Part shown: one piece after another, positions 1 to 64,000 of the stretch
Layout: the number at the start of each line of letters is the position of its first letter
Position numbering within the stretch: position 1 is the stretch's first letter
DNA from: an uncultured Bacilli bacterium
GTDB taxonomy: Bacteria; Bacillota_I; Bacilli_A; RF39; UBA660
DNA: 64,000 nt
Reading direction: 5' to 3'
Assembly: GCA_947623935.1 (NCBI GenBank)
Contig: CANQIE010000001.1
Location: 4,169-68,168 of the forward strand
Translations under genes and position numbers: made by a program
Notes under the pieces: model-generated
Seen by the model: only the letters and a program-made list of their open reading frames with translations
The model's database searches: none
What the model was told of the DNA's origin: nothing

Positions 1-239
1 GCTCCTCCTGTTTTTTCAGGTCCCAACATGAAAAGACTAACAATTAACAAAGCAAAACATAAAACAAAGATCGTCGTGGCAGGAGGAACATGGAATAAAT
101 GTTCCACAATCATAGCAACGCTTCCATTTCCTCCTGAAATAAGGTGAGTTGGAAGCTGTAAAAGATTAAACATAACCGCATTTACAAAAAGAGCGCAACA
201 AAGAATAAGCGAGCGAAGAATCAAGTGTCTAGATTTCAT
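1..239 (-). CDS. YitT-family (DUF161) membrane protein, N-terminal part only; gene runs off the window start
   Basis: ATG at 239-237 on minus strand; translation MKSRHLILRSLILCCALFVNAVMFNLLQLPTHLISGGNGSVAMIVEHLF... is paralogous to the adjacent 280..1167 product (FNLFLLP..GG..G motif of YitT/DUF161). Confidence 0.55.
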   Translation of the reverse strand, partial: MKSRHLILRSLILCCALFVNAVMFNLLQLPTHLISGGNGSVAMIVEHLFHVPPATTIFVLCFALLIVSLFMLGPEKTGG

Positions 240-279
240 TTTAGGCGGTTTTTCTTCTTTACCTTTAAAAAACGTCATT

Positions 280-1167
280 TTAGGCACCTCCAGAAACCTC
301 GTAAGCATCACTTGCTACAAAGAATGCAGAAGGATCAATCTGGAAAATACCTTCTTTTAATTTAAAATACTCACTAGTAGGAATAACACACATCAACACT
401 TTTTGTTTTTCTTTGGTGTATCCACCTCTTGCATCAAAGATCGTTACTCCATGATTTAGGTAAGTTAAAATATACTCTTTGATCTCTCTATCTTTTTCGG
501 TAATGATATAGAACGCTTTGGAACTTGAAATACCTAAAATAACTTTATCCGTTAAAATACTGATAATGTATAAAACAATAATACCATACATGAGTCTTGT
601 AACCCCAAAGAAGAAGACACTACTGAAAACGATTAAGCCATCGCTTAACAACATGGCATTACCTAAACTCATATGAGCATATTTAGAAACAATTTGGTTG
701 ATGATATCCGTTCCACCCGTCGTAAATCCGGCTTTAAATATAAGTCCTGCACCAAGTCCATAAAGAACTCCCCCAAAAAGGGCAAGAAGTAATACTTGAG
801 AAGTATCTACCGTAACATAGGTCCCAATCGTAGAAGTTAGTTGGATAGCAAGTGGAAAGAGTAAAGATCCTAAGATCGAGCCCTTGGTCTTTTCCAATCC
901 TAAGGTAAAGTAACTAACAACGAGTAAAATGATCGATCCTACTAAGATAAAGAGAGAAGGCTCAATATTCCATAAACCTTTAAAGATAATAGAAAGTCCA
1001 CTCAAACCTCCAAAAACAATGTTGTTCGGAAGTAAAAACAAGTTAAAGGCAATGGAAGCAAGGAAAATACCAACAACTAATTCAATATAACGACGAATTA
1101 TTTTCGTATGATTGACTTTCTTTATAATCTCATCGGTCTTAGGTCTCCTTCTTTCAAATAATTTCAT
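280..1167 (-). CDS. YitT-family integral membrane protein (DUF161 with C-terminal DUF2179-like domain)
   Basis: 295-aa ORF, multiple TM helices, GGTDIINQ and C-terminal YxxTxxxRExKEYIxxxxxG.TIFxxxGGY pattern typical of YitT family; start overlaps prfB stop (ATGA). Confidence 0.65.
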   Translation of the reverse strand: MKLFERRRPKTDEIIKKVNHTKIIRRYIELVVGIFLASIAFNLFLLPNNIVFGGLSGLSIIFKGLWNIEPSLFILVGSIILLVVSYFTLGLEKTKGSILGSLLFPLAIQLTSTIGTYVTVDTSQVLLLALFGGVLYGLGAGLIFKAGFTTGGTDIINQIVSKYAHMSLGNAMLLSDGLIVFSSVFFFGVTRLMYGIIVLYIISILTDKVILGISSSKAFYIITEKDREIKEYILTYLNHGVTIFDARGGYTKEKQKVLMCVIPTSEYFKLKEGIFQIDPSAFFVASDAYEVSGGA

Positions 1168-2262
1168 ACATTTACCTCCTTCAAATAACTTTCTATAAAT
1201 AAATCAAGATCTCCATCTAGGACTTTGGAAACATTACTGGTCTCGACTTTCGTTCTAGCATCTTTTACAAGAGAATAAGGATGAAGTACATAACTACGGA
1301 TCTGAGAACCAAAGTTGATAGAGGCTACCTCACCTTTTAATTCTTTCTTTTCTTGTTGCTGTTTTTCGAGTTCTAAAAGTTTAAGTTTTCCCTTTAAAAT
1401 GGCAAGGGCTCTTTCTCTATTCTGTAATTGACTTCGCTCATTTTGACAGGTAACGACAATTTTAGTCGGAAGATGGGTAATACGTACTGCTGAATCGGTC
1501 GTGTTGACGTGCTGTCCTCCGGCTCCCCCAGAACGATAAACATCGATCTTTAAATCTTTAGGATCAATCTCAATATCGATACTGTTATCAATTTCAGGGG
1601 TTACTTCAATGGAAGCAAAAGAAGTATGTCGTTTGTTATTGGCATCGAAAGGGGATAGTCGAACCAAACGATGAACTCCTCGTTCACATTTTAAATAACC
1701 ATAGGCATAACTTCCTTTGATTAAAAGAGAGGCCGATTTAATACCCACTTCTTCGCCTTCTTGATAGTCTAATACCTCAATCTTGTATCCTTTCTTCTCT
1801 GCATATCTGGTGTACATCCTATAAAGCATCATCGCCCAATCACAGGCTTCGGTTCCTCCCGCTCCTGAATGCACTTCTAAAATACAATTATTTTGGTCAT
1901 ACGGACCACTTAATAAAAGAAATAGTGATAACTCTTCAACTTTTTGCTCTAGAGATGGAAGTTCTCCCTCCAATGAAGAAAGAACCTCACTATCCTCTTC
2001 TTCCATTAAATTAAAGAGTTCTAAATTATCATTGATTTCCTTTTCTAATTTCGTTATTTTTTCCGTAATATTTCTTAAATTAGATAACTTGTCGATAATT
2101 TCTTTGGCTTCTTCTTGATGATCCCAAAAAGAAGGATCATTCATCTTTTTTTCTAATACTTTTTCTTCTTCTAATTTGGAATCGATGTCAAAGTGACCTC
2201 CATAAATCACTAATTTCTTCTTCTAATTTTTCGAGTTGTCTTTTTATTTCATTTTTATCCAT
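1164..2262 (-). CDS. prfB: peptide chain release factor 2, expressed via programmed +1 ribosomal frameshift
   Basis: SPF tripeptide motif (LSPFDANNKRHTS) and GGQ motif (GGQHVNTTDSA); upstream frame encodes MDKNEIKRQLEKLEEEISDLWRSL ending at in-frame TGA within CTT TGA C, +1 frame continues DIDSKLEEE... Confidence 0.9.
2187..2204 (-). promoter_or_regulatory. prfB autoregulatory +1 frameshift site: internal Shine-Dalgarno GGAGG, 3-nt spacer, slippery CTT TGA C
   Basis: minus-strand sequence TATGGAGGTCACTTTGAC read directly; canonical RF2 recoding signal. Confidence 0.85.
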
Positions 2263-2360
2263 CTTTCTATCACTTTCCTTTATTTATACTAATTTTATTA
2301 TATCATAGCCCCATCGAAAACCACAAATAACTTCGAAGAAAAAAGAGAAATCTCTTTCTC

Positions 2361-3656
2361 TTATGCTTCTTTAGGTTCTCTATAAGTTTGTTTTATATTG
2401 TATTTAACATCTGGTAAAGCGGCTACATCTTCAATCGTTTTAACATTGTATCCCCTACTCTGTAATAGAGCAATAAGTTCTTCTTCAGATAAGTATTCTT
2501 CACTTAAACGATCCCATTCAATTTCACCATTAAGATTAGTAAGCGGAACAATTTCTACTTTTATACGTGTTTCAATCTCTCTTGTTCCATCTTTAAATGG
2601 TTTAGTGTCTGGAACTACACGAGTGTATTCACTCCAAGCACTCCAAACCTCACTATCATCAATACGTTTGGCATTAGGAGACGGTTTGGATGGAAGAAGA
2701 TCACTTCGCTCCATTTTCTCAACGCGATAATATTTGCTGGCATACGTCTTGGTTTCTTCATCGCGTTTAGCTCCTTGTACTGGTGCTGTTAAATAATAGG
2801 TGATTTCTTCATCACGATTGGTAGTTCCTGATGGATAATAATACTTAGGTCCATCGTCGTTTTGAATATACCATTTGTAAGCAAAATTTTGGGATACTTC
2901 TTTAAAGGTATAAAGTTCACTTGGACTTTCTTTGTAGTATTCGGTTACTAATTCACTATTGGATTTATCTTGTGGATAATAGAAACGAACATCTCCCTGA
3001 TAAGCCCAATTCTTATCGCGATAACGATAATAAGTGGTCTGTTTTACAATTTTATAATTAGTATAAGGTACTTCATCTAACCACATGGTTTCTTTTTCAC
3101 CCACAGTGGTCTTGTCGGTATTAAGTTTTTCAGCTTGATAAGAGAAATTTACTTTAGCATTCATTTTGTCTAAAATGTCTTTTTCATCCACCAAAGGTTT
3201 TTCTTCTCCATAAGCTACCGTTGAAGTATTGTTTTCACATTGCATGCTTACTTCAAAGTGATAATTTCCACTTTCAAGTTTACATACTTTAACCATACTG
3301 ACATCTTTGTCACATTTTTTATAGTAGTTAATATCGGATATTAATTTTTGTTCTTGAATGGTCTGTAAAGCTACCGTTGCACAACTACCATTGGATGATG
3401 GTAACTTGGTGGGATCAAATTCGAAATAAGTTTTGGCACTCGCTAAAAAATAATCTTGAGCAAGGGTTGAACCTGGTTGTTCAAAAGGATCAATTTTACT
3501 TACCTCATAGGCATGCATCCCAAAAACAGCAATCAAAATAACAGCAATAACAGAAATGATAACAAGTGCTAAACGGTAACGTTTAATGGTCTTTTTACTA
3601 GAATATTGATTCGGATTTTCATAATCGGTAATATTTTTATATTCGTTATTATCCAT
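2361..3656 (-). CDS. hypothetical protein with single N-terminal TM anchor and large Tyr/Trp-rich extracytoplasmic domain
   Basis: 431-aa ORF; hydrophobic segment LALVIISVIAVILIAVFGM near N-terminus; no recognisable catalytic motif. Confidence 0.5.
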   Translation of the reverse strand: MDNNEYKNITDYENPNQYSSKKTIKRYRLALVIISVIAVILIAVFGMHAYEVSKIDPFEQPGSTLAQDYFLASAKTYFEFDPTKLPSSNGSCATVALQTIQEQKLISDINYYKKCDKDVSMVKVCKLESGNYHFEVSMQCENNTSTVAYGEEKPLVDEKDILDKMNAKVNFSYQAEKLNTDKTTVGEKETMWLDEVPYTNYKIVKQTTYYRYRDKNWAYQGDVRFYYPQDKSNSELVTEYYKESPSELYTFKEVSQNFAYKWYIQNDDGPKYYYPSGTTNRDEEITYYLTAPVQGAKRDEETKTYASKYYRVEKMERSDLLPSKPSPNAKRIDDSEVWSAWSEYTRVVPDTKPFKDGTREIETRIKVEIVPLTNLNGEIEWDRLSEEYLSEEELIALLQSRGYNVKTIEDVAALPDVKYNIKQTYREPKEA

Positions 3657-3812
3657 ACATTCCTCCTACTTTCCTACTCTAACTATATCATGCCAAAAGC
3701 CGTTATTTCAAGCAAAAGAAAAAGAAAATCGCTTATTTACGTCGATTCATTTTTTAAATAAGAACTTTTTGATTTCAAATCTTAAAAATATTTAAGAAAG
3801 ATTATAATTATT

Positions 3813-4409
3813 TTACCAACCACTTTTTATAAATATTTTATTCTCGAAATCACATCGTCTTTCTTTTTTACTATCAACAACAAAATAAGAATCCATGATA
3901 CGAGGAATAATTTTACAAGTAATTCCCTCTATTTTCATTTCATAAGAAGGAACTTTATCACATCTTAAAACAAAGTCATCTAATACATTGTAAAAAGAAG
4001 TCCCTTCTTTAAACTTTAAAAGAATAGGCTTATACGAAGGATTAGTTGAATCTAAAAAATAAGGATTCCCTTGATGAAAGAACAGTATAACATAAGTACA
4101 TTTTTCAAAAATTTCATCAAAGGAAATGAATCCAAAGTCTATAAGTACATTCCCATTGCTATCATACGTATTATCGCTTATTACATTGCGGACAACATTT
4201 CTTTTTTCTTTTTCTTGAAACCAATTTTTTAATCCATCAAGAATAGCACCAGGATCATAATACTCCTTTTCGATTCCAACTTCAAAAGGTATTAAGTATT
4301 CTAATAAAGAATCTATTGGAACCACAAATTTTGAAGAAGGCGCAATCGACTGCATGCTCTTAGGTTTCAAATAGGATCGTAATTGGTCGATTCCGTTAAT
4401 GCTTTCCAT
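3813..4409 (-). CDS. hypothetical protein
   Basis: 198-aa ORF 14 nt downstream of 4424..4816, likely co-transcribed; no recognisable motif. Confidence 0.4.
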   Translation of the reverse strand: MESINGIDQLRSYLKPKSMQSIAPSSKFVVPIDSLLEYLIPFEVGIEKEYYDPGAILDGLKNWFQEKEKRNVVRNVISDNTYDSNGNVLIDFGFISFDEIFEKCTYVILFFHQGNPYFLDSTNPSYKPILLKFKEGTSFYNVLDDFVLRCDKVPSYEMKIEGITCKIIPRIMDSYFVVDSKKERRCDFENKIFIKSGW

Positions 4410-4423
4410 ATATAAAACTCTTT

Positions 4424-4816
4424 CTAAAATTTCTTTTGTAATACTTTATCAATAAGTACAATATCTTTCTGGTCTTTTTCTCTATTTAAATATTGTTTTA
4501 GTTTTTTTACATCTTCTAATTTCTGAACTGGAATGCCTTCAATTAAATCAAAAGAAGGAGAATATAAATTGCAACCAAAATTAATAGTATTATCGATATA
4601 ATATAAACAATTGCCATCAGGAAGAACCCGCTCTAAAGTACAAGAATAATGCGTAAGTAAATACCTAAAATAAGATTTAGTAACTGAAATATCAACATCT
4701 CTTGTCTTCTCCTTAATCCCTAAAAGAACGAGTACTGCTCCCGAAATCACTAAATATTCATTTGGGTCAAAGGCATACTGACGTAAAATAGTTAAAATTT
4801 GATTTCGATCAAACAT
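4424..4816 (-). CDS. hypothetical small protein; possible minimal nucleotidyltransferase (Pol-beta-like) fold
   Basis: 130 aa; SGAVLVLLGIKEKTRDVDISV resembles hG[GS]-x9-13-DhDh of minimal NTases; weak, unverified. Confidence 0.35.
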   Translation of the reverse strand: MFDRNQILTILRQYAFDPNEYLVISGAVLVLLGIKEKTRDVDISVTKSYFRYLLTHYSCTLERVLPDGNCLYYIDNTINFGCNLYSPSFDLIEGIPVQKLEDVKKLKQYLNREKDQKDIVLIDKVLQKKF

Positions 4817-4921
4817 TTTATTCCTTCTTTCTCTAGTTATGTCTTTCTATAATACGCTTTTAAGTTAAATTAAGCAAGAAACAAAAAGATTTTAAACAAA
4901 AGTTAAGGTCTTTGAAAAATG

Positions 4922-5224
4922 CTATTGTTGATTTATTTTTTTACTAAGAATAGGTCCTAAAGAAGAAGTAGTTTTACTTTCCATTTTTTGATTTTGTAAT
5001 AAAGTAAACATCATTTTGGTAAGTCCCGTACTCTGATTCACTAAGACTTGTATTTCTTCTATACTCATCTTATCTAAAAGATCACTTTCCCCTGCTTTAT
5101 CTAATATCTCTCTTAAAGTTAAATGACTATCCCCAAATGCTCCATTATGATAACGATTCATAATACTATAATACTTTTCCAAATTTTCACTTAATTCCTT
5201 TTGTTCATGATTTTCTAATTTCAT
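4922..5224 (-). CDS. hypothetical protein
   Basis: 100-aa ORF with AT-rich SD-like upstream region; no motif recognised. Confidence 0.35.
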   Translation of the reverse strand: MKLENHEQKELSENLEKYYSIMNRYHNGAFGDSHLTLREILDKAGESDLLDKMSIEEIQVLVNQSTGLTKMMFTLLQNQKMESKTTSSLGPILSKKINQQ

Positions 5225-5242
5225 ATTTTTATATTTCCTTCC

Positions 5243-5905
5243 TTATTTTTTTATTAAAATTTTGTCTCTTTGAGATTGATAATCATCTTCACTAACCAAG
5301 TGATATTTTAAGCAATCTTCTAAAGAAGCCAATTCTTTTCTCTTGGCTGTTTCTACTTCATTTCTCCAAAAACGTTCTTCTTCTAACATCGCTTTTATAG
5401 CCTCATCTTGTCCTTTTTCGATACACAAATCAAAAAACTTGTATCTCGTATTATAATATCGATCTTGGAAATCATTAATAAATCTTTTTCCTCTTACAAC
5501 TCTGTTTTCTTGTTCAAAAGTAGGTTGTTCACTCAAAGGAATAGTTATTCTTCTTGTTGCATCTTCTAAGTCCATATAAACCGAAACCATACGTTCCTTA
5601 TCTTCATCATAATATGAACTTCCAAATATTTCTTCATATCTTTGAACAGATAAATCTATAGCCCAAAACCAGATATGATTCGTTTGTTCTAGAGCACCAC
5701 TTCCAAACTTTTTAATCAGTTTAGAAATAACATCTTTATAACAATTATCCACACCAATATAAGATCTCTGTAACTCTAATAAGTACTTATAACGTTTTAC
5801 AACGGGATGTTCTTCCAATTCTTTAATCTCTTCAAAATCACTTTGTATAAGTCTTTTTTCCTCGGTATATTCTTTTCTTATTTGTTCTAATTCTTCTTTA
5901 GTCAT
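5243..5905 (-). CDS. hypothetical charged, likely helical cytoplasmic protein
   Basis: 220-aa ORF rich in E/K/R/Y; no motif recognised. Confidence 0.4.
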   Translation of the reverse strand: MTKEELEQIRKEYTEEKRLIQSDFEEIKELEEHPVVKRYKYLLELQRSYIGVDNCYKDVISKLIKKFGSGALEQTNHIWFWAIDLSVQRYEEIFGSSYYDEDKERMVSVYMDLEDATRRITIPLSEQPTFEQENRVVRGKRFINDFQDRYYNTRYKFFDLCIEKGQDEAIKAMLEEERFWRNEVETAKRKELASLEDCLKYHLVSEDDYQSQRDKILIKK

Positions 5906-5963
5906 AATCCAAAACCTCCTATTTTCCCCTCTTATTTATAATAACTCAAAAATGAAATAATTT

Positions 5964-7013
5964 CTATTTTTTATATTTATTAAGGAACTCATAAATATAT
6001 TTATAATATTCTTCTTTATGCATGGTATATGTTTCTATAATTTTATTTGCTGTCTCATAAGCTTTTGTATAATCTTCCTTAGTAATAAGTCCTCTTTCAT
6101 AGACTTCTTTTAATTCATCCTCATCCATTAAGCTAGGCCCATATCCATTTGGAATACAAACATCTAATTTCATATCCACAAAATAAGGATTTTCTGAATC
6201 ACTAAAATCGTTGATCTTTGTTATATCAAAGTAACTTTCAATCAATCGGTTTTGATCATCAAACATAACCGTTAACCACCAATTTTGATTCTTTGGTGCA
6301 AATATTAATTGTTTAAAATGATTATCAACGATCTTAACTTTTCCAATAGGAGAATCGACTACTAAAGGAGAAGATACCTCTATAATATTTAAATAACATA
6401 CTTTACCTTCAAAGAATTTATTCTTTATACTTTCAACTTTGGTTCCTTTTTTTAGAATTCTTTTCCAAGTATCTCTTTTTAAATCTTTAAAGCCAAACTT
6501 AATAGGATTATTAAATCTGATTCTAGTTAGATATTGGCTATCCGTTTCTCCAACGATAAAAGCCCCACAGTTAAGTTGAACTTTTAAAGATGCTGGATTA
6601 TCCTTATTAAAAGATAAATAAATTTCATCTTCGGATATAAGTTCTTTACACTTATCAATAGCAAGTTCTAATCCCTTTGTTGCATATCCCTTTCCTCTCA
6701 TAGAAGGTAAAATGCCATACCCAATATGTCCGGGTCCTTTTTTTAAATAATCATTCAAAAAATGTCTTATTTTAAAAAGGCCTACAATTTTATTATCATT
6801 CCATAAAAAGAAATAAGTATCGGGAACATATCCCTCTTCCAACTCTAATCCTTCCGAATTTTTTAATAATTTAGGAATAACTTTTTCTTTTAGTTCTTCC
6901 ATAGTAACATCATGATATTTGTTTTCAAAACCATTTTCATTAAAAGGAATGGCTCTAAAAGCCTTATACTCTTCCTCAATGTCATCATAATTTATTTTCT
7001 TTAGATAAAGCAT
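5964..7013 (-). CDS. GNAT-family N-acetyltransferase fused to a C-terminal DUF402-like domain
   Basis: N-terminal half has GNAT motif A (GILPSMRGKGYATKGLELAI); C-terminal part YFDITKINDF...YFVDMKLDVCIPNGYGPSLMDEDELKEVYERGLITKEDY resembles DUF402/FomD-like domains. Confidence 0.55.
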   Translation of the reverse strand: MLYLKKINYDDIEEEYKAFRAIPFNENGFENKYHDVTMEELKEKVIPKLLKNSEGLELEEGYVPDTYFFLWNDNKIVGLFKIRHFLNDYLKKGPGHIGYGILPSMRGKGYATKGLELAIDKCKELISEDEIYLSFNKDNPASLKVQLNCGAFIVGETDSQYLTRIRFNNPIKFGFKDLKRDTWKRILKKGTKVESIKNKFFEGKVCYLNIIEVSSPLVVDSPIGKVKIVDNHFKQLIFAPKNQNWWLTVMFDDQNRLIESYFDITKINDFSDSENPYFVDMKLDVCIPNGYGPSLMDEDELKEVYERGLITKEDYTKAYETANKIIETYTMHKEEYYKYIYEFLNKYKK

Positions 7014-7037
7014 GTAATCAACTCCATTATTTAATCT

Positions 7038-7355
7038 TTATTTAGCAAGTTCTTCATCCATCCAATTTAGATAATCTTTATGAATACTTGTAATATCATA
7101 CACAGCAAATTCAAAACATTCATAACTATGTATAGACTTAATTACTTCATAAATTTTTTCTTGATATTCTTTTTTAGTCGTCATTTGAAGTAAATACTCC
7201 TTTGATACTTCTCTTTGTTGATGATAATTCCAACTACTTTCACTTTCGATCACATGACAACTGGTCACGATCTTCATATCTAATAATTTTTTAACAATGG
7301 CATCAATTTCATCTATATTGTTACTGGCCGTTTCAATCATACAATATTGAGTCAT
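7038..7355 (-). CDS. cutA: CutA-like divalent-cation tolerance protein
   Basis: 105 aa; pattern IVTSCHVI....W......E.LL..T......I.EV.KSIHSYECFEF.V.DI...KDYLNWMDEE matches CutA1 family (HPYEVPE, YL.W motifs). Confidence 0.5.
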   Translation of the reverse strand: MTQYCMIETASNNIDEIDAIVKKLLDMKIVTSCHVIESESSWNYHQQREVSKEYLLQMTTKKEYQEKIYEVIKSIHSYECFEFAVYDITSIHKDYLNWMDEELAK

Positions 7356-7412
7356 AATAATCTCACCTATAAAAATTATACTATAATATCAAAAAGATAA
7401 AAATAATAGAGG

Positions 7413-7850
7413 TTATATTTCAAGTTCCATAACTACATGAACAATTCCTTCTTCTAAGAAATCATTAGAAACCGCTTTAAATCCAAATTTTCCATAAAAA
7501 CCTACAGCATGTTTTTGAGCGTCCATACATATTTTTTTGCAATTCATTTTTTCTTTAATTGATTGCAAACTTTGTTCCATCAATTCTTTACCTACACCTT
7601 TTCCATGTTTTAGAGTTAAAACTCTACCAATTTTAACAATGTCTTTATGGACATCTTGATAAAATGCTCTAAGATAGGCTATGACCTTATTATCTTTCAT
7701 AAAAAAGCAATGTAAACTGTTATAATCAATATCATCTATATCTTGATAATGAATATTTTGTTCCATAACAAAAATTTCTGATCTTGCTTTTAATATTTCA
7801 TATATTTCTGTAGTGGATAATTCATTAAATTTTTTAGATATTAAATTCAT
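7413..7850 (-). CDS. GNAT-family acetyltransferase, ElaA-like
   Basis: 145 aa; ELSTTEIYEILKARSEIFVMEQNIHYQDIDDIDYNSLH and IGRVLTLKHGKGVGKELM match ElaA/GNAT motifs. Confidence 0.7.
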   Translation of the reverse strand: MNLISKKFNELSTTEIYEILKARSEIFVMEQNIHYQDIDDIDYNSLHCFFMKDNKVIAYLRAFYQDVHKDIVKIGRVLTLKHGKGVGKELMEQSLQSIKEKMNCKKICMDAQKHAVGFYGKFGFKAVSNDFLEEGIVHVVMELEI

Positions 7851-7909
7851 CTATTTTCTCCTTACCAATTACCATTTATTTCACTTGGGATTATAAAAAT
7901 AATATTAAT

Positions 7910-8416
7910 TTAAGATAATATAAAGGCGATCGTATTGCAAACAACAGCAATAAAGAACAATGTGCCAGTTAATAAATCTGTTTTATCTTTTCTTACTTTA
8001 TAACGACTCAAAAAAGTAACGCAGTTATAAGCACATAGCAAACTAACTAAAGAGGAAGAAGAAATGTTTTTACAAGTTGAAATAATTACTAAGATAATAA
8101 AGAATAAAGCCATACCTATAATTCCATATTTCATAGATTTTAAATTTACTAATTCTGTTAATTTGATGACATTTTCTTCACACTTTTTTTCCACATTCTT
8201 TTTTTCTATCGTTTCCCCAGCAAGTATATCATTTACGCTCACTTCTAATATTTCGCTAAGTGGTTTAAGTAGAGACATATCCATTAAACATAATCCTCTT
8301 TCCCACTTACTTACAGCGTTTTTAGTAATACCTAGTTTTTCTGCTAGTTCTTCTTGTGTCAATTCTTTTGCTTTTCTTTGTTTAGCAATAAATTTGCCAA
8401 TTTTTTCTTGATTCAT
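7910..8416 (-). CDS. XRE-family helix-turn-helix transcriptional regulator with C-terminal membrane segments
   Basis: N-terminus AKQRKAKELTQEELAEKLGITKNAVSKWERG is a canonical HTH_3; C-terminal half has two hydrophobic helices. Confidence 0.75.
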   Translation of the reverse strand: MNQEKIGKFIAKQRKAKELTQEELAEKLGITKNAVSKWERGLCLMDMSLLKPLSEILEVSVNDILAGETIEKKNVEKKCEENVIKLTELVNLKSMKYGIIGMALFFIILVIISTCKNISSSSLVSLLCAYNCVTFLSRYKVRKDKTDLLTGTLFFIAVVCNTIAFILS

Positions 8417-8494
8417 ATTTTTCTCCTTTCAAGAAGAACGGTAACATTTAAACATTATTTTTTAAACATACCAAGAGTTTACTTCCCAAAATGA

Positions 8495-9485
8495 CTATTT
8501 GTTTTCTATTTGTTTTGTTTCATTTAATAATCTATCAAAATCAGATACATAGTTTCTATCTTGTATAACTTTATATTTTTCATATTCAATTTCTGCTTTT
8601 TCTACTGCTTGTTTATGAGAAACTGTTCCTTTTCCTTCTAAGACATCATAATGAAAAGCTTTTATTGCGTTTTCAACTTCTTTTTTCCAATCATCCATAT
8701 ACATTGCAATATTTCTTTCAGCATTATTTTCAGCTATATCTAAAAATACATTTACTAAATTGTTTAAATTTTTAATTTCTTTTTCATCTAAATAATTTTT
8801 GGCAATAGTAATATCTGATTTTAATATCTTCCCATCAGGTGATTTATCCCAATTGGTAAGGCCTATATTTTCTTTTGCAGAATCAACTCTATTATAAACT
8901 ATTTCCGCAGCAGTCTGTCCAGTTATAGCGTAATGAAATTTATTTTGAATCGTTTTATAAAATTCCATTGCTATTTCACTACTTTTATCATAATCTATTG
9001 AACATTCTTTCACTTGTACGAATTAATTTAATTCTTTCAAGTAATCTTTGAAAATATTCTTGATCTTTTTTATTGGCTTTCATGAATCTTTCGTCATTTA
9101 AAGCAAACCCCTGAACCATATAATCCTTAATGATTTTATTTGCCCAAGTTCTAAATTTAATTGCTTTTTTAGAATTAACTCTAAATCCTATGGAAATAAT
9201 CATATCAAGATTATAATACGGATAAACTCTTTTAACTTTACGAGTCCCTTCATTTTGAACTTGTGCAATTTTTGCACAAGTTGAATTTTCATTTAATTCT
9301 TCCTCTTTATAAATATTATTAATATGTCTAACAATACCACTTCTATCAATGTCAAATAAAGCTGCTAAAGCCTCCGTATTTAACCAAACATCTTCATTTT
9401 GAAGTAATACTTCTACTTTAGTATTTCCTTCCTCATCATTATAAAATAAAATGTTTTTTTCATTTCCAATTAATTTATCTTTCAC
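8495..9485 (-). pseudogene. RhuM-family virulence-associated protein gene split by a frameshift into two overlapping ORFs (8988..9485 N-terminal, 8495..9013 C-terminal)
   Basis: N-part ...LNTEALAALFDIDRSGIVRHINNIYKEEELNENSTC...YNLDMIISIGFRVNSKKAIKFRTWANKI and C-part HYAITGQTAAEIVYNRVDSAKENIGLTNW...YEKYKVIQDRNYVSDFDRL together match a single RhuM protein; reading frames change near 9000-9013. Confidence 0.6.
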
Positions 9486-9826
9486 AATTACACCCTCTCT
9501 AAAATTTAAAAAATCATACTCAAATATTATGATTAAATATTTCTCTTATGCATTCGCAAATGATAAGCTTGACAAACTTTCATACTATCATCCCCTAATA
9601 TCAACATATCATACATACGTTTGCTAGTCAACTTATTTTTAATAAAATTTTTATCTTATAGAAATATGCTATAATTTTCCTATTATAAAATAAAAACCAG
9701 CGCGAATGCTGATTTTACAATGTTATCATTGGAATTTCATTGATCCTACAGGGTTTTTAGCATTTTTGGAAACAAATTGAATTTTTTGTGTACATTCTGA
9801 GTACATTTTTATAGTCTTAGAGGTTC

Positions 9827-10426
9827 TTATGTTTTATTATCTCTTGTTTTTTTAATATAATTATATATATCAGTCCAATTATCAAATATTGGTATTTTAT
9901 CTGCGAAAAAATTATTTGTATTTAAACAAACTGCTTTTATGCCATATCTTTTAACATCTAAACAATTATTTATATTATCATCTATAAACAAATCCACTTT
10001 TTCTTCTTTACAAATTTTACCTTTATTTCTAGCTTTTACTATTAATTTATCATAATATATATTATTCTTTTTTAACCATTCTTCACTTTGTTTATACGGA
10101 TCATCGTGGAACTCTAAATCTCTAGCTGTAATTATGTAAATTTCATATCCATCTAAATGAAGTTTATTAACAAATTCCAAAACACCTTCTCTTGGAATAG
10201 CATTGTTAGTAATATTTTCTTGGATATTTTTTAAAAAATATTTAAGTTCTTCATATGTAAAGCCAAATGCTTTTTGATATATATTTCCATCATTCTTTTT
10301 ATCTATTAATTCTAAATTTTTCAAATTGATGTTCTTATTTAGGCTAGTTGCATATATGTAAGCAGCATTATTTAATTCTTTTTGAATATCAGTAAGAGTA
10401 TTATCGATATCTATGCCAATTCTCAT
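9827..10426 (-). CDS. HAD-superfamily hydrolase (nucleotidase-like)
   Basis: start chosen at MRIGIDIDNTL (HAD motif I DxDxT) preceded by AGGAGGAG SD; LFIDDN-type motif later; ORF-track start at 10495 is probably too far upstream. Confidence 0.55.
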   Translation of the reverse strand: MRIGIDIDNTLTDIQKELNNAAYIYATSLNKNINLKNLELIDKKNDGNIYQKAFGFTYEELKYFLKNIQENITNNAIPREGVLEFVNKLHLDGYEIYIITARDLEFHDDPYKQSEEWLKKNNIYYDKLIVKARNKGKICKEEKVDLFIDDNINNCLDVKRYGIKAVCLNTNNFFADKIPIFDNWTDIYNYIKKTRDNKT

Positions 10427-10558
10427 TAATAGTCTCCTCCTATTTACAAAAAATGTTCCCATTGAAAATTCCTTTGTTTTATTTGGATTTTTCAAATTTT
10501 TGGGAACATTTCTATTATAGATTATTACAAAACCTTCACGTATTTATTTATAATTATT

Positions 10559-11170
10559 TTATTTTGTATCAATACTTTTCATCGTATAAGTATTATAACC
10601 TTCATATTGATAACTAGCATCAATACCTTTCATATAAACTTCTCTATCGCCTATTTTATCAGTCAACGCTTTTTCAATCAATAATTTTATTTCTGTATCT
10701 TTAATAGGGCTTCTTTCCATTGCTAACAAATATTCTTCTTTTGAAACTTTGGACCAATCAACTACTTTGTTTAATTCTTTCTTTAAAATCAAATCTAACC
10801 ATATTCTGGTACTTCTTCCATTTCCTTCACGAAAAGGATGAGCAATGTTCATTTCTATGTATTTTTTTATAATGTCTTCAAAAGTATTTTGAGGCATTTT
10901 ATCTATTTTCAATAATATGTCTTCTAAATACATAGCAGAGGCGAATCTAAAATTTCCTTTAGCTAAGTTTTCGCCTCTTACTTTACCGGCAAATTCATAA
11001 ATATCCTCGAATAAATATTTATGAATTTGAGATAAACCATTAAAAGTTCCAACTTCAAATTCGTTAATTTTATTACTGTCAAATAATTCTAAAGCTTTAA
11101 TTTTGGTAATTCTTTCTTCTTCTTTAGATAGCTCTATTTCATTGGTAATACCTAGTTTATTCTGTAGCAT
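10559..11170 (-). CDS. fic: Fic-family protein (AMPylation/adenylyltransferase-type Fido domain)
   Basis: canonical Fic motif [12 protein letters not shown] in a 203-aa protein. Confidence 0.8.
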
Positions 11171-11175
11171 TAGAC

Positions 11176-13674
11176 CTATCTCCCATGACAGTTTTTATAC
11201 TTCTTACCTGAGCCACAAGGACAAGGATCATTTCTTCCAACTTTCTTAACACGTTTAGGAGTAGCCTTTTTGTCACTTTTATCTTCGTTCGTAAGTTTTT
11301 CCTTAACTACTTCTTTACGTTCGATATTCTGTCTTACTTCAGCACGTACTAAGAAAGTAGTAATATCTTTATCAATTCTTTGTTGCATTTGATCAAAGAG
11401 TTCAAATCCTTCCATCGTATAAGCACGCAATGGATCATCCTGTCCATAACCACGAAGTCCAATACCTTCTCTTAAATGAGAAAGCGTATTGATATGCTCC
11501 ATCCAATGGTTATCGATAATGTTAAGTGAAATCGCTTTTTCGAATTCATCTCTTAACTCTTCTGGAAGTTCTTTTAATTTAGCTTCGTACTCTTCTACTA
11601 CTTTCGTATATAAGTACTCAATCATTTCATCTTCTGGTTTATTATCGATTTCTTCTTTATCAATATCTTTCTTTAATAAGTTTTCATTGACATACTCACA
11701 AATTTCTTTAACATCATCATTCGTTAAGCGACCTTCTGGATAAACATGAGACTTAACTAAATCAGTAATATGGTTATGGAAAGAATCTAAAACCGTTGAA
11801 TGAATCGATTCACTATCTAGAATTTCATTTCTTCTTCCATACATGATTTCTCTTTGTTGATTCATAACATCATCGTATTGGAGTAATTGTTTACGAATAT
11901 CGAAGTTATTTCCTTCAACTCTTTGTTGCGCAGAAGAAATGGCTTTAGTGAACGTCTTACTTTGAATAGGCTGATCCCCAAATCCAAATGATTGCATCAT
12001 GGCTTTAATTCGATCCGATCCGAACCGTACCATTAAGTCATCTTCCATAGAGATATAGAACTGAGTAAATCCAGGATCTCCTTGACGACCAGAACGACCA
12101 CGTAACTGGTTGTCGATACGACGAGATTCATGACGCTCTGTACCTATAACACAAAGTCCACCTAATGCTCTAATCTCATCAGATAATTTGATATCGGTTC
12201 CACGACCAGCCATGTTAGTGGCAATCGTTACTGATTTATTCATACCGATTTTTTCGATGATTTCTGCTTCTCTTGCATGGTTCTTTGCATTTAACACTTC
12301 ATGTGGAATATGTTTTTGTTTTAATAAACTACTGATTAACTCACTCGTTTCAATGGCAATAGTACCTACTAAAACGGGTTGACCATTTTTATAACGCCGT
12401 TCAATTTCATTGATAATGGCTTTATATTTGGCTTGTTTCGTAGCATACACTAAATCCGGTGCATCTTCACGAATAACAGGCATGTTGGTAGGAATTTGAA
12501 TAACGTACATATTGTAAATGTTACGGAACTCTTCTTCTTCGGTCTTAGCAGTTCCCGTCATTCCAGCTAATTTCTTATACATACGGAATAAGTTCTGGAA
12601 CGTAATCGTAGCAAGCGTCTTCGTCTCTTGATTGATGGTAACGCCTTCTTTAGCTTCTAGTGCTTGATGAAGTCCATCACTAAAAGCACGCCCTGGCATC
12701 AAACGACCCGTAAATTGGTCAACGATTACAATCTTATCTTCTTGAACAACATAATCCACATCTCTTCTCATCGAGAAGTTGGCACGAAGGGCTTGGTTGA
12801 TATAGTGCACTAAAGAAGAAGCTTTTAAATCGTATAAGTTATCAATCTTAAAATGTTTCTCCGCTTTTGACACACCTTCATCAGTAAGCGATACACTTTT
12901 GGTTTTTTCATCGTAAATAAAGTCTGCTTCTTTCTTTAAAGTTTTAGCAAAGCGATCAGCATCAATATAGAGATTGGCACTTTGCATTTGTCCACCCGAA
13001 ATAATCAACGGTGTTCTTGCTTCATCGATTAAAACCGAATCGACCTCATCAACAATTGCAAAATTCAAAGGACGTTGAACACGATCTTCCTTACGAACAA
13101 CCATGTTATCACGCAAGTAGTCAAATCCAACTTCGTTATTGGTCGTATATAAAATATCTTTAGCATATTCAGCTTGTTTTTCACTAGGAGTTAAATCTCT
13201 TCTATTAACACCAACGGTCAAACCTAAGAATTGGTGAATGACACCCATCCAGTTGGCATCACGGTCAGCAAGGTATTCGTTAACGGTAATAACATGCACG
13301 CCTTGTCCTGTTAAAGCATTTAAGTAAGCAGGCATAACACTGGTTAACGTTTTTCCTTCACCAGTTTTCATTTCGGCAATATTACCGTAGTGAATAGCAA
13401 TTGCTCCTAATAACTGTACATAGAAAGGTTTTTGTCCTAATACACGAAAACTTGCTTCACGTACAACAGCATACGCTTCGACTAACAAATCATCAAGCGT
13501 CTCTCCATTTTCTAAACGTTTCTTAAATTCATCGGTCTTTGCTTTTAGTGCATCATCTGATAATTTTTGCATTTCTTCATCTAAATCATCGATTTTATGT
13601 GCCAAATCATTAAACCTTTTTAATTCTTTATACTCATGATCAAATAACTTCTTTAATAAACTCATGTTTATCAC
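11176..13674 (-). CDS. secA: preprotein translocase ATPase SecA
   Basis: 832 aa with DEAD-like motor motifs and C-terminal zinc finger [14 protein letters not shown]. Confidence 0.95.
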
Positions 13675-13798
13675 TCCTTTTGATACTTATTATTTTAACA
13701 AAAAACCGTTCAAAATAAAAGGTTTTTACACACTTTTACACGAGTTTAAACCCAAAAGAAAGAATAAGTTTATCTTATTCCTTCTTACGATACAAAAA

Positions 13799-14329
13799 TT
13801 ATTCTGCCTCGATTATGCCATAATCGCCATCTTTACGTTTGTAGATAACGGTTGGCTGATTCGTTTCGGCATCTTTAAATAAATAAAATTGATGTCCAAG
13901 TAATTCCATTTGAAGAATCGCTTCTTCTTCACTCATTGGTTTTACTTCGACTTTTTTTCGTTTGACAATAACGTCTTTTCCCTCCTCTTCCTCTTCCACA
14001 AGCGTATCGAGTACGAAATCACGTTTATCTTTTAACATTTGTGATTGAAGGCGTGTCTTGTTCTTACGAATTTGACGTTCTAGTTTTTCTACCACCACAT
14101 CGATAGCTGCATAGAAATCGTCTTGGGACTCCTCCGCTCTTAGAATAAATGTCTTTAGGGGAATCGTTACTTCTACTTTGTCTTGATGATTACGTAATTT
14201 AACAAGTACAGTAGCATTAACATCGCTGCTATTATCCATGTACTTATCGAGTTTAGCAAGCTTTTCGTTAGCATAATCACTCATTGCTTCGGTAATTTTG
14301 GTCTTTTCCCCACGAATTGTAACTTTCAT
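13799..14329 (-). CDS. hpf: ribosome hibernation promoting factor, long form
   Basis: MKVTIRGEKTKITEAMSDYANEKLAKLDKY N-terminal RaiA domain plus C-terminal dimerisation domain. Confidence 0.9.
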   Translation of the reverse strand: MKVTIRGEKTKITEAMSDYANEKLAKLDKYMDNSSDVNATVLVKLRNHQDKVEVTIPLKTFILRAEESQDDFYAAIDVVVEKLERQIRKNKTRLQSQMLKDKRDFVLDTLVEEEEEGKDVIVKRKKVEVKPMSEEEAILQMELLGHQFYLFKDAETNQPTVIYKRKDGDYGIIEAE

Positions 14330-14422
14330 TTAAAGTTCCTCCTTTCTTCTATCATATCATAATTTAAAGATTATTTTAGCGAAATTTCTTAAAAAATTAA
14401 AAAAAGAAGATTTTTCCTTTAA

Positions 14423-14644
14423 CTAATCTTCTTTAATTTCTAAGTGAAGCGTTAAGACATCGCTATAACTAAAGGATTTGACAATTTTATTTTCGTCCTC
14501 AGGCTTTACTAAAAAGACACCAGGATACGTCTCTATAATTTTTCCTTGAAACTCTTCGGTTTGATTCCTGGCTCCATAAAATTTAAATCGTAAAACTTTC
14601 CCCTTTTGGGATTCCAACTGCTCTTTTATTTTTTCAATGGTCAT
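14423..14644 (-). CDS. veg: Veg (DUF1021) protein
   Basis: 73 aa; ETYPGVFLV and SYSDVLT match B. subtilis Veg (ETYPSVFV, SYSYADILT); synteny with yabG-rsmA. Confidence 0.7.
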   Translation of the reverse strand: MTIEKIKEQLESQKGKVLRFKFYGARNQTEEFQGKIIETYPGVFLVKPEDENKIVKSFSYSDVLTLHLEIKED

Positions 14645-15426
14645 CTAGGATACCCCACGAACATCATACCATTAGTGATGATACCACCCATGCCGGCTTT
14701 TCCATATTTGGTCTTTTCGATCATGGCAATTAAATCGATCGGTTTGTTTTTATCGGACAAACTAATGCTACTTGCAATAATAGCAGGATCTAAAGCATGA
14801 ATATTGACTCTTTTAGGACTACTTGCAAAATTAGCTCCTGCCTTAATCAATTCTTCATAATCACTTTGACAAGCACCTGCGATAATGACTAATTTTTCTT
14901 GGCTCTTTTCATATTTCCGTGCCGCTCTTACCGCTTCTACGAACTCTTTGGTATTTTTATAATTGTCGATGTTATGAATATCCCCATTTCGTTTATAATA
15001 GGCATCATGTCCTGTAATCACCACGATATCAGGATTTAATTCTTCTAAGTAAGAACCAATCTCCTCTTTCATCTCATCTTCTTTTAAATTAACTCCATAA
15101 CACATGATATTTAATTTCTTATAAAAGTTCATACACCGATCCAAATACTCTTGATCGCCATCAATATGTAATATTTTCCCGGGAAGATAGAAATATTCAT
15201 TCCGATCTAATTTTAAAAAATCATCCATTTTTCCTAACATACGATCATCATCCTGTAAACCTTTAACCTCTTCGACTTTCTTCAAATCATCGATAGGACT
15301 ATCAGCCAAAAGACGAATATTGACACCTTTCAGTGAAACCATATCCCCATCGATGGCAAGGATGCGAAACACTGTATCGTTATGATAAGAATTTCTAGTT
15401 ACATAATCCCCAATACGAAAAAGCAT
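14641..15426 (-). CDS. yabG: sporulation-specific protease YabG
   Basis: MLFRIGDYVTRNSYHNDTVFRILAI N-terminus as in B. subtilis YabG; conserved position between rsmA and veg. Confidence 0.7.
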   Translation of the reverse strand: MLFRIGDYVTRNSYHNDTVFRILAIDGDMVSLKGVNIRLLADSPIDDLKKVEEVKGLQDDDRMLGKMDDFLKLDRNEYFYLPGKILHIDGDQEYLDRCMNFYKKLNIMCYGVNLKEDEMKEEIGSYLEELNPDIVVITGHDAYYKRNGDIHNIDNYKNTKEFVEAVRAARKYEKSQEKLVIIAGACQSDYEELIKAGANFASSPKRVNIHALDPAIIASSISLSDKNKPIDLIAMIEKTKYGKAGMGGIITNGMMFVGYPR

Positions 15427-15458
15427 AAAATCACCTCAAGTAATTCTATGCTTTTTTA

Positions 15459-16283
15459 TTACTTTTTATGTACCGTTACCCAGTTACTTAAATAAGCAAA
15501 ATCTTCTAGTGTTAGTTGTTCTGCCCGATACGTCAAATCTTTAGAAATATTCTTTAAACCTTCTTCTAAAAGAGAAAGATCTAATTCTTTAAAATTATTT
15601 TTCAAGTTCTTTCGTTTAAAGTGAAAAGCACATTTTATTAAGTTAAAGAAGTAATCTAAGTCCTCTACTTTAGGCATTTGTTCTTCACTCTTACGGGTTA
15701 AAGAAACAACTACACTATCGACGTTTGGTTTTGGAACAAAGGAATTCTTACTTACAACGAATTCTTTCTTAATATCAAAATAATAGTTTAAGAAAACAGT
15801 AAGAGATCCATAATCTTTGGTGTTAGCCTTAGCACAAAGTCTATCCCCTACTTCTTTTTGGACCATAATTACAATTTTATCAATTGAAATTTTACTCTCA
15901 ATCAATTTCATAATAATAGGTGTTGTAATATAGTAAGGAAGATTAGCCACTACATAGATTTGTTCATAAGAATACGAAGCAATATCCTCTTTTAAATCAC
16001 GTTTTAGAAAATCATCAAATAAAATCTTAACATTGGAATAGCCCAACAAATTTTTATCAAGAATATCTTCTAGACTAGAATCGATTTCATAACACAATAC
16101 ATTATTTCCTGTCTTTGCTAACTCTTTAGTCAAAGTTCCACTTCCAGGACCTATTTCAATAAGCAACGTATGCTCTTTAATATCAGCCACCTTAACAATG
16201 TTTTCAACAATGGACGCTTCTTTGATAAAATTTTGTCCATATTTCTTTTTAAATTGAAATTCTAAGTTTTCCATAAGTTCCAC
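15459..16283 (-). CDS. rsmA: 16S rRNA (adenine1518/1519-N6)-dimethyltransferase
   Basis: QNFI...IEIGPGSGTLT SAM-binding motif; 274 aa. Confidence 0.9.
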   Translation of the reverse strand: MELMENLEFQFKKKYGQNFIKEASIVENIVKVADIKEHTLLIEIGPGSGTLTKELAKTGNNVLCYEIDSSLEDILDKNLLGYSNVKILFDDFLKRDLKEDIASYSYEQIYVVANLPYYITTPIIMKLIESKISIDKIVIMVQKEVGDRLCAKANTKDYGSLTVFLNYYFDIKKEFVVSKNSFVPKPNVDSVVVSLTRKSEEQMPKVEDLDYFFNLIKCAFHFKRKNLKNNFKELDLSLLEEGLKNISKDLTYRAEQLTLEDFAYLSNWVTVHKK

Positions 16284-16333
16284 CTACTTAAGTATACCAT
16301 TAATAAGAAAAGAAAAAAAGGAGATTAAACTCC

Positions 16334-16819
16334 TTAATTCTTTTGACTACCAACATCAATTTTTTGTGCTACACCTTCCGAAAGTTTTGAATTTTCTTTT
16401 TTCTTACTTAATAGCAAGAAGATATTAGCAGCACTTAAACCATATAACATAATTTGAAGTGGTGCAATCATATCGGAATAGTAATCAAAGTTAATATTAA
16501 ATCCCTGCTTAATTCCTGAAATCATAAATGGATCGGCAATAGCACGAATACCACAATAAATAAATAAACTAAATACTAAACAACATACAATGTTATAAAA
16601 AAAATTATCGTTTACAATCTTTTGCCTATAAATAAAATTTACCATAAATAAAATCAAAATGACTAAATAGGGTAAAAATACAGAAACAGATTCAACTAAA
16701 CTTTTATCTAAGCGTTTATACATGAATAAAATAACATAAAGTGTTAAACCTAAACTAACTAAAAGAAGTAACGTTTTTAATACGTTTAATACTTTATTTA
16801 AAAGATAATCAATCGTCAT
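16334..16819 (-). CDS. hypothetical polytopic membrane protein, last gene of SipW cluster
   Basis: 161 aa, 4 predicted TM helices; start overlaps upstream gene stop (ATGA at 16819). Confidence 0.4.
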   Translation of the reverse strand: MTIDYLLNKVLNVLKTLLLLVSLGLTLYVILFMYKRLDKSLVESVSVFLPYLVILILFMVNFIYRQKIVNDNFFYNIVCCLVFSLFIYCGIRAIADPFMISGIKQGFNINFDYYSDMIAPLQIMLYGLSAANIFLLLSKKKENSKLSEGVAQKIDVGSQKN

Positions 16820-17511
16820 TATTTAGCCCCCTCCATTTCTTGTTTAAGAAAGTTTGATAGTTCTTCTGTGAGTGTTGCAACATCACTATAAGCGTCCACA
16901 ACTTCTGTAAAGGAACCGGATACTTCATCATATGTAATGGCTGAAATATAGGTTGTAAAATGGAAACTACTATTATTTAAAAGACGACTTTTTAAACTAT
17001 TGGTTTTTCCTGCCAACTCATTGATATAAAGTCCTAACACTTTTTCATTTTGTAACAAGAATGTATTTTTGATCTCTTTTTCACTAGCATCTGCAAACCA
17101 AGAAAGACTACCAAGACAATTCTTTACAGCTTCATTTTCATAAGATTCTCTTAAATAATATACGTCGACAATATTTACTTGTTGTTTATCGAATGTACTA
17201 CTTATAGTATCATTACTTAAAGCTGTAACACAGGTATTAAGTTTTTGATAGGCAGTTTGAGCTTGAGAACTAGTCAGTGTTCCTTCATAATCGCTTGGAT
17301 TAATGCTAGCAAGATTATCCTTAATATTTTGAACCGATGTTAAATAATCATCAATAACAGAAGTTCGATAACTAGAGGAAATCGTATAAACTTTACTAAT
17401 TTCTGCTTGATGATACATATTGATAAGTAAAAAGAATGAAGCAAAAGCAAAAACTAATCCCATTAGAGAATAAGCAATAATACGACAATATTGTTTTAAA
17501 AAATCAATCAT
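16819..17511 (-). CDS. hypothetical N-terminally membrane-anchored protein in SipW cluster
   Basis: 230 aa; TM helix YSLMGLVFAFASFFLLINMY then soluble S/T-rich domain. Confidence 0.4.
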   Translation of the reverse strand: MIDFLKQYCRIIAYSLMGLVFAFASFFLLINMYHQAEISKVYTISSSYRTSVIDDYLTSVQNIKDNLASINPSDYEGTLTSSQAQTAYQKLNTCVTALSNDTISSTFDKQQVNIVDVYYLRESYENEAVKNCLGSLSWFADASEKEIKNTFLLQNEKVLGLYINELAGKTNSLKSRLLNNSSFHFTTYISAITYDEVSGSFTEVVDAYSDVATLTEELSNFLKQEMEGAK

Positions 17512-17538
17512 AAATGTCTCCTTTTTATTTTTTCATTT

Positions 17539-18114
17539 TTATGAAGCTAAAGTAACTTTGTAATGATAATGCTTATTCGTCCATGAAGTATCATAAGCAT
17601 CCATCTTTACCCAAACACGAAGAGCAAATTCATAGGTTTCATTTCCTTCAATAACACCTTCTGATAAAATATTCATTTGAAGATCGGATAAATTACCAGT
17701 AGCTACTATGTCAGTTCCTCTTTTTAATTGGTAACGAAGTTGGCTACGATCTAACAAAGTAGAAGCAGTACAACCATCTTTAATTTCACCCAAAGGCAAA
17801 TCTTCAATTAATAATCTATATTTTGCCTCATTTTCACTTTTGTTAGTTACTGTGAAAAGATATGGGTTAATAGCACTTCCATCATCGTCAGATAAAGGAT
17901 TTGCTTCCACTAAAGTGATTCCTTCACCATTATCTTTTATTGAAACTTCTAGTAGAGAAACTCCACCACTTAGATTTTCTGGTGTCATGAAGGCATAAGA
18001 GAAACTAAAGATTAAGCATAAACCTATTAATAATACAAACATGATAATAACAGGATAGGAAAAGAAGTTCTTTCCTTTTTTTTCTTCATTTTTCATTTCC
18101 ATTTTTTCTTCCAT
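17539..18114 (-). CDS. secreted protein with SipW-cognate (TasA/CalY-like) signal peptide, paralog D
   Basis: N-terminus ...LIFSFSYAFMTPENLSGG resembles SipW-cognate signal/cleavage region; C-terminal YEFALRVWVKMDAY...KHYHYKVTL motif shared with 19146..21795 paralogs. Confidence 0.5.
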   Translation of the reverse strand: MEEKMEMKNEEKKGKNFFSYPVIIMFVLLIGLCLIFSFSYAFMTPENLSGGVSLLEVSIKDNGEGITLVEANPLSDDDGSAINPYLFTVTNKSENEAKYRLLIEDLPLGEIKDGCTASTLLDRSQLRYQLKRGTDIVATGNLSDLQMNILSEGVIEGNETYEFALRVWVKMDAYDTSWTNKHYHYKVTLAS

Positions 18115-18115
18115 T

Positions 18116-19045
18116 TTAACCTCCTATGGATACTTTATCTTTTTTATTTTTCGGATAAATTCGTATCACATCTTTATATACTTCATCGTTTATTTTAACT
18201 ATTTCCTTCTTTTTCGAAGGTTCAATTAAAATTACATCTTTATATACTTCATTTACTTGCATAACTTCAATGTTGAATAATAAAGCCTTTTCTTGCTCTT
18301 CTATAACATCCTTGTCGGACACAACAGACAAGTTGTCTAACAAATTATAATCCTCTTCTTCAACTGGTTCCACCATAGGAACAACCTTAAATGGATCTTC
18401 ATCTTTTTTAGGTTTACCACCAGCAGCTTTAGTTTTATTATCTTTTTCATCTAGTACTAATTTCTTTCTTGTAGAACGAATAAACACAGCCACTAATCTA
18501 ACAAGATCATAAACGATGATAACTAAACAAGGTAGAACAATGGCAATGATCCAACCGTAGGAAGTAGATAAAAAATCTTGTAAATAACCTAATTTAGGAA
18601 TCTTGAATATGACTTTTCCTAAAATATTTTCTTGGGGTACGATCCAAGAATCTTCAATGTTGTTGTTATCTCCTTTGGTACGATATCGATAATTACCATT
18701 CGCATCTTGGTCACGTCCAACAACACGGTGAGTAACGGTTGCGCCATAATGAATAGGATCATGCGTTACAAAAGTGATGACATCTCCTACTTGTATAGAA
18801 GAAGGTAAAGCTTTAACATCAACTACAGCATCTTTAACTAGAATCGTTGGTTCCATACTATTGGTTAAAATAACATAAGCACTTAGAAGTGGCGAAACAT
18901 AATGATCTTTATTAATATTTTGTTTTTCCTCGACGAAATAGACCACCACTGTAATAGCAATTAAAACCAATATAAGTAAAATAGAATACATGAAAACAGA
19001 TGCAATAAAGTGCAACGCTCTTTTAACATAATCAAATGCTTTCAT
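18116..19045 (-). CDS. sipW: SipW-type (archaeal/ER-type) signal peptidase I with C-terminal extension containing short repeats
   Basis: LTNSMEPTI (catalytic Ser), GDVITF, TKGDNN motifs typical of SipW-type peptidases; C-terminus has repeated EVYKDVI(L/R)I segments encoded by a 20-nt direct repeat. Confidence 0.65.
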   Translation of the reverse strand: MKAFDYVKRALHFIASVFMYSILLILVLIAITVVVYFVEEKQNINKDHYVSPLLSAYVILTNSMEPTILVKDAVVDVKALPSSIQVGDVITFVTHDPIHYGATVTHRVVGRDQDANGNYRYRTKGDNNNIEDSWIVPQENILGKVIFKIPKLGYLQDFLSTSYGWIIAIVLPCLVIIVYDLVRLVAVFIRSTRKKLVLDEKDNKTKAAGGKPKKDEDPFKVVPMVEPVEEEDYNLLDNLSVVSDKDVIEEQEKALLFNIEVMQVNEVYKDVILIEPSKKKEIVKINDEVYKDVIRIYPKNKKDKVSIGG

Positions 19046-19145
19046 TTATGCACCCCGATTCTATTCACTCTACTATACATGATAACAAAAAAAAAGATTT
19101 TTTACAATAGAAAAGAAACATATAGATTATGTTTCTTGACTTATT

Positions 19146-19856
19146 TTACTTAGCAGAGGTAGCTACTAAATTGACTTTAGCAGAGAAAGTTTTTTGACTA
19201 TAGTCTTCTGCATATTGTCTAACCCACAAACGTAGGCGATATTTTTCATTATAGCCACGTTCTTCAATTCTTCTAGTAAATAACAATTTACCATCATATA
19301 CATTACTTTTAAAATCATCATATTGACTGTATACTTTGACACTTCCTATTAAAAGCGTTTCTGGAACGGCTATTTCTCTATTTCCTTTTAGATTGGTTAC
19401 ATATACTTTAACATCCGAATCTGAAAGTGTAGACTCTGCCATTTTTTCTAATATCACTTTATATTCTAATGGATTTCCTTCTCTAGGGTTACCTGTAACT
19501 TGGAAATCAAAGTAAGTATGATTCCCTACCATTACTTTTCCTTCTTCATCAAGCATAGGAAAAGCATTGGTAATATAAATTCCATTGGCAGGAAAATTAC
19601 TTCCGTTTCCACCTGGACCTGAACCATAATATCCACTATTATCGGAATAAGAGAATAAAATATCTCCTGTTTGAATAGTATTATTAGAAGTACTACTTCC
19701 TCCATCCATTCCTAAATAGTCTCGTTGAAAAGCAAATGAAAAAGTCATTATACCTGTAATCAATAAAATAAATAGGAATATAAACATATAAATATTTTTC
19801 TTAGAGGTCTTTGTTTCTTCTTGTTCCATATCCATATTCATGTCTTTTTTATCCAT
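19146..19856 (-). CDS. secreted TasA/CalY-like SipW-cognate protein, paralog C
   Basis: signal-anchor then FSFAFQRDYLGMDGG...NNTIQTGDILF (AFxD...TGTL-like TasA N-terminal motif); C-terminal YRLRLWVRQYAEDY...KTFSAKVNL. Confidence 0.5.
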   Translation of the reverse strand: MDKKDMNMDMEQEETKTSKKNIYMFIFLFILLITGIMTFSFAFQRDYLGMDGGSSTSNNTIQTGDILFSYSDNSGYYGSGPGGNGSNFPANGIYITNAFPMLDEEGKVMVGNHTYFDFQVTGNPREGNPLEYKVILEKMAESTLSDSDVKVYVTNLKGNREIAVPETLLIGSVKVYSQYDDFKSNVYDGKLLFTRRIEERGYNEKYRLRLWVRQYAEDYSQKTFSAKVNLVATSAK

Positions 19857-19947
19857 ACCTCTTCACCTCTATTATAAATGTAACATATTTTTTTTGTTTT
19901 AACAAGTTCTAATCAAAGAAAAAGTATCCTATTAGGATACTTAATTA

Positions 19948-20799
19948 TTATTTATATGATGGGGTATCTACCGCATATACGTCTAATTTAACTGAGAAAG
20001 TTTTACCATTAGTTCCACGAGTTTTTAACTTACATGTATCATCATCTAAATTCGGATGTTCTTCATTACATGTAGAACAATCAACTGTATCTTCCGAATC
20101 ACTACTAGTAGTACAAAAATCATTTGTCATATAAGTTTTATTAGTATCGATTTCATCACTTAGTTCTTTGTATCCATCAGCTGAAAGATTAGTAGTATAA
20201 TAGTGATCAGATAACCACATTTGAAAGCGATAATAATGAGTCTTTTCTCCACTAGTTTGGTCAAAAGTATTCGTATATAACAATTTATCACTATTAGATG
20301 AACCATTTCTAGTATAATTTTCTAACTTATCAAAATAACTATTTTGGTGCGTAGATTCAATATTAATTGGCGTATAATCGCCTTCTGCATCAGAAGTTTT
20401 GGTTAGTAATCTTAAACGAACATATTTAGATTCAAGCGCACTAACACTAGCATGGTCTGTTGTGTCATCTACCACGATATCATACTTAATACTCATATTA
20501 CCATTGATAGTGGAAGTTACCGTAAAATCAAATTGCCCCTTATCACCTAAAGCATTAGCTTTTGTTGCTTCTTCATCTGACATAGGCATTGCATTTGTTA
20601 ATTTAATACCATTCTCGTTTTCTTCATACTTAAATACTAAAGTACCAGTATTAATCGTATTGGTAGTTGTTCCTTGTCTTGAATAAGTAAAGAATGCAAA
20701 TGACACTCCTACTACTGCTACCACCAAAATAGCTACGGCTAAAACTGATAATAAAACTTGACTTGTTTGATGACTGTTATTATTTTTTTCTTCGTACAT
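19948..20799 (-). CDS. secreted TasA/CalY-like SipW-cognate protein, paralog B (tandem duplicate)
   Basis: start taken at second ATG (MYEEKNNN) 8 nt after AGGAGG; VGVSFAFFTYSRQGTTTNTINTGTLVF resembles TasA AFNDIKSKDATFASGTLDL; HYYRFQMWLSDHYY and GTNGKTFSVKLDVYAVD shared with paralog A. Confidence 0.55.
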   Translation of the reverse strand: MYEEKNNNSHQTSQVLLSVLAVAILVVAVVGVSFAFFTYSRQGTTTNTINTGTLVFKYEENENGIKLTNAMPMSDEEATKANALGDKGQFDFTVTSTINGNMSIKYDIVVDDTTDHASVSALESKYVRLRLLTKTSDAEGDYTPINIESTHQNSYFDKLENYTRNGSSNSDKLLYTNTFDQTSGEKTHYYRFQMWLSDHYYTTNLSADGYKELSDEIDTNKTYMTNDFCTTSSDSEDTVDCSTCNEEHPNLDDDTCKLKTRGTNGKTFSVKLDVYAVDTPSYK

Positions 20800-20865
20800 C
20801 TTTCTTATCCTCCTTATCATAATTAGATTATAATAAAGTTAACCCCCCCCAGTCAAGTAATTTGA
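20626..20865. repeat. 240-bp direct repeat copy 1 (promoter + 5'UTR + first 58 codons of paralog B)
   Basis: identical to 21622..21861 at every position I compared, offset 996 bp. Confidence 0.85.
20827..20856 (-). promoter_or_regulatory. sigma-A-like promoter TTGACT-N18-TATAAT whose spacer contains a G8 homopolymer (C8 on plus strand 20843..20850)
   Basis: minus strand reads TTGACTGGGGGGGGTTAACTTTATTATAATCTAATTATGATAAGGAGGATAAGAAAGATG; -10 lies 7 nt before first ATG, SD AGGAGG serves second ATG. Confidence 0.55.
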
Positions 20866-20955
20866 CAAAAATTTTTATCATAAAAAAAGCAGACTATATT
20901 TTTTATCATTGTCTACTTTTATCATATTACATAATACAGAGTGATTTTTATTATT

Positions 20956-21795
20956 TTATGTACTTGGTGCATCTACTGCATAAACGTGTAATTTTACTGC
21001 AAATGTTTTACCGTTAGTTCCTTTGTCCTCAGATGAATATTTTGCTGTTCCTTTTTTTTGCCCTTCTTCAGCATTTTCTCCATATACAGGATCATCACAT
21101 GGAACTTTGTGATCTGCTTCTGGAACATCCTTGTCATACTCAAGATTTGTACACATATCAGGTTTCATCATAGTTTCTTTTTCTTCTTCGCCTTCCTTGT
21201 AATGGTCAGACATCCACATTAGAAAACGATAATAATGATGACCACTTACACTAAAACTATCAGTATGTAATGTCTTAAGTGTGCCAACAGTCTTACTAGG
21301 ATCTTTAGTCGAATTAACTAATTCATCAAAATAAGTTGCTGAATCTGTTGTATTTGTATAGTTGCTATTGGTTTCACTTTTCTTCAATAAAACCTTTACA
21401 TATTTAGAATCTAATGTTTTACGTTCACCCGCTCCTTCAACTGCAGATAAAGAAACATTTTCTACTGCAATTTCATAGTTAATTTTTACATTTCCGGTGA
21501 TTGTTGACTCAACATTAAAATCAAAAGCCTGTCCTGCACCTGTTCCATAAGTCTCTCCAGTAGCCACTGTATCTGCTATAGGTAAAGCATTCTCAAGTTT
21601 AATACCTGGATTTGGTTCGTTATACTTAAATACTAAAGTACCAGTATTAATCGTATTGGTAGTTGTTCCTTGTCTTGAATAAGTAAAGAATGCAAATGAC
21701 ACTCCTACTACTGCTACCACCAAAATAGCTACGGCTAAAACTGATAATAAAACTTGACTTGTTTGATGACTGTTATTATTTTTTTCTTCGTACAT
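20956..21795 (-). CDS. secreted TasA/CalY-like SipW-cognate protein, paralog A (tandem duplicate)
   Basis: first 58 aa and entire 5' UTR/promoter identical to paralog B; C-terminal domain diverged but keeps HHYYRFLMWMSDHY and GTNGKTFAVKLHVYAVD. Confidence 0.55.
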   Translation of the reverse strand: MYEEKNNNSHQTSQVLLSVLAVAILVVAVVGVSFAFFTYSRQGTTTNTINTGTLVFKYNEPNPGIKLENALPIADTVATGETYGTGAGQAFDFNVESTITGNVKINYEIAVENVSLSAVEGAGERKTLDSKYVKVLLKKSETNSNYTNTTDSATYFDELVNSTKDPSKTVGTLKTLHTDSFSVSGHHYYRFLMWMSDHYKEGEEEKETMMKPDMCTNLEYDKDVPEADHKVPCDDPVYGENAEEGQKKGTAKYSSEDKGTNGKTFAVKLHVYAVDAPST

Positions 21796-21861
21796 CTTTC
21801 TTATCCTCCTTATCATAATTAGATTATAATAAAGTTAACCCCCCCCAGTCAAGTAATTTGA
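21622..21861. repeat. 240-bp direct repeat copy 2 (promoter + 5'UTR + first 58 codons of paralog A)
   Basis: identical to 20626..20865. Confidence 0.85.
21823..21852 (-). promoter_or_regulatory. second copy of TTGACT-G8-N10-TATAAT promoter (C8 on plus strand 21839..21846)
   Basis: identical to copy at 20827..20856. Confidence 0.55.
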
Positions 21862-21880
21862 TACAAAATATTTGATTGAC

Positions 21881-21904
21881 AAAAAAAGAATGCTCCAAGC
21901 ATTC
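21881..21904 (-). terminator. rho-independent terminator downstream of yabE-like gene
   Basis: minus strand GAATGCTTGGAGCATTC hairpin followed by TTTTTTT. Confidence 0.55.
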
Positions 21905-21914
21905 CTAAATTCTT

Positions 21915-22502
21915 TTACCAACCCCAACGAAGTATTTCGTAGGAGATATTATATTGTCTACCAATAGGGGCTGTAACTTTTTCTGATTCAAACAATAAAT
22001 CCATAGTTAATCCTTTAATAGCACTTCCACGATCAAGCGCAATGGCTATAATAGGTTCACTACTAAAGCGGAAGTTTGATATTTTTACAATAGTTCCACA
22101 CGGAATCACTGGATCAGTGGCTACAATTCGTATAGTTCCATAAGTTGCATCGTTAAAATAGATATTCCCATCTCGTACATCTTGTCTTGGAGGACATCCT
22201 ACTCTTCCTCCACATCCTTCACAATCGGGACCATAGCCTGTGATAGTACCAGTAAAAGTAATAGGACCAATAGGACCTTGCTCCTCTATTTCAGCAAGAC
22301 TTGATACATATAGAGGTTTATTACTATCTAAAATAGCATTATATTTCGATACAATGTGAATAGCTTCTAAAGATTTAGTACGATTAATATTATCTGTTTT
22401 AATTACTTCACGTTGATTACCAGAAGCAATAATTAAAAGAATTACTGCTATAAAGGAAATGAGAAGAAAACGATTCTTCATGGCTACTAAAAATTGTCTC
22501 AT
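21915..22502 (-). CDS. 3D-domain (MltA-like) cell-wall-binding protein, YabE/YuiC-like
   Basis: N-terminal TM, C-terminal TGYGPDCEGCGG...VATDP...IALDRGSAIKG...D 3D-domain pattern; position after tatD as yabE in B. subtilis. Confidence 0.65.
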   Translation of the reverse strand: MRQFLVAMKNRFLLISFIAVILLIIASGNQREVIKTDNINRTKSLEAIHIVSKYNAILDSNKPLYVSSLAEIEEQGPIGPITFTGTITGYGPDCEGCGGRVGCPPRQDVRDGNIYFNDATYGTIRIVATDPVIPCGTIVKISNFRFSSEPIIAIALDRGSAIKGLTMDLLFESEKVTAPIGRQYNISYEILRWGW

Positions 22503-22531
22503 ATCACACCTCTATTGTTAAATAGAGCATA

Positions 22532-23293
22532 TCACATCTTTTTCGTTAAGTCAAATAAACGATGGGTATTTGTTAAAGTTATTTTAGATACTTCTTCTAG
22601 TGTTATTTGTTTAATATCCGCAATTCTTTGCGCAATAACAGGGATATTCCAAGGACCATTCTTTTTTCCACGATAAGGTTCAGGAGCCAAATAAGGACTA
22701 TCCGTTTCTAAGAGTATTTTTTCAAGAGGAAGTTCTTTGACCGTTTCATGTAGTTTGCTATTTTTAAAAGTAACAACGCCTCCAATTCCAAAATAAAAAC
22801 CTAATTTTAAAAAAACTTTAGCCATTTCTAAACTTTCATTAAAGCAGTGGAGAACACCTACTACGTTATATTCTTTAATAATATCATAAGTATCTTGAAT
22901 AGCATCTCTTGTATGAATAACAACAGGAAGATGATACTTTTCAGCGAGTGCTAATTGTTTTCTAAATAAGTCAATTTGCTTATTTCTATTTTCTTTTCCA
23001 TAATGATAATCAAGTCCTATTTCTCCTACGCCTACACAAGAAGAAGCTTTGATTTTTTCTTCTAAAAACTTTAAGTCCTCATCAATTACAGAGTCCGCAC
23101 AATCAGGATGGTATCCCAAAGTTAAAAATACATCTTCTTCTAGTGATGCAATTTTTAAAACTTCTTCCATTTCTTTTCTATTACAACCACTTACAATAAA
23201 AGGGGAAACTTGATTTTTTCTTGCTTCATTTAAAACTTCTTGATAATCATCATAACTATCGCTTCCTAAATGAAAATGAGTATCAATAAACAT
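22532..23293 (-). CDS. tatD: TatD-family metal-dependent DNase (YabD)
   Basis: MFIDTHFHL N-terminus, 253 aa TatD hydrolase fold motifs. Confidence 0.9.
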   Translation of the reverse strand: MFIDTHFHLGSDSYDDYQEVLNEARKNQVSPFIVSGCNRKEMEEVLKIASLEEDVFLTLGYHPDCADSVIDEDLKFLEEKIKASSCVGVGEIGLDYHYGKENRNKQIDLFRKQLALAEKYHLPVVIHTRDAIQDTYDIIKEYNVVGVLHCFNESLEMAKVFLKLGFYFGIGGVVTFKNSKLHETVKELPLEKILLETDSPYLAPEPYRGKKNGPWNIPVIAQRIADIKQITLEEVSKITLTNTHRLFDLTKKM

Positions 23294-23604
23294 ACAATTC
23301 CTTCTTTCAGCAATAGTATATCATAGAAAAAGAATGACTAAAAATCATTCTTTACTTAATACTACATAATACGTAAAACCAAAAAGCAGAATTACGCCAA
23401 AAGTGAAGTCTAGCAGGCATCCATCAATAAAAGGAAGTACTTTAATAATGATGGATATCAGCACACATCCTAACAAGGTGTTTCTAAGGCTTCGTTTCAT
23501 GTGTAATAGTTTCATCGTCTTGTTCCCTTTCTATTCTTTTTGAGCAACTACTTTCTCACTATAACATAATAGAAAAAGGAAATAGAAGTTTTTTCTTCTT
23601 TATT

Positions 23605-25170
23605 TTAGGAGTTTACACCTGTGTGCGACAAGAAAACATTAATTTCTTCCATTTTCTTGTTTTTATCAAGACGCATAAAGATAGGTTTTGCCTCTTGGAC
23701 TTCATAGGCATTATCTTCTTTATACGTTAAAGTATCATCCGTAGTTCCTAATTGACTTAAGATTTCTTTACTGGTATCCGGTAAGAAGGCTTCTAGTAAA
23801 TTAGCACATACACGAATAGATTCTAATAAATTGTATAATACCGTTGATAGAAGGGCTTGCTTACTTTCATCTTTGGCAAGAGCCCAAGGAGTAGTATCAT
23901 CAATATATTTATTACTGTTACGTAATTGGTTCATAATTTCTTCAAGAGCATTTCCAACTTCTAATTTATTCATCTTTTTATCCACTAAAGTTGGTAGATT
24001 CTTGATATGATCAATAAAGCTTTCATCAAATTCGGTTGTTTGACTCGTACGACTTACTTTTCCATCAAAATATTTATGAGCCATTGAAATCGTTCTATTG
24101 ACCAAATTTCCTAAAACATTCGCAAGATCGCTATTGTAACGTTCAATGATTAAATCATAAGTTATATTTCCATCGTTGGCAAAAGGCATCTCATGTAAAA
24201 CATAATAACGAATAGCATCGACTCCAAATAAATGCACTAAATCGTCGGCATACATAACGTTACCTTTACTTTTACTCATTTTATCGTCTTGAAAAAGCAT
24301 CCATGGATGACCAAAGACTTGTTTTGGTAAAGGTTCACCTAGCGCCATTAAAATAATAGGCCAATAAATAGTATGAAATCGAATAATATCTTTACCAATT
24401 AAGTGTAAATCGCAAGGCCACCACTTGTTGTACTCTGAACTACTACCATCGACATCGTAACCAATGTTCGTAATATAATTGGTTAGTGCATCAATCCAAA
24501 CATAGACTACATGTTTTGGATCAAAATCTACTGGAATTCCCCAAGAGAAACTAGAACGCGAAACACATAAATCTTGTAGACCTGGTTTGATAAAATTATT
24601 AATCATTTCATTCTTTCTAGATTCAGGTTGAATAAACTCTGGATGAGATTCAATGTAATCAATTAATTGATCTTGGTATTTTGATAATTTAAAGAAATAC
24701 GCTTCTTCTTCCGCTTTATGAACTTCTCTTCCACAATCGGGACATTTGCCATCCACTAATTGACTCTCCGTAAAGAAAGATTCGCAAGGAGTACAGTATA
24801 ATCCTTTATAAGTTCCTTTATAGATATCCCCTTGTTCATAAAGTTTTTTAAAGATTTTTTGTACTTTTTTAACATGTTCTGGATCGGTAGTTCTTACAAA
24901 ACGATCATAGCTTGTGTTCATAATATCCCAAATCGCTTTAATTTCACCTGCTACTTCGTCGACATAAGCTTGAGGAGTAATACCTTTTTCTTTAGCTTTT
25001 AACTCAATTTTCTCCCCATGTTCATCGGTTCCCGTTTGAAAATAAACTTCGTATCCTTTTTTTCTTTTGTACCTAGCAATGGCATCTGCTAAAACAATCT
25101 CATAGGTATTTCCAATATGTGGTTTCGATGAAGTATATGCAATTGCCGTACTAATGTAAAATTTTTCCAT
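23605..25170 (-). CDS. metG: methionyl-tRNA synthetase (short form without C-terminal tRNA-binding domain)
   Basis: HIGH-type (SKPHIGN) and KMSKS (KMSKSKGN) motifs, zinc knuckle CTPCE...CPDCG. Confidence 0.95.
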   Translation of the reverse strand: MEKFYISTAIAYTSSKPHIGNTYEIVLADAIARYKRKKGYEVYFQTGTDEHGEKIELKAKEKGITPQAYVDEVAGEIKAIWDIMNTSYDRFVRTTDPEHVKKVQKIFKKLYEQGDIYKGTYKGLYCTPCESFFTESQLVDGKCPDCGREVHKAEEEAYFFKLSKYQDQLIDYIESHPEFIQPESRKNEMINNFIKPGLQDLCVSRSSFSWGIPVDFDPKHVVYVWIDALTNYITNIGYDVDGSSSEYNKWWPCDLHLIGKDIIRFHTIYWPIILMALGEPLPKQVFGHPWMLFQDDKMSKSKGNVMYADDLVHLFGVDAIRYYVLHEMPFANDGNITYDLIIERYNSDLANVLGNLVNRTISMAHKYFDGKVSRTSQTTEFDESFIDHIKNLPTLVDKKMNKLEVGNALEEIMNQLRNSNKYIDDTTPWALAKDESKQALLSTVLYNLLESIRVCANLLEAFLPDTSKEILSQLGTTDDTLTYKEDNAYEVQEAKPIFMRLDKNKKMEEINVFLSHTGVNS

Positions 25171-25184
25171 TTCTTTTTCCTCCT

Positions 25185-25435
25185 AAAAAAAGATGACTTA
25201 TTATGTTAAGGACGGATCTTTTCCGCGGTACCACCTTAATTTATAATAAATCATCTTATTATACACTTTCTAAAGTTAACGCCTATCTTACGTTTTCGCC
25301 TACCTATCGACGAAAAAGTTCCGAAGCCATATCCATTTGAGTCATCTTTCCTTGCTTTCACCTAACCAAGGTCTCTTTTTTAAAGAATCAATCAAAGGAC
25401 TCTTCATCAAAACTTTTGAATATGGCTAGATTATA
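25185..25435 (-). promoter_or_regulatory. T-box riboswitch leader upstream of metG
   Basis: minus strand contains T-box sequence AATTAAGGTGGTACCGCGG (plus 25223..25240); terminator halves AAGATGATTTATTAT / ATAATAAGTCATCTT flank it, followed by U-run and metG RBS; ATG-containing candidate specifier region GAAAGATGACTC further 5'. Confidence 0.65.
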
Positions 25436-25447
25436 ACATAATTCAAA

Positions 25448-25978
25448 TTATTGTTCAAGGTGTTTCGATAAAAATTGTGTAATAATCGTAACCATGTGCT
25501 TTTCGGTATCGGTAATATTTTTTTCCGGTTCATAAAGAATAACTTTTCCTACGGCATCCCCATTTACAAGAATAGTTGATCCATAGAAGTAACCTTCTTC
25601 AAATAGTCCATCTGATATCTCAAACTTCGTCTTGAGATGAGAATTTAGTTCTTTCTTATCGACAATGTTCTCTTCTAAAGTTCTAGATAAACTTCTGCCT
25701 AAATATTTTTTTCTTAATGGAAGAGAGCATCCTAATACCTCATCTCGATCCGTTATAATAACGGAGGCATTTAGTGATTGATACACGGCATCGGCTAAAG
25801 CCTGTGAAATATCTTCCATATCGTTCATTGGTGAATATTTCTTTAAAGCAATCATATCTTTATCCACAAATATTTCCAATGACTCACCATCCCTAATCCG
25901 TAAACTTCTGCGTATTTCTTTAGGAACGACGATTCTTCCTAAATCGTCTATTCTTCTAACAACTCCGGTTGTTTTCAT
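25448..25978 (-). CDS. spoVT: stage V sporulation protein T (AbrB-type N-domain + GAF-like C-domain)
   Basis: MKTTGVVRRIDDLGRIVVPKEIRRSLRIRDGESLEIFVDKDMIALKKYSP is near-identical in pattern to B. subtilis SpoVT; located after mfd as in Bacillus; ORF-track N-terminal extension to 26116 rejected. Confidence 0.8.
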   Translation of the reverse strand: MKTTGVVRRIDDLGRIVVPKEIRRSLRIRDGESLEIFVDKDMIALKKYSPMNDMEDISQALADAVYQSLNASVIITDRDEVLGCSLPLRKKYLGRSLSRTLEENIVDKKELNSHLKTKFEISDGLFEEGYFYGSTILVNGDAVGKVILYEPEKNITDTEKHMVTIITQFLSKHLEQ

Positions 25979-26160
25979 AAAATCCCCACTTTCCTTACAA
26001 TATCTAGTTTTCCAACAAAAAGAATGTTTATACCTAGAATATATTTTTTTACTTTTTACTGCTTCATAAATATTATAAGCATTTTTTGGGCAATTTTCTT
26101 TGGAAATATTTACCAATAGTTTACAATCGTTTAAAAATAAGGCTTTTATGGCCTTATTTT

Positions 26161-26775
26161 TTAATTACTGTTTGGTAGATTGTGGAAATGTTTATAGTTA
26201 TCGAGGGCATTATTGATAAGTGTTTGATTTCGAATATGCATTTGTTCTGTGGTACGATTAACTAATCTTCTTACTAAATTATCTTTTAAGTAATTCATAG
26301 TACGTTCTAAAACAAAAGTGCTTTTTTCTATAGGTATCTCTTTTTGACAAAGTGCTTCAAGTAAAGGAAAAACATCATTATCAATATAAGTAATCAAAAT
26401 GTTCTTTAAAAAAGTTTCAAAATCACTTTTCGTTGAAACGACATACGAACAGTAGTCATCAAAAGTAGCAATGGTAAGAGAATTAGCCATTGCAAGAAGT
26501 TCTTTTCGTTTGTCTTTAATGTATTGTTTCGTCTCTTTGATATAAATTTTACCTAAAGAGAGCAAAAATTCATTTTGTTCATTACTCTTAAAATCGGGAT
26601 TGATATCACAAAAAATGGAAAGCATTTTTGACTTTGCTCCAACCATTTCAAAATCTAAAATATTTTGTAAGCTTAACGTAAGACTATCTAGATTGTTACT
26701 GATATCGAGTTGTAATTTACGTTTCAATATTTCAAGATTTTTTTCCTGAAATTTTTGTTTTAACTCTTCGTCCAT
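26161..26775 (-). CDS. hypothetical protein
   Basis: 204-aa ORF, no motif recognised. Confidence 0.4.
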   Translation of the reverse strand: MDEELKQKFQEKNLEILKRKLQLDISNNLDSLTLSLQNILDFEMVGAKSKMLSIFCDINPDFKSNEQNEFLLSLGKIYIKETKQYIKDKRKELLAMANSLTIATFDDYCSYVVSTKSDFETFLKNILITYIDNDVFPLLEALCQKEIPIEKSTFVLERTMNYLKDNLVRRLVNRTTEQMHIRNQTLINNALDNYKHFHNLPNSN

Positions 26776-26845
26776 TATTTCCCTCTATTCTTTTTGATTA
26801 GAATAATCATATCAATTTATGCGTACATCGTCAATTATCGAAAAA

Positions 26846-27712
26846 TTAAAGTGGATTGACATGGACAATCGCTTTTTGCACACATTCCATCTCATTTTGA
26901 ATCTTTTTTTCAAGTTCATCCGCAATATCATGACTCTTCTTAGTCGATAGTTTCCCACTTACAAAAATAGTAAGTACAACAATATAATCGTAACCCACTG
27001 GGACGGAATAGATTTCATCTACTTTTTTAACTTCTTTCATCGATAAAACTATTTCCTTTAATTTTTCTTTATCCTCTTCTTTTAAAGAGGCATCCATTAA
27101 TACACGATAACTTTGAATAAAAATTTGCGTTCCTGTATAAAAAATCCAAATAGAAATACCGATTCCCACAACACCATCTACAAAATGGATATGAAAATAA
27201 CTAAATATAATCGACATCATAGTAAATAAAGAAATGATGAAATCATTTCGATGATCATACATCGTAGATGAAATTAAGACATTGGGATATTTTTGATAAA
27301 GTTTACGCGTATAAAGAAATAAAGAAATTTTAACGACAATGGTAATAAAAGAAGCAAGAAGTAAAGGAATTGAGAAAATGACACCTTGTTTTCCTAGAAT
27401 AGATGAAACGGAATCTAACAATATTTTAAGGGATAAGCCCATCATGGATAGACTAATAAACATCGAGAAGATATATTCGGCCTTGCCATGACCAAAATTA
27501 TGGTCTTCATCCGATGGAGCTCTAGCAATCTTGTTACCAATGGTGGTCATGATCGATGCAAAAATATCACTTGCACTATTGAGCGCATCGGCAATCATAG
27601 CTTGACTATGACTAAAATAACCAACAATCGCCTTGATAATTAGAAGAAAAGCATTCCCAATAATACCCGTAATTCCTACTTTTTTCGTAGCTTCATAACG
27701 CATTTTGTTCAC
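26846..27712 (-). CDS. cation diffusion facilitator (CDF) family metal efflux transporter
   Basis: six TM helices, HGHGKAEYIFSMFISLSM and C-terminal cytoplasmic domain typical of CzcD/FieF. Confidence 0.8.
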   Translation of the reverse strand: MNKMRYEATKKVGITGIIGNAFLLIIKAIVGYFSHSQAMIADALNSASDIFASIMTTIGNKIARAPSDEDHNFGHGKAEYIFSMFISLSMMGLSLKILLDSVSSILGKQGVIFSIPLLLASFITIVVKISLFLYTRKLYQKYPNVLISSTMYDHRNDFIISLFTMMSIIFSYFHIHFVDGVVGIGISIWIFYTGTQIFIQSYRVLMDASLKEEDKEKLKEIVLSMKEVKKVDEIYSVPVGYDYIVVLTIFVSGKLSTKKSHDIADELEKKIQNEMECVQKAIVHVNPL

Positions 27713-27757
27713 CTTCGTTTTTCATATTTATAGTATATAAACTTTTTAAAAGAAAAG

Positions 27758-30700
27758 TTACTCTTCATCGATGACTTTCAAAATATCGATAAGGTAATAG
27801 ATATAATGCTTTTCTAAGTGAATCGTATCTAAAATGATAGCAAAACAAGGTCCTCTTACCCCAAAGCGGAACATATTGCTTATTTTCATCGCTTCCATAA
27901 AGACTTTTTCGCCATCAATTTTCTTCGTTTGTTCTTCACTAAAAATCATCTCAATCGAATTACGATTTTGTCTTACTTCGATAATATTTAGTTTCTTAGC
28001 TAGTTTCTCAAACCATTCTTCATACATGTAAATGAGCATAGCCTCATCAATTTTACCAAAGCGGTCTTCTAATTCTTCCTTGATAGCTAATAATTTTGAA
28101 TAAGAATCAATTTCATTAATTTTCTTATGAATTTCAATTTTCAAATCAGTATCTTCGACGTACTCATCGGCAATATGAGTTTCAATATCCAAATAAGGTT
28201 TGGTATCTTGGACTTCATCGGTAACCGTTTTTTCACCTTTTAAGTGGGCTACTTCTTCATCGAGCATTTTTAAATAAAGATCTATTCCAACTGTATCAAT
28301 GAAACCAGCTTGTTCAACACCTAGAATATCTCCTGCTCCACGGATAGATAAATCTCTAGTAGCAATGGAAAAACCGCTTCCAAGTTCGGTAAACTCTTTA
28401 ATGGCATTGAGTCGTTTAATTGCACTTTCGGTTAACATACGATTTCCTTGGTACATGAGATAAGCATAGGCAATCTTGTTACTTCTTCCAACACGTCCTC
28501 TAATTTGATAAAGTTGAGCAAGACCAAAACGATCGGCATCAATAATAATTAACGTGTTTACATTGGGCATATCTATTCCCGTTTCAATAATCGTGGTACA
28601 AATCAATACATCAAATTCATGATTTTGAAAAGCCATCATTTGGTTTTCTAGTTCATTCTTACTCATTTGTCCATGTGCATAATTAATCCTAGCTTCTGGA
28701 ACTAATGCTTGAATTTCACTCACCTTTTGTTCAATGTTCATAACTCGATTATAGAGTAAAAAGACTTGTCCATTACGCGCTAACTCTTTATAGATCGCAT
28801 CTTTGATAATTTGATTATTCTCTTCTAACACATACGTTTGCACAGGATATCGATCCATTGGAGGCGTCGTAATAAGCGAAAGACTTCGAATTCCTACCAT
28901 CGACATCTGTAACGTTCTTGGAATAGGTGTTGCTGTAAGAGTCAAAACATCTACATTGGATTTGTATTTCTTAATTTTCTCTTTATGAGTAACACCAAAA
29001 CGTTGTTCTTCATCAATGACTAAGAGACCTAAATCTTTAGGTCTAATATCATCGCTTAATAAACGATGCGTTCCAAAAACCAAATCTATAGAACCATCTT
29101 TTAAACCTTCAATAATTCTTTTTACCTCTTTTGGAGTCGTAAAGCGATTTAATAAAGCCATATTAACCGGAAAATGTTGAAATCTTACTTTAGCATTTTC
29201 ATATTGTTGATTGGAAAGAATTGTTGTAGGACAAAGATAAAGCACTTGCTTTGAATCTAAGATCGCTTTAAAAATGGCACGAAAAGCCACTTCTGTTTTA
29301 CCATAACCAACATCCCCACAAAGCAAACGATCCATCGGATGAACCGATTCCATATCTTCTTTAATTTGACTGGTGGACAACAATTGATCTTTTGTCTCTT
29401 CGTATGGAAATTCTTTTTCAAAATCGATTTGTAACTTGTTATCCGGACTAAAAGCAAAACCTTTTTTAAGTTCACGTTCAGCATAAAGACGTAATAATTG
29501 ATCTGCAATATCTTTAATTCTTCCCCGAACACGATTTTTAACTTTCTTCCATTCTGTTCCCCCTAATTTATTAATTTTAGGAACTCTTCCTTCGTTACCT
29601 GAATATTTACTAATTAAATCTATTTTTTCTACTGGAATATACAATTTATCATTACCTTGGTATAAAAGTTCCAAATAATCTTTCTTTAAATTCCCTTTCG
29701 ATAAGGTCTTAATTCCATTATAAATACCGATTCCATGGACATAGTGAACAATATAATCACCAATTTCCAACTTATTAATATCTTTAATTTTAGAGGCATA
29801 TTTAAAGTTCGTTTTATAGATCTTTTTAGAAACCACATTTTTAAAGAGTTCTTTGGCGGTTAAAAAGATATAGTTTTTGTAAGTAAAACCTTGATTCATA
29901 TCGAAAGAAACAATGTTGATAGCACCTTCAATAATATGATCCATACTAGCTTCTACATAAGGAACCGTTAAATATTTAACAAAATTAGAAATCATGTAGC
30001 CTTTAAGACAAATAACAATCGTCTTTTTTAAATCGTGTTGTTCTTTTAAATAACGATTAATCGCTTCCACATTTTCATTAAAAGGTAAAATTCCTTTGGC
30101 TTCAAAGTTTAGTAATTTAATATTTTTATCATGCCCAATATTATCAATCGAATAATAGTAACTCACTTCTTTAGGATTAAGTTTTAGAAAATCAAAAAAG
30201 TATTCTCCTTTAAAATCTGTATCTTTATCGTTTTGATATTCCATAACTTCTTGTAAAGTAGAAGTATAACTTACTTTCATTTGATTGTAATCTTTATAGA
30301 TAACTTGTGGTTCATCTAAATAATCCATAAGAGATGCAATCTTGTTAGAATACGTAGGTAAGTATTTTTGTTTCGTTTCATCGATGGTATCATCATCCAC
30401 TAAAAATTCAGAATAAGGATAAATGGAAATAGCATCGATCTTTTCAATCGATTTTTGTGTATCTTCATCAAATAGACGAATCGACTCAATGGTATCCCCA
30501 AAGAATTCAAAACGAACAGGATGACTATAATCAATCGGAAAAATATCAATAACAAAACCACGAATACCCATTTCTCCTGTTTTGGTAACCAATGTTTGAG
30601 GAACATAACCGATATGATAAAGTTTTTCTTCTAACGTTTTAGGATCAATTTCGTCGTTCACATGTAACTCAATAATACTTTCTTGGTATTTTGCTGGCGT

Positions 30701-31048
30701 AGGTAAAAATCTTAAATAACCCATTAAATGGGTAACTACAATTTTAGGCTTTTTTGATATGAGGGCATTGAGCGTTTCTAATCTCGTTACCATTAAATCA
30801 GGACTAATAGCAATTGCTTCACTGGTTAAAAAGTCATCCATGGGAAAAAGTAGTACATCCGAAGTATAATTAGACAAACTTTCATAAAGTTTATTGGCTT
30901 CAAACAAAGTGGAAGTAACAATTAAAAAAGATTTCTTTTTCTTGCAAAAATCACTATAGACACCCACGCAAAAAAGCTCATCGGTTAATCCCGTGAACCC
31001 TGTCTTATTCTCAAATAAATCTGGTAATAAGTTTTGCAGTAAATTCAT
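27758..31048 (-). CDS. mfd: transcription-repair coupling factor
   Basis: 1096 aa; Walker A GDVGYGKTEVA, DEEQRFGV helicase motifs, RNAP-interaction and TRG domains. Confidence 0.95.
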   Translation of the reverse strand: MNLLQNLLPDLFENKTGFTGLTDELFCVGVYSDFCKKKKSFLIVTSTLFEANKLYESLSNYTSDVLLFPMDDFLTSEAIAISPDLMVTRLETLNALISKKPKIVVTHLMGYLRFLPTPAKYQESIIELHVNDEIDPKTLEEKLYHIGYVPQTLVTKTGEMGIRGFVIDIFPIDYSHPVRFEFFGDTIESIRLFDEDTQKSIEKIDAISIYPYSEFLVDDDTIDETKQKYLPTYSNKIASLMDYLDEPQVIYKDYNQMKVSYTSTLQEVMEYQNDKDTDFKGEYFFDFLKLNPKEVSYYYSIDNIGHDKNIKLLNFEAKGILPFNENVEAINRYLKEQHDLKKTIVICLKGYMISNFVKYLTVPYVEASMDHIIEGAINIVSFDMNQGFTYKNYIFLTAKELFKNVVSKKIYKTNFKYASKIKDINKLEIGDYIVHYVHGIGIYNGIKTLSKGNLKKDYLELLYQGNDKLYIPVEKIDLISKYSGNEGRVPKINKLGGTEWKKVKNRVRGRIKDIADQLLRLYAERELKKGFAFSPDNKLQIDFEKEFPYEETKDQLLSTSQIKEDMESVHPMDRLLCGDVGYGKTEVAFRAIFKAILDSKQVLYLCPTTILSNQQYENAKVRFQHFPVNMALLNRFTTPKEVKRIIEGLKDGSIDLVFGTHRLLSDDIRPKDLGLLVIDEEQRFGVTHKEKIKKYKSNVDVLTLTATPIPRTLQMSMVGIRSLSLITTPPMDRYPVQTYVLEENNQIIKDAIYKELARNGQVFLLYNRVMNIEQKVSEIQALVPEARINYAHGQMSKNELENQMMAFQNHEFDVLICTTIIETGIDMPNVNTLIIIDADRFGLAQLYQIRGRVGRSNKIAYAYLMYQGNRMLTESAIKRLNAIKEFTELGSGFSIATRDLSIRGAGDILGVEQAGFIDTVGIDLYLKMLDEEVAHLKGEKTVTDEVQDTKPYLDIETHIADEYVEDTDLKIEIHKKINEIDSYSKLLAIKEELEDRFGKIDEAMLIYMYEEWFEKLAKKLNIIEVRQNRNSIEMIFSEEQTKKIDGEKVFMEAMKISNMFRFGVRGPCFAIILDTIHLEKHYIYYLIDILKVIDEE

Positions 31049-31057
31049 GACCTTCTC

Positions 31058-31618
31058 CTATTTATGATTGTATTTACTCATTAACGTTTCAAAGTCTTCT
31101 TTTAGAAAATCAGTAAGAACTTGTGTTATGGTCTTTTCTAGTTGAATAATTTCTTGTTGTTCTTCTTTCGAAAAAGTAGAAAGCACATAGTCTTTCGTAT
31201 CGATAGCCTTATTATTGGAAATACCTAGTTTTAATCTTTTATAAGCCTCTGTATTTAAAAGTCTTGCAATATCTTTTAGTCCATTATGGCCTCCAGAAGA
31301 ACCTTGTTTTCGTAATCGAAAAGTACCTAATGGTAAATCTAAATCATCATGGATAATTAAAAGATGATCTAAGTCAATTTCAAAATAGTCTACAAACTTC
31401 TTAACCGCTTCTCCGGATAAATTCATATATTGTTGAGGTTTTAAAAGAATGACTTTTTCATTATCAATTCTTCCTTCGCCATAGAGACCATGAAATTTTT
31501 CTTTATTGATTTCGATATTGTTTTCTTTAGCAAAACAATCTAAAAAATGAAATCCCATATTGTGTCTTGTATTTTCATATTCCTTACCTGGATTTCCTAA
31601 ACCTACGATTAGATACAT
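31058..31618 (-). CDS. pth: peptidyl-tRNA hydrolase
   Basis: MYLIVGLGNPGKEYENTRHNMGF canonical Pth N-terminus. Confidence 0.95.
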   Translation of the reverse strand: MYLIVGLGNPGKEYENTRHNMGFHFLDCFAKENNIEINKEKFHGLYGEGRIDNEKVILLKPQQYMNLSGEAVKKFVDYFEIDLDHLLIIHDDLDLPLGTFRLRKQGSSGGHNGLKDIARLLNTEAYKRLKLGISNNKAIDTKDYVLSTFSKEEQQEIIQLEKTITQVLTDFLKEDFETLMSKYNHK

Positions 31619-31622
31619 ATTA

Positions 31623-32465
31623 TCACTTCCCTAAATGGTATTCTTTATAAATGATACTTTTTGGAACTTGTCTTTGTTTTGCAACTTCTTTGATGGCATC
31701 TTTTTCACTCATACCATCTTCGATATAGAGTTTAACATGTTCAACAATAGATAAATCACTATAATCCTCTTCCATTGTATTTCCAGCAACAACAAGAACA
31801 TATTCTCCTTTTAACATCTCTTCTACATCTTTTTTAATTGACGAAACAGTTCCTCGATAAATCTCTTCATGAATCTTTGATATCTCACGGCAAATAGCAA
31901 TTTCCCGATCACCTAATATTTCTTGAATACTTTCTAGTGTTTCCATTAAGCGATGAGGTGCCTCATAAAAGATCATGGTATATGGAAACGGGCTTAACTT
32001 TTTTAACTCTTTTTCACGTTTCGTTTTCTTTGCATTTAAAAAACCATAGAAAAGAAAGGGTGATGGGGCAAGTCCAGACATCGTTAAAGCAGGTACAAAA
32101 GCAGTAGGTCCTGGAAGCGAAATAACAGGATAACCATGATCTAAAATGAAAGATACGACCTTGTATCCGGGATCACTTATAATAGGAGTTCCTCTGTCAG
32201 TAACAAGACCTATCGTTTTTCCTTCTTGTAAATAAGACAAAGCTAACTCTTTCATCTTATCTTCATTGTGATCATCGGAATGAATAAGTTTTTTGGTAAT
32301 ATCTAAATATTTTAAAAGTTGAGCGGTTACACGCGTATCTTCACAAAACAAAACATCAACTTCTTTTAAAACATTTATAGCACGCATAGTAATATCTTCT
32401 CTATTTCCAATAGGTGTAGGAATTAAATAGAGTTTTGCTCCTTCTTGATAACTTTTTTGATTCAT
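31623..32465 (-). CDS. rsmI: 16S rRNA (cytidine1402-2'-O)-methyltransferase
   Basis: LYLIPTPIGNREDITMRAINVLKEVDVLFCEDTR tetrapyrrole-methylase fold; start taken at MNQKSYQ. Confidence 0.85.
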   Translation of the reverse strand: MNQKSYQEGAKLYLIPTPIGNREDITMRAINVLKEVDVLFCEDTRVTAQLLKYLDITKKLIHSDDHNEDKMKELALSYLQEGKTIGLVTDRGTPIISDPGYKVVSFILDHGYPVISLPGPTAFVPALTMSGLAPSPFLFYGFLNAKKTKREKELKKLSPFPYTMIFYEAPHRLMETLESIQEILGDREIAICREISKIHEEIYRGTVSSIKKDVEEMLKGEYVLVVAGNTMEEDYSDLSIVEHVKLYIEDGMSEKDAIKEVAKQRQVPKSIIYKEYHLGK

Positions 32466-32469
32466 AAAA

Positions 32470-33195
32470 TCAACTCTTTCCAAATAGAGATAAAATCTCT
32501 TTTCGATAACTGCCATCTTGGTTATGAATATAAAGTGGCGGTAATAATTTTACACCTATTTTTCCATTTTTACTAGCCTCAATTAAAAATAAATTAGATT
32601 CTTTATTTACTTTGGGATAAATAAATTGAATACGTTTAGGTTCTAGATGGTATTTTTGAAGTAGAGCAAGAATCTCTACCACTCTCTCTGTTCGATGCAC
32701 CATTGCAAAACGACCATCATTTTTCAAGAGTTTTCGTACAATATCAAGACTTTCTTCTAACGTAATAGCTACTTCATGTCGTGCAATCGTTTTGTGACTA
32801 TCTTGATTCACAACACTTTTTTGAGAAGTCTTAAAATAAGGCGGATTCATAGTAATAACATCAAAAGAATCCGATTCAAAATCTTCTTTTAAGTCTAAAA
32901 CATTTTTATTAATTAAAGTAATAGCTTGTTCTTTATGATTAATTTCAACTGATTTTTTAGCTAACTCAAAAACTTCTTTTTGAATTTCAACTCCTGTGAT
33001 ATGAGCTTTGGTTTTCGTTGATAAGATTAATGGAATTGGTGCATTTCCACAACAAAGATCTAGAATTTCTTTATCTTTTAGATGAATTTCTACAAAATTC
33101 GCTAACAAAAAAGAATCGAGCGAAAATGAAAACCAATCCGTATTTTGCATAATTTTTAAGTTAGAAAAAGAAAGTAAATCATGTAATACTTCCAT
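32470..33195 (-). CDS. tRNA (adenine37-N6)-methyltransferase-like SAM-dependent methyltransferase (YabB/TrmN6 family)
   Basis: DLCCGNAPIPLIL SAM motif and NPPY (ITMNPPYF) N6-adenine MTase motif. Confidence 0.7.
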   Translation of the reverse strand: MEVLHDLLSFSNLKIMQNTDWFSFSLDSFLLANFVEIHLKDKEILDLCCGNAPIPLILSTKTKAHITGVEIQKEVFELAKKSVEINHKEQAITLINKNVLDLKEDFESDSFDVITMNPPYFKTSQKSVVNQDSHKTIARHEVAITLEESLDIVRKLLKNDGRFAMVHRTERVVEILALLQKYHLEPKRIQFIYPKVNKESNLFLIEASKNGKIGVKLLPPLYIHNQDGSYRKEILSLFGKS

Positions 33196-33983
33196 TATTT
33201 AACCTCTTCTAAAGCAACTACTAAGGTATGATGATCTTTAAATTCAACGGTCGCTTTTTTAGCAAACACATCGAGTGAAATAATTTTTCCTTTGCCATCA
33301 ACGGTATCGATATAGGTACCTACACTAGGTAAATCTTTCTTTAATTCGGTATAAACTTCATCTTCATAATTCAAACAACATAGTAATCTTCCACAAGAAC
33401 CATTGATTTTATTTGGGTTTAGAGCAATAAATTGGTTTTTAGCCATATTGATAGAAACACTATTAAAGTCTGTTAAGAAACTACTGCAACATAAGAATCT
33501 ACCACAAGGCCCTAAGCCTCCCACTTCTTTGGCTTTATCACGAACACCTATTTGACGAAGTTCAATACGAGTATGATAATTTTGTGCTATTTTTTTTACT
33601 AGTTCACGAAAATCTACTCTTCCATCGGCAATAAAATTAAAAAGTAATTGATTTCGATCAAAAGTAAATGAGGCATCAAGCAGGCGCATATCGAGATCTA
33701 ATTCTGTAACATATTCTCTTGCTGACTCCAAGGCACGCTCTGCTTCTTTTAAATTTTTCTTATGTTGTTTACGATCGGCTTCAGTAGCAATGCGAAGAAT
33801 TGGTTTTAAAGGAATACCAATACTATTTTCTTCGATTTCTTTATTTGGATTTACAACGGTTGCATATTGCATTCCTTTTTCCGTCTCCACAATAACATCC
33901 ATGTCCATTTCTATGTTACAACCCCCTGGTGTAAAATAATAGACGCGTCCACTAGAATTAAATTTAACACCTACAACTTTCAT
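33195..33983 (-). CDS. ricT: PSP1-domain regulatory protein RicT (YaaT)
   Basis: MKVVGVKFNSSGRVYYF...CGRLLCC PSP1 C-terminal cysteine cluster; conserved position after holB. Confidence 0.8.
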   Translation of the reverse strand: MKVVGVKFNSSGRVYYFTPGGCNIEMDMDVIVETEKGMQYATVVNPNKEIEENSIGIPLKPILRIATEADRKQHKKNLKEAERALESAREYVTELDLDMRLLDASFTFDRNQLLFNFIADGRVDFRELVKKIAQNYHTRIELRQIGVRDKAKEVGGLGPCGRFLCCSSFLTDFNSVSINMAKNQFIALNPNKINGSCGRLLCCLNYEDEVYTELKKDLPSVGTYIDTVDGKGKIISLDVFAKKATVEFKDHHTLVVALEEVK

Positions 33984-34879
33984 TTGGCTACACCTCCACT
34001 TAATTCAATGATGATTTTATCTAACATTAGATTTTGATTTACATTAGAATTGATTTTCATAGGTAAATGAGATACTAGTTCAATTTTTCTTAGTAAATTT
34101 TCTTTCGTATTTTGACTAGAAACTTTTTTAATTTCTTTTTCATAATCTTGAAAAATGGAATCATTGATAGGGTGATTTAGTTGAAAATAAAGCGTACTTT
34201 CATAAAATTGTTGTACTAACTGAAAAGCTTCTAGTAAGCCCTCTTTTGAATTTAGTATATTATCCCAAATTTGATTTAAGAAAGCAATAGTTTTAGGTCC
34301 TTTTTCTTCAATCATGGTACAAAAATTAACTATTTGATTAAGACGATTTTGATCGATTGAATTTTTTTCTTCACTAGGTTTTAACTGAAATAATTGACAT
34401 CTTGAAAGAATAGTCGGTAAAACTTGATTTCGATTAGGAGCAAGCAGAATAGCAACAATATTTTCCTCTGGTTCTTCTAAAAATTTTAATATCGAATTAG
34501 CAGATGATTTATTGAGCTTGTCCGCTCCATTTATAATGTATACACGTTTTCGATTATCTAAGGATTTTGTTTTAAATTCAGTTTGCAAATCAAGAAGTTG
34601 TTCTTTTTTGATCCAGAGTCCATCGGGTTCAATCAGTTTAAAATCTGGATAAATTCCAAGATCAATATGGTGACAAATAGTACAATTATCACACGTATTT
34701 TTTTCTGTTTTATGGCTTGTACAAATCAAAAATTTAGCAAAAGCAATAGCAAAGGCACGACTATCTGAAAAATGGTTTGTCTCAATAAAATAAGCATGAC
34801 TAACTTTTCCATTTTCAAGAACGGATTTAATCATCGCATCATAAAAATTAGATTGTATTTCTCGATAGTCACTAAACAC
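33980..34879 (-). CDS. holB: DNA polymerase III delta-prime subunit
   Basis: clamp-loader AAA+ like fold, zinc module CDNCTICHH, SRC motif (ILSRCQ). Confidence 0.85.
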   Translation of the reverse strand: MFSDYREIQSNFYDAMIKSVLENGKVSHAYFIETNHFSDSRAFAIAFAKFLICTSHKTEKNTCDNCTICHHIDLGIYPDFKLIEPDGLWIKKEQLLDLQTEFKTKSLDNRKRVYIINGADKLNKSSANSILKFLEEPEENIVAILLAPNRNQVLPTILSRCQLFQLKPSEEKNSIDQNRLNQIVNFCTMIEEKGPKTIAFLNQIWDNILNSKEGLLEAFQLVQQFYESTLYFQLNHPINDSIFQDYEKEIKKVSSQNTKENLLRKIELVSHLPMKINSNVNQNLMLDKIIIELSGGVAK

Positions 34880-34893
34880 TTTACCACCTCAAA

Positions 34894-35115
34894 TTAAAAT
34901 AAAAGTACTAACAGTAAAACTAGGGAAAATAATGCCGGTAAACCTAAAAAGCCTACGAGACAAATAGTAATTAAATTGATAGGAATCATCATGTTAAATG
35001 AAACCGCTAATAGGTTATATCCATATAAAATAAATGCTCCTAAAACAAATTTTTTTAGTAGAAGAAAGATGCCTTTTAACATTTTTTCACCTCTACTAAT
35101 ACTTATGATGGACAA
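34894..35115 (-). CDS. bofA: pro-sigma-K processing inhibitor BofA-like small membrane protein
   Basis: 73 aa, two TM helices, IPINLITICLVGFLGLPAL matches BofA VPINLVTTAISGILGIPGI; position downstream of recR as in B. subtilis (recR-yaaL-bofA). Confidence 0.55.
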   Translation of the reverse strand: MSIISISRGEKMLKGIFLLLKKFVLGAFILYGYNLLAVSFNMMIPINLITICLVGFLGLPALFSLVLLLVLLF

Positions 35116-35121
35116 CTTCTT

Positions 35122-35718
35122 TTATTCAATATTTTTACGATCTAGAAGGGCTCTTTCTAACGTCATAGAATCGATATATTCCATATCAGCTCCAATAGGT
35201 ATTCCACTTGCAATTTTAGATACTCTTAAAGGAAGACCATCTAAAATTTTCTTAATATATAAAGCCGTCGTTTCTCCTTCAATACTAGGTTTAACTGCTA
35301 AAATTATTTCTTTAAAATTATTTTCTTTAATTCTTGAAAGTAATTTATCGATGCCAATATCTTCGGGATTGATTCCTTCCATGGGCGATATTAGTCCATT
35401 TAATACATGGTACATTCCATTGTAAGAACCCAATCGTTCAAAAAGAATAACACTTCTTGGATCTTCTACTACACAAAGTGTGGATTGATCACGAAGTTTA
35501 TTACTACATATTTCACATATTTCGTTTTCAGTTAGATGATTACAAATCTTACACGGATGAATTTTTTCTTTGACATCTTTCATAGAATCAATGAAAGCTC
35601 CAACCTTTTCGGTATCGGCATCTAAAACAGAAAAAGCAAGCCTTTCAGCTGTCTTTTCACCTATACCAGGAAAACTTTTAAATCCTTCAATTAAATTTCG
35701 CAAACTCTCTGGGTACAT
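35122..35718 (-). CDS. recR: recombination protein RecR
   Basis: HhH, C4 zinc finger CKICNHLTENEICEIC, Toprim domain. Confidence 0.95.
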   Translation of the reverse strand: MYPESLRNLIEGFKSFPGIGEKTAERLAFSVLDADTEKVGAFIDSMKDVKEKIHPCKICNHLTENEICEICSNKLRDQSTLCVVEDPRSVILFERLGSYNGMYHVLNGLISPMEGINPEDIGIDKLLSRIKENNFKEIILAVKPSIEGETTALYIKKILDGLPLRVSKIASGIPIGADMEYIDSMTLERALLDRKNIE

Positions 35719-35726
35719 AAAGACTC

Positions 35727-36023
35727 CTAAAACATTCCTGGAAGATTGGCAAATTTACCCATTTTTGCTTCCGTCGTCTTATCGACTTGTTGAAAAGCAT
35801 TATTAATGGCTACCACTAAAACATCTTGAAGCATCTCAATATCGTCTTTTGATAACTCCATTCCTGGATCAATCATTATTTTAAGAACTTCTTTTTTACC
35901 ATTAACTACAACTTTTACAAAGGAGTTTTCTCCTGTAAACTCCATCTTGTCAATTTCTTCTTTGGCACTCATCATTTCTTTTTGCATAGCTTGCGCTTGT
36001 TTCATAATTGCTTGAATATTCAT
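35727..36023 (-). CDS. ybaB: nucleoid-associated protein YbaB/EbfC
   Basis: 98 aa, conserved between dnaX and recR. Confidence 0.9.
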   Translation of the reverse strand: MNIQAIMKQAQAMQKEMMSAKEEIDKMEFTGENSFVKVVVNGKKEVLKIMIDPGMELSKDDIEMLQDVLVVAINNAFQQVDKTTEAKMGKFANLPGMF

Positions 36024-36041
36024 TTTTATTCCTTCTTTCTT

Positions 36042-37751
36042 TTATTCATCCATCTGTACAATATTTTTACCAAAAAGTTGGATAGCTTCTTTCATTAAAT
36101 CGGAAGTTTTTTCTTCTTTTTCTTCTTTAAAAGCAGAAATAGGAGTTTCTTTTGTTTCTTCTTGGTATTTATATTCTACATGATCTTTTATATTTTTGAT
36201 ATAATTTTCTTTTTCTTTTTTCCATTGCTCTATTGATAAAAGTACAACGCTATAATCTTTATCAAAAATTTCTTTAAAAGCATTTTCAATTTTCTCGATC
36301 ATATCGTCTCCTCGTTCTACTAGAGAGTCGTATTGAAAAGCCAGAATAATATTTTTTGAACTTGCTGCTACAGGAACAGCATCAGCTAAAAAGCAAGCTA
36401 CTGCTCCAATTTTTCGATCGAGAGTATATTCCATTATTTTTTTCCAATTATTTTTTAATTCAGTTAATTCTTTTTTATCAGCTAAAGCAAAGGTATTGTT
36501 GATTCTTAAATTTTTTTGTGATTCTAAATTTATTTTTCCTTCTTTTTCTTTCGTAGAGATTAAGGATTTCTTTTCTTCCGCTTTAACTTCTATTTGCTCT
36601 TTGTTTTCAATATTTTTATTTTCTACTTTATTTTCACTTACTTTTTCTTTTTTAGTAAACATTTGTTTATACTCTTTTTTTACTCCTTTTTCAGAATATT
36701 CTTGTGAATCAACATTTTCTTTTAAATTCATAAATTGAAGTAACTTTATTTCTAATAAAAGTTTAATATTTAAACTTTCCTTTAACTCATTCAAGATTTG
36801 ATTAAGTGATAAAATAAAGCAATTAATAAATTCGTCATCAATATCATCTTGATGAGCTATATATTTTTTTACTAATTGATTTCTTAATTGGAGCATCAAA
36901 TCTTCAACAAAACGCAGTAAATCTTTTCCATTTTGATACATGATATCCAATTGTTCTAAGATGTATTCATTATCTTGTTCTTTTACTTTTTGAATGAAAG
37001 TATTAATTTCTTCAAAACTCATTAAACCATTGACTTCTCGCATATCATCCATGGTAATTTTATTATTAGAATAGGATGTTAATTTATCAAGTAACCCTAA
37101 AGCATCACGCATACCACCATCTGAATAATGTGCAATTTCTACTAAAACTTCTTCATCAATCTTAATTTTTTCTAAAGAAGTAATTTCTTTTAATCGATCA
37201 ACAATAGCTTTTTCATCTATTCTTTTAAAATTAAAGCATTGGCAACGCGAAACAATGGTAATAGGAACTTTATGCAAATCAGTTGTAGCTAAAATAAATA
37301 TAACGTGACTAGGTGGTTCTTCTAAAGTTTTTAACAAAGCATTGAAAGCACCGATAGAAAGCATATGTACTTCATCAATAATATAAACTTTATAATTCAA
37401 TTCGGTAGGAACTAAAGATACTTTATTTCGAAGTTCACGTATTTCATCCACTCCATTGTTAGAAGCTGCATCAATTTCTATAATATCAGGGCATTCCTTT
37501 TTACTAGCAACTAGACAATGAGAACATTCAAGACAAGGATTACCCTCTTTCAAATTAGTACAGTTAACTGCTTTAGCAAAAAGTTTAGCCATCGTTGTTT
37601 TTCCTGTACCTCGGGGTCCTGAAAATAAATATGCATGTGATATTTTTCCGATTTTTAACGCATTTAATAAAGTTTTTTTAACAACATTTTGGCCTACTAC
37701 TTCACTAAAAGTAACAGGGCGATACTTTCGATATAATGCCTGATATGCCAT
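36042..37751 (-). CDS. dnaX: DNA polymerase III subunits gamma/tau
   Basis: MAYQALYRKYRP...GPRGTGKTT Walker A, zinc module CxxC; start at MAYQ. Confidence 0.95.
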   Translation of the reverse strand: MAYQALYRKYRPVTFSEVVGQNVVKKTLLNALKIGKISHAYLFSGPRGTGKTTMAKLFAKAVNCTNLKEGNPCLECSHCLVASKKECPDIIEIDAASNNGVDEIRELRNKVSLVPTELNYKVYIIDEVHMLSIGAFNALLKTLEEPPSHVIFILATTDLHKVPITIVSRCQCFNFKRIDEKAIVDRLKEITSLEKIKIDEEVLVEIAHYSDGGMRDALGLLDKLTSYSNNKITMDDMREVNGLMSFEEINTFIQKVKEQDNEYILEQLDIMYQNGKDLLRFVEDLMLQLRNQLVKKYIAHQDDIDDEFINCFILSLNQILNELKESLNIKLLLEIKLLQFMNLKENVDSQEYSEKGVKKEYKQMFTKKEKVSENKVENKNIENKEQIEVKAEEKKSLISTKEKEGKINLESQKNLRINNTFALADKKELTELKNNWKKIMEYTLDRKIGAVACFLADAVPVAASSKNIILAFQYDSLVERGDDMIEKIENAFKEIFDKDYSVVLLSIEQWKKEKENYIKNIKDHVEYKYQEETKETPISAFKEEKEEKTSDLMKEAIQLFGKNIVQMDE

Positions 37752-37811
37752 ATTATTCACCCCCATGAGTCAACATATTTATTATATCATAGGTTCTAAT
37801 GAAAAAGATTC

Positions 37812-38264
37812 TTAATTTCGCTTTTTTTTAAAAAAATTAGATAAAAGAGATGCACACTCATTTTCAAGAATTCCACAAGTTATTTCTACTGCAGAATTAG
37901 CATCAACTTCAGTTAATAGTTTATGAACTATTTCTTTATTTTTATTATTTTTACTTTGGGTACCATAAACAATTCTTTTAAAACGTGCTTGTTGAATAGC
38001 ACTAGCACACATAGGGCAAGGTTCTAATGTAATATACATTACACATTCATTGAGACGCCAATTTTTTAATTTTCGAGAAACTTTTTCAATACACATCAAT
38101 TCTGCATGTTTTAAAACTGATTTTTTAGTATTTTTTTTATTATAAGCAGACGCAATAATTTTATTTTTATAAACAACAACAGCCCCTACTGGTACTTCTT
38201 CTTTTTTTAAACCTTTTTTAGCACAATTTAAGGCTTTATTCATATAATATTCATCTTTATTCAT
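37812..38264 (-). CDS. tadA: tRNA-specific adenosine-34 deaminase
   Basis: HAELMCIE and PCPMCASAI CDA zinc motifs. Confidence 0.9.
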   Translation of the reverse strand: MNKDEYYMNKALNCAKKGLKKEEVPVGAVVVYKNKIIASAYNKKNTKKSVLKHAELMCIEKVSRKLKNWRLNECVMYITLEPCPMCASAIQQARFKRIVYGTQSKNNKNKEIVHKLLTEVDANSAVEITCGILENECASLLSNFFKKKRN

Positions 38265-38282
38265 AAATTATCACCTCAAAAT

Positions 38283-38366
38283 AAAAGATGCACATGAGAT
38301 TAAACTATTAAAGCTGCTATCTTCCGATCCTGACTTGGTTCTAGTCATCTCATTGCATCGTTATTA
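38283..38366 (-). ncRNA. ffs: small SRP RNA (4.5S/scr), domain IV
   Basis: minus strand GATGCAATGAGAT...GTCAGGATCGGAAGATAGCAGC...ATCTCATGTGCATC: closing helix plus conserved GUCAGG-NNN-GGAA-NNN-AGCAGC with GGAA tetraloop; U-run follows. Confidence 0.6.
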
Positions 38367-38404
38367 TTGTAATCTATTTTTATTTTTTTTGCAACTATAT
38401 ATTA

Positions 38405-38420
38405 TGTTTCACGTGAAACT
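38405..38420. promoter_or_regulatory. parS site (TGTTTCACGTGAAACT)
   Basis: 15/16 match to Firmicutes parS consensus TGTTNCACGTGAAACA; palindromic. Confidence 0.7.
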
Positions 38421-38432
38421 CACATAAATTTT

Positions 38433-38446
38433 ATTTCCCGGGAAAT
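38433..38446. promoter_or_regulatory. Noc-binding site (NBS) palindrome ATTTCCCGGGAAAT
   Basis: exact match to published B. subtilis NBS 14-mer. Confidence 0.65.
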
Positions 38447-38512
38447 AATCTAAATAAAAATAGTATTTTTTTATTTACTTGGAAATATTTTTATAAAAAG
38501 AAAATCAAATTT

Positions 38513-38526
38513 ATTTCCTGGGAAAT
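38513..38526. promoter_or_regulatory. NBS variant ATTTCCTGGGAAAT
   Basis: 13/14 match to NBS consensus. Confidence 0.5.
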
Positions 38527-38538
38527 ATTTTTTAACAA

Positions 38539-38554
38539 TGTTTCACGTGAAACT
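38539..38554. promoter_or_regulatory. parS site (TGTTTCACGTGAAACT), second copy
   Basis: identical to 38405..38420; 12 bp downstream of gyrA stop. Confidence 0.7.
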
Positions 38555-38565
38555 TCTCAATTATT

Positions 38566-41211
38566 TTATTCATCTTCAGTTGGTACTTCAATTGCTTCAA
38601 CTACAGATTCATCATCTTCTTCTAAATCATCATTGTTTTCTTCATGTGCAACCGATGCAACGGAAGCCACTTTTTGATCATTCTTCAAATGAATTAAACG
38701 AACACCTTGTGTTGAACGACGTAAAGTAGATACTTGATCGATTGGTAATCGAATGACGATTCCACTATCAGTAATAATAACTAAATCTTCTTCATCAGTA
38801 ACAGCTTTTAAAGTAACAAGCATTCCATTCTTTTCAGTAACATTTAAGGCTTTAACACCTTTGCTACCTCTATGTGTTAAACGATAATCATCAATTGGTG
38901 TTTGTTTTCCATATCCATTTTCAGTAACAACTAAAACATTTTCGTTGGCATAAACGATTTCGCCACCCACTACTTTAGCAGAACCTAAATCGATTCCTCG
39001 AACACCAGAAGCAGATCTTCCCATGATCCGAACTTCAGATTCTTTAAAGCGAACCATTCGTCCATTAGAAGCACCAATAATAATTTCATTATCTCCCGTA
39101 GTCTTACCTACAGAAATCAATTCATCATCTTCTTTTAAAGTGATAGCTATTTTTCCACTTCGACGAATATTATCAAATTCAACTAAGTTTGTTCTCTTAA
39201 CTACACCATTTCTAGTAATAAAGAATAAATATTTATAATCTTCTTCATTCGCTTTGATAGATAAAATTGAATTAATTTTTTCTTCTTTTTCCACAGGTAA
39301 TAAATTGATAATTGGCAATCCCTTACTTTGTCTGCTAAATTCTGGAACCTCGTAACCTTTCATACGATAGACTTTACCTTTATTACTAAAGAATAAGATA
39401 TAGTCATGCGTTTCCATGTTGATCATTTTTTCAACGAAATCTTCTTCGCTAGTAGCCATTCCTTTAACACCTACACCACCTCTATTTTGAGTACGGTATT
39501 CATCTACAGATAGACGTTTAATGTATCCTTTATTAGTAAGTGTTATCAATGTATTTTCAACTGGAATAAGGGATTCATCTTCGATATAATCAACGGCAGT
39601 CATATCAATCTTGGTACGTCGATCATCACCATATTTCTTTTTAATTTCAAGCATTTCTTCTTTAATAATTTCAAGAACACGTTCAGGTTTAGCTAGAATA
39701 TCTTTGTAATCAGCAATTTTGATTTGTAAATCTTCTAGTTCACTTTCAACTTTTCCACGTTCCAAACCAGTTAAACGACGAATACGCATTTCAAGAATAC
39801 TATTTGCTTGAATTTCATCCAAGCCAAAACGTTCTTGTAATTTAGCACGTGCTTCTTCATCCGTATCAGCAGAACGCACAATATGAACCACTTCATCGAT
39901 ATTATCTAAAGCAATTCGTAATCCTTCTAAAATGTGAACACGTTCTTCTGCTTTTCCTAAATCAAAACGAGTTCTTCTAACAATAACTTCTTTTTGATGT
40001 TCAATATATTTAGAAATAATATCTTTTAATCCTAAAGTCTTTGGTGTTTGTCCATCCAAAACAAGGAAAATAATTCCATAATTAACTTGGAAATTCGTAT
40101 GTTTATATAAATTATTTAAAACAACTTGTGGATTAGCATCCTTCTTTAAAGTAATTGTTATTTTGACCCCATCTTTTAGATCCGTATGGTAGTCTGAAAT
40201 ACCTTCAATAACTTTATTGTGTACTAATTCAGCTACTTTATTTTTAAGTTCCATTGTATTAACACCATAAGGAACTTCATCGATAATAATATTGCTGTGG
40301 CTTCCTGCATCTTCAATGGTAGCTTTACTACGAATGGTGATGCTTCCACGACCTGTTTCATAAGCCTTCTTAATACCAGAATTACCTAAAATAATTCCTC
40401 CTGTTGGAAAATCAGGTCCTTTAATATATTCCATTAAACCTAGAGTATCAATGTCTGGATTATCAATATACGCAACACATCCATCGATAACCTCAGATAA
40501 GTTATGTGGCGGAATATTCGTAGCCATACCAACCGCAATTCCCATAGAACCATTAACTAAAATGTTAGGAAATCTAGAAGGTAAAACCGTAGGTTCTTTC
40601 ATAGTAACATCGAAGTTATCGTCCATATCAACGGTATCTTTATTGATATCTCTCAATAATTCCAAAGAAATCTTAGCAAGGCGAGATTCGGTATAACGCA
40701 TTGCTGCAGCACCGTCTCCTTCGATATTACCAAAGTTTCCATGTCCATCAATCAACACATATCGTTGATTAAAATCTTGCGCTAAACGAACCATCGCTTC
40801 ATAAATAGAACTATCGCCATGTGGGTGATAATGACCCATTACATAACCTACGGTCGTAGCACTTTTACGATGAGGTTTATCTGGTGTATAACCTGATTCA
40901 TACATACTCCATAAAATACGACGATGAACTGGTTTTAATCCATCTCGTAAATCCGGTAAAGCACGCGATTTAATAACACTCATGGAATATTCCATAAAAG
41001 ATGTTTTTACTTCATCGACAATATTATTGTGATCAAGTCGGTCTCTTTCATGAAAGTAACCACTGAAGTTAGAACTATTAGAAGACGCTAATGTATTATT
41101 ATCATTGGTCGCCTCTTCGTTTGTACTATCTAAAACAATATCTTCTTCAACCGGTCCATCATTTTCATTAGCACGATCTAATAATTCATCTAAATTATCT
41201 TTATTATCCAT
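38566..41211 (-). CDS. gyrA: DNA gyrase subunit A (with about 45-aa low-complexity N-terminal extension and acidic C-tail)
   Basis: SRALPDLRDGLKPVHRR, active-site region, six GyrA-box-containing C-terminal blades; 881 aa. Confidence 0.95.
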   Translation of the reverse strand: MDNKDNLDELLDRANENDGPVEEDIVLDSTNEEATNDNNTLASSNSSNFSGYFHERDRLDHNNIVDEVKTSFMEYSMSVIKSRALPDLRDGLKPVHRRILWSMYESGYTPDKPHRKSATTVGYVMGHYHPHGDSSIYEAMVRLAQDFNQRYVLIDGHGNFGNIEGDGAAAMRYTESRLAKISLELLRDINKDTVDMDDNFDVTMKEPTVLPSRFPNILVNGSMGIAVGMATNIPPHNLSEVIDGCVAYIDNPDIDTLGLMEYIKGPDFPTGGIILGNSGIKKAYETGRGSITIRSKATIEDAGSHSNIIIDEVPYGVNTMELKNKVAELVHNKVIEGISDYHTDLKDGVKITITLKKDANPQVVLNNLYKHTNFQVNYGIIFLVLDGQTPKTLGLKDIISKYIEHQKEVIVRRTRFDLGKAEERVHILEGLRIALDNIDEVVHIVRSADTDEEARAKLQERFGLDEIQANSILEMRIRRLTGLERGKVESELEDLQIKIADYKDILAKPERVLEIIKEEMLEIKKKYGDDRRTKIDMTAVDYIEDESLIPVENTLITLTNKGYIKRLSVDEYRTQNRGGVGVKGMATSEEDFVEKMINMETHDYILFFSNKGKVYRMKGYEVPEFSRQSKGLPIINLLPVEKEEKINSILSIKANEEDYKYLFFITRNGVVKRTNLVEFDNIRRSGKIAITLKEDDELISVGKTTGDNEIIIGASNGRMVRFKESEVRIMGRSASGVRGIDLGSAKVVGGEIVYANENVLVVTENGYGKQTPIDDYRLTHRGSKGVKALNVTEKNGMLVTLKAVTDEEDLVIITDSGIVIRLPIDQVSTLRRSTQGVRLIHLKNDQKVASVASVAHEENNDDLEEDDESVVEAIEVPTEDE

Positions 41212-41223
41212 ATTTTCACCCCC

Positions 41224-43155
41224 CTAAATATCAAGATTTTGTACATTCCATGCATTTTCTTCGATAAACTTACGACGAGGATCTACTTCATCACCCATTA
41301 ATTTTTCAAAAATAGCATCGGCTGCAACACAATCTTCTACTGTTATTTTTCTTAAAACACGTTTTTCAATGTCCATCGTTGTTTCATTTAATTCATCTGC
41401 ATCCATTTCTCCTAAACCTTTCATACGAGCAATCTCAGCACGAGATCGTACGTTTTCTGGTAAAGAATTCATATAAGCATTTAATTCATCTTCATTTAAC
41501 ACATATTTTCTTGTTTTACCATGCATGATACGGAATAATGGTGGTTGAGCAGCATAGACATGTCCTGCTTGAACAATTGGACGGAAGAAACGATAAAATA
41601 AAGTTAATAACAATACACGAATATGACTTCCATCAACATCGGCATCGGTCATGATAATAATCTTATCGTACCTTAATTTTGATAAATCAAAGTACTCCCC
41701 TATTCCAGTTCCAAAAGCCGTAATAATGGTTTTAATCTCTTCATTTCCAAGAGCTCTATCAAGTCTTGCTTTTTCTACATTTAAAATCTTACCACGTAAT
41801 GGAAGAATTGCTTGAGTCATCGAGTCTCTTCCTTTTTTAGCAGAACCACCTGCCGAATCTCCCTCGACGATAAAGATTTCAGAAATCGTTGGATCTTTAC
41901 TCTTACAATCCGATAATTTACCAAAGAAATTAGTAGTGGCTAAATCACTTTTTCTGGTTGCTTCTCTTGCTTTTTTAGCAGCCATTCTGGCATTTCGTGC
42001 AAGGATTGCTTTATTGATAATAACTCTTGCTTCTTCTGGGTTTTCAAGTAAGAAACGTTCAAATCCATCCGAGAATACACTATCGGCTAGATTCTTCACT
42101 TCAGAGTTTCCAAGACGACCTTTCGTTTGTCCTTCAAATTGAGGATTTGGATGTTTACAAGAAATGATCATAGTCAATCCTTCTTTAACATCGTCATCTT
42201 TTAAATTCTCATCTTTTTCTTTTAAGATGTTGTTCTTTCGTGCATAATTATTGATAACTCTAGTAAGTGCACGTTTAACTCCATCCTCGTGCGTTCCTCC
42301 ATCATGAGTATTGATATTATTAACAAAGGAATAAATATTGGTATTATAAGAAGTGTTATATTGCATCGCAACTTCGAAAATAACATCGTTCTTTTCTCCT
42401 GATAAATGGATAATATCTTCATGAATAGGTGTTTTTTCTTGATTGATGAAACGAACATATTCACTAATACCACCTTCATACATAAAGGTTTCTCCTGTTG
42501 TATCTTCCATATCACGATCATCGCGAATATTTAAAGATAGTCCTTTATTTAAGAAAGCAAGTTCACGAATTCTAGTCTTTAGTGTTTCATAATCATAAAT
42601 ATCGGTATCAAAAATATCAGGATCTGGTTTAAATGAAACAGTTGTACCCGTTCTATCTGGTTCACAATCCCCTATAACATGTAAAGGTTCAGTAGTATGT
42701 CCACCATTTTCAAAACGCATCTTGTAGATTTTACCCTCTTTATAAACTGTAACTTCTACCCATTTTGATAAAGCATTTACTACACTCGCACCAACACCGT
42801 GGAGACCTCCTGATACTTTATATCCGCCTCCACCAAATTTTCCACCTGCATGAAGTACGGTATAAACCGTCTCTACCGTAGAAACACCTGTCTTAGGGTG
42901 AATATCTACTGGGATTCCACGTCCATTATCTTTTACGGTAATCGAATTATCTTTATTGATAACGACTTCAATATGTGTACAAAATCCAGCAAGAGCTTCA
43001 TCTATAGAGTTATCCACAATTTCCCAAACTAAATGATGGAGTCCTTTAACATCTGTTGTACCAATATACATACCCGGTCTTTTTCGAACTGCCTCTAGTC
43101 CTTCTAAAACTTGAATCGATGACGAATCATATTCTTCATTTACTTTTTCTTCCAT
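41224..43155 (-). CDS. gyrB: DNA gyrase subunit B
   Basis: GHKL ATPase, Toprim EGDSAGG motifs; 643 aa. Confidence 0.95.
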
Positions 43156-43156
43156 C

Positions 43157-44272
43157 TTATTTCATCCTTTCTTCGATTGTTCCATCTTGTACTGTAAATA
43201 TTTTAGCATCTTGTAATATATCCCTTTTTATATCTTTTAAATCCGTAGTTGTAATGATGGTTTGAATATCTTTTTCAATATATTTCAATAATTTATTTTT
43301 CTTTTTTCGATCAATTTCACTAAAAATATCATCTAATAAAAGAACGGGTGTTGTAGAGGTATCTTCTTTAAAGAGTTCAATCTCTGCTAATTTAAAACAA
43401 ATAACAGCTAATCGTTGTTGTCCTTGGGAAGCAAAAAAACGCATATTATCGTTGTTCAAATAAAAAGAAAAATCATCTCGATGCGGTCCAAATAAAGTAG
43501 TGCCTTGAGCTAGTTCTCGTTCCCTATTCTTCCGTAATTTATTCACTAATTCTTTATTTAGACTTGCTTCTTCAAAGCTAGCAACTTCAATATTAGGTTC
43601 ATATTTTATAACAAGACCACTGGTTCCTGTTATATTTTCATAAATAGTGCCAATCACTTTATTGATTCGATTTAAAAATTCATTCCGATATTTATAAATT
43701 TTAACTGCTCGCTCCACTAGTTTTTCATCTAATACTGATAAATAGTTCTCATCCCTTAAATGATTCACATACATAAGTCGTAAATATTCATTTCGATTTT
43801 TTAAAATCTTATCGTACTCATTTAGTAATTGCAGATAAGTTCTCGATAATTGACTCATATCAATATTTAAAAGATTTCTTCTAATGGATGGCGAACCTTT
43901 GATAATCTCTAAATCATCGGGTGTAAAAATAATCACATTTAAATGGGTAATATAATCAGCAATTTTTCTTACTTCTTTACCATTTAATAAAACTTTTTTT
44001 TGTAATTTAGTGAGTTGAATTTCTAAATCACGAAAGATTTTTCCATCTTTCACAGTACCCTTAATTTTAGATTGTTCCTCCCCTATTTTGATTAATGTGT
44101 TTTCGATTCCTTGTCGATGTGATTTTGTAAGAGCTAAAAGATAGATACTTTCTAGAATATTGGTTTTTCCCTGAGCATTATTTCCAACAAATATATTGAT
44201 ACCGGGATGTAATTTAATATTTTGCTTTTTATAATTTCGAAAATGAATTAAGCTAATTTTCGTTAATATCAT
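43157..44272 (-). CDS. recF: DNA replication and repair protein RecF
   Basis: Walker [13 protein letters not shown] signature, 371 aa. Confidence 0.95.
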
Positions 44273-44384
44273 AATTTGATAAAAAAACGCTCATAAAATC
44301 ACCTTTTCTTGAAGTCCAATACTCCTATACACACATATCTATTATAACATAGATTTTATCTTTAAACCATAAAAAAAGGCTTTT

Positions 44385-44861
44385 TTAGCCATTTTTTACT
44401 GTTTTTCGATGATTTAAAATAGATTCTAATAAAGTCGCTCTTAAAAATTGATTATTTAGAGAATAACTGGAGACATTGGTTTTAATAATTTTTCCATTAT
44501 TGAAATAGATTAAAGCTTTTCTTTGATTTTTTCCAATCTTTTTAAAATGCTTAAGGGATATCCAAATACAATCATCTAATAAAGGTGAATTGGTTGGAAA
44601 GAAAATGAGCCTTCGATCTTCTTCTACCACAATAGGTAATTTGTACTCTGCATTTAGTATTGCTTTAGACCCTATTACTCTCCCCTCATAACTACTTCCA
44701 TAATACTTACAACTGTCATCCATAATCTCGTAAGCAGACTTATCTACGATATACTCATCGTTGGTTTCAATGATACGTGACTTATTTTCAGATATACTAA
44801 TAATAGCTAGTGTATCATCATTGATTTCATAATCAAACATTTCTTTTCCCCCTAACTGCAA
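44385..44861 (-). CDS. comK: ComK-family competence transcription factor-like protein
   Basis: CKYYGSSYEGR, PIVVEEDRRLIFFPTNSP...CIWISLKHF, YFNNGKI blocks align with B. subtilis ComK (CRFFGSSYAGR, PIMVDPSNQIFLFPTLSS..CGWISHVHV, TFSNGKT). Confidence 0.7.
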   Translation of the reverse strand: MQLGGKEMFDYEINDDTLAIISISENKSRIIETNDEYIVDKSAYEIMDDSCKYYGSSYEGRVIGSKAILNAEYKLPIVVEEDRRLIFFPTNSPLLDDCIWISLKHFKKIGKNQRKALIYFNNGKIIKTNVSSYSLNNQFLRATLLESILNHRKTVKNG

Positions 44862-44970
44862 ATTTTAAATTTGCGCCACCATTTTATCAAATTTACCTGT
44901 CGAAATTCCTCTAATTTTGTCGAAGGGAAAAAATTTTGTCAAAAAAAGAAGAAAGCCATTTTTCTTCCTT

Positions 44971-46092
44971 TTAATAAGTACGAATTGGTAAAACTAGTTG
45001 AACGAGTGTTGGATCCTCTTTAGATTTTAAAATAATAGGTTTAATTTCTCCTACAAAAGAGATATCTACATTATCTGAAGGAAAACTTCTTAAAGCTTCC
45101 ATCATATATTTTGCTACAAATGAAATATGGATATTTTCATCATTATCTTTTTCCACAACCATCTTTTCTTCAACACGTCCTAATTCAAGTGAACTAGACC
45201 TAACAAATAACTTATTATCATCGGTCTCAAGGGTTACTACATTTTTCTCTTTATCACTGGTTAAAATACTAGCTCTATCAATAACACTATATAAACTACT
45301 TACAGTTGTTGAAACAGTTAACAACGAATCCTCAGGTAATAAATTAGAAGTATTTGGATAAGTTCCACTAATAAGACGAGATTGGAATAAGAGATTTTCA
45401 AACTTAAATAGAATCTTATTATTAAATACATGTAATTCCATTAAATCTTCGGTATCAGGCATAATCTTACTTAATTCAATTAAATTTTTACTTGGAACAA
45501 TAATATTGTAACTCTCTTCCACAACTTGATCTAATTGAATTGTTTTTCGAGCAAGACGATAAGAATCGGTTGCATTACATTCTAGAATATTTCCATTAAT
45601 CTTAAAGTTAAGTCCTGTTAAAACTGGTCTAGATTCATCATTAGAAGAAGCAAAAGCAGTTTGATCAATAATACTTTTAAAAATATTATTTGGAATTTTG
45701 ATAGGTTTTTTACTTTCTTCTAAATTAACATTAGGATATTCTGTTTGACTAATACCATTTAAATTAAATTCACTATTTTCTGTATAAATAAGAATTTTTA
45801 AATCATCAATGACTTCTATATTAATATATTCATCAGGTAATTTACGAACGATATCTAAAACATATTTTCCTTGAATGATAATACTTCCTTCTGTTTCAAT
45901 ATCCATTACATCTTTAGCTTCAATAAAATTTTGAATCGTTATATCATTATCCGATGCTGTTAAAGTTAAACCTTTCTTTGATAAATCAAATTTAATACCG
46001 GATAATACCGGAATTAAAGTTTTACTAGAAAGTGCTTTTGAGACTTTATTTAATCCGTCTTGAAGAATCTCCTTTTTAATTTTTAATTTCAT
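44971..46092 (-). CDS. dnaN: DNA polymerase III beta sliding clamp
   Basis: 373 aa three-domain clamp, conserved MKLKI...start. Confidence 0.95.
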   Translation of the reverse strand: MKLKIKKEILQDGLNKVSKALSSKTLIPVLSGIKFDLSKKGLTLTASDNDITIQNFIEAKDVMDIETEGSIIIQGKYVLDIVRKLPDEYINIEVIDDLKILIYTENSEFNLNGISQTEYPNVNLEESKKPIKIPNNIFKSIIDQTAFASSNDESRPVLTGLNFKINGNILECNATDSYRLARKTIQLDQVVEESYNIIVPSKNLIELSKIMPDTEDLMELHVFNNKILFKFENLLFQSRLISGTYPNTSNLLPEDSLLTVSTTVSSLYSVIDRASILTSDKEKNVVTLETDDNKLFVRSSSLELGRVEEKMVVEKDNDENIHISFVAKYMMEALRSFPSDNVDISFVGEIKPIILKSKEDPTLVQLVLPIRTY

Positions 46093-46231
46093 ATTATTTT
46101 CCTTCTTTCTTATATTTTTTTATTATTTTTAAAGTGGAAACTGTTCATAACTTCATTTTCACTTTATTTTACTATTCTTTCTTCTTTATTTTCTTGTGGA
46201 AAAAAGCGTTTATAATTTTTATTTATCCCCT
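46093..46231. promoter_or_regulatory. dnaA-dnaN intergenic oriC half (AT-rich region with DnaA boxes, likely DUE side)
   Basis: TGTGGAAAA (46194..46202) and weaker boxes in a >80% AT spacer. Confidence 0.5.
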
Positions 46232-47599
46232 TCACTTAATATCTTTCATTAATTTTTCAATGGTTCCTGCCAATTCTTTATTTGTTTTCATTTCTCGTTC
46301 GATTTTTTCACAGGAGTGCATAACGGTAGAATGATCTTTTCCACCAAACTCCATTCCTATTTTAGGAAAAGATTCATTAGTGAGTTTTCTACACAGGTAC
46401 ATGGCAACTTGTCTTGGAAAAGCAAGATTTGCACTTCGCTTCTTACTTTTCATATCTTCACTTGATATTTGATAAAATTCTGCTACTCGCTTTTGAATTT
46501 TTTGAATATCGTTTTTCTCAGTTACTCCCTTGTTGATAAAATCTTTTAAGGCTTCTATTGCTAAATCTAAGTTGATTTCTTGTCCACCCATGATGGTGGA
46601 ATATGCAAGTAGCCTATTGACTGATCCTTCGAGCTGTCTAACATCATTTCCCATATTAGAGGCAATATATTCAATGACATCTTCGGGAATTTCTCGTTCA
46701 ATGGCTCCTCCTAAAATCTTCTTTTTTAGAATGGATACGCGTAAATCGAAGTCTGGTGGAAAAATGTCTACTGTTAATCCCCAACAGAACCTTGTTCGTA
46801 ACCTGTCCTCTAAGACTTTTAAATCATCTGGTGATCGGTCTGAGGAAATAATAATTTGTTTATTATCACTATATAAAGTATTAAAGGTATGGAAAAATTC
46901 TTGTTGAGTTTTAGTAGCTCCTCCTAAAAACTGAATGTCATCGATGATTAGTACATCTACATTTCGATATTTATTTTTAAAATATTCTATATAATTAAAG
47001 TTATTACCGTTATCATCTTTGGTATTGATGCCCAAGAAATCTTCTATAAATTGTTCACTAGTAACATATAACACCCGTCGATTAGAATTTTGTACGATGA
47101 AGTTACCAATCGCATGCATCAAATGGGTTTTTCCTAATCCACTATTACCATATATAAATAAAGGGTTATACATTTTTCCAGGATTCTCTGCTACGGATAA
47201 AGCCGCGGCATGAGCAAATTTATTACTGTTTCCAACAACAAAGTTTTCAAAAGTATAATTTGGATTTAAATTTGATTGCACATTATTATTGGAAGGAATA
47301 ATAACTTCTTTCTCTTCTTCTTTCCGTCGTTCAATTTCTTTTTTCTCATCAATCTCTTCTTGTAGTAAAAATTCTATTTCAAAATTAGATCCTGCTAAAT
47401 TATTAAAAGTTTGAATAATTAAATCTTTATAATTATCTTCTAAATGTCTTTTGTGTATTTCCATCGGAACTATAATTGTCGCTTTTCCATTCTCTAATGC
47501 GTAAAGATGCGTATCTTGAAACCAAGTTTCGTAAGATAAGGAGGTAATTTCTTTTTTTATTTCTTCTAAGAAATTATCCCATAAGATGGTAACATTCAT
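46232..47599 (-). CDS. dnaA: chromosomal replication initiator DnaA
   Basis: AAA+ Walker A GNSGLGKTHL, DnaA signature, C-terminal HTH DNA-binding domain; start at MNVTILW. Confidence 0.95.
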   Translation of the reverse strand: MNVTILWDNFLEEIKKEITSLSYETWFQDTHLYALENGKATIIVPMEIHKRHLEDNYKDLIIQTFNNLAGSNFEIEFLLQEEIDEKKEIERRKEEEKEVIIPSNNNVQSNLNPNYTFENFVVGNSNKFAHAAALSVAENPGKMYNPLFIYGNSGLGKTHLMHAIGNFIVQNSNRRVLYVTSEQFIEDFLGINTKDDNGNNFNYIEYFKNKYRNVDVLIIDDIQFLGGATKTQQEFFHTFNTLYSDNKQIIISSDRSPDDLKVLEDRLRTRFCWGLTVDIFPPDFDLRVSILKKKILGGAIEREIPEDVIEYIASNMGNDVRQLEGSVNRLLAYSTIMGGQEINLDLAIEALKDFINKGVTEKNDIQKIQKRVAEFYQISSEDMKSKKRSANLAFPRQVAMYLCRKLTNESFPKIGMEFGGKDHSTVMHSCEKIEREMKTNKELAGTIEKLMKDIK

Positions 47600-47608
47600 A
47601 AATATCAC

Positions 47609-47932
47609 ATCCTTATCAGCGTATTGTTTAAAAGTAAATTCATTGTTTTTTATTGTAACTGAAATTGTGGAAAAAGAAAAGAAAAAAAATTAAAAAATTG
47701 AAATTCACAGGTTATTCACCTGTTTTGCACAAAGTTATCCACTAATCTTATCCTTATTATATAAGGAAATGGTTGATTTTTCCACAAAATATGTAAATTT
47801 TATAATCAACAAGGTGCATTTTGTTTTCCACAAAGCTGTGCAAAATGTGGAAAAAATAAAAATCTAAAAAGCGGTTGACAAATTTCCTTTTTTCCTATTA
47901 TAATAATGGAGACTTTATGTTTGGAGGTGGAA
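47609..47932. promoter_or_regulatory. oriC DnaA-box cluster upstream of dnaA
   Basis: at least six 8/9 or 9/9 matches to TTATCCACA in both orientations (47666, 47735, 47778, 47824, 47846 etc.) plus A-tracts. Confidence 0.8.
47875..47904 (+). promoter_or_regulatory. rpmH promoter TTGACA-N18-TATAAT
   Basis: perfect -35 and -10 hexamers read directly, about 30 nt upstream of rpmH ATG. Confidence 0.5.
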
Positions 47933-47935
47933 ATG

Positions 47936-48058
47936 ATGAAAAGAACGTATCAACCAAATAATCGTAAAAAAGCAAAAAAACATGGTTTCTTTGCAAGAGT
48001 AAAAACAAATGTACTTAAGAAACGTAGAGCGAAAGGACGTAAGCAATTAGCAAAATAA
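47936..48058 (+). CDS. rpmH: 50S ribosomal protein L34
   Basis: [40 protein letters not shown]; GGAGGTGG SD. Confidence 0.9.
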
Positions 48059-48060
48059 TA

Positions 48061-48085
48061 CCACTGAGACTTTCAGTGGTTTTTT
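48061..48085 (+). terminator. rho-independent terminator/attenuator after rpmH
   Basis: CCACTGAGACTTTCAGTGG hairpin followed by TTTTTT. Confidence 0.6.
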
Positions 48086-48135
48086 CCTATTATAAATAGT
48101 CTTGGATCAAAAATAAAAATAAAGGGAGTGATCCA

Positions 48136-48486
48136 GTGAAAAAAGTAAATATAGTAAAAGAAAATATTCTTTTTAATGATATTATAAACACAGGTAAATG
48201 TGTGAAAGATAAAAATCTAGTCATCTATTATAATATAAATAAGGAAAAGAGATATCGCTTTGGTATTTCCATTGGAAAAAAGATTGGAAATGCGGTTACT
48301 AGGAATTATCAAAAGCGAAGAATAAGGAATATTGTGGATAATCATAAAAATCTCTATTCAAATGATTTAGATTATATTATAATAATAAGAAGAAATGTTT
48401 TAAATGAGGACTTCATACAATTAGATGAAAGCTTCGTTCAACTTATGAATAATATTAATAAGATGAGAGAAAGGAGCACCGAATGA
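48136..48486 (+). CDS. rnpA: RNase P protein component
   Basis: 116 aa basic protein, RNR-like motif region VTRNYQKRRIRN; GTG start. Confidence 0.85.
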   Translation: MKKVNIVKENILFNDIINTGKCVKDKNLVIYYNINKEKRYRFGISIGKKIGNAVTRNYQKRRIRNIVDNHKNLYSNDLDYIIIIRRNVLNEDFIQLDESFVQLMNNINKMRERSTE

Positions 48487-49412
48487 AAAAAACGACGAAA
48501 AAGAAATTTATTGTTTTACTACTATTAGTATTCTTATTTACCGGTTGTACACAGACCTTAAAGAATCAAGAAAATAAAGATGTGATCAATCCTGAAACAG
48601 GTCAAAGTCTTACAGGAAATATCTTATGCCAACCAACCGATGAAAAAACAAGAGAATTATATACGGAAGCAGGAGTTAATTTAGACGATTATGTTGAATG
48701 TAAAAACTTTACTCCACTTACGGGAAAAGATGACGGACTTTGGGAAACAATTTTCGTAAAACCATTAGCATTTGTTATTTTGTGGATAAGTGAATTTGTA
48801 AAAAGTTCTGCATTATCGATTATAATTGTTACTTTATTAATAAGATTAGTTGTGTATCCACTTACGAATAAAGCAGCGCTTCAATCTGAACTCATTAAGA
48901 AAGCTCAACCAGAATTAGATAAATTAGAAAAGAAATATGCCAATAAGAATGACCAAGAATCGTTAATGCGAAAAAGTCAAGAAATGACCTTAATCTATAA
49001 AAAATATAATATTAATCCTTTATCCGGTTGTCTCTTTGCTTTTATTCAGTTACCTTTATTCTTTGCTTTCTTAGAAGCTATTAACCGTCTACCTATCATC
49101 TTTGAAGAAAATTTTTTAGGAATGCAAATGGGAACTACTCCTTGGAATGGACTATTAAATCAACATAATTTTATTTATTTACTTTTAGTAGTATTAATTG
49201 GTTTAACGACTTATGTATCAATGCAAATGAATCGTACTAGTGCAGTATCTAGTGATGATCCAATGAAGAATATGACAACCATTATGACCGTTATGATTAT
49301 TATTATGTCTTTCTTTATGCCTAGTGCTTTAGGTATTTACTGGAGTGCATCCAATGTATTTACAATGATTCAGAATTTAATTGTAAAAAGGAGTAAGAAG
49401 TTAAATGGATAA
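48483..49412 (+). CDS. yidC: membrane protein insertase YidC/Oxa1 family lipoprotein
   Basis: lipobox LFTGC, five TM helices, conserved after rnpA. Confidence 0.9.
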   Translation: MKKTTKKKFIVLLLLVFLFTGCTQTLKNQENKDVINPETGQSLTGNILCQPTDEKTRELYTEAGVNLDDYVECKNFTPLTGKDDGLWETIFVKPLAFVILWISEFVKSSALSIIIVTLLIRLVVYPLTNKAALQSELIKKAQPELDKLEKKYANKNDQESLMRKSQEMTLIYKKYNINPLSGCLFAFIQLPLFFAFLEAINRLPIIFEENFLGMQMGTTPWNGLLNQHNFIYLLLVVLIGLTTYVSMQMNRTSAVSSDDPMKNMTTIMTVMIIIMSFFMPSALGIYWSASNVFTMIQNLIVKRSKKLNG

Positions 49413-50028
49413 GAAAATATTTACAGGAAAAACCAAAGAAGAAGCAATTAATCAAGCTTTAATTGAATTACAAGAGGAAGAAGAAAATATCTATGTCAAA
49501 GAATTAGAATCGACTAAAGGCGGATTATTCAAATCACCTAAAGTTGAAATCGAAGTTTTTACTAAAGACGATGTTATCGAATTTATCAAAGAATATTTAC
49601 AAAAATTAGTTCATGATATGGGAATTGGTATCAATATCGAAATTAAGAAAAGAGAAAGAAATATTAATATTACGATTCTATCAGATAACAATGCTCTATT
49701 AATTGGTAAAAATGGACGAACCATGGATGCTTTAAATGTTATTTTGAGACAAGCTATCAATGCGAAATTTGGAATCTATTTTAACTTTGTCCTAGATGTA
49801 GGAGAATATAAAGAAAAACAACATCAAAATCTAGAACGCATGGCAAAACAAATAGCAAGAGAAGTAGCAAGAACCAAAGTTCCTGCAAAACTCGATCCAA
49901 TGAATTCTTATGAGAGAAGAATTGTACATAGTGCTTTAACAGAGAACAAAAGAGTTTATACCGAAAGTGAAGGAACGGAACCTAATCGTTATGTTGTTAT
50001 TAAACCAAAAGAGGAAGAAGAAAAATAA
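49405..50028 (+). CDS. jag: Jag/KhpB RNA-binding protein (Jag_N, KH, R3H)
   Basis: YERRIVHSAL R3H motif, synteny yidC-jag. Confidence 0.85.
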   Translation: MDKKIFTGKTKEEAINQALIELQEEEENIYVKELESTKGGLFKSPKVEIEVFTKDDVIEFIKEYLQKLVHDMGIGINIEIKKRERNINITILSDNNALLIGKNGRTMDALNVILRQAINAKFGIYFNFVLDVGEYKEKQHQNLERMAKQIAREVARTKVPAKLDPMNSYERRIVHSALTENKRVYTESEGTEPNRYVVIKPKEEEEK

Positions 50029-50097
50029 TCTTCTTTTTTTATTTTCTGTTTTGTGCTATAATCAAAGTCATTACGAAGTATATTAGGAAGTGATTTT

Positions 50098-51453
50098 ATG
50101 AATGATACCATTGTAGCTATTTCTACCGCTTTAGGCGTAGGTGCTATTTCCATTGTAAGAGTAAGTGGAAAAGATGCTATTAAAATAGTAAATAAACAAT
50201 TTAAAGGAAAAAATTTAGAAAAAGTTTCTTCTCATACGATTCACTATGGATATATTGTGGATAAAGAAGAGGTCATTGATGAAGTTTTAGTTTCCATTAT
50301 GAAATCACCCAAGACCTTTACCAAAGAAGATGTCGTTGAAATCAATTGTCATGGTGGAATTACCACTACTAATAAAATATTAGAATTAATGCTTACTAAA
50401 GGATGTCGTCTTGCCGAACCTGGAGAGTTCACAAAAAGAGCTTTTTTAAATGGAAGAATCGATTTAGTGAATGCCGAAGCAGTCATGGATTTAATCAATG
50501 TAAAAACGGAGACAGCTCGAAAAGGTGCCATTCATGCACTGGAAGGACATATTAGTAAATATATCCGTGATTTAAGACAAGAAATATTAGAAATTCTAGC
50601 TTCGATTGAAGTAAATATTGATTATCCTGAATACGAAGATATTGAGATTATGACCAATCAAAAATTAGTGCCAAAAATCAAAAAAGTTAAAGAGTCTTTA
50701 AAGCAAATTATTGAAAAGAGTGAACATAGTCAAATCTTAAAAGAAGGTATTAAAACCGTTATAGTAGGTAGGCCCAATGTTGGAAAAAGTAGTTTGCTTA
50801 ATCATTTAATTAATGAAGATAAAGCTATTGTTACGGATATAGAAGGAACCACAAGAGATATTGTCGAGGGTGAAATAAATCTAGATGGTATTCCTTTATC
50901 ATTAATCGACACGGCAGGAATAAGAACAACCGATAATATTATTGAAAAAATAGGTGTTGATAAAAGTATTCGTTTAATTGAAGAAGCAGATTTAGTTATT
51001 GTTGTTTTAAATAATAATGAACCTTTAACCAAAGAAGATCAAGAAATTTTAGATAAAGTCAAAAACAAAACTGTTATTGTGGCTGTTAATAAAATTGATT
51101 TAGAAAATAAAGTAGATATGAAAAAATTAGAAGACTACCAATTAATTCAAATGAGTGTATCCGAAAACAACGGAATTGAAGAATTAAAAAATAAAATAAA
51201 AGAGCTATTTCATCTATCAAAAATTACGCAAGGAGATTATAATTATTTATCGAATGTACGACAAATTGCTCTTGCAAAAGAATCTTTGTCTATATTAGAT
51301 GAAGTAGAACAGGGAATTGCTGATGAAATGCCTATTGATATGGTTGAAATTGATTTAAAAAGAGCCTGGGATAAATTAGGAGAAATTATAGGGGAAACCT
51401 ATACTGAAGAATTACTAGATCAACTCTTTAGTCAGTTCTGTTTAGGTAAGTAA
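50098..51453 (+). CDS. mnmE: tRNA modification GTPase MnmE
   Basis: G-domain GRPNVGKSSLLN, DTAG, NKID; C-terminal CLGK. Confidence 0.95.
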   Translation: MNDTIVAISTALGVGAISIVRVSGKDAIKIVNKQFKGKNLEKVSSHTIHYGYIVDKEEVIDEVLVSIMKSPKTFTKEDVVEINCHGGITTTNKILELMLTKGCRLAEPGEFTKRAFLNGRIDLVNAEAVMDLINVKTETARKGAIHALEGHISKYIRDLRQEILEILASIEVNIDYPEYEDIEIMTNQKLVPKIKKVKESLKQIIEKSEHSQILKEGIKTVIVGRPNVGKSSLLNHLINEDKAIVTDIEGTTRDIVEGEINLDGIPLSLIDTAGIRTTDNIIEKIGVDKSIRLIEEADLVIVVLNNNEPLTKEDQEILDKVKNKTVIVAVNKIDLENKVDMKKLEDYQLIQMSVSENNGIEELKNKIKELFHLSKITQGDYNYLSNVRQIALAKESLSILDEVEQGIADEMPIDMVEIDLKRAWDKLGEIIGETYTEELLDQLFSQFCLGK

Positions 51454-51456
51454 ATT

Positions 51457-51470
51457 ATTTCCCGGGAAAT
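51457..51470. promoter_or_regulatory. Noc-binding site palindrome ATTTCCCGGGAAAT between mnmE and mnmG
   Basis: exact NBS 14-mer embedded in a 24-nt perfect palindrome AAATTATTTCCCGGGAAATAATTT. Confidence 0.6.
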
Positions 51471-51502
51471 AATTTTAGTGCAAAAAAAAGGAAGTGAAAA
51501 CG

Positions 51503-53356
51503 ATGCAATACGATATTATAGTAGTAGGTGGAGGACATGCTGGATGTGAAGCTTCTTTAGCTTCTGCTAGATTAGGTAATAAAACTTTATTAGTTACTGG
51601 AAATATTAAAAATATAGCCGATATGCCTTGTAATCCTTCAATTGGAGGACCTGCTAAAGGAATTATTGTTCGTGAAATTGATGCTTTAGGGGGAGAAATG
51701 GCGAATAACATCGACCATAGTTCACTTCAAATGAAAATGCTCAACACGAAAAAAGGTCCTGCTGTTCAAGCATTGCGTGCTCAAGGAGATAAAATCACGT
51801 ATCCGAAAGCTATGTTAGAAACTTTAAAAAGTACTAAAAATTTAGAAATAGAGGAATCCCTCGTAGAACATCTAAAAGTAGAAAATCAAAAAATAAAGGG
51901 TGTTATTCTAGAAGATGGAGAATTTATTGAAAGTAAAGCCGTTATTCTAACAACTGGTACTTATTTAAAAGGTATGATTTTAGTTGGAAGTAAAAAGACG
52001 CCAAGTGGTCCTCATGGAGAACGTGATGTTAAATTTTTAAGTGATGATTTAAGAAATTTAGGATTTACTATTCAACGTTTAAAAACGGGAACTCCACCAA
52101 GATTAGAGAAAGATAGTATTGATTTTTCGAAAACACAATTAGAGCCTGGAGACGATACAACATATGCTTTTTCTTTTGATAATGAACCTATGTATCAAAA
52201 AGAAGATCAGGTGCCTTGTCATTTAGTTTATTCGAATCAAAAGACTCATGAAATTATTCGTGCTCATTTAAAAGAGTCGAGTATGTATGGTGGTTATGTG
52301 GAAGGAATAGGTCCAAGATATTGTCCTTCGATTGAAGATAAAGTTGTTCGCTTTGCAGATAAGGAACGTCATCAATTATTTTTGGAGCCAGAAAGCCTAT
52401 ATTACGACGATATCTACCTACAAGGATTTTCCACCAGTATGCCTCATGAAGTACAAGAAGAAATGGTTCATAGTATTGTAGGTTTAGAGCATGCAAAAAT
52501 TAAAAAATATGCCTATGCCATCGAATACGATGCGATTGATCCAACGCAATTAAAACAATCGCTTGAAACTAAAATTGTAGAAAACTTATTCACAGCAGGT
52601 CAAATCAACGGAACAAGTGGGTATGAAGAAGCAGCAGGTCAAGGTTTAATAGCAGGAATCAATGCTTCCCTAAAACTTCAAGGAAAAGATCCTCTTATTT
52701 TAAAAAGAAATGAAGCTTATATTGGCGTGCTTATTGATGACTTAGTAACGAAAGGAACCAAAGAACCTTATCGAATGCTCACATCAAGAGCAGAATATAG
52801 ACTTTTGTTAAGACATGATAATGCCGATTTAAGATTACGTGAATATGGACATAAAATAGGCCTTATTAATGAAGAAAAATATCAACGTTTCCAAAAGAAA
52901 AAACAACAGATTGAAGAAGTTATTAACTTGTTAAAAGAATATAAGATAACTCCTAAAAAAGAAGTAAATGAGTACTTAGTAAAAGTAGGTTCTACTCCGT
53001 TATTAGATGGAATGTATCTCTATGATTTATTAAAGCGACCTGAGATTACTTGTAAAGAAATAGAACATTTTATTTCTTTAGATTATCCTAAAGAAGTACT
53101 TGATCAAGTAGAGATTCAAATTCGTTATGCAGGCTATATTGAGAAAGCCAATAAAGAAGCAGAAAAAATGCTATCACTTGAGAATATTAAAATACCAGTG
53201 GATATTGATTATAAAAAAATCAAAAACTTAGCTCATGAAGCCTTACAAAAATTAATGGATATTAGACCCACATCCATTGGACAGGCTTCTCGTATTAGTG
53301 GAGTTAATCCAGCTGATATTGCAATTTTAAGTGTTTATTTAAAAAAACAGGGGTGA
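51503..53356 (+). CDS. mnmG: tRNA uridine 5-carboxymethylaminomethyl modification enzyme MnmG
   Basis: FAD-binding VVGGGHAGCEA; start at MQYDIIV after GGAAGTG SD. Confidence 0.95.
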   Translation: MQYDIIVVGGGHAGCEASLASARLGNKTLLVTGNIKNIADMPCNPSIGGPAKGIIVREIDALGGEMANNIDHSSLQMKMLNTKKGPAVQALRAQGDKITYPKAMLETLKSTKNLEIEESLVEHLKVENQKIKGVILEDGEFIESKAVILTTGTYLKGMILVGSKKTPSGPHGERDVKFLSDDLRNLGFTIQRLKTGTPPRLEKDSIDFSKTQLEPGDDTTYAFSFDNEPMYQKEDQVPCHLVYSNQKTHEIIRAHLKESSMYGGYVEGIGPRYCPSIEDKVVRFADKERHQLFLEPESLYYDDIYLQGFSTSMPHEVQEEMVHSIVGLEHAKIKKYAYAIEYDAIDPTQLKQSLETKIVENLFTAGQINGTSGYEEAAGQGLIAGINASLKLQGKDPLILKRNEAYIGVLIDDLVTKGTKEPYRMLTSRAEYRLLLRHDNADLRLREYGHKIGLINEEKYQRFQKKKQQIEEVINLLKEYKITPKKEVNEYLVKVGSTPLLDGMYLYDLLKRPEITCKEIEHFISLDYPKEVLDQVEIQIRYAGYIEKANKEAEKMLSLENIKIPVDIDYKKIKNLAHEALQKLMDIRPTSIGQASRISGVNPADIAILSVYLKKQG

Positions 53357-53360
53357 TACT

Positions 53361-54065
53361 TTGAACTTACAAGAATTTATAGAAGAAGTACATCTACTTG
53401 GAGTTGAATTAAACGAAAAACAATTACAACAATTAGAAGAGTACTATGAACTTTTAATTATCTGGAATGAAAAAATAAATCTAACTCGAATTACAAAAAA
53501 AGAGGACGTCTATTTAAAACACTTTTACGATAGTCTAACTTTAGTTAAAGCCATTAATTTAACTAAAATACATAATCTATGTGATATTGGTACAGGAGCA
53601 GGCTTTCCAGGAATTGTTTTAAAAATTGTTTTTCCAAATTTAAAAGTGACTTTAATTGATGCTTTAAATAAACGAATTATATTTTTAAATGAAGTGATTC
53701 AAAAATTAGGACTTAAAGAAATTGAAGCTATTCATAAAAGAGGAGAAGATTTTGCAAGAAACACCCGTGAATCTTACGACATTGTAACAGCAAGAGCTGT
53801 CAAAGAACTACGTATTATTATGGAAATAGGTGTTCCTTTAGTTAAAGAACAAGGTTACTTTATTCCTATGAAAGCTAATGTCGAAGAAGAAATAACATTA
53901 GCAAAGGGTGCTTTTGAAAAATTAGATTGTACCTTAGAAGAAAAAATAACGTTTACTTTACCAAAAGAAGAAAGTATTCGAACGTTATTAAAAATAAAGA
54001 AAGAAAAAAAGACTTCTATGAAATATCCTAGAAGCATAGATAAAATCGAAAAAATAGCATTGTAA
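53361..54065 (+). CDS. rsmG: 16S rRNA (guanine527-N7)-methyltransferase
   Basis: DIGTGAGFPGI SAM motif; TTG start. Confidence 0.9.
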   Translation: MNLQEFIEEVHLLGVELNEKQLQQLEEYYELLIIWNEKINLTRITKKEDVYLKHFYDSLTLVKAINLTKIHNLCDIGTGAGFPGIVLKIVFPNLKVTLIDALNKRIIFLNEVIQKLGLKEIEAIHKRGEDFARNTRESYDIVTARAVKELRIIMEIGVPLVKEQGYFIPMKANVEEEITLAKGAFEKLDCTLEEKITFTLPKEESIRTLLKIKKEKKTSMKYPRSIDKIEKIAL

Positions 54066-54133
54066 AAAACAAAAAAATCAAGTATAATGATACCATAGGA
54101 AAAATAAAAAGAATAAAAAGTGAGGTAATAATT

Positions 54134-55378
54134 ATGGATATGGAGAAAGAAATTGTCGATTTATTAGTGGATGATATTATCCCAAACCGCTTTCAACCTC
54201 GTGAAGTTTTTGATGAAAAAGCTTTACAAGAATTAGCCGCATCCATAAAAGAACATGGCGTTATTCAACCGATTATTGTTCGTAAAATCAACGATAAGTA
54301 CGAGATTATTGCAGGGGAGCGAAGATATAAAGCTTCCATCATGGCAGGTCTTAATAAGATTCCCGCAATCATACGTAATTTAGATGATAAAGAAAGTTCT
54401 AAAGTAGCTTTACTTGAAAACTTACAGAGAAAAGATTTAAGTGCGATTGAAGAAGCAAGAACCTATCAAAAAATTCTAGACTTAGATAACATGACGCAAG
54501 AAGAATTAGGTAAAACAATGGGTAAGAGTCAAGCGGCCGTTGCTAATAAATTACGTTTACTTGCTTTACCGGATGAAGTTCAAGAAGCTTTATTAAATAA
54601 TAAAATTTCTGAACGCCATGCAAGAAGTTTATTAAATGTAAGTGATAAAGAAAAGCAAATTGAATTATTAAATAAAATTATTGAGAATAAAATGACCGTT
54701 CGTGATTTAGAAAACGAAATTAAAGCACTTAATGGAGATCATCATGAACCAACGCTCATTATTGAAGAACCTCCTCAGGCCAAAGAATCAAATATTTTCT
54801 CTTCTCTTTCAAATATGAATCCTGAACCAATTAAAGAAAATAATTCGGATCTGTTAGTAACATCAAATGTACAAAATGATACATCTTCCAACTTCCGATT
54901 TATTCCTACCTTTGATGAAGAAGAAACTAAAGCTGACCCAGAAAAAGAAAATTCATCCGCTAATTTTGATTTCTTGGCTAATACAACTATTCAATCAAGT
55001 GAAAATGATTCTACTGAAGGAGAAACTACTTCTAGTGTTACTCCGCCACTACCAAAAAAGGATGATATCGAAAGTCTAGAAGAAGAACCTAAAAATCCTG
55101 AACCTTATCAACCGTTTACCAATACAGCAAACTTAATTAACGAATTTCACATGAAAAATGAAAGTAAAGATACGGAACCACTTTCATCATCTATTCAAAC
55201 ACCTATCTCATTTGAAGTAGAAACACCAGTAAATGAAATTCCAAATTTAAGAACTGCTATCAATACGATTCGTGATTTAGCTAAAAAGTTAGAAGATAAC
55301 GGATTTGTGGTTAATCTAGATGAAATGGATTTTGAAAACAAATATCAAATTAATATCAGTATTGATAAAAATAAATAA
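54134..55378 (+). CDS. noc: Noc-like ParB-family protein with long low-complexity C-terminal extension
   Basis: ParB N-domain IPNRFQPR, HTH with Q/K/R at specificity positions (GKSQAAVANKLRLL...ERHAR) versus R/M/S in the adjacent Spo0J; 414 aa versus about 283 for Noc. Confidence 0.7.
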   Translation: MDMEKEIVDLLVDDIIPNRFQPREVFDEKALQELAASIKEHGVIQPIIVRKINDKYEIIAGERRYKASIMAGLNKIPAIIRNLDDKESSKVALLENLQRKDLSAIEEARTYQKILDLDNMTQEELGKTMGKSQAAVANKLRLLALPDEVQEALLNNKISERHARSLLNVSDKEKQIELLNKIIENKMTVRDLENEIKALNGDHHEPTLIIEEPPQAKESNIFSSLSNMNPEPIKENNSDLLVTSNVQNDTSSNFRFIPTFDEEETKADPEKENSSANFDFLANTTIQSSENDSTEGETTSSVTPPLPKKDDIESLEEEPKNPEPYQPFTNTANLINEFHMKNESKDTEPLSSSIQTPISFEVETPVNEIPNLRTAINTIRDLAKKLEDNGFVVNLDEMDFENKYQINISIDKNK

Positions 55379-55494
55379 GAGATTCTTGCGAATCTTTTTT
55401 TTTAAAATAAAATCAAAAAAAGGAGGGAAAAGCATTTCCTAAAATGACAAATTTTGATACAATAGAGATACGTAAAAAGAAAAGGTGATCATAG

Positions 55495-56283
55495 ATGGGA
55501 AAGATAATAGCATTAGTTAATCAAAAAGGTGGAGTAGGAAAAACGACAACAAGTATTAATCTTTCTGCATCGCTTGCCTTATTAGGTAAAAAAGTTTTAA
55601 TGATCGATTTAGATCCCCAAGGAAATGCTACTACAGGAGTAGGAATAAACAAAGGAGAGATTACTAAAAGTGTTTACGATGTTCTTACGCAAAAATGTCC
55701 CATTCAAGAAGCTATTAAGAAAACCAAATATAAAAATTTATCAATTTTGCCTGCTACTATAAATTTAGCGGGAGTCGATATTGAATTATTAGAAAAAAGC
55801 AAAGAAGAACCTGGTTTTGCTAAAGGAATGCCTTTGAAAAATGCACTTCAACCGGTTATCGATGAATATAATTATATTATTATTGATTGTCCCCCTTCGT
55901 TAGGACTCATTACAACGAATGCTTTGACTGCTGCGAATTCTGTTATTATTCCGGTACAATGTGAATTCTTTGCCCTAGAAGGAATTACTCAATTATTAAA
56001 AACCATTATGTTAGCACAAAAAAACTTAAATCCTAACTTAAATATCGAGGGAGTTCTATTAACGATGTTAGATTCTAGAACAAATCTAGGAATCGAAGTA
56101 GTGGAAGAAATAAGAAAATACTTTAAAGAACGTGTTTACAATACCATTATTCCAAGATTGGTTCGCTTAACGGAAGCTCCATCGCATGGAAAACCTATTA
56201 TTGCTTATGATCCAAAGAGTAGAGGATCAGAAGCTTATCTCAATTTAGCAAAGGAAGTGATTGAACGAAATGGAAACATCTAA
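55495..56283 (+). CDS. soj: chromosome partitioning ATPase ParA/Soj
   Basis: deviant Walker A NQKGGVGKTT. Confidence 0.95.
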   Translation: MGKIIALVNQKGGVGKTTTSINLSASLALLGKKVLMIDLDPQGNATTGVGINKGEITKSVYDVLTQKCPIQEAIKKTKYKNLSILPATINLAGVDIELLEKSKEEPGFAKGMPLKNALQPVIDEYNYIIIDCPPSLGLITTNALTAANSVIIPVQCEFFALEGITQLLKTIMLAQKNLNPNLNIEGVLLTMLDSRTNLGIEVVEEIRKYFKERVYNTIIPRLVRLTEAPSHGKPIIAYDPKSRGSEAYLNLAKEVIERNGNI

Positions 56284-57157
56284 AAGACGCGCCTTAGGAA
56301 GAGGCCTTGAAGAATTATTTAATAATGAACCGATTGATTATAATCAAATCGAAGAGCGTATTATTACTTCAACTCCTAAAGATGAAATTGTCGAAATCAA
56401 ATTAAGTGAATTAAGAAGTAATCCTTATCAGCCAAGAAAAGTTTTTGATGAAAAGGCACTTCAAGAGTTAGCCGCATCCATAAAAGAACATGGCGTATTT
56501 CAACCGATTATTGCTAAGAAAAGTATTAAAGGATATGAAATCATTGCAGGAGAGCGAAGAGTAAAAGCGTCTCGCCTTGCGGGAAAAGAAACCATTCCCG
56601 CCATTATTCGTGATTTTACCGATGAAGAAATGATGGAGATTGCCCTTCTTGAAAACCTTCAAAGAGAAAACTTAAATGCCATGGAAGAAGCAACGGCTTA
56701 TCGTAAACTATTACAAGAGTTAAATATTACTCAAGACGAACTAGCTTCCCGTATTGGAAAAAGTAGAAGTCATATTACCAATATGCTAGGTTTATTAACT
56801 CTTCCAGAAGAAGTTAAAAACATGCTTTTAGAAGATAAAATTTCGATGAGTCACGCCAGAGTATTAAGTAAAATCGAAGATAGTGAAAAAGTAATTAGTC
56901 TTGCAAATCGTGTTTATAACGAAGGATTAAATGTTCGTATCTTAGAAGATTTAGCTTCTTCCAATGAATTAAAAAAGAAAAATAAAATCGTAAGACATCA
57001 TGTTCGTGAAAACGAATACCATTATTTAGAAGAACAATTAACCGAAAAATTAGGAACCAAAGTAAAAATCAAAAACAATCATATGATGATTAGTTTTGCT
57101 AATACCAACGATTTAAATCGTATTTTAGAAATTATGGGTATGACGTACGACGAATAA
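56270..57157 (+). CDS. spo0J: chromosome partitioning protein ParB/Spo0J
   Basis: LGRGL, GERR arginine patch (IIAGERRVKA), HTH GKSRSHITNMLGLL; start ATG overlapping soj by 14 nt. Confidence 0.9.
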   Translation: METSKRRALGRGLEELFNNEPIDYNQIEERIITSTPKDEIVEIKLSELRSNPYQPRKVFDEKALQELAASIKEHGVFQPIIAKKSIKGYEIIAGERRVKASRLAGKETIPAIIRDFTDEEMMEIALLENLQRENLNAMEEATAYRKLLQELNITQDELASRIGKSRSHITNMLGLLTLPEEVKNMLLEDKISMSHARVLSKIEDSEKVISLANRVYNEGLNVRILEDLASSNELKKKNKIVRHHVRENEYHYLEEQLTEKLGTKVKIKNNHMMISFANTNDLNRILEIMGMTYDE

Positions 57158-57173
57158 TTAGAAGGAGGTTCTA

Positions 57174-57362
57174 ATGGAGAACAATAATTATCAATTAGGA
57201 ACCAAAGTAACCATGAAAAAAGTACATCCTTGTGGTAGTAGTGACTGGGAAATTGTCCGTGTCGGGGTCGATATCAAAATCAAATGTCTAGGCTGTGGAA
57301 GAATTGTCTCTATCCCAAGAATTGAATTTAATAAAAAGATAAAGAAGATAATTACTTTATAA
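57174..57362 (+). CDS. DUF951-family small protein
   Basis: 62 aa, HPCGSSDW...CLGCGR pattern conserved downstream of parB in Firmicutes. Confidence 0.55.
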   Translation: MENNNYQLGTKVTMKKVHPCGSSDWEIVRVGVDIKIKCLGCGRIVSIPRIEFNKKIKKIITL

Positions 57363-57376
57363 AGAAGGGGACAAAG

Positions 57377-58990
57377 ATGAAAGAAAAAAAGAAATTAAAA
57401 TTAAAGAAATTTCACTTACATCCAATTACATCCATGATTTTAATGATTTTGTTTGTAGTTGTTTTAAGTGGAATCTTCTCTTTATTAGAAGTACAGGCTA
57501 CATATAGTCGTATTAACACTTCGACTAAACAATTAGAAAGTGTTTTAATAACCGTTAATAACCTATTTAATTATGATGGTTTAAAATATATCATTAGTAA
57601 TGCCGCTAAAAACTTTATTAGTTTTACTCCATTAAGTACTTTATTAATCGCTTTAATTGGTTTAAGTGTTGCGGAATCTTCCGGATTACTTGAAACTTTT
57701 ATTAAAAGACATCTTGTAAAATTAGACAATCGTATTATTACTTTTACGCTTATTTTTCTTGCTACCATTTCAAGTATTATCAATGATGTCGGATACGTTA
57801 TTCTAATTCCATTAGGTGCGATTCTCTTTTTAGCGAACAATCGAAATCCTTTAGCAGGTATTATTGCTGCATTTTCAGGTGCTTCTTTTGGTTATGGCGT
57901 TACCGTTTTTGTAGGATCGAGTGAAGTAAACTTAATTCCTATTACCAGTCAAGCAGCAAGTCTTATCGATTCTTCTTTAATGGAAGGAATCAGTCATATT
58001 AGCCTAACTTCTAACTTATTTATTATTATAGCAACTTCCATTATTTTATCTTTAGTAGGAACCTTAGTTATTGAAAAAATAGTAGTTCCTAAACTAGGTC
58101 GTTATAAAGAGCGTCCAGAAACGGTGGAATCTACAACGGATATTCAAATTGTCGATATCGAAGAAGAAGAACAAAAGAAACTTGAAATCGAATTAAATGA
58201 AAAAAAAGGATTACGTTATGCTGGTATTGCTGCCCTTGTTATATTCTTCATCTTTGTTTATTCTTTGATTCCAGGCCTTCCTTTTTCAGGAATTTTACTA
58301 GATACAGAACAAAGCGCTTATGTAGATCAATTATTTGGAACAAATTCCTACTTCCAAGAAGGTTTTACTTTCTTAGTTTCCCTTTTCTTTTTAGTGGTCG
58401 GTTATGCTTATGGAAAAGGTGCTAAAACATTTAAGAATCAACGTGAAATGTTTGAAAAATCAAAAGAATCTTTAAAAGATGTCGGCAGCATTGTTGTTAT
58501 GATTTTCTTTGCATCTCAATTAATTTCTATTTTCCGTCAAACGAATATAGGAAATATTATTACTGCATGGGGAGCTAATATTATTAGTAATTTATCTTTT
58601 ACAGGAATTCCATTAATTCTATTAACAATTTTAGTAATCGCGGTTGCCAACTTATTTGTAACAACACCCGTGTTAAAGTGGAATATTTTAGCTCCTGTAG
58701 TAGTACCTAGTTTAATGCAATCCAATATTACGCCTCAATTTGCACAATTTATTTTACGTGCCGGAGATTCAATGACCAAAGGATTTACTCCTTTACTAGC
58801 GTACTTTGTCATCTACATTGCTTACTTAAATATCTATAATAAAAAGAAAGATACACCAATTACTATCAAACAATCGATTTCATGGCTTCTTCCTTATGGA
58901 GGAATCATGTGTATTACTTGGATTTTAATTATTCTAGGATGGTATTTAATTGGATTACCACTTGGACCGGGTGTATTCCCAACCGCCTAA
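57377..58990 (+). CDS. AbgT-family transporter (p-aminobenzoyl-glutamate / antimetabolite efflux family)
   Basis: about 12 TM helices; C-terminus LGWYLIGLPLGPGVFP matches AbgT LLAWYLVGLPIGPGIYP. Confidence 0.7.
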   Translation: MKEKKKLKLKKFHLHPITSMILMILFVVVLSGIFSLLEVQATYSRINTSTKQLESVLITVNNLFNYDGLKYIISNAAKNFISFTPLSTLLIALIGLSVAESSGLLETFIKRHLVKLDNRIITFTLIFLATISSIINDVGYVILIPLGAILFLANNRNPLAGIIAAFSGASFGYGVTVFVGSSEVNLIPITSQAASLIDSSLMEGISHISLTSNLFIIIATSIILSLVGTLVIEKIVVPKLGRYKERPETVESTTDIQIVDIEEEEQKKLEIELNEKKGLRYAGIAALVIFFIFVYSLIPGLPFSGILLDTEQSAYVDQLFGTNSYFQEGFTFLVSLFFLVVGYAYGKGAKTFKNQREMFEKSKESLKDVGSIVVMIFFASQLISIFRQTNIGNIITAWGANIISNLSFTGIPLILLTILVIAVANLFVTTPVLKWNILAPVVVPSLMQSNITPQFAQFILRAGDSMTKGFTPLLAYFVIYIAYLNIYNKKKDTPITIKQSISWLLPYGGIMCITWILIILGWYLIGLPLGPGVFPTA

Positions 58991-59004
58991 AAGAGGTTTC
59001 ATAT

Positions 59005-59211
59005 ATGAAAAATTTAAGAATTGCAGCTAATCATGTTGTTACTACCTTAGATTGTTTGGATGATATTGTTTTAGGTTCTTTTACTGCAACGCCTAAAACA
59101 AAAATAGATTTAACAACTCCAGTTACAAATTATTCAAAAAAAATTTTGAAAAGTGTATATCCCACTGAAAAGATTCAAAAAGAATGCGAAAAATATTTAT
59201 TTAAAAGATAA
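59005..59211 (+). CDS. hypothetical small protein
   Basis: 68 aa, AAGAGG SD 8 nt upstream of ATG; ORF-track start at 58882 overlaps abgT and is rejected. Confidence 0.4.
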   Translation: MKNLRIAANHVVTTLDCLDDIVLGSFTATPKTKIDLTTPVTNYSKKILKSVYPTEKIQKECEKYLFKR

Positions 59212-59231
59212 GAGGAAAAACCTCTTTTTTC
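59211..59231 (+). terminator. rho-independent terminator
   Basis: AGAGGAAAAACCTCT hairpin followed by TTTTTT. Confidence 0.55.
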
Positions 59232-59288
59232 TTTCTAAAAGAAAAGGGTTATGCTATAATAACTATTGAAAAAGAAAGAGGTATGTAT

Positions 59289-60389
59289 ATGAGTTTAACT
59301 GCAGGAATTGTAGGATTACCTAATGTAGGGAAATCCACCTTATTTAATGCCATTACCAAAAAGAATATTTTAGCGGCGAACTATCCTTTCGCAACAATTG
59401 ATCCCAATGTGGGAGTAGTAACCGTTCCAGATCAACGTTTAGCTGAATTAGAAAAAATGTATCAACCTGAACGAACGATTCCAACTTCCTTTGAATTTAC
59501 GGATATTGCAGGACTCGTTAAAGGAGCTAGCCAAGGTGAAGGATTAGGGAACCAATTCTTATCTTATATTCGTGAAACCGATGCCATTTGTGAAGTAGTG
59601 CGTTGTTTTGAAGATAGTAATATCATTCACGTTGAAGGTGGAATCGATCCTATTCGTGATATTGAGATTATCAATCTAGAACTTACCATAGCTGACCTCG
59701 ATATTGTAGGTAATCGTATTGATAAAATGAAAAAGAAAGCAGAATCTAGTAAAGATAAAGAAGCTCTTTTAGAAATGGAAGCTTTAAAGAAAGCAAAAGA
59801 AGCGCTTGAAAAGAACATACCATTACGCCTTGTTTCCTTTACGGATGAAGAGAAGAAATTACTACGTTCTTACAGTTTTCTAACGATTAAACCAATGATT
59901 TATCTTGCGAATATTAGTGAAGAAGAAATTGCGAGCGAAGATAATGCTTATGTTCAAAAAGTAAGAGAATATGCTAAAAAAGAAAATGCGAAATGCGTTA
60001 AAATTTGCGCCAAAGTCGAAAGTGAATTAAGTGAATTAAATGATGATGATAAACAAGAAATGTTATCGATGCTAGGTCTTAAAGAAAGTGGTTTAGACGA
60101 ATTAATTAGAGAAACCTACGATTTGTTAGGATTAAGTACTTACTTTACCGTAGGACCGGATGAATGTCGTGCTTGGACTTTTAAAAAAGGCATGAATGCT
60201 AAAGAATGTGCAGGAATTATCCATACCGATTTCGAAAAAGGTTTCATTCGTGCAGAAGTAATGTCGTATGATGACTTAATTGCTTGTGGAAGTGAATTAA
60301 AAGTTAAAGAAGCAGGAAAAGCAAGATTAGAAGGGAAAGACTATCTTATGCAAGATGGCGATATTTGCCATTTCCGTTTCAACGTATAA
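59289..60389 (+). CDS. ychF: ribosome-binding ATPase YchF/Ola1
   Basis: MSLTAGIVGLPNVGKST G1 motif, TGS domain at C-terminus. Confidence 0.95.
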   Translation: MSLTAGIVGLPNVGKSTLFNAITKKNILAANYPFATIDPNVGVVTVPDQRLAELEKMYQPERTIPTSFEFTDIAGLVKGASQGEGLGNQFLSYIRETDAICEVVRCFEDSNIIHVEGGIDPIRDIEIINLELTIADLDIVGNRIDKMKKKAESSKDKEALLEMEALKKAKEALEKNIPLRLVSFTDEEKKLLRSYSFLTIKPMIYLANISEEEIASEDNAYVQKVREYAKKENAKCVKICAKVESELSELNDDDKQEMLSMLGLKESGLDELIRETYDLLGLSTYFTVGPDECRAWTFKKGMNAKECAGIIHTDFEKGFIRAEVMSYDDLIACGSELKVKEAGKARLEGKDYLMQDGDICHFRFNV

Positions 60390-60515
60390 AATAACAAAAA
60401 AAGTTAAAATAACATTTACAAAAGAGGTAAGTTTTGTTATACTACTAGCGAGTATTTTAATACTCCTTGCTGAACTTCAATGTTCGGCCATATGTCCAAA
60501 AGGAGGTGTAAGAAC

Positions 60516-60806
60516 ATGAAACAATATGAGGTAATGTTCGTAGTTAGACCTGATTTAGAAGCAGAAGCCAATCAAAAAGTTGCTTCAGATATGAAAAAGG
60601 TACTAACAGATAAGGGAGCTAAGATCCTAGAAGAAAAAGAGATGGGTCAAAGAGAATTAGCTTACGAAATGAACAAGTACAAGACTGGATATTACTATTT
60701 CTATAAAGTAGAAGTAGAAGATTCCCGTGCAACTGAAGAATTTACGCGTGTTGCTAGCTTAAATGAAGACGTTATTCGGCACCTAGTTGTTAAAGTAGAA
60801 GATTAA
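60516..60806 (+). CDS. rpsF: 30S ribosomal protein S6
   Basis: MKQYEVMFVVRPDLE; AGGAGGTG SD. Confidence 0.95.
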   Translation: MKQYEVMFVVRPDLEAEANQKVASDMKKVLTDKGAKILEEKEMGQRELAYEMNKYKTGYYYFYKVEVEDSRATEEFTRVASLNEDVIRHLVVKVED

Positions 60807-60820
60807 TAGAGAGGTAAAAA

Positions 60821-61300
60821 ATGAATAAAGTATTTTTAATTGGTCGCTTAACAAAAGATCCAGAATTAAGATATACGGGAACGAATACACCAGTAGCTAG
60901 TTTCACTTTAGCAGTCAATCGTAATTTTACGAATCAATCTGGTGAAAGAGAAGCCGATTTCATTCCTATCGTTATATGGCGTAAACAGGCTGAAAATGTA
61001 AAAAACTATTTAACACAAGGAAGCCAAGTTGCAGTCGATGGAAGAATTCAGACGCGTTCTTATGATGATAACCAAGGACAACGTCGCTATGTAACTGAAG
61101 TCATTGCTGACAATGTTCAATTCTTAGATACCAAAGGAAGTAGAGAAAATGCACCAGCAGGAACCACAACACCTGCTAACAATCCTACTCCGTATGATTT
61201 TGATTCCGGAAACGAATCTCAAACGAGTGATGTAAAAAGCGATCCATTTGCTGATTTCGGTGCCAATATCGAAATAAGCGATGACGATTTACCATTCTAA
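60821..61300 (+). CDS. ssb: single-stranded DNA-binding protein
   Basis: OB fold, acidic C-terminal tip DDDLPF. Confidence 0.95.
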
Positions 61301-61318
61301 TAGAAAGGAGATTTATCT

Positions 61319-61534
61319 ATGGCAGAATTTTTTAGAAAAAAGAAAAAAGTTTGCTACATGTGTACTGGTAAAAATATCGACTATAAAGATGTAGAAACTT
61401 TAAAGAAATACATTAATGATAAAGGTAAAATTTTACCAAGACGTGTTACAGGAGCTTGTGCAAGACATCAAAGATACATTGCTGGACAAATTAAACGTGC
61501 ACGTTCTATTGGATTATTACCATATACAAAGTAA
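61319..61534 (+). CDS. rpsR: 30S ribosomal protein S18
   Basis: 71 aa, conserved CYFCT-type N-terminus (CYMCTG here) and RRV...AR.QRY.A..IKRAR. Confidence 0.95.
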
Positions 61535-61537
61535 TTA

Positions 61538-61562
61538 AACCGGATTTTTTCGGTTTTTTTCT
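61538..61562 (+). terminator. weak rho-independent terminator after rpsF-ssb-rpsR
   Basis: AACCG-GATTTTTT-CGGTT followed by T7. Confidence 0.4.
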
Positions 61563-61628
61563 TTACTTGGAAAATGTCCTGAAGTAGTGTATAATATAAA
61601 TTGTCATAAAGTGTTTAGGGAGGGGCCT

Positions 61629-62579
61629 ATGAAAATAGAAAAAAGGAAGTTTTTAGCTACCATTAAAAAAGCCAATCAAATCTATATCATGGGTCATAGA
61701 GGACTCGATTTAGATGCCTTAGGAAGTGCTGTTGCGCTTGCTGAAATAGGTAAGAAATATCGAAAGAAAACTTCCATTGTTGTAAATGATACCCACTTTG
61801 AATTAGCGGTACATCAAGCTTTAACCGATATGCAAAAAAACGTATCCTTTATTAAAGGAAAAGATGTGAATATTTCAGATAAAGATTTAATTATCATTGT
61901 AGATACCAATAAGAAAGAAATTCTTCAAGAAGCAAAGCTTTTAGAAAAAACACCGCATATTATGGTCATTGATCACCATGCACCAACAACCGATAGTATC
62001 AACAATGGAATTCTTTTCATTAACGAAAAAGCATCGAGTACTTGTGAAATGATTGCTTTCCTATTAGAAGATTTAAAAATCACTTTGAAAGAAGAAATCA
62101 ATACCCTGCTTTTAGCAGGAATCGTATTAGATACCAACAACTTTGTTGTAAAGACCGATGAAGAAACTTACTATAGTGCTTATCTTTTAACTAAAAAAGG
62201 TGCCGATCCTACCAAAGTTCAATACTTATTAAAACAGGACTTAAGAGAATATGCCTTAAGGCAAAAAGTAATTACCAATGCCAAAGTATATCATTCCCTT
62301 GCCATAACCGTAGGCGATGAAAATATTCATTATCGAAAAGAAGATTTAGCAAAAATTGCCGATACTTTATTACAATTTAAAGGAGTTGAAGCTTCTTTCG
62401 TTATTGGCAAACTTGAAAAAGAATCGATTGGCGTTAGTGCACGTTCAATGGGAACTTACCAAGTAGGAAAGATTATGGAGCAAATGAATGGGGGAGGAGA
62501 TGTTTCCTCTGCGGCAACAAAGATAGAAGATAGAACCCTCGAAGAAGTAGAAAAAAAATTATGGGAACTTATCCAATAG
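61629..62579 (+). CDS. DHH-family phosphoesterase (NrnA-like oligoribonuclease/pAp phosphatase)
   Basis: DHH motif VIDHHAP, DHHA1-like C-terminus with GGGH-like GGGDVSSAA; start at MKIEKRK after AGGGAGGGG SD. Confidence 0.7.
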   Translation: MKIEKRKFLATIKKANQIYIMGHRGLDLDALGSAVALAEIGKKYRKKTSIVVNDTHFELAVHQALTDMQKNVSFIKGKDVNISDKDLIIIVDTNKKEILQEAKLLEKTPHIMVIDHHAPTTDSINNGILFINEKASSTCEMIAFLLEDLKITLKEEINTLLLAGIVLDTNNFVVKTDEETYYSAYLLTKKGADPTKVQYLLKQDLREYALRQKVITNAKVYHSLAITVGDENIHYRKEDLAKIADTLLQFKGVEASFVIGKLEKESIGVSARSMGTYQVGKIMEQMNGGGDVSSAATKIEDRTLEEVEKKLWELIQ

Positions 62580-62594
62580 AGAAAGGAGAAAGTT

Positions 62595-63035
62595 ATGCAA
62601 GTAATTTTTATTAAAGACCTCAAAGGTCAAGGAAAAAAAGAAGAAATTAAGACCGTAAAAGATGGATATGCTGAAAACTTTTTAATTAAGAAAGGCTATG
62701 CCGTTCCCTTAAACGAAGAAAACTTAGCCAAATTGAAAAGAGATCAAGCTAGTGCTAAGAAGCAAGATGAAGCAAATTATGAACAAGCAAAAGTAAATAA
62801 AGAAAAATTAGAGAAAGATACCTTCACTTTTCAAGTTAAAACAGGAAAGGAAGATCGTGTTTTTGGAAGTGTAAGTCCCAAACAAATCAAAGAAGCCTTA
62901 GATAAGAAAGGCTATAAAATTGATAAAAGACAAATTAAATTAGAAAACAATTTAACATCACTTGGTTTTCATACCGTCGAAATTGAATTATATAAAAATG
63001 TATCCGCAAAAATAAAAGTGCAATTAGTAAAATAG
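62595..63035 (+). CDS. rplI: 50S ribosomal protein L9
   Basis: MQVIFIKDLKGQGKKEEIKTVKDGYAENFL canonical L9 N-domain. Confidence 0.95.
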   Translation: MQVIFIKDLKGQGKKEEIKTVKDGYAENFLIKKGYAVPLNEENLAKLKRDQASAKKQDEANYEQAKVNKEKLEKDTFTFQVKTGKEDRVFGSVSPKQIKEALDKKGYKIDKRQIKLENNLTSLGFHTVEIELYKNVSAKIKVQLVK

Positions 63036-63047
63036 GAGGTCTTAATA

Positions 63048-64000
63048 TGGCAGCGAAAAATATTCCATACAATCCCGAGGCCGAACAATCGGTTTTAGGA
63101 GCCATGTTTATTTCTAAATATGCCTTACAAAAAGCTTGTGAAAGCTTGACCAAAGAAGCATTTTATTTAGAAAAGAACGCTGTTATTTTCGATGCCATGA
63201 AAAATTTGGCTGAAAATAAAACACCCGTAGATGTTACCACTGTTACTTCAGAATTGAAACAAAAAAACAAATTGAATGAAGCTGGAGGAGTAGAATATTT
63301 AACCGAAGTATTAGAGTTTGTTCCTACCGCTTCGAATATCGATTACTATCTAAAATTAGTAGAAGATTGTGCTGTTCGAAGAAGCTTAATTGAAGCAGGA
63401 ACTGAAGTAGCATCACTTGGATACGATCAAGAAGGTAGTGTCGAAGAAACCCTCGATGCTGCTGAAAGAAAAATGTTTAGTGTCGTTAAAAATCGACGCT
63501 CGAGTGAATTTCAAAATATTAAAGATGTTTTATATAAAGCGCAAAGTGATTTGGAAAAATTATCCGAAACCAAAGGTGAAGTAACAGGACTTCCATCGGG
63601 TTGGTACGATATCGACCGGATCACAGCAGGTTTTCATGAGAATGAATTAGTTATTATTGCCGCACGTCCTGCCATGGGAAAAACGGCCTTTGCCTTAAAT
63701 ATTGCAACTTATATTGCCATGAATACCGATAAAACAGTAGCTTTATTTAATATGGAAATGAGTGCTGAACAATTAGCAATGCGTATGCTCTCAAGTCTAG
63801 GTCAAATCGAAGGCTATAAATTAAGAACCGGTAATTTAAATAATAATGACTGGAAGCGAGTAAATGAAGCGATTAGCCAATTGCAAGATGCTAAACTCTA
63901 TATCGACGATACCCCTGGAATTACGATTGGTGAAATACGTTCTAAATGTAGACGCCTTGCGAGTTCAGATGAAGGCCTTGGTATTGTTGTTATCGACTAC
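63048..64000 (+). CDS. dnaB: replicative DNA helicase DnaB family (DnaC of Bacillus), 3'-truncated by window end
   Basis: IPYNPEAEQSVLGAMF N-terminal domain, Walker A-containing RecA fold begins (GLPSGWYDIDRIT...ARPAMGKTAFALN). Confidence 0.9.

Follow-up and report, generated by a model that had tools for sequence, protein, structure and literature searches.

What is a gene of the ComK family doing in the dnaN-recF slot, close to the replication origin of an uncultured Bacilli bacterium? In Bacillus, the usual occupant of this slot is another small gene, which encodes the S4-domain protein YaaA/RlbA. Among the ORFs of the window (i.e., the whole stretch of 64,000 nucleotides analysed here), none with an S4 domain occupies this slot; YaaA/RlbA and the ComK-like protein belong to unrelated families, and the replacement is one of position only. 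The reading that we put forward, and that we hold to be somewhat better than an even bet, is that of a short ComK regulator which receives a Spo0A-type input, is subject to an origin-linked dosage and commands a ComK-like programme. The features that enter the argument are collected in Table 1.

Table 1. Features of the comK-like locus and of its surroundings (positions in the window)
Feature	Position	Strand	Basis
comK-like CDS (short form), 151 aa, with TAA stop at 44385-44387	44385..44840	-	Pfam, P0001, dN/dS
Shine-Dalgarno AGGGGG, 7-8 nt 5' of the ATG 44840	44848..44853	-	sequence
5'-UTR hairpin/palindrome GCAAATTTAAAATTTGC, between -10 and Shine-Dalgarno	44858..44874	-	sequence, related loci
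Extended -10 TGATAAAAT of the comK-like gene	44881..44889	-	cross-species conservation
Proximal TTCGACA box, about -30 to -24	44898..44904	-	box scan
Second TTCGACA box, 20 bp upstream of the proximal one	44918..44924	-	box scan
Third, degenerate box TTTGACA, 19 bp further upstream	44937..44943	-	sequence
Terminator-like hairpin GAAGAAA..TTTCTTC with T-run, just past the dnaN stop	44948..44967	-	read from sequence
dnaN, upstream neighbour of the comK-like gene	44971..46092	-	ORF list, tblastn
oriC, five DnaA-box-like sites between rpmH and dnaA	47666..47854	.	box scan, GC-skew switch
Terminator-like hairpin GGCT..AGCC with T7 run, overlapping the comK-like stop codon	44371..44390	-	sequence
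recF promoter, near-consensus extended -10 TGTTATAAT	44341..44349	-	related loci
Conserved element GTATAGGAGTA(C) at about +1 of the recF transcript	44320..44330	-	related loci
recF, downstream neighbour of the comK-like gene, tightly packed with gyrB and gyrA	43157..44272	-	ORF list, tblastn
yabG, sporulation gene	14641-15426	-	Pfam
spoVT, sporulation gene	25448-26116	-	Pfam
T-box leader upstream of metS, 118 bits	25205-25419	-	Rfam
Small SRP RNA between tadA and gyrA, 64 bits	38271-38369	-	Rfam

The earlier note on this DNA had described an ORF of 158 aa. This minus-strand ORF (44385..44861) is indeed present in the ORF list of the 64-kb window, but its length has to be corrected to 151 aa: the TTG at 44861 is simply the earliest possible start codon, and both a public gene call of 100% identity (P0001, 151 aa, N-terminus MFDYEIND) and the Shine-Dalgarno sequence point to the ATG at 44840. 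The same AGGGGG motif is found in 52 of the 84 regions upstream of the comK-like gene in related loci. The gene is under strong purifying selection, with pairwise dN/dS values of 0.03-0.2, and its GC content matches that of the surroundings.

The encoded protein matches the Pfam ComK model PF06338 over almost the whole model (positions 3-150 of 152, E=2.2e-40, 138.3 bits for a cutoff of 22.3), which establishes the family membership first proposed from a few conserved blocks; no NCBIfam model matches it. These blocks (CKYYGSSYEGR, PIVVEE..LIFFPT, and W-I-S) correspond to columns that vary little or not at all in an alignment of 112 sequences, in which C44, G48, G53, R54, K67, and P69 never vary, and the stretches common to this protein and to ComK can be written SC.Y.GSS..GR, K.PI, FFPT.S, W.S, and NQ..R. 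A word-indexed protein search returned 117 relatives, nearly all of 146-172 aa, and when 1.84 billion cluster representatives were searched with a profile, 1954 family members were obtained at E<=0.001, including short (~150 aa) and long (~190 aa) forms. One of the long forms, the ComK-family protein P0203 (192 aa), has 35% identity over 141 aa (BLASTP, E=5e-30) and carries a C-terminal tail similar to the one found in B. subtilis ComK. The short form ends at the very point beyond which the long forms run for about 40 more residues. Hence, with 151 aa here vs ~190-192 aa in canonical ComK, what is absent is the tail of about 40 residues that follows the last helix. In B. subtilis, this tail carries the MecA-recognition motif, and canonical ComK is placed through it under MecA/ClpCP control. 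Susanna et al. (2006, cited in PMC13232269) are also said to have found that ComK requires its C-terminal region to activate transcription and probably to form tetramers, but not to bind DNA. Canonical ComK, the master regulator of competence and the K-state in B. subtilis and other Bacillales, binds DNA through the minor groove, as a dimer or tetramer. As the tail needed for activation by B. subtilis ComK is missing here, the short form may not act as a classical activator.

We built an AlphaFold2 monomer model from 112 sequences, which is of high confidence (pLDDT 93.4, pTM 0.88). It shows two halves rich in beta strands, along with two short helices and a long helix at the C-terminus (125-150), and its first-ranked structural matches in Foldseek have probabilities of 0.93-0.99, with the LytTR domain of ComE among the best ones. 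The predicted fold is thus LytTR-like. No solved ComK structure was found by PDB sequence search or by Foldseek, and a 2026 preprint notes in passing the likeness of a ComK model, RemA and LytTR (PMC13232269). In the reading that we favour, the gene product is a functional, minimal ComK-family transcription factor.

The location of the gene was also borne out. Its neighbours are dnaN and recF, the sign of the GC skew changes at ~47.6-48.0 kb, and from the start of the gene to the DnaA-box cluster of oriC the distance is 2.8 kb. With one genome scanned per species, we found 187 stretches encoding a relative of the ComK-like protein. The best 80 of these 187 are all metagenome-assembled genomes (MAGs) of uncultured bacteria labelled "Bacilli", "Tenericutes", or "Mollicutes" from the gut of rabbit, chicken, human, mouse, and ruminant hosts, and include Ca. 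Faecenecus and Ca. Scybalousia. Ca. Faecenecus corresponds to the GTDB genus CAG-988, in family CAG-611 of the order RF39 (PMC8035907). The relatives are uncultured gut Bacilli of the GTDB order RF39 and its kin. We compared the window proteins with the related loci by tblastn (84 non-redundant loci). The order dnaA-dnaN-comK-recF-gyrB-gyrA was recovered in every related locus with flanks present, with jag-yidC-rnpA lying divergently beside dnaA, and this synteny is kept even where DnaN identity drops to 42%. The most distant short forms that were looked up, P0117 (36% identical) and P0103, also stand in the order dnaN-comK-recF. The placement, which had been called unexpected, is thus no oddity of this genome: it is fixed across the related genomes found and constitutes a lineage trait. 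The term paralog, which had been applied to the gene, finds no support: among the best 80 of the 187 genomes, with one locus per assembly, no second ComK was seen. One long-form relative, P0111 (182 aa, from a "Bacillales bacterium"), lies in an unrelated context beside a YhjD-family gene, whereas the short form is found between dnaN and recF. This conserved context is apparently undescribed: our literature search found no published description of a ComK gene in the dnaN-recF slot, in RFN20 or in RF39, nothing usable on ComK truncation, and no publication describing a minimal ComK fixed in this slot of RF39 with a Spo0A-box-type promoter. The tight spacing of the locus was seen broken only once, in the roe deer MAG RGIG4749 (L082), where the comK-like gene and recF are separated by an inserted gene (5655-6797) for a 380-aa IS605-type TnpB-like protein with a C-terminal zinc finger.

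Does such a minimal ComK still serve competence? Canonical ComK activates late competence operons (comG, comE, comF, comC) that bear K-boxes; no late competence gene was found in the 64-kb window. Many Firmicutes carry comFA/comFC upstream of hpf-secA, and both are absent from this place in the window. The search for K-boxes (pairs of AAAA-N5-TTTT), to which the earlier note had pointed as a sign of a ComK circuit, remained at chance level in the 64-kb window, with 1, 0, and 1 matches for spacers of 8, 18, and 31 bp vs 0.24, 0.35, and 0.39 expected. In 836 kb of related origin regions, 25 K-boxes were counted vs 5-13 in block shuffles, at no conserved position. There is none in the comK-like promoter of the window, and among 85 related loci only 3 matches fall within 250 bp upstream of the gene.

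The gene could have another task, i.e., the ComK fold could regulate replication, repair, or a sporulation-linked cell cycle rather than DNA uptake, for example by controlling recF-gyrBA or growth arrest from the slot that YaaA/RlbA holds in Bacillus. The linkage to dnaN and recF, absolute over all that range of DnaN identity, agrees with this, as do the missing K-boxes and the missing canonical tail. Moreover, RF39 genomes are strongly reduced (PMC6784871), and retention of the gene in them argues for a core role. We nevertheless regard this reading as fairly unlikely, for the conservation of the core ComK domain is complete, synteny by itself is no proof of function, and nothing in the sequence links the gene to recF expression, recF having a near-consensus promoter of its own in which no motif is common with the comK-like promoter. 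It can also be given a bolder form, which we find doubtful to much the same degree: in RF39, the ComK fold, cut down to a core of 150 residues and fixed at the origin, would be a Spo0A-triggered developmental or cell-cycle regulator and not one of DNA uptake. If this were true, the RF39 ComK core would govern, e.g., replication, repair, or growth arrest when cells enter sporulation, and the ComK family would have a second, unrecognised role, in which the place on the chromosome belongs to the circuit.

The recF leader deserves some further description. TATAAT is present in 80 of 83 comK-recF spacers. The strongly conserved GTATAGGAGTA(C) element, with GTATAGG in 61 of 83 loci, could serve as an operator or as a signal within the initial transcribed sequence. 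A structured RNA was looked for in the recF leader: RNAalifold gave only a 4-bp stem, and no Rfam match was obtained. In the subclade of the window, an upstream ORF of 13 codons (window 44252-44305, minus strand, Shine-Dalgarno AAGGTGA, ATG at 44293) overlaps the ATG of recF (44272), itself not preceded by a Shine-Dalgarno, and this suggests translational coupling with recF. The block AAGGTGAnnnnATGRGY..TTTTT is conserved ahead of recF in many loci.

The input of a short ComK regulator, as we favour it, has to be sought in the promoter of the gene. A generic promoter scan did no better than shuffles in this A+T-rich window (30 vs 30.5), and for this reason we defined the promoter by cross-species conservation (83-84 loci). 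A TAnnnT hexamer lies 11 nt past the proximal TTCGACA box in 41 of 81 loci, of 55 hexamers detected over all allowed offsets, 40 carry the TG extension, and, among 41 cases in which an extended -10, TGnTAnnnT, is recognisable, 35 have it 11 nt past the proximal box. No -35 hexamer is present at 17 bp in the comK-like promoter. Upstream regions are marked instead by direct repeats of consensus TTCGACA(AA): of the 83 regions searched with an iterated weight matrix, 81 contain boxes, one to three each and 160 in total. The repeats are helically phased, with 79 spacings among which 10 bp occurs 46 times, 20 bp 28 times, and 19 bp three times. They are also specific to this promoter: on the coding strand of the dnaN-comK spacer, their density reaches 5.4 per kb, vs a density of zero in the two spacers comK-recF and dnaA-dnaN and of at most 0.15 per kb in the oriC spacer and in all flanking coding sequences. 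In the 64-kb window, TTCGACA occurs five times (7.6 expected), two of them in the comK-like promoter, and three loose phased pairs are found vs 1.1 expected, the pair of the comK-like promoter being the only perfect one. No regulon can be inferred from phased TTCGACA pairs within the 64-kb window. From its position at -30 to -24, the proximal box could repress instead of activate.

What could bind these boxes? Most probably, from their sequence and arrangement, a phosphorylated response regulator, for which Spo0A~P would be the best candidate. TTCGACA is the reverse complement of TGTCGAA, the 0A box of Spo0A (7/7 core match). Spo0A contacts G2, C4, and G5 of TGTCGAA (PMC3485338), and these positions are conserved among the 160 boxes in 158, 145, and 121 cases, respectively. 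Spo0A~P dimers bind 0A boxes that are 3 bp apart, i.e., with a 10-bp period (PMC2731898). Tandem boxes of this type, with 3-bp spacers, are common in the related loci, unlike in the window itself, where the boxes are 20 and 19 bp apart. TGTCGAA boxes are found at Spo0A-controlled promoters (abrB, spoIIG, A2c of phages phi29/Nf, and PcomK of B. subtilis), with which the comK-like promoter shares A/T flanks, the conserved contact bases, and boxes overlapping the core promoter. Mirouze et al. reportedly observed, in 2012, that Spo0A~P acts directly on PcomK of B. subtilis. For the presence of spo0A in the lineage, we rely on a published gene survey, in which RF39 is predicted to sporulate and spo0A, held to be indispensable for sporulation, is absent from the listed losses (PMC10868615). 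The window contains yabG (Peptidase_U57, 312 bits) and spoVT (SpoVT_C with an AbrB-type N-terminal domain), which agrees with this prediction. The Spo0A link is nonetheless one that we infer, because spo0A was not directly observed in this genome or in any related locus, the geometry would also suit a regulator of the OmpR/PhoB type, and about 20% of the boxes read TTTGACA. Indeed, OmpR/PhoB-type regulators fit 7-bp direct repeats with a period of 10-11 bp that abut the -10, and TTTGACA is the -35 consensus of sigma-A.

The TTCGACA repeats could also be the own sites of the ComK-like protein, which would then activate its own gene as B. subtilis ComK does. Autoregulation is a hallmark of the family, the predicted fold is LytTR-like and LytTR domains (AgrA, ComE) recognise direct repeats, and, within the sequence available, the boxes occur only at the comK-like gene. 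We judge this unlikely. TTCGACA differs from the AT-box of ComK, AAAA-N5-TTTT. LytTR sites are 9-bp repeats with a period of ~21 bp, and the 10-bp spacing seen in 46 of 79 cases is too tight for two domains of LytTR size, being exactly the Spo0A tandem geometry (PMC2731898). The long form is informative in this respect: upstream of the 182-aa canonical ComK of a "Bacillales bacterium" (L091, 2565-2806), two AAAA-N5-TTTT boxes are exactly 31 bp apart, the classical geometry of type-III K-boxes that is absent from the short-form promoters, and no TTCGACA box is present. From this single outgroup locus, the short form appears to have swapped the ComK-type autoregulation for a response-regulator input.

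Another question is whether the gene is transcribed on its own. The spacers that separate it from dnaN and recF measure 130 and 112 bp in the window, close to the medians of 127 and 123 bp in the related loci. Both contain a terminator-like hairpin followed by a T-run as well as a separate promoter, so that its embedding in an operon, as had been claimed, finds no support and the gene appears, from the hairpins on both sides, to form a transcription unit of its own. The hairpin on the dnaN side was missed by the scan tool, its stem having fewer than three G-C pairs; the one on the comK side, with its T-run, is also present in the related loci inspected. These terminator hairpins are A/T-rich and weak, and read-through from dnaN is therefore possible. 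Neither flanking spacer has a match in Rfam. The hairpin in the 5'-UTR of the gene is found at the same position in most loci with a sequence that differs among subclades (mean z = -1.5; z < -2 in 35% of loci). It pairs with the Shine-Dalgarno GGGGGATAT in L015, L016, L024, L028, L038, L040, L045, and L048 and holds a DnaA box in L068 and L071 (TGTGGATAA) and in L082 (GGTGGATAA).

In the first reading of this DNA, the gene was a competence master regulator co-transcribed with dnaA-dnaN-recF and controlled by DnaA. It does lie on the same strand between dnaN and recF, 2.8 kb from oriC, the weak terminators would allow some transcripts to come from dnaN, and the DnaA box in the 5'-UTR of the L068, L071, and L082 subclade is perfect in two of these three loci. 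We consider this reading very unlikely, given the hairpin and T-run that follow both dnaN and the comK-like gene and the separate promoters of the comK-like gene and recF. Possible DnaA control also finds no counterpart in the window promoter (44841-44970), which has no DnaA box TTATCCACA within one mismatch, and such boxes occur in only 12 of 84 upstream regions (4 of them perfect); what the promoter does contain is the phased repeats of response-regulator type. Finally, that the ORF is a chance ORF, a pseudogene or a recent transfer, for which nothing speaks except its atypical context, can be set aside with near certainty in view of the 138-bit ComK match, the 187 relatives, dN/dS values well below 1, a GC content like that of the surroundings and a context identical in all loci.

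The model that we retain, that of a short ComK regulator with Spo0A-type input, would operate as follows. The gene would be transcribed on its own from an activator-type promoter, made of the extended -10 and one to three helically phased TTCGACA(AA) repeats, to which a phosphorylated response regulator, Spo0A~P being the best candidate, would bind. Its expression would in this way be gated by starvation and developmental signalling. Placed at 2.8 kb from oriC, the gene would have a copy number that scales with replication initiation or fork stalling, as for comCDE in pneumococcus, and a dosage effect is physically plausible because of this distance. The ComK-like protein would then turn on a ComK-like (competence or K-state) programme, and, its tail being missing, would escape a control of the MecA/ClpCP type through that tail.

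Origin-proximal dosage control of a competence regulator is established for comCDE of S. pneumoniae (Slager 2014, reviewed in PMC5034851), where replication stress raises the dosage of origin-proximal genes and triggers competence (PMC5034851). In a switch of this type, a rise in copy number of less than two-fold would be enough to change expression and state. As in S. pneumoniae, a gene for a competence-type regulator is located here within a few kb of oriC. ComE of S. pneumoniae has a LytTR domain and the ComK-like protein is predicted to be LytTR-like, the two being of different families by sequence; unlike in comCDE, no gene for a peptide pheromone or a kinase adjoins the comK-like gene. 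We propose this locus as a second, independent case, after pneumococcal comCDE, of a competence-type regulator tied to the copy number of the origin. RF39 is a widespread, uncultured gut lineage with reduced genomes and many auxotrophies (PMC6784871). A switch of ComK type, fixed at the origin under strong selection, hints at the importance for these bacteria of a K-state or competence-like programme, perhaps for the use of DNA as a nutrient or for repair. The defined promoter and the minimal protein of 151 aa are open to in vitro testing without culture.

The rest of the 64-kb window is that of an ordinary Firmicute origin region, with prfB, secA, hpf, rsmA, metS, mfd, pth, holB, recR, dnaX, tadA, gyrA/B, recF, dnaN, dnaA, rpmH, rnpA, yidC, jag, mnmE/G, rsmG, parAB, ychF, rpsF, ssb, and rplI. 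On the minus strand at 16334-21816, genes for four proteins with N-terminal signal anchors of the TasA/SipW-cognate type (..SFAFF.., ..TGTL..), in which Pfam detects nothing, surround a gene for signal peptidase I (18116-19045, weak Peptidase_S26 match); the two largest of the four proteins (286 and 290 aa) are identical over ~60 residues at the N-terminus. Together, these genes may form a SipW-dependent fibre locus. Between prfB and secA, also on the minus strand, a low-GC stretch (~3800-11200, GC 0.26-0.29) contains Fic-domain, RhuM-like, XRE-type HTH, and GNAT-like genes, as judged by eye from the translations, and looks like a variable island within the conserved secA-prfB pair.
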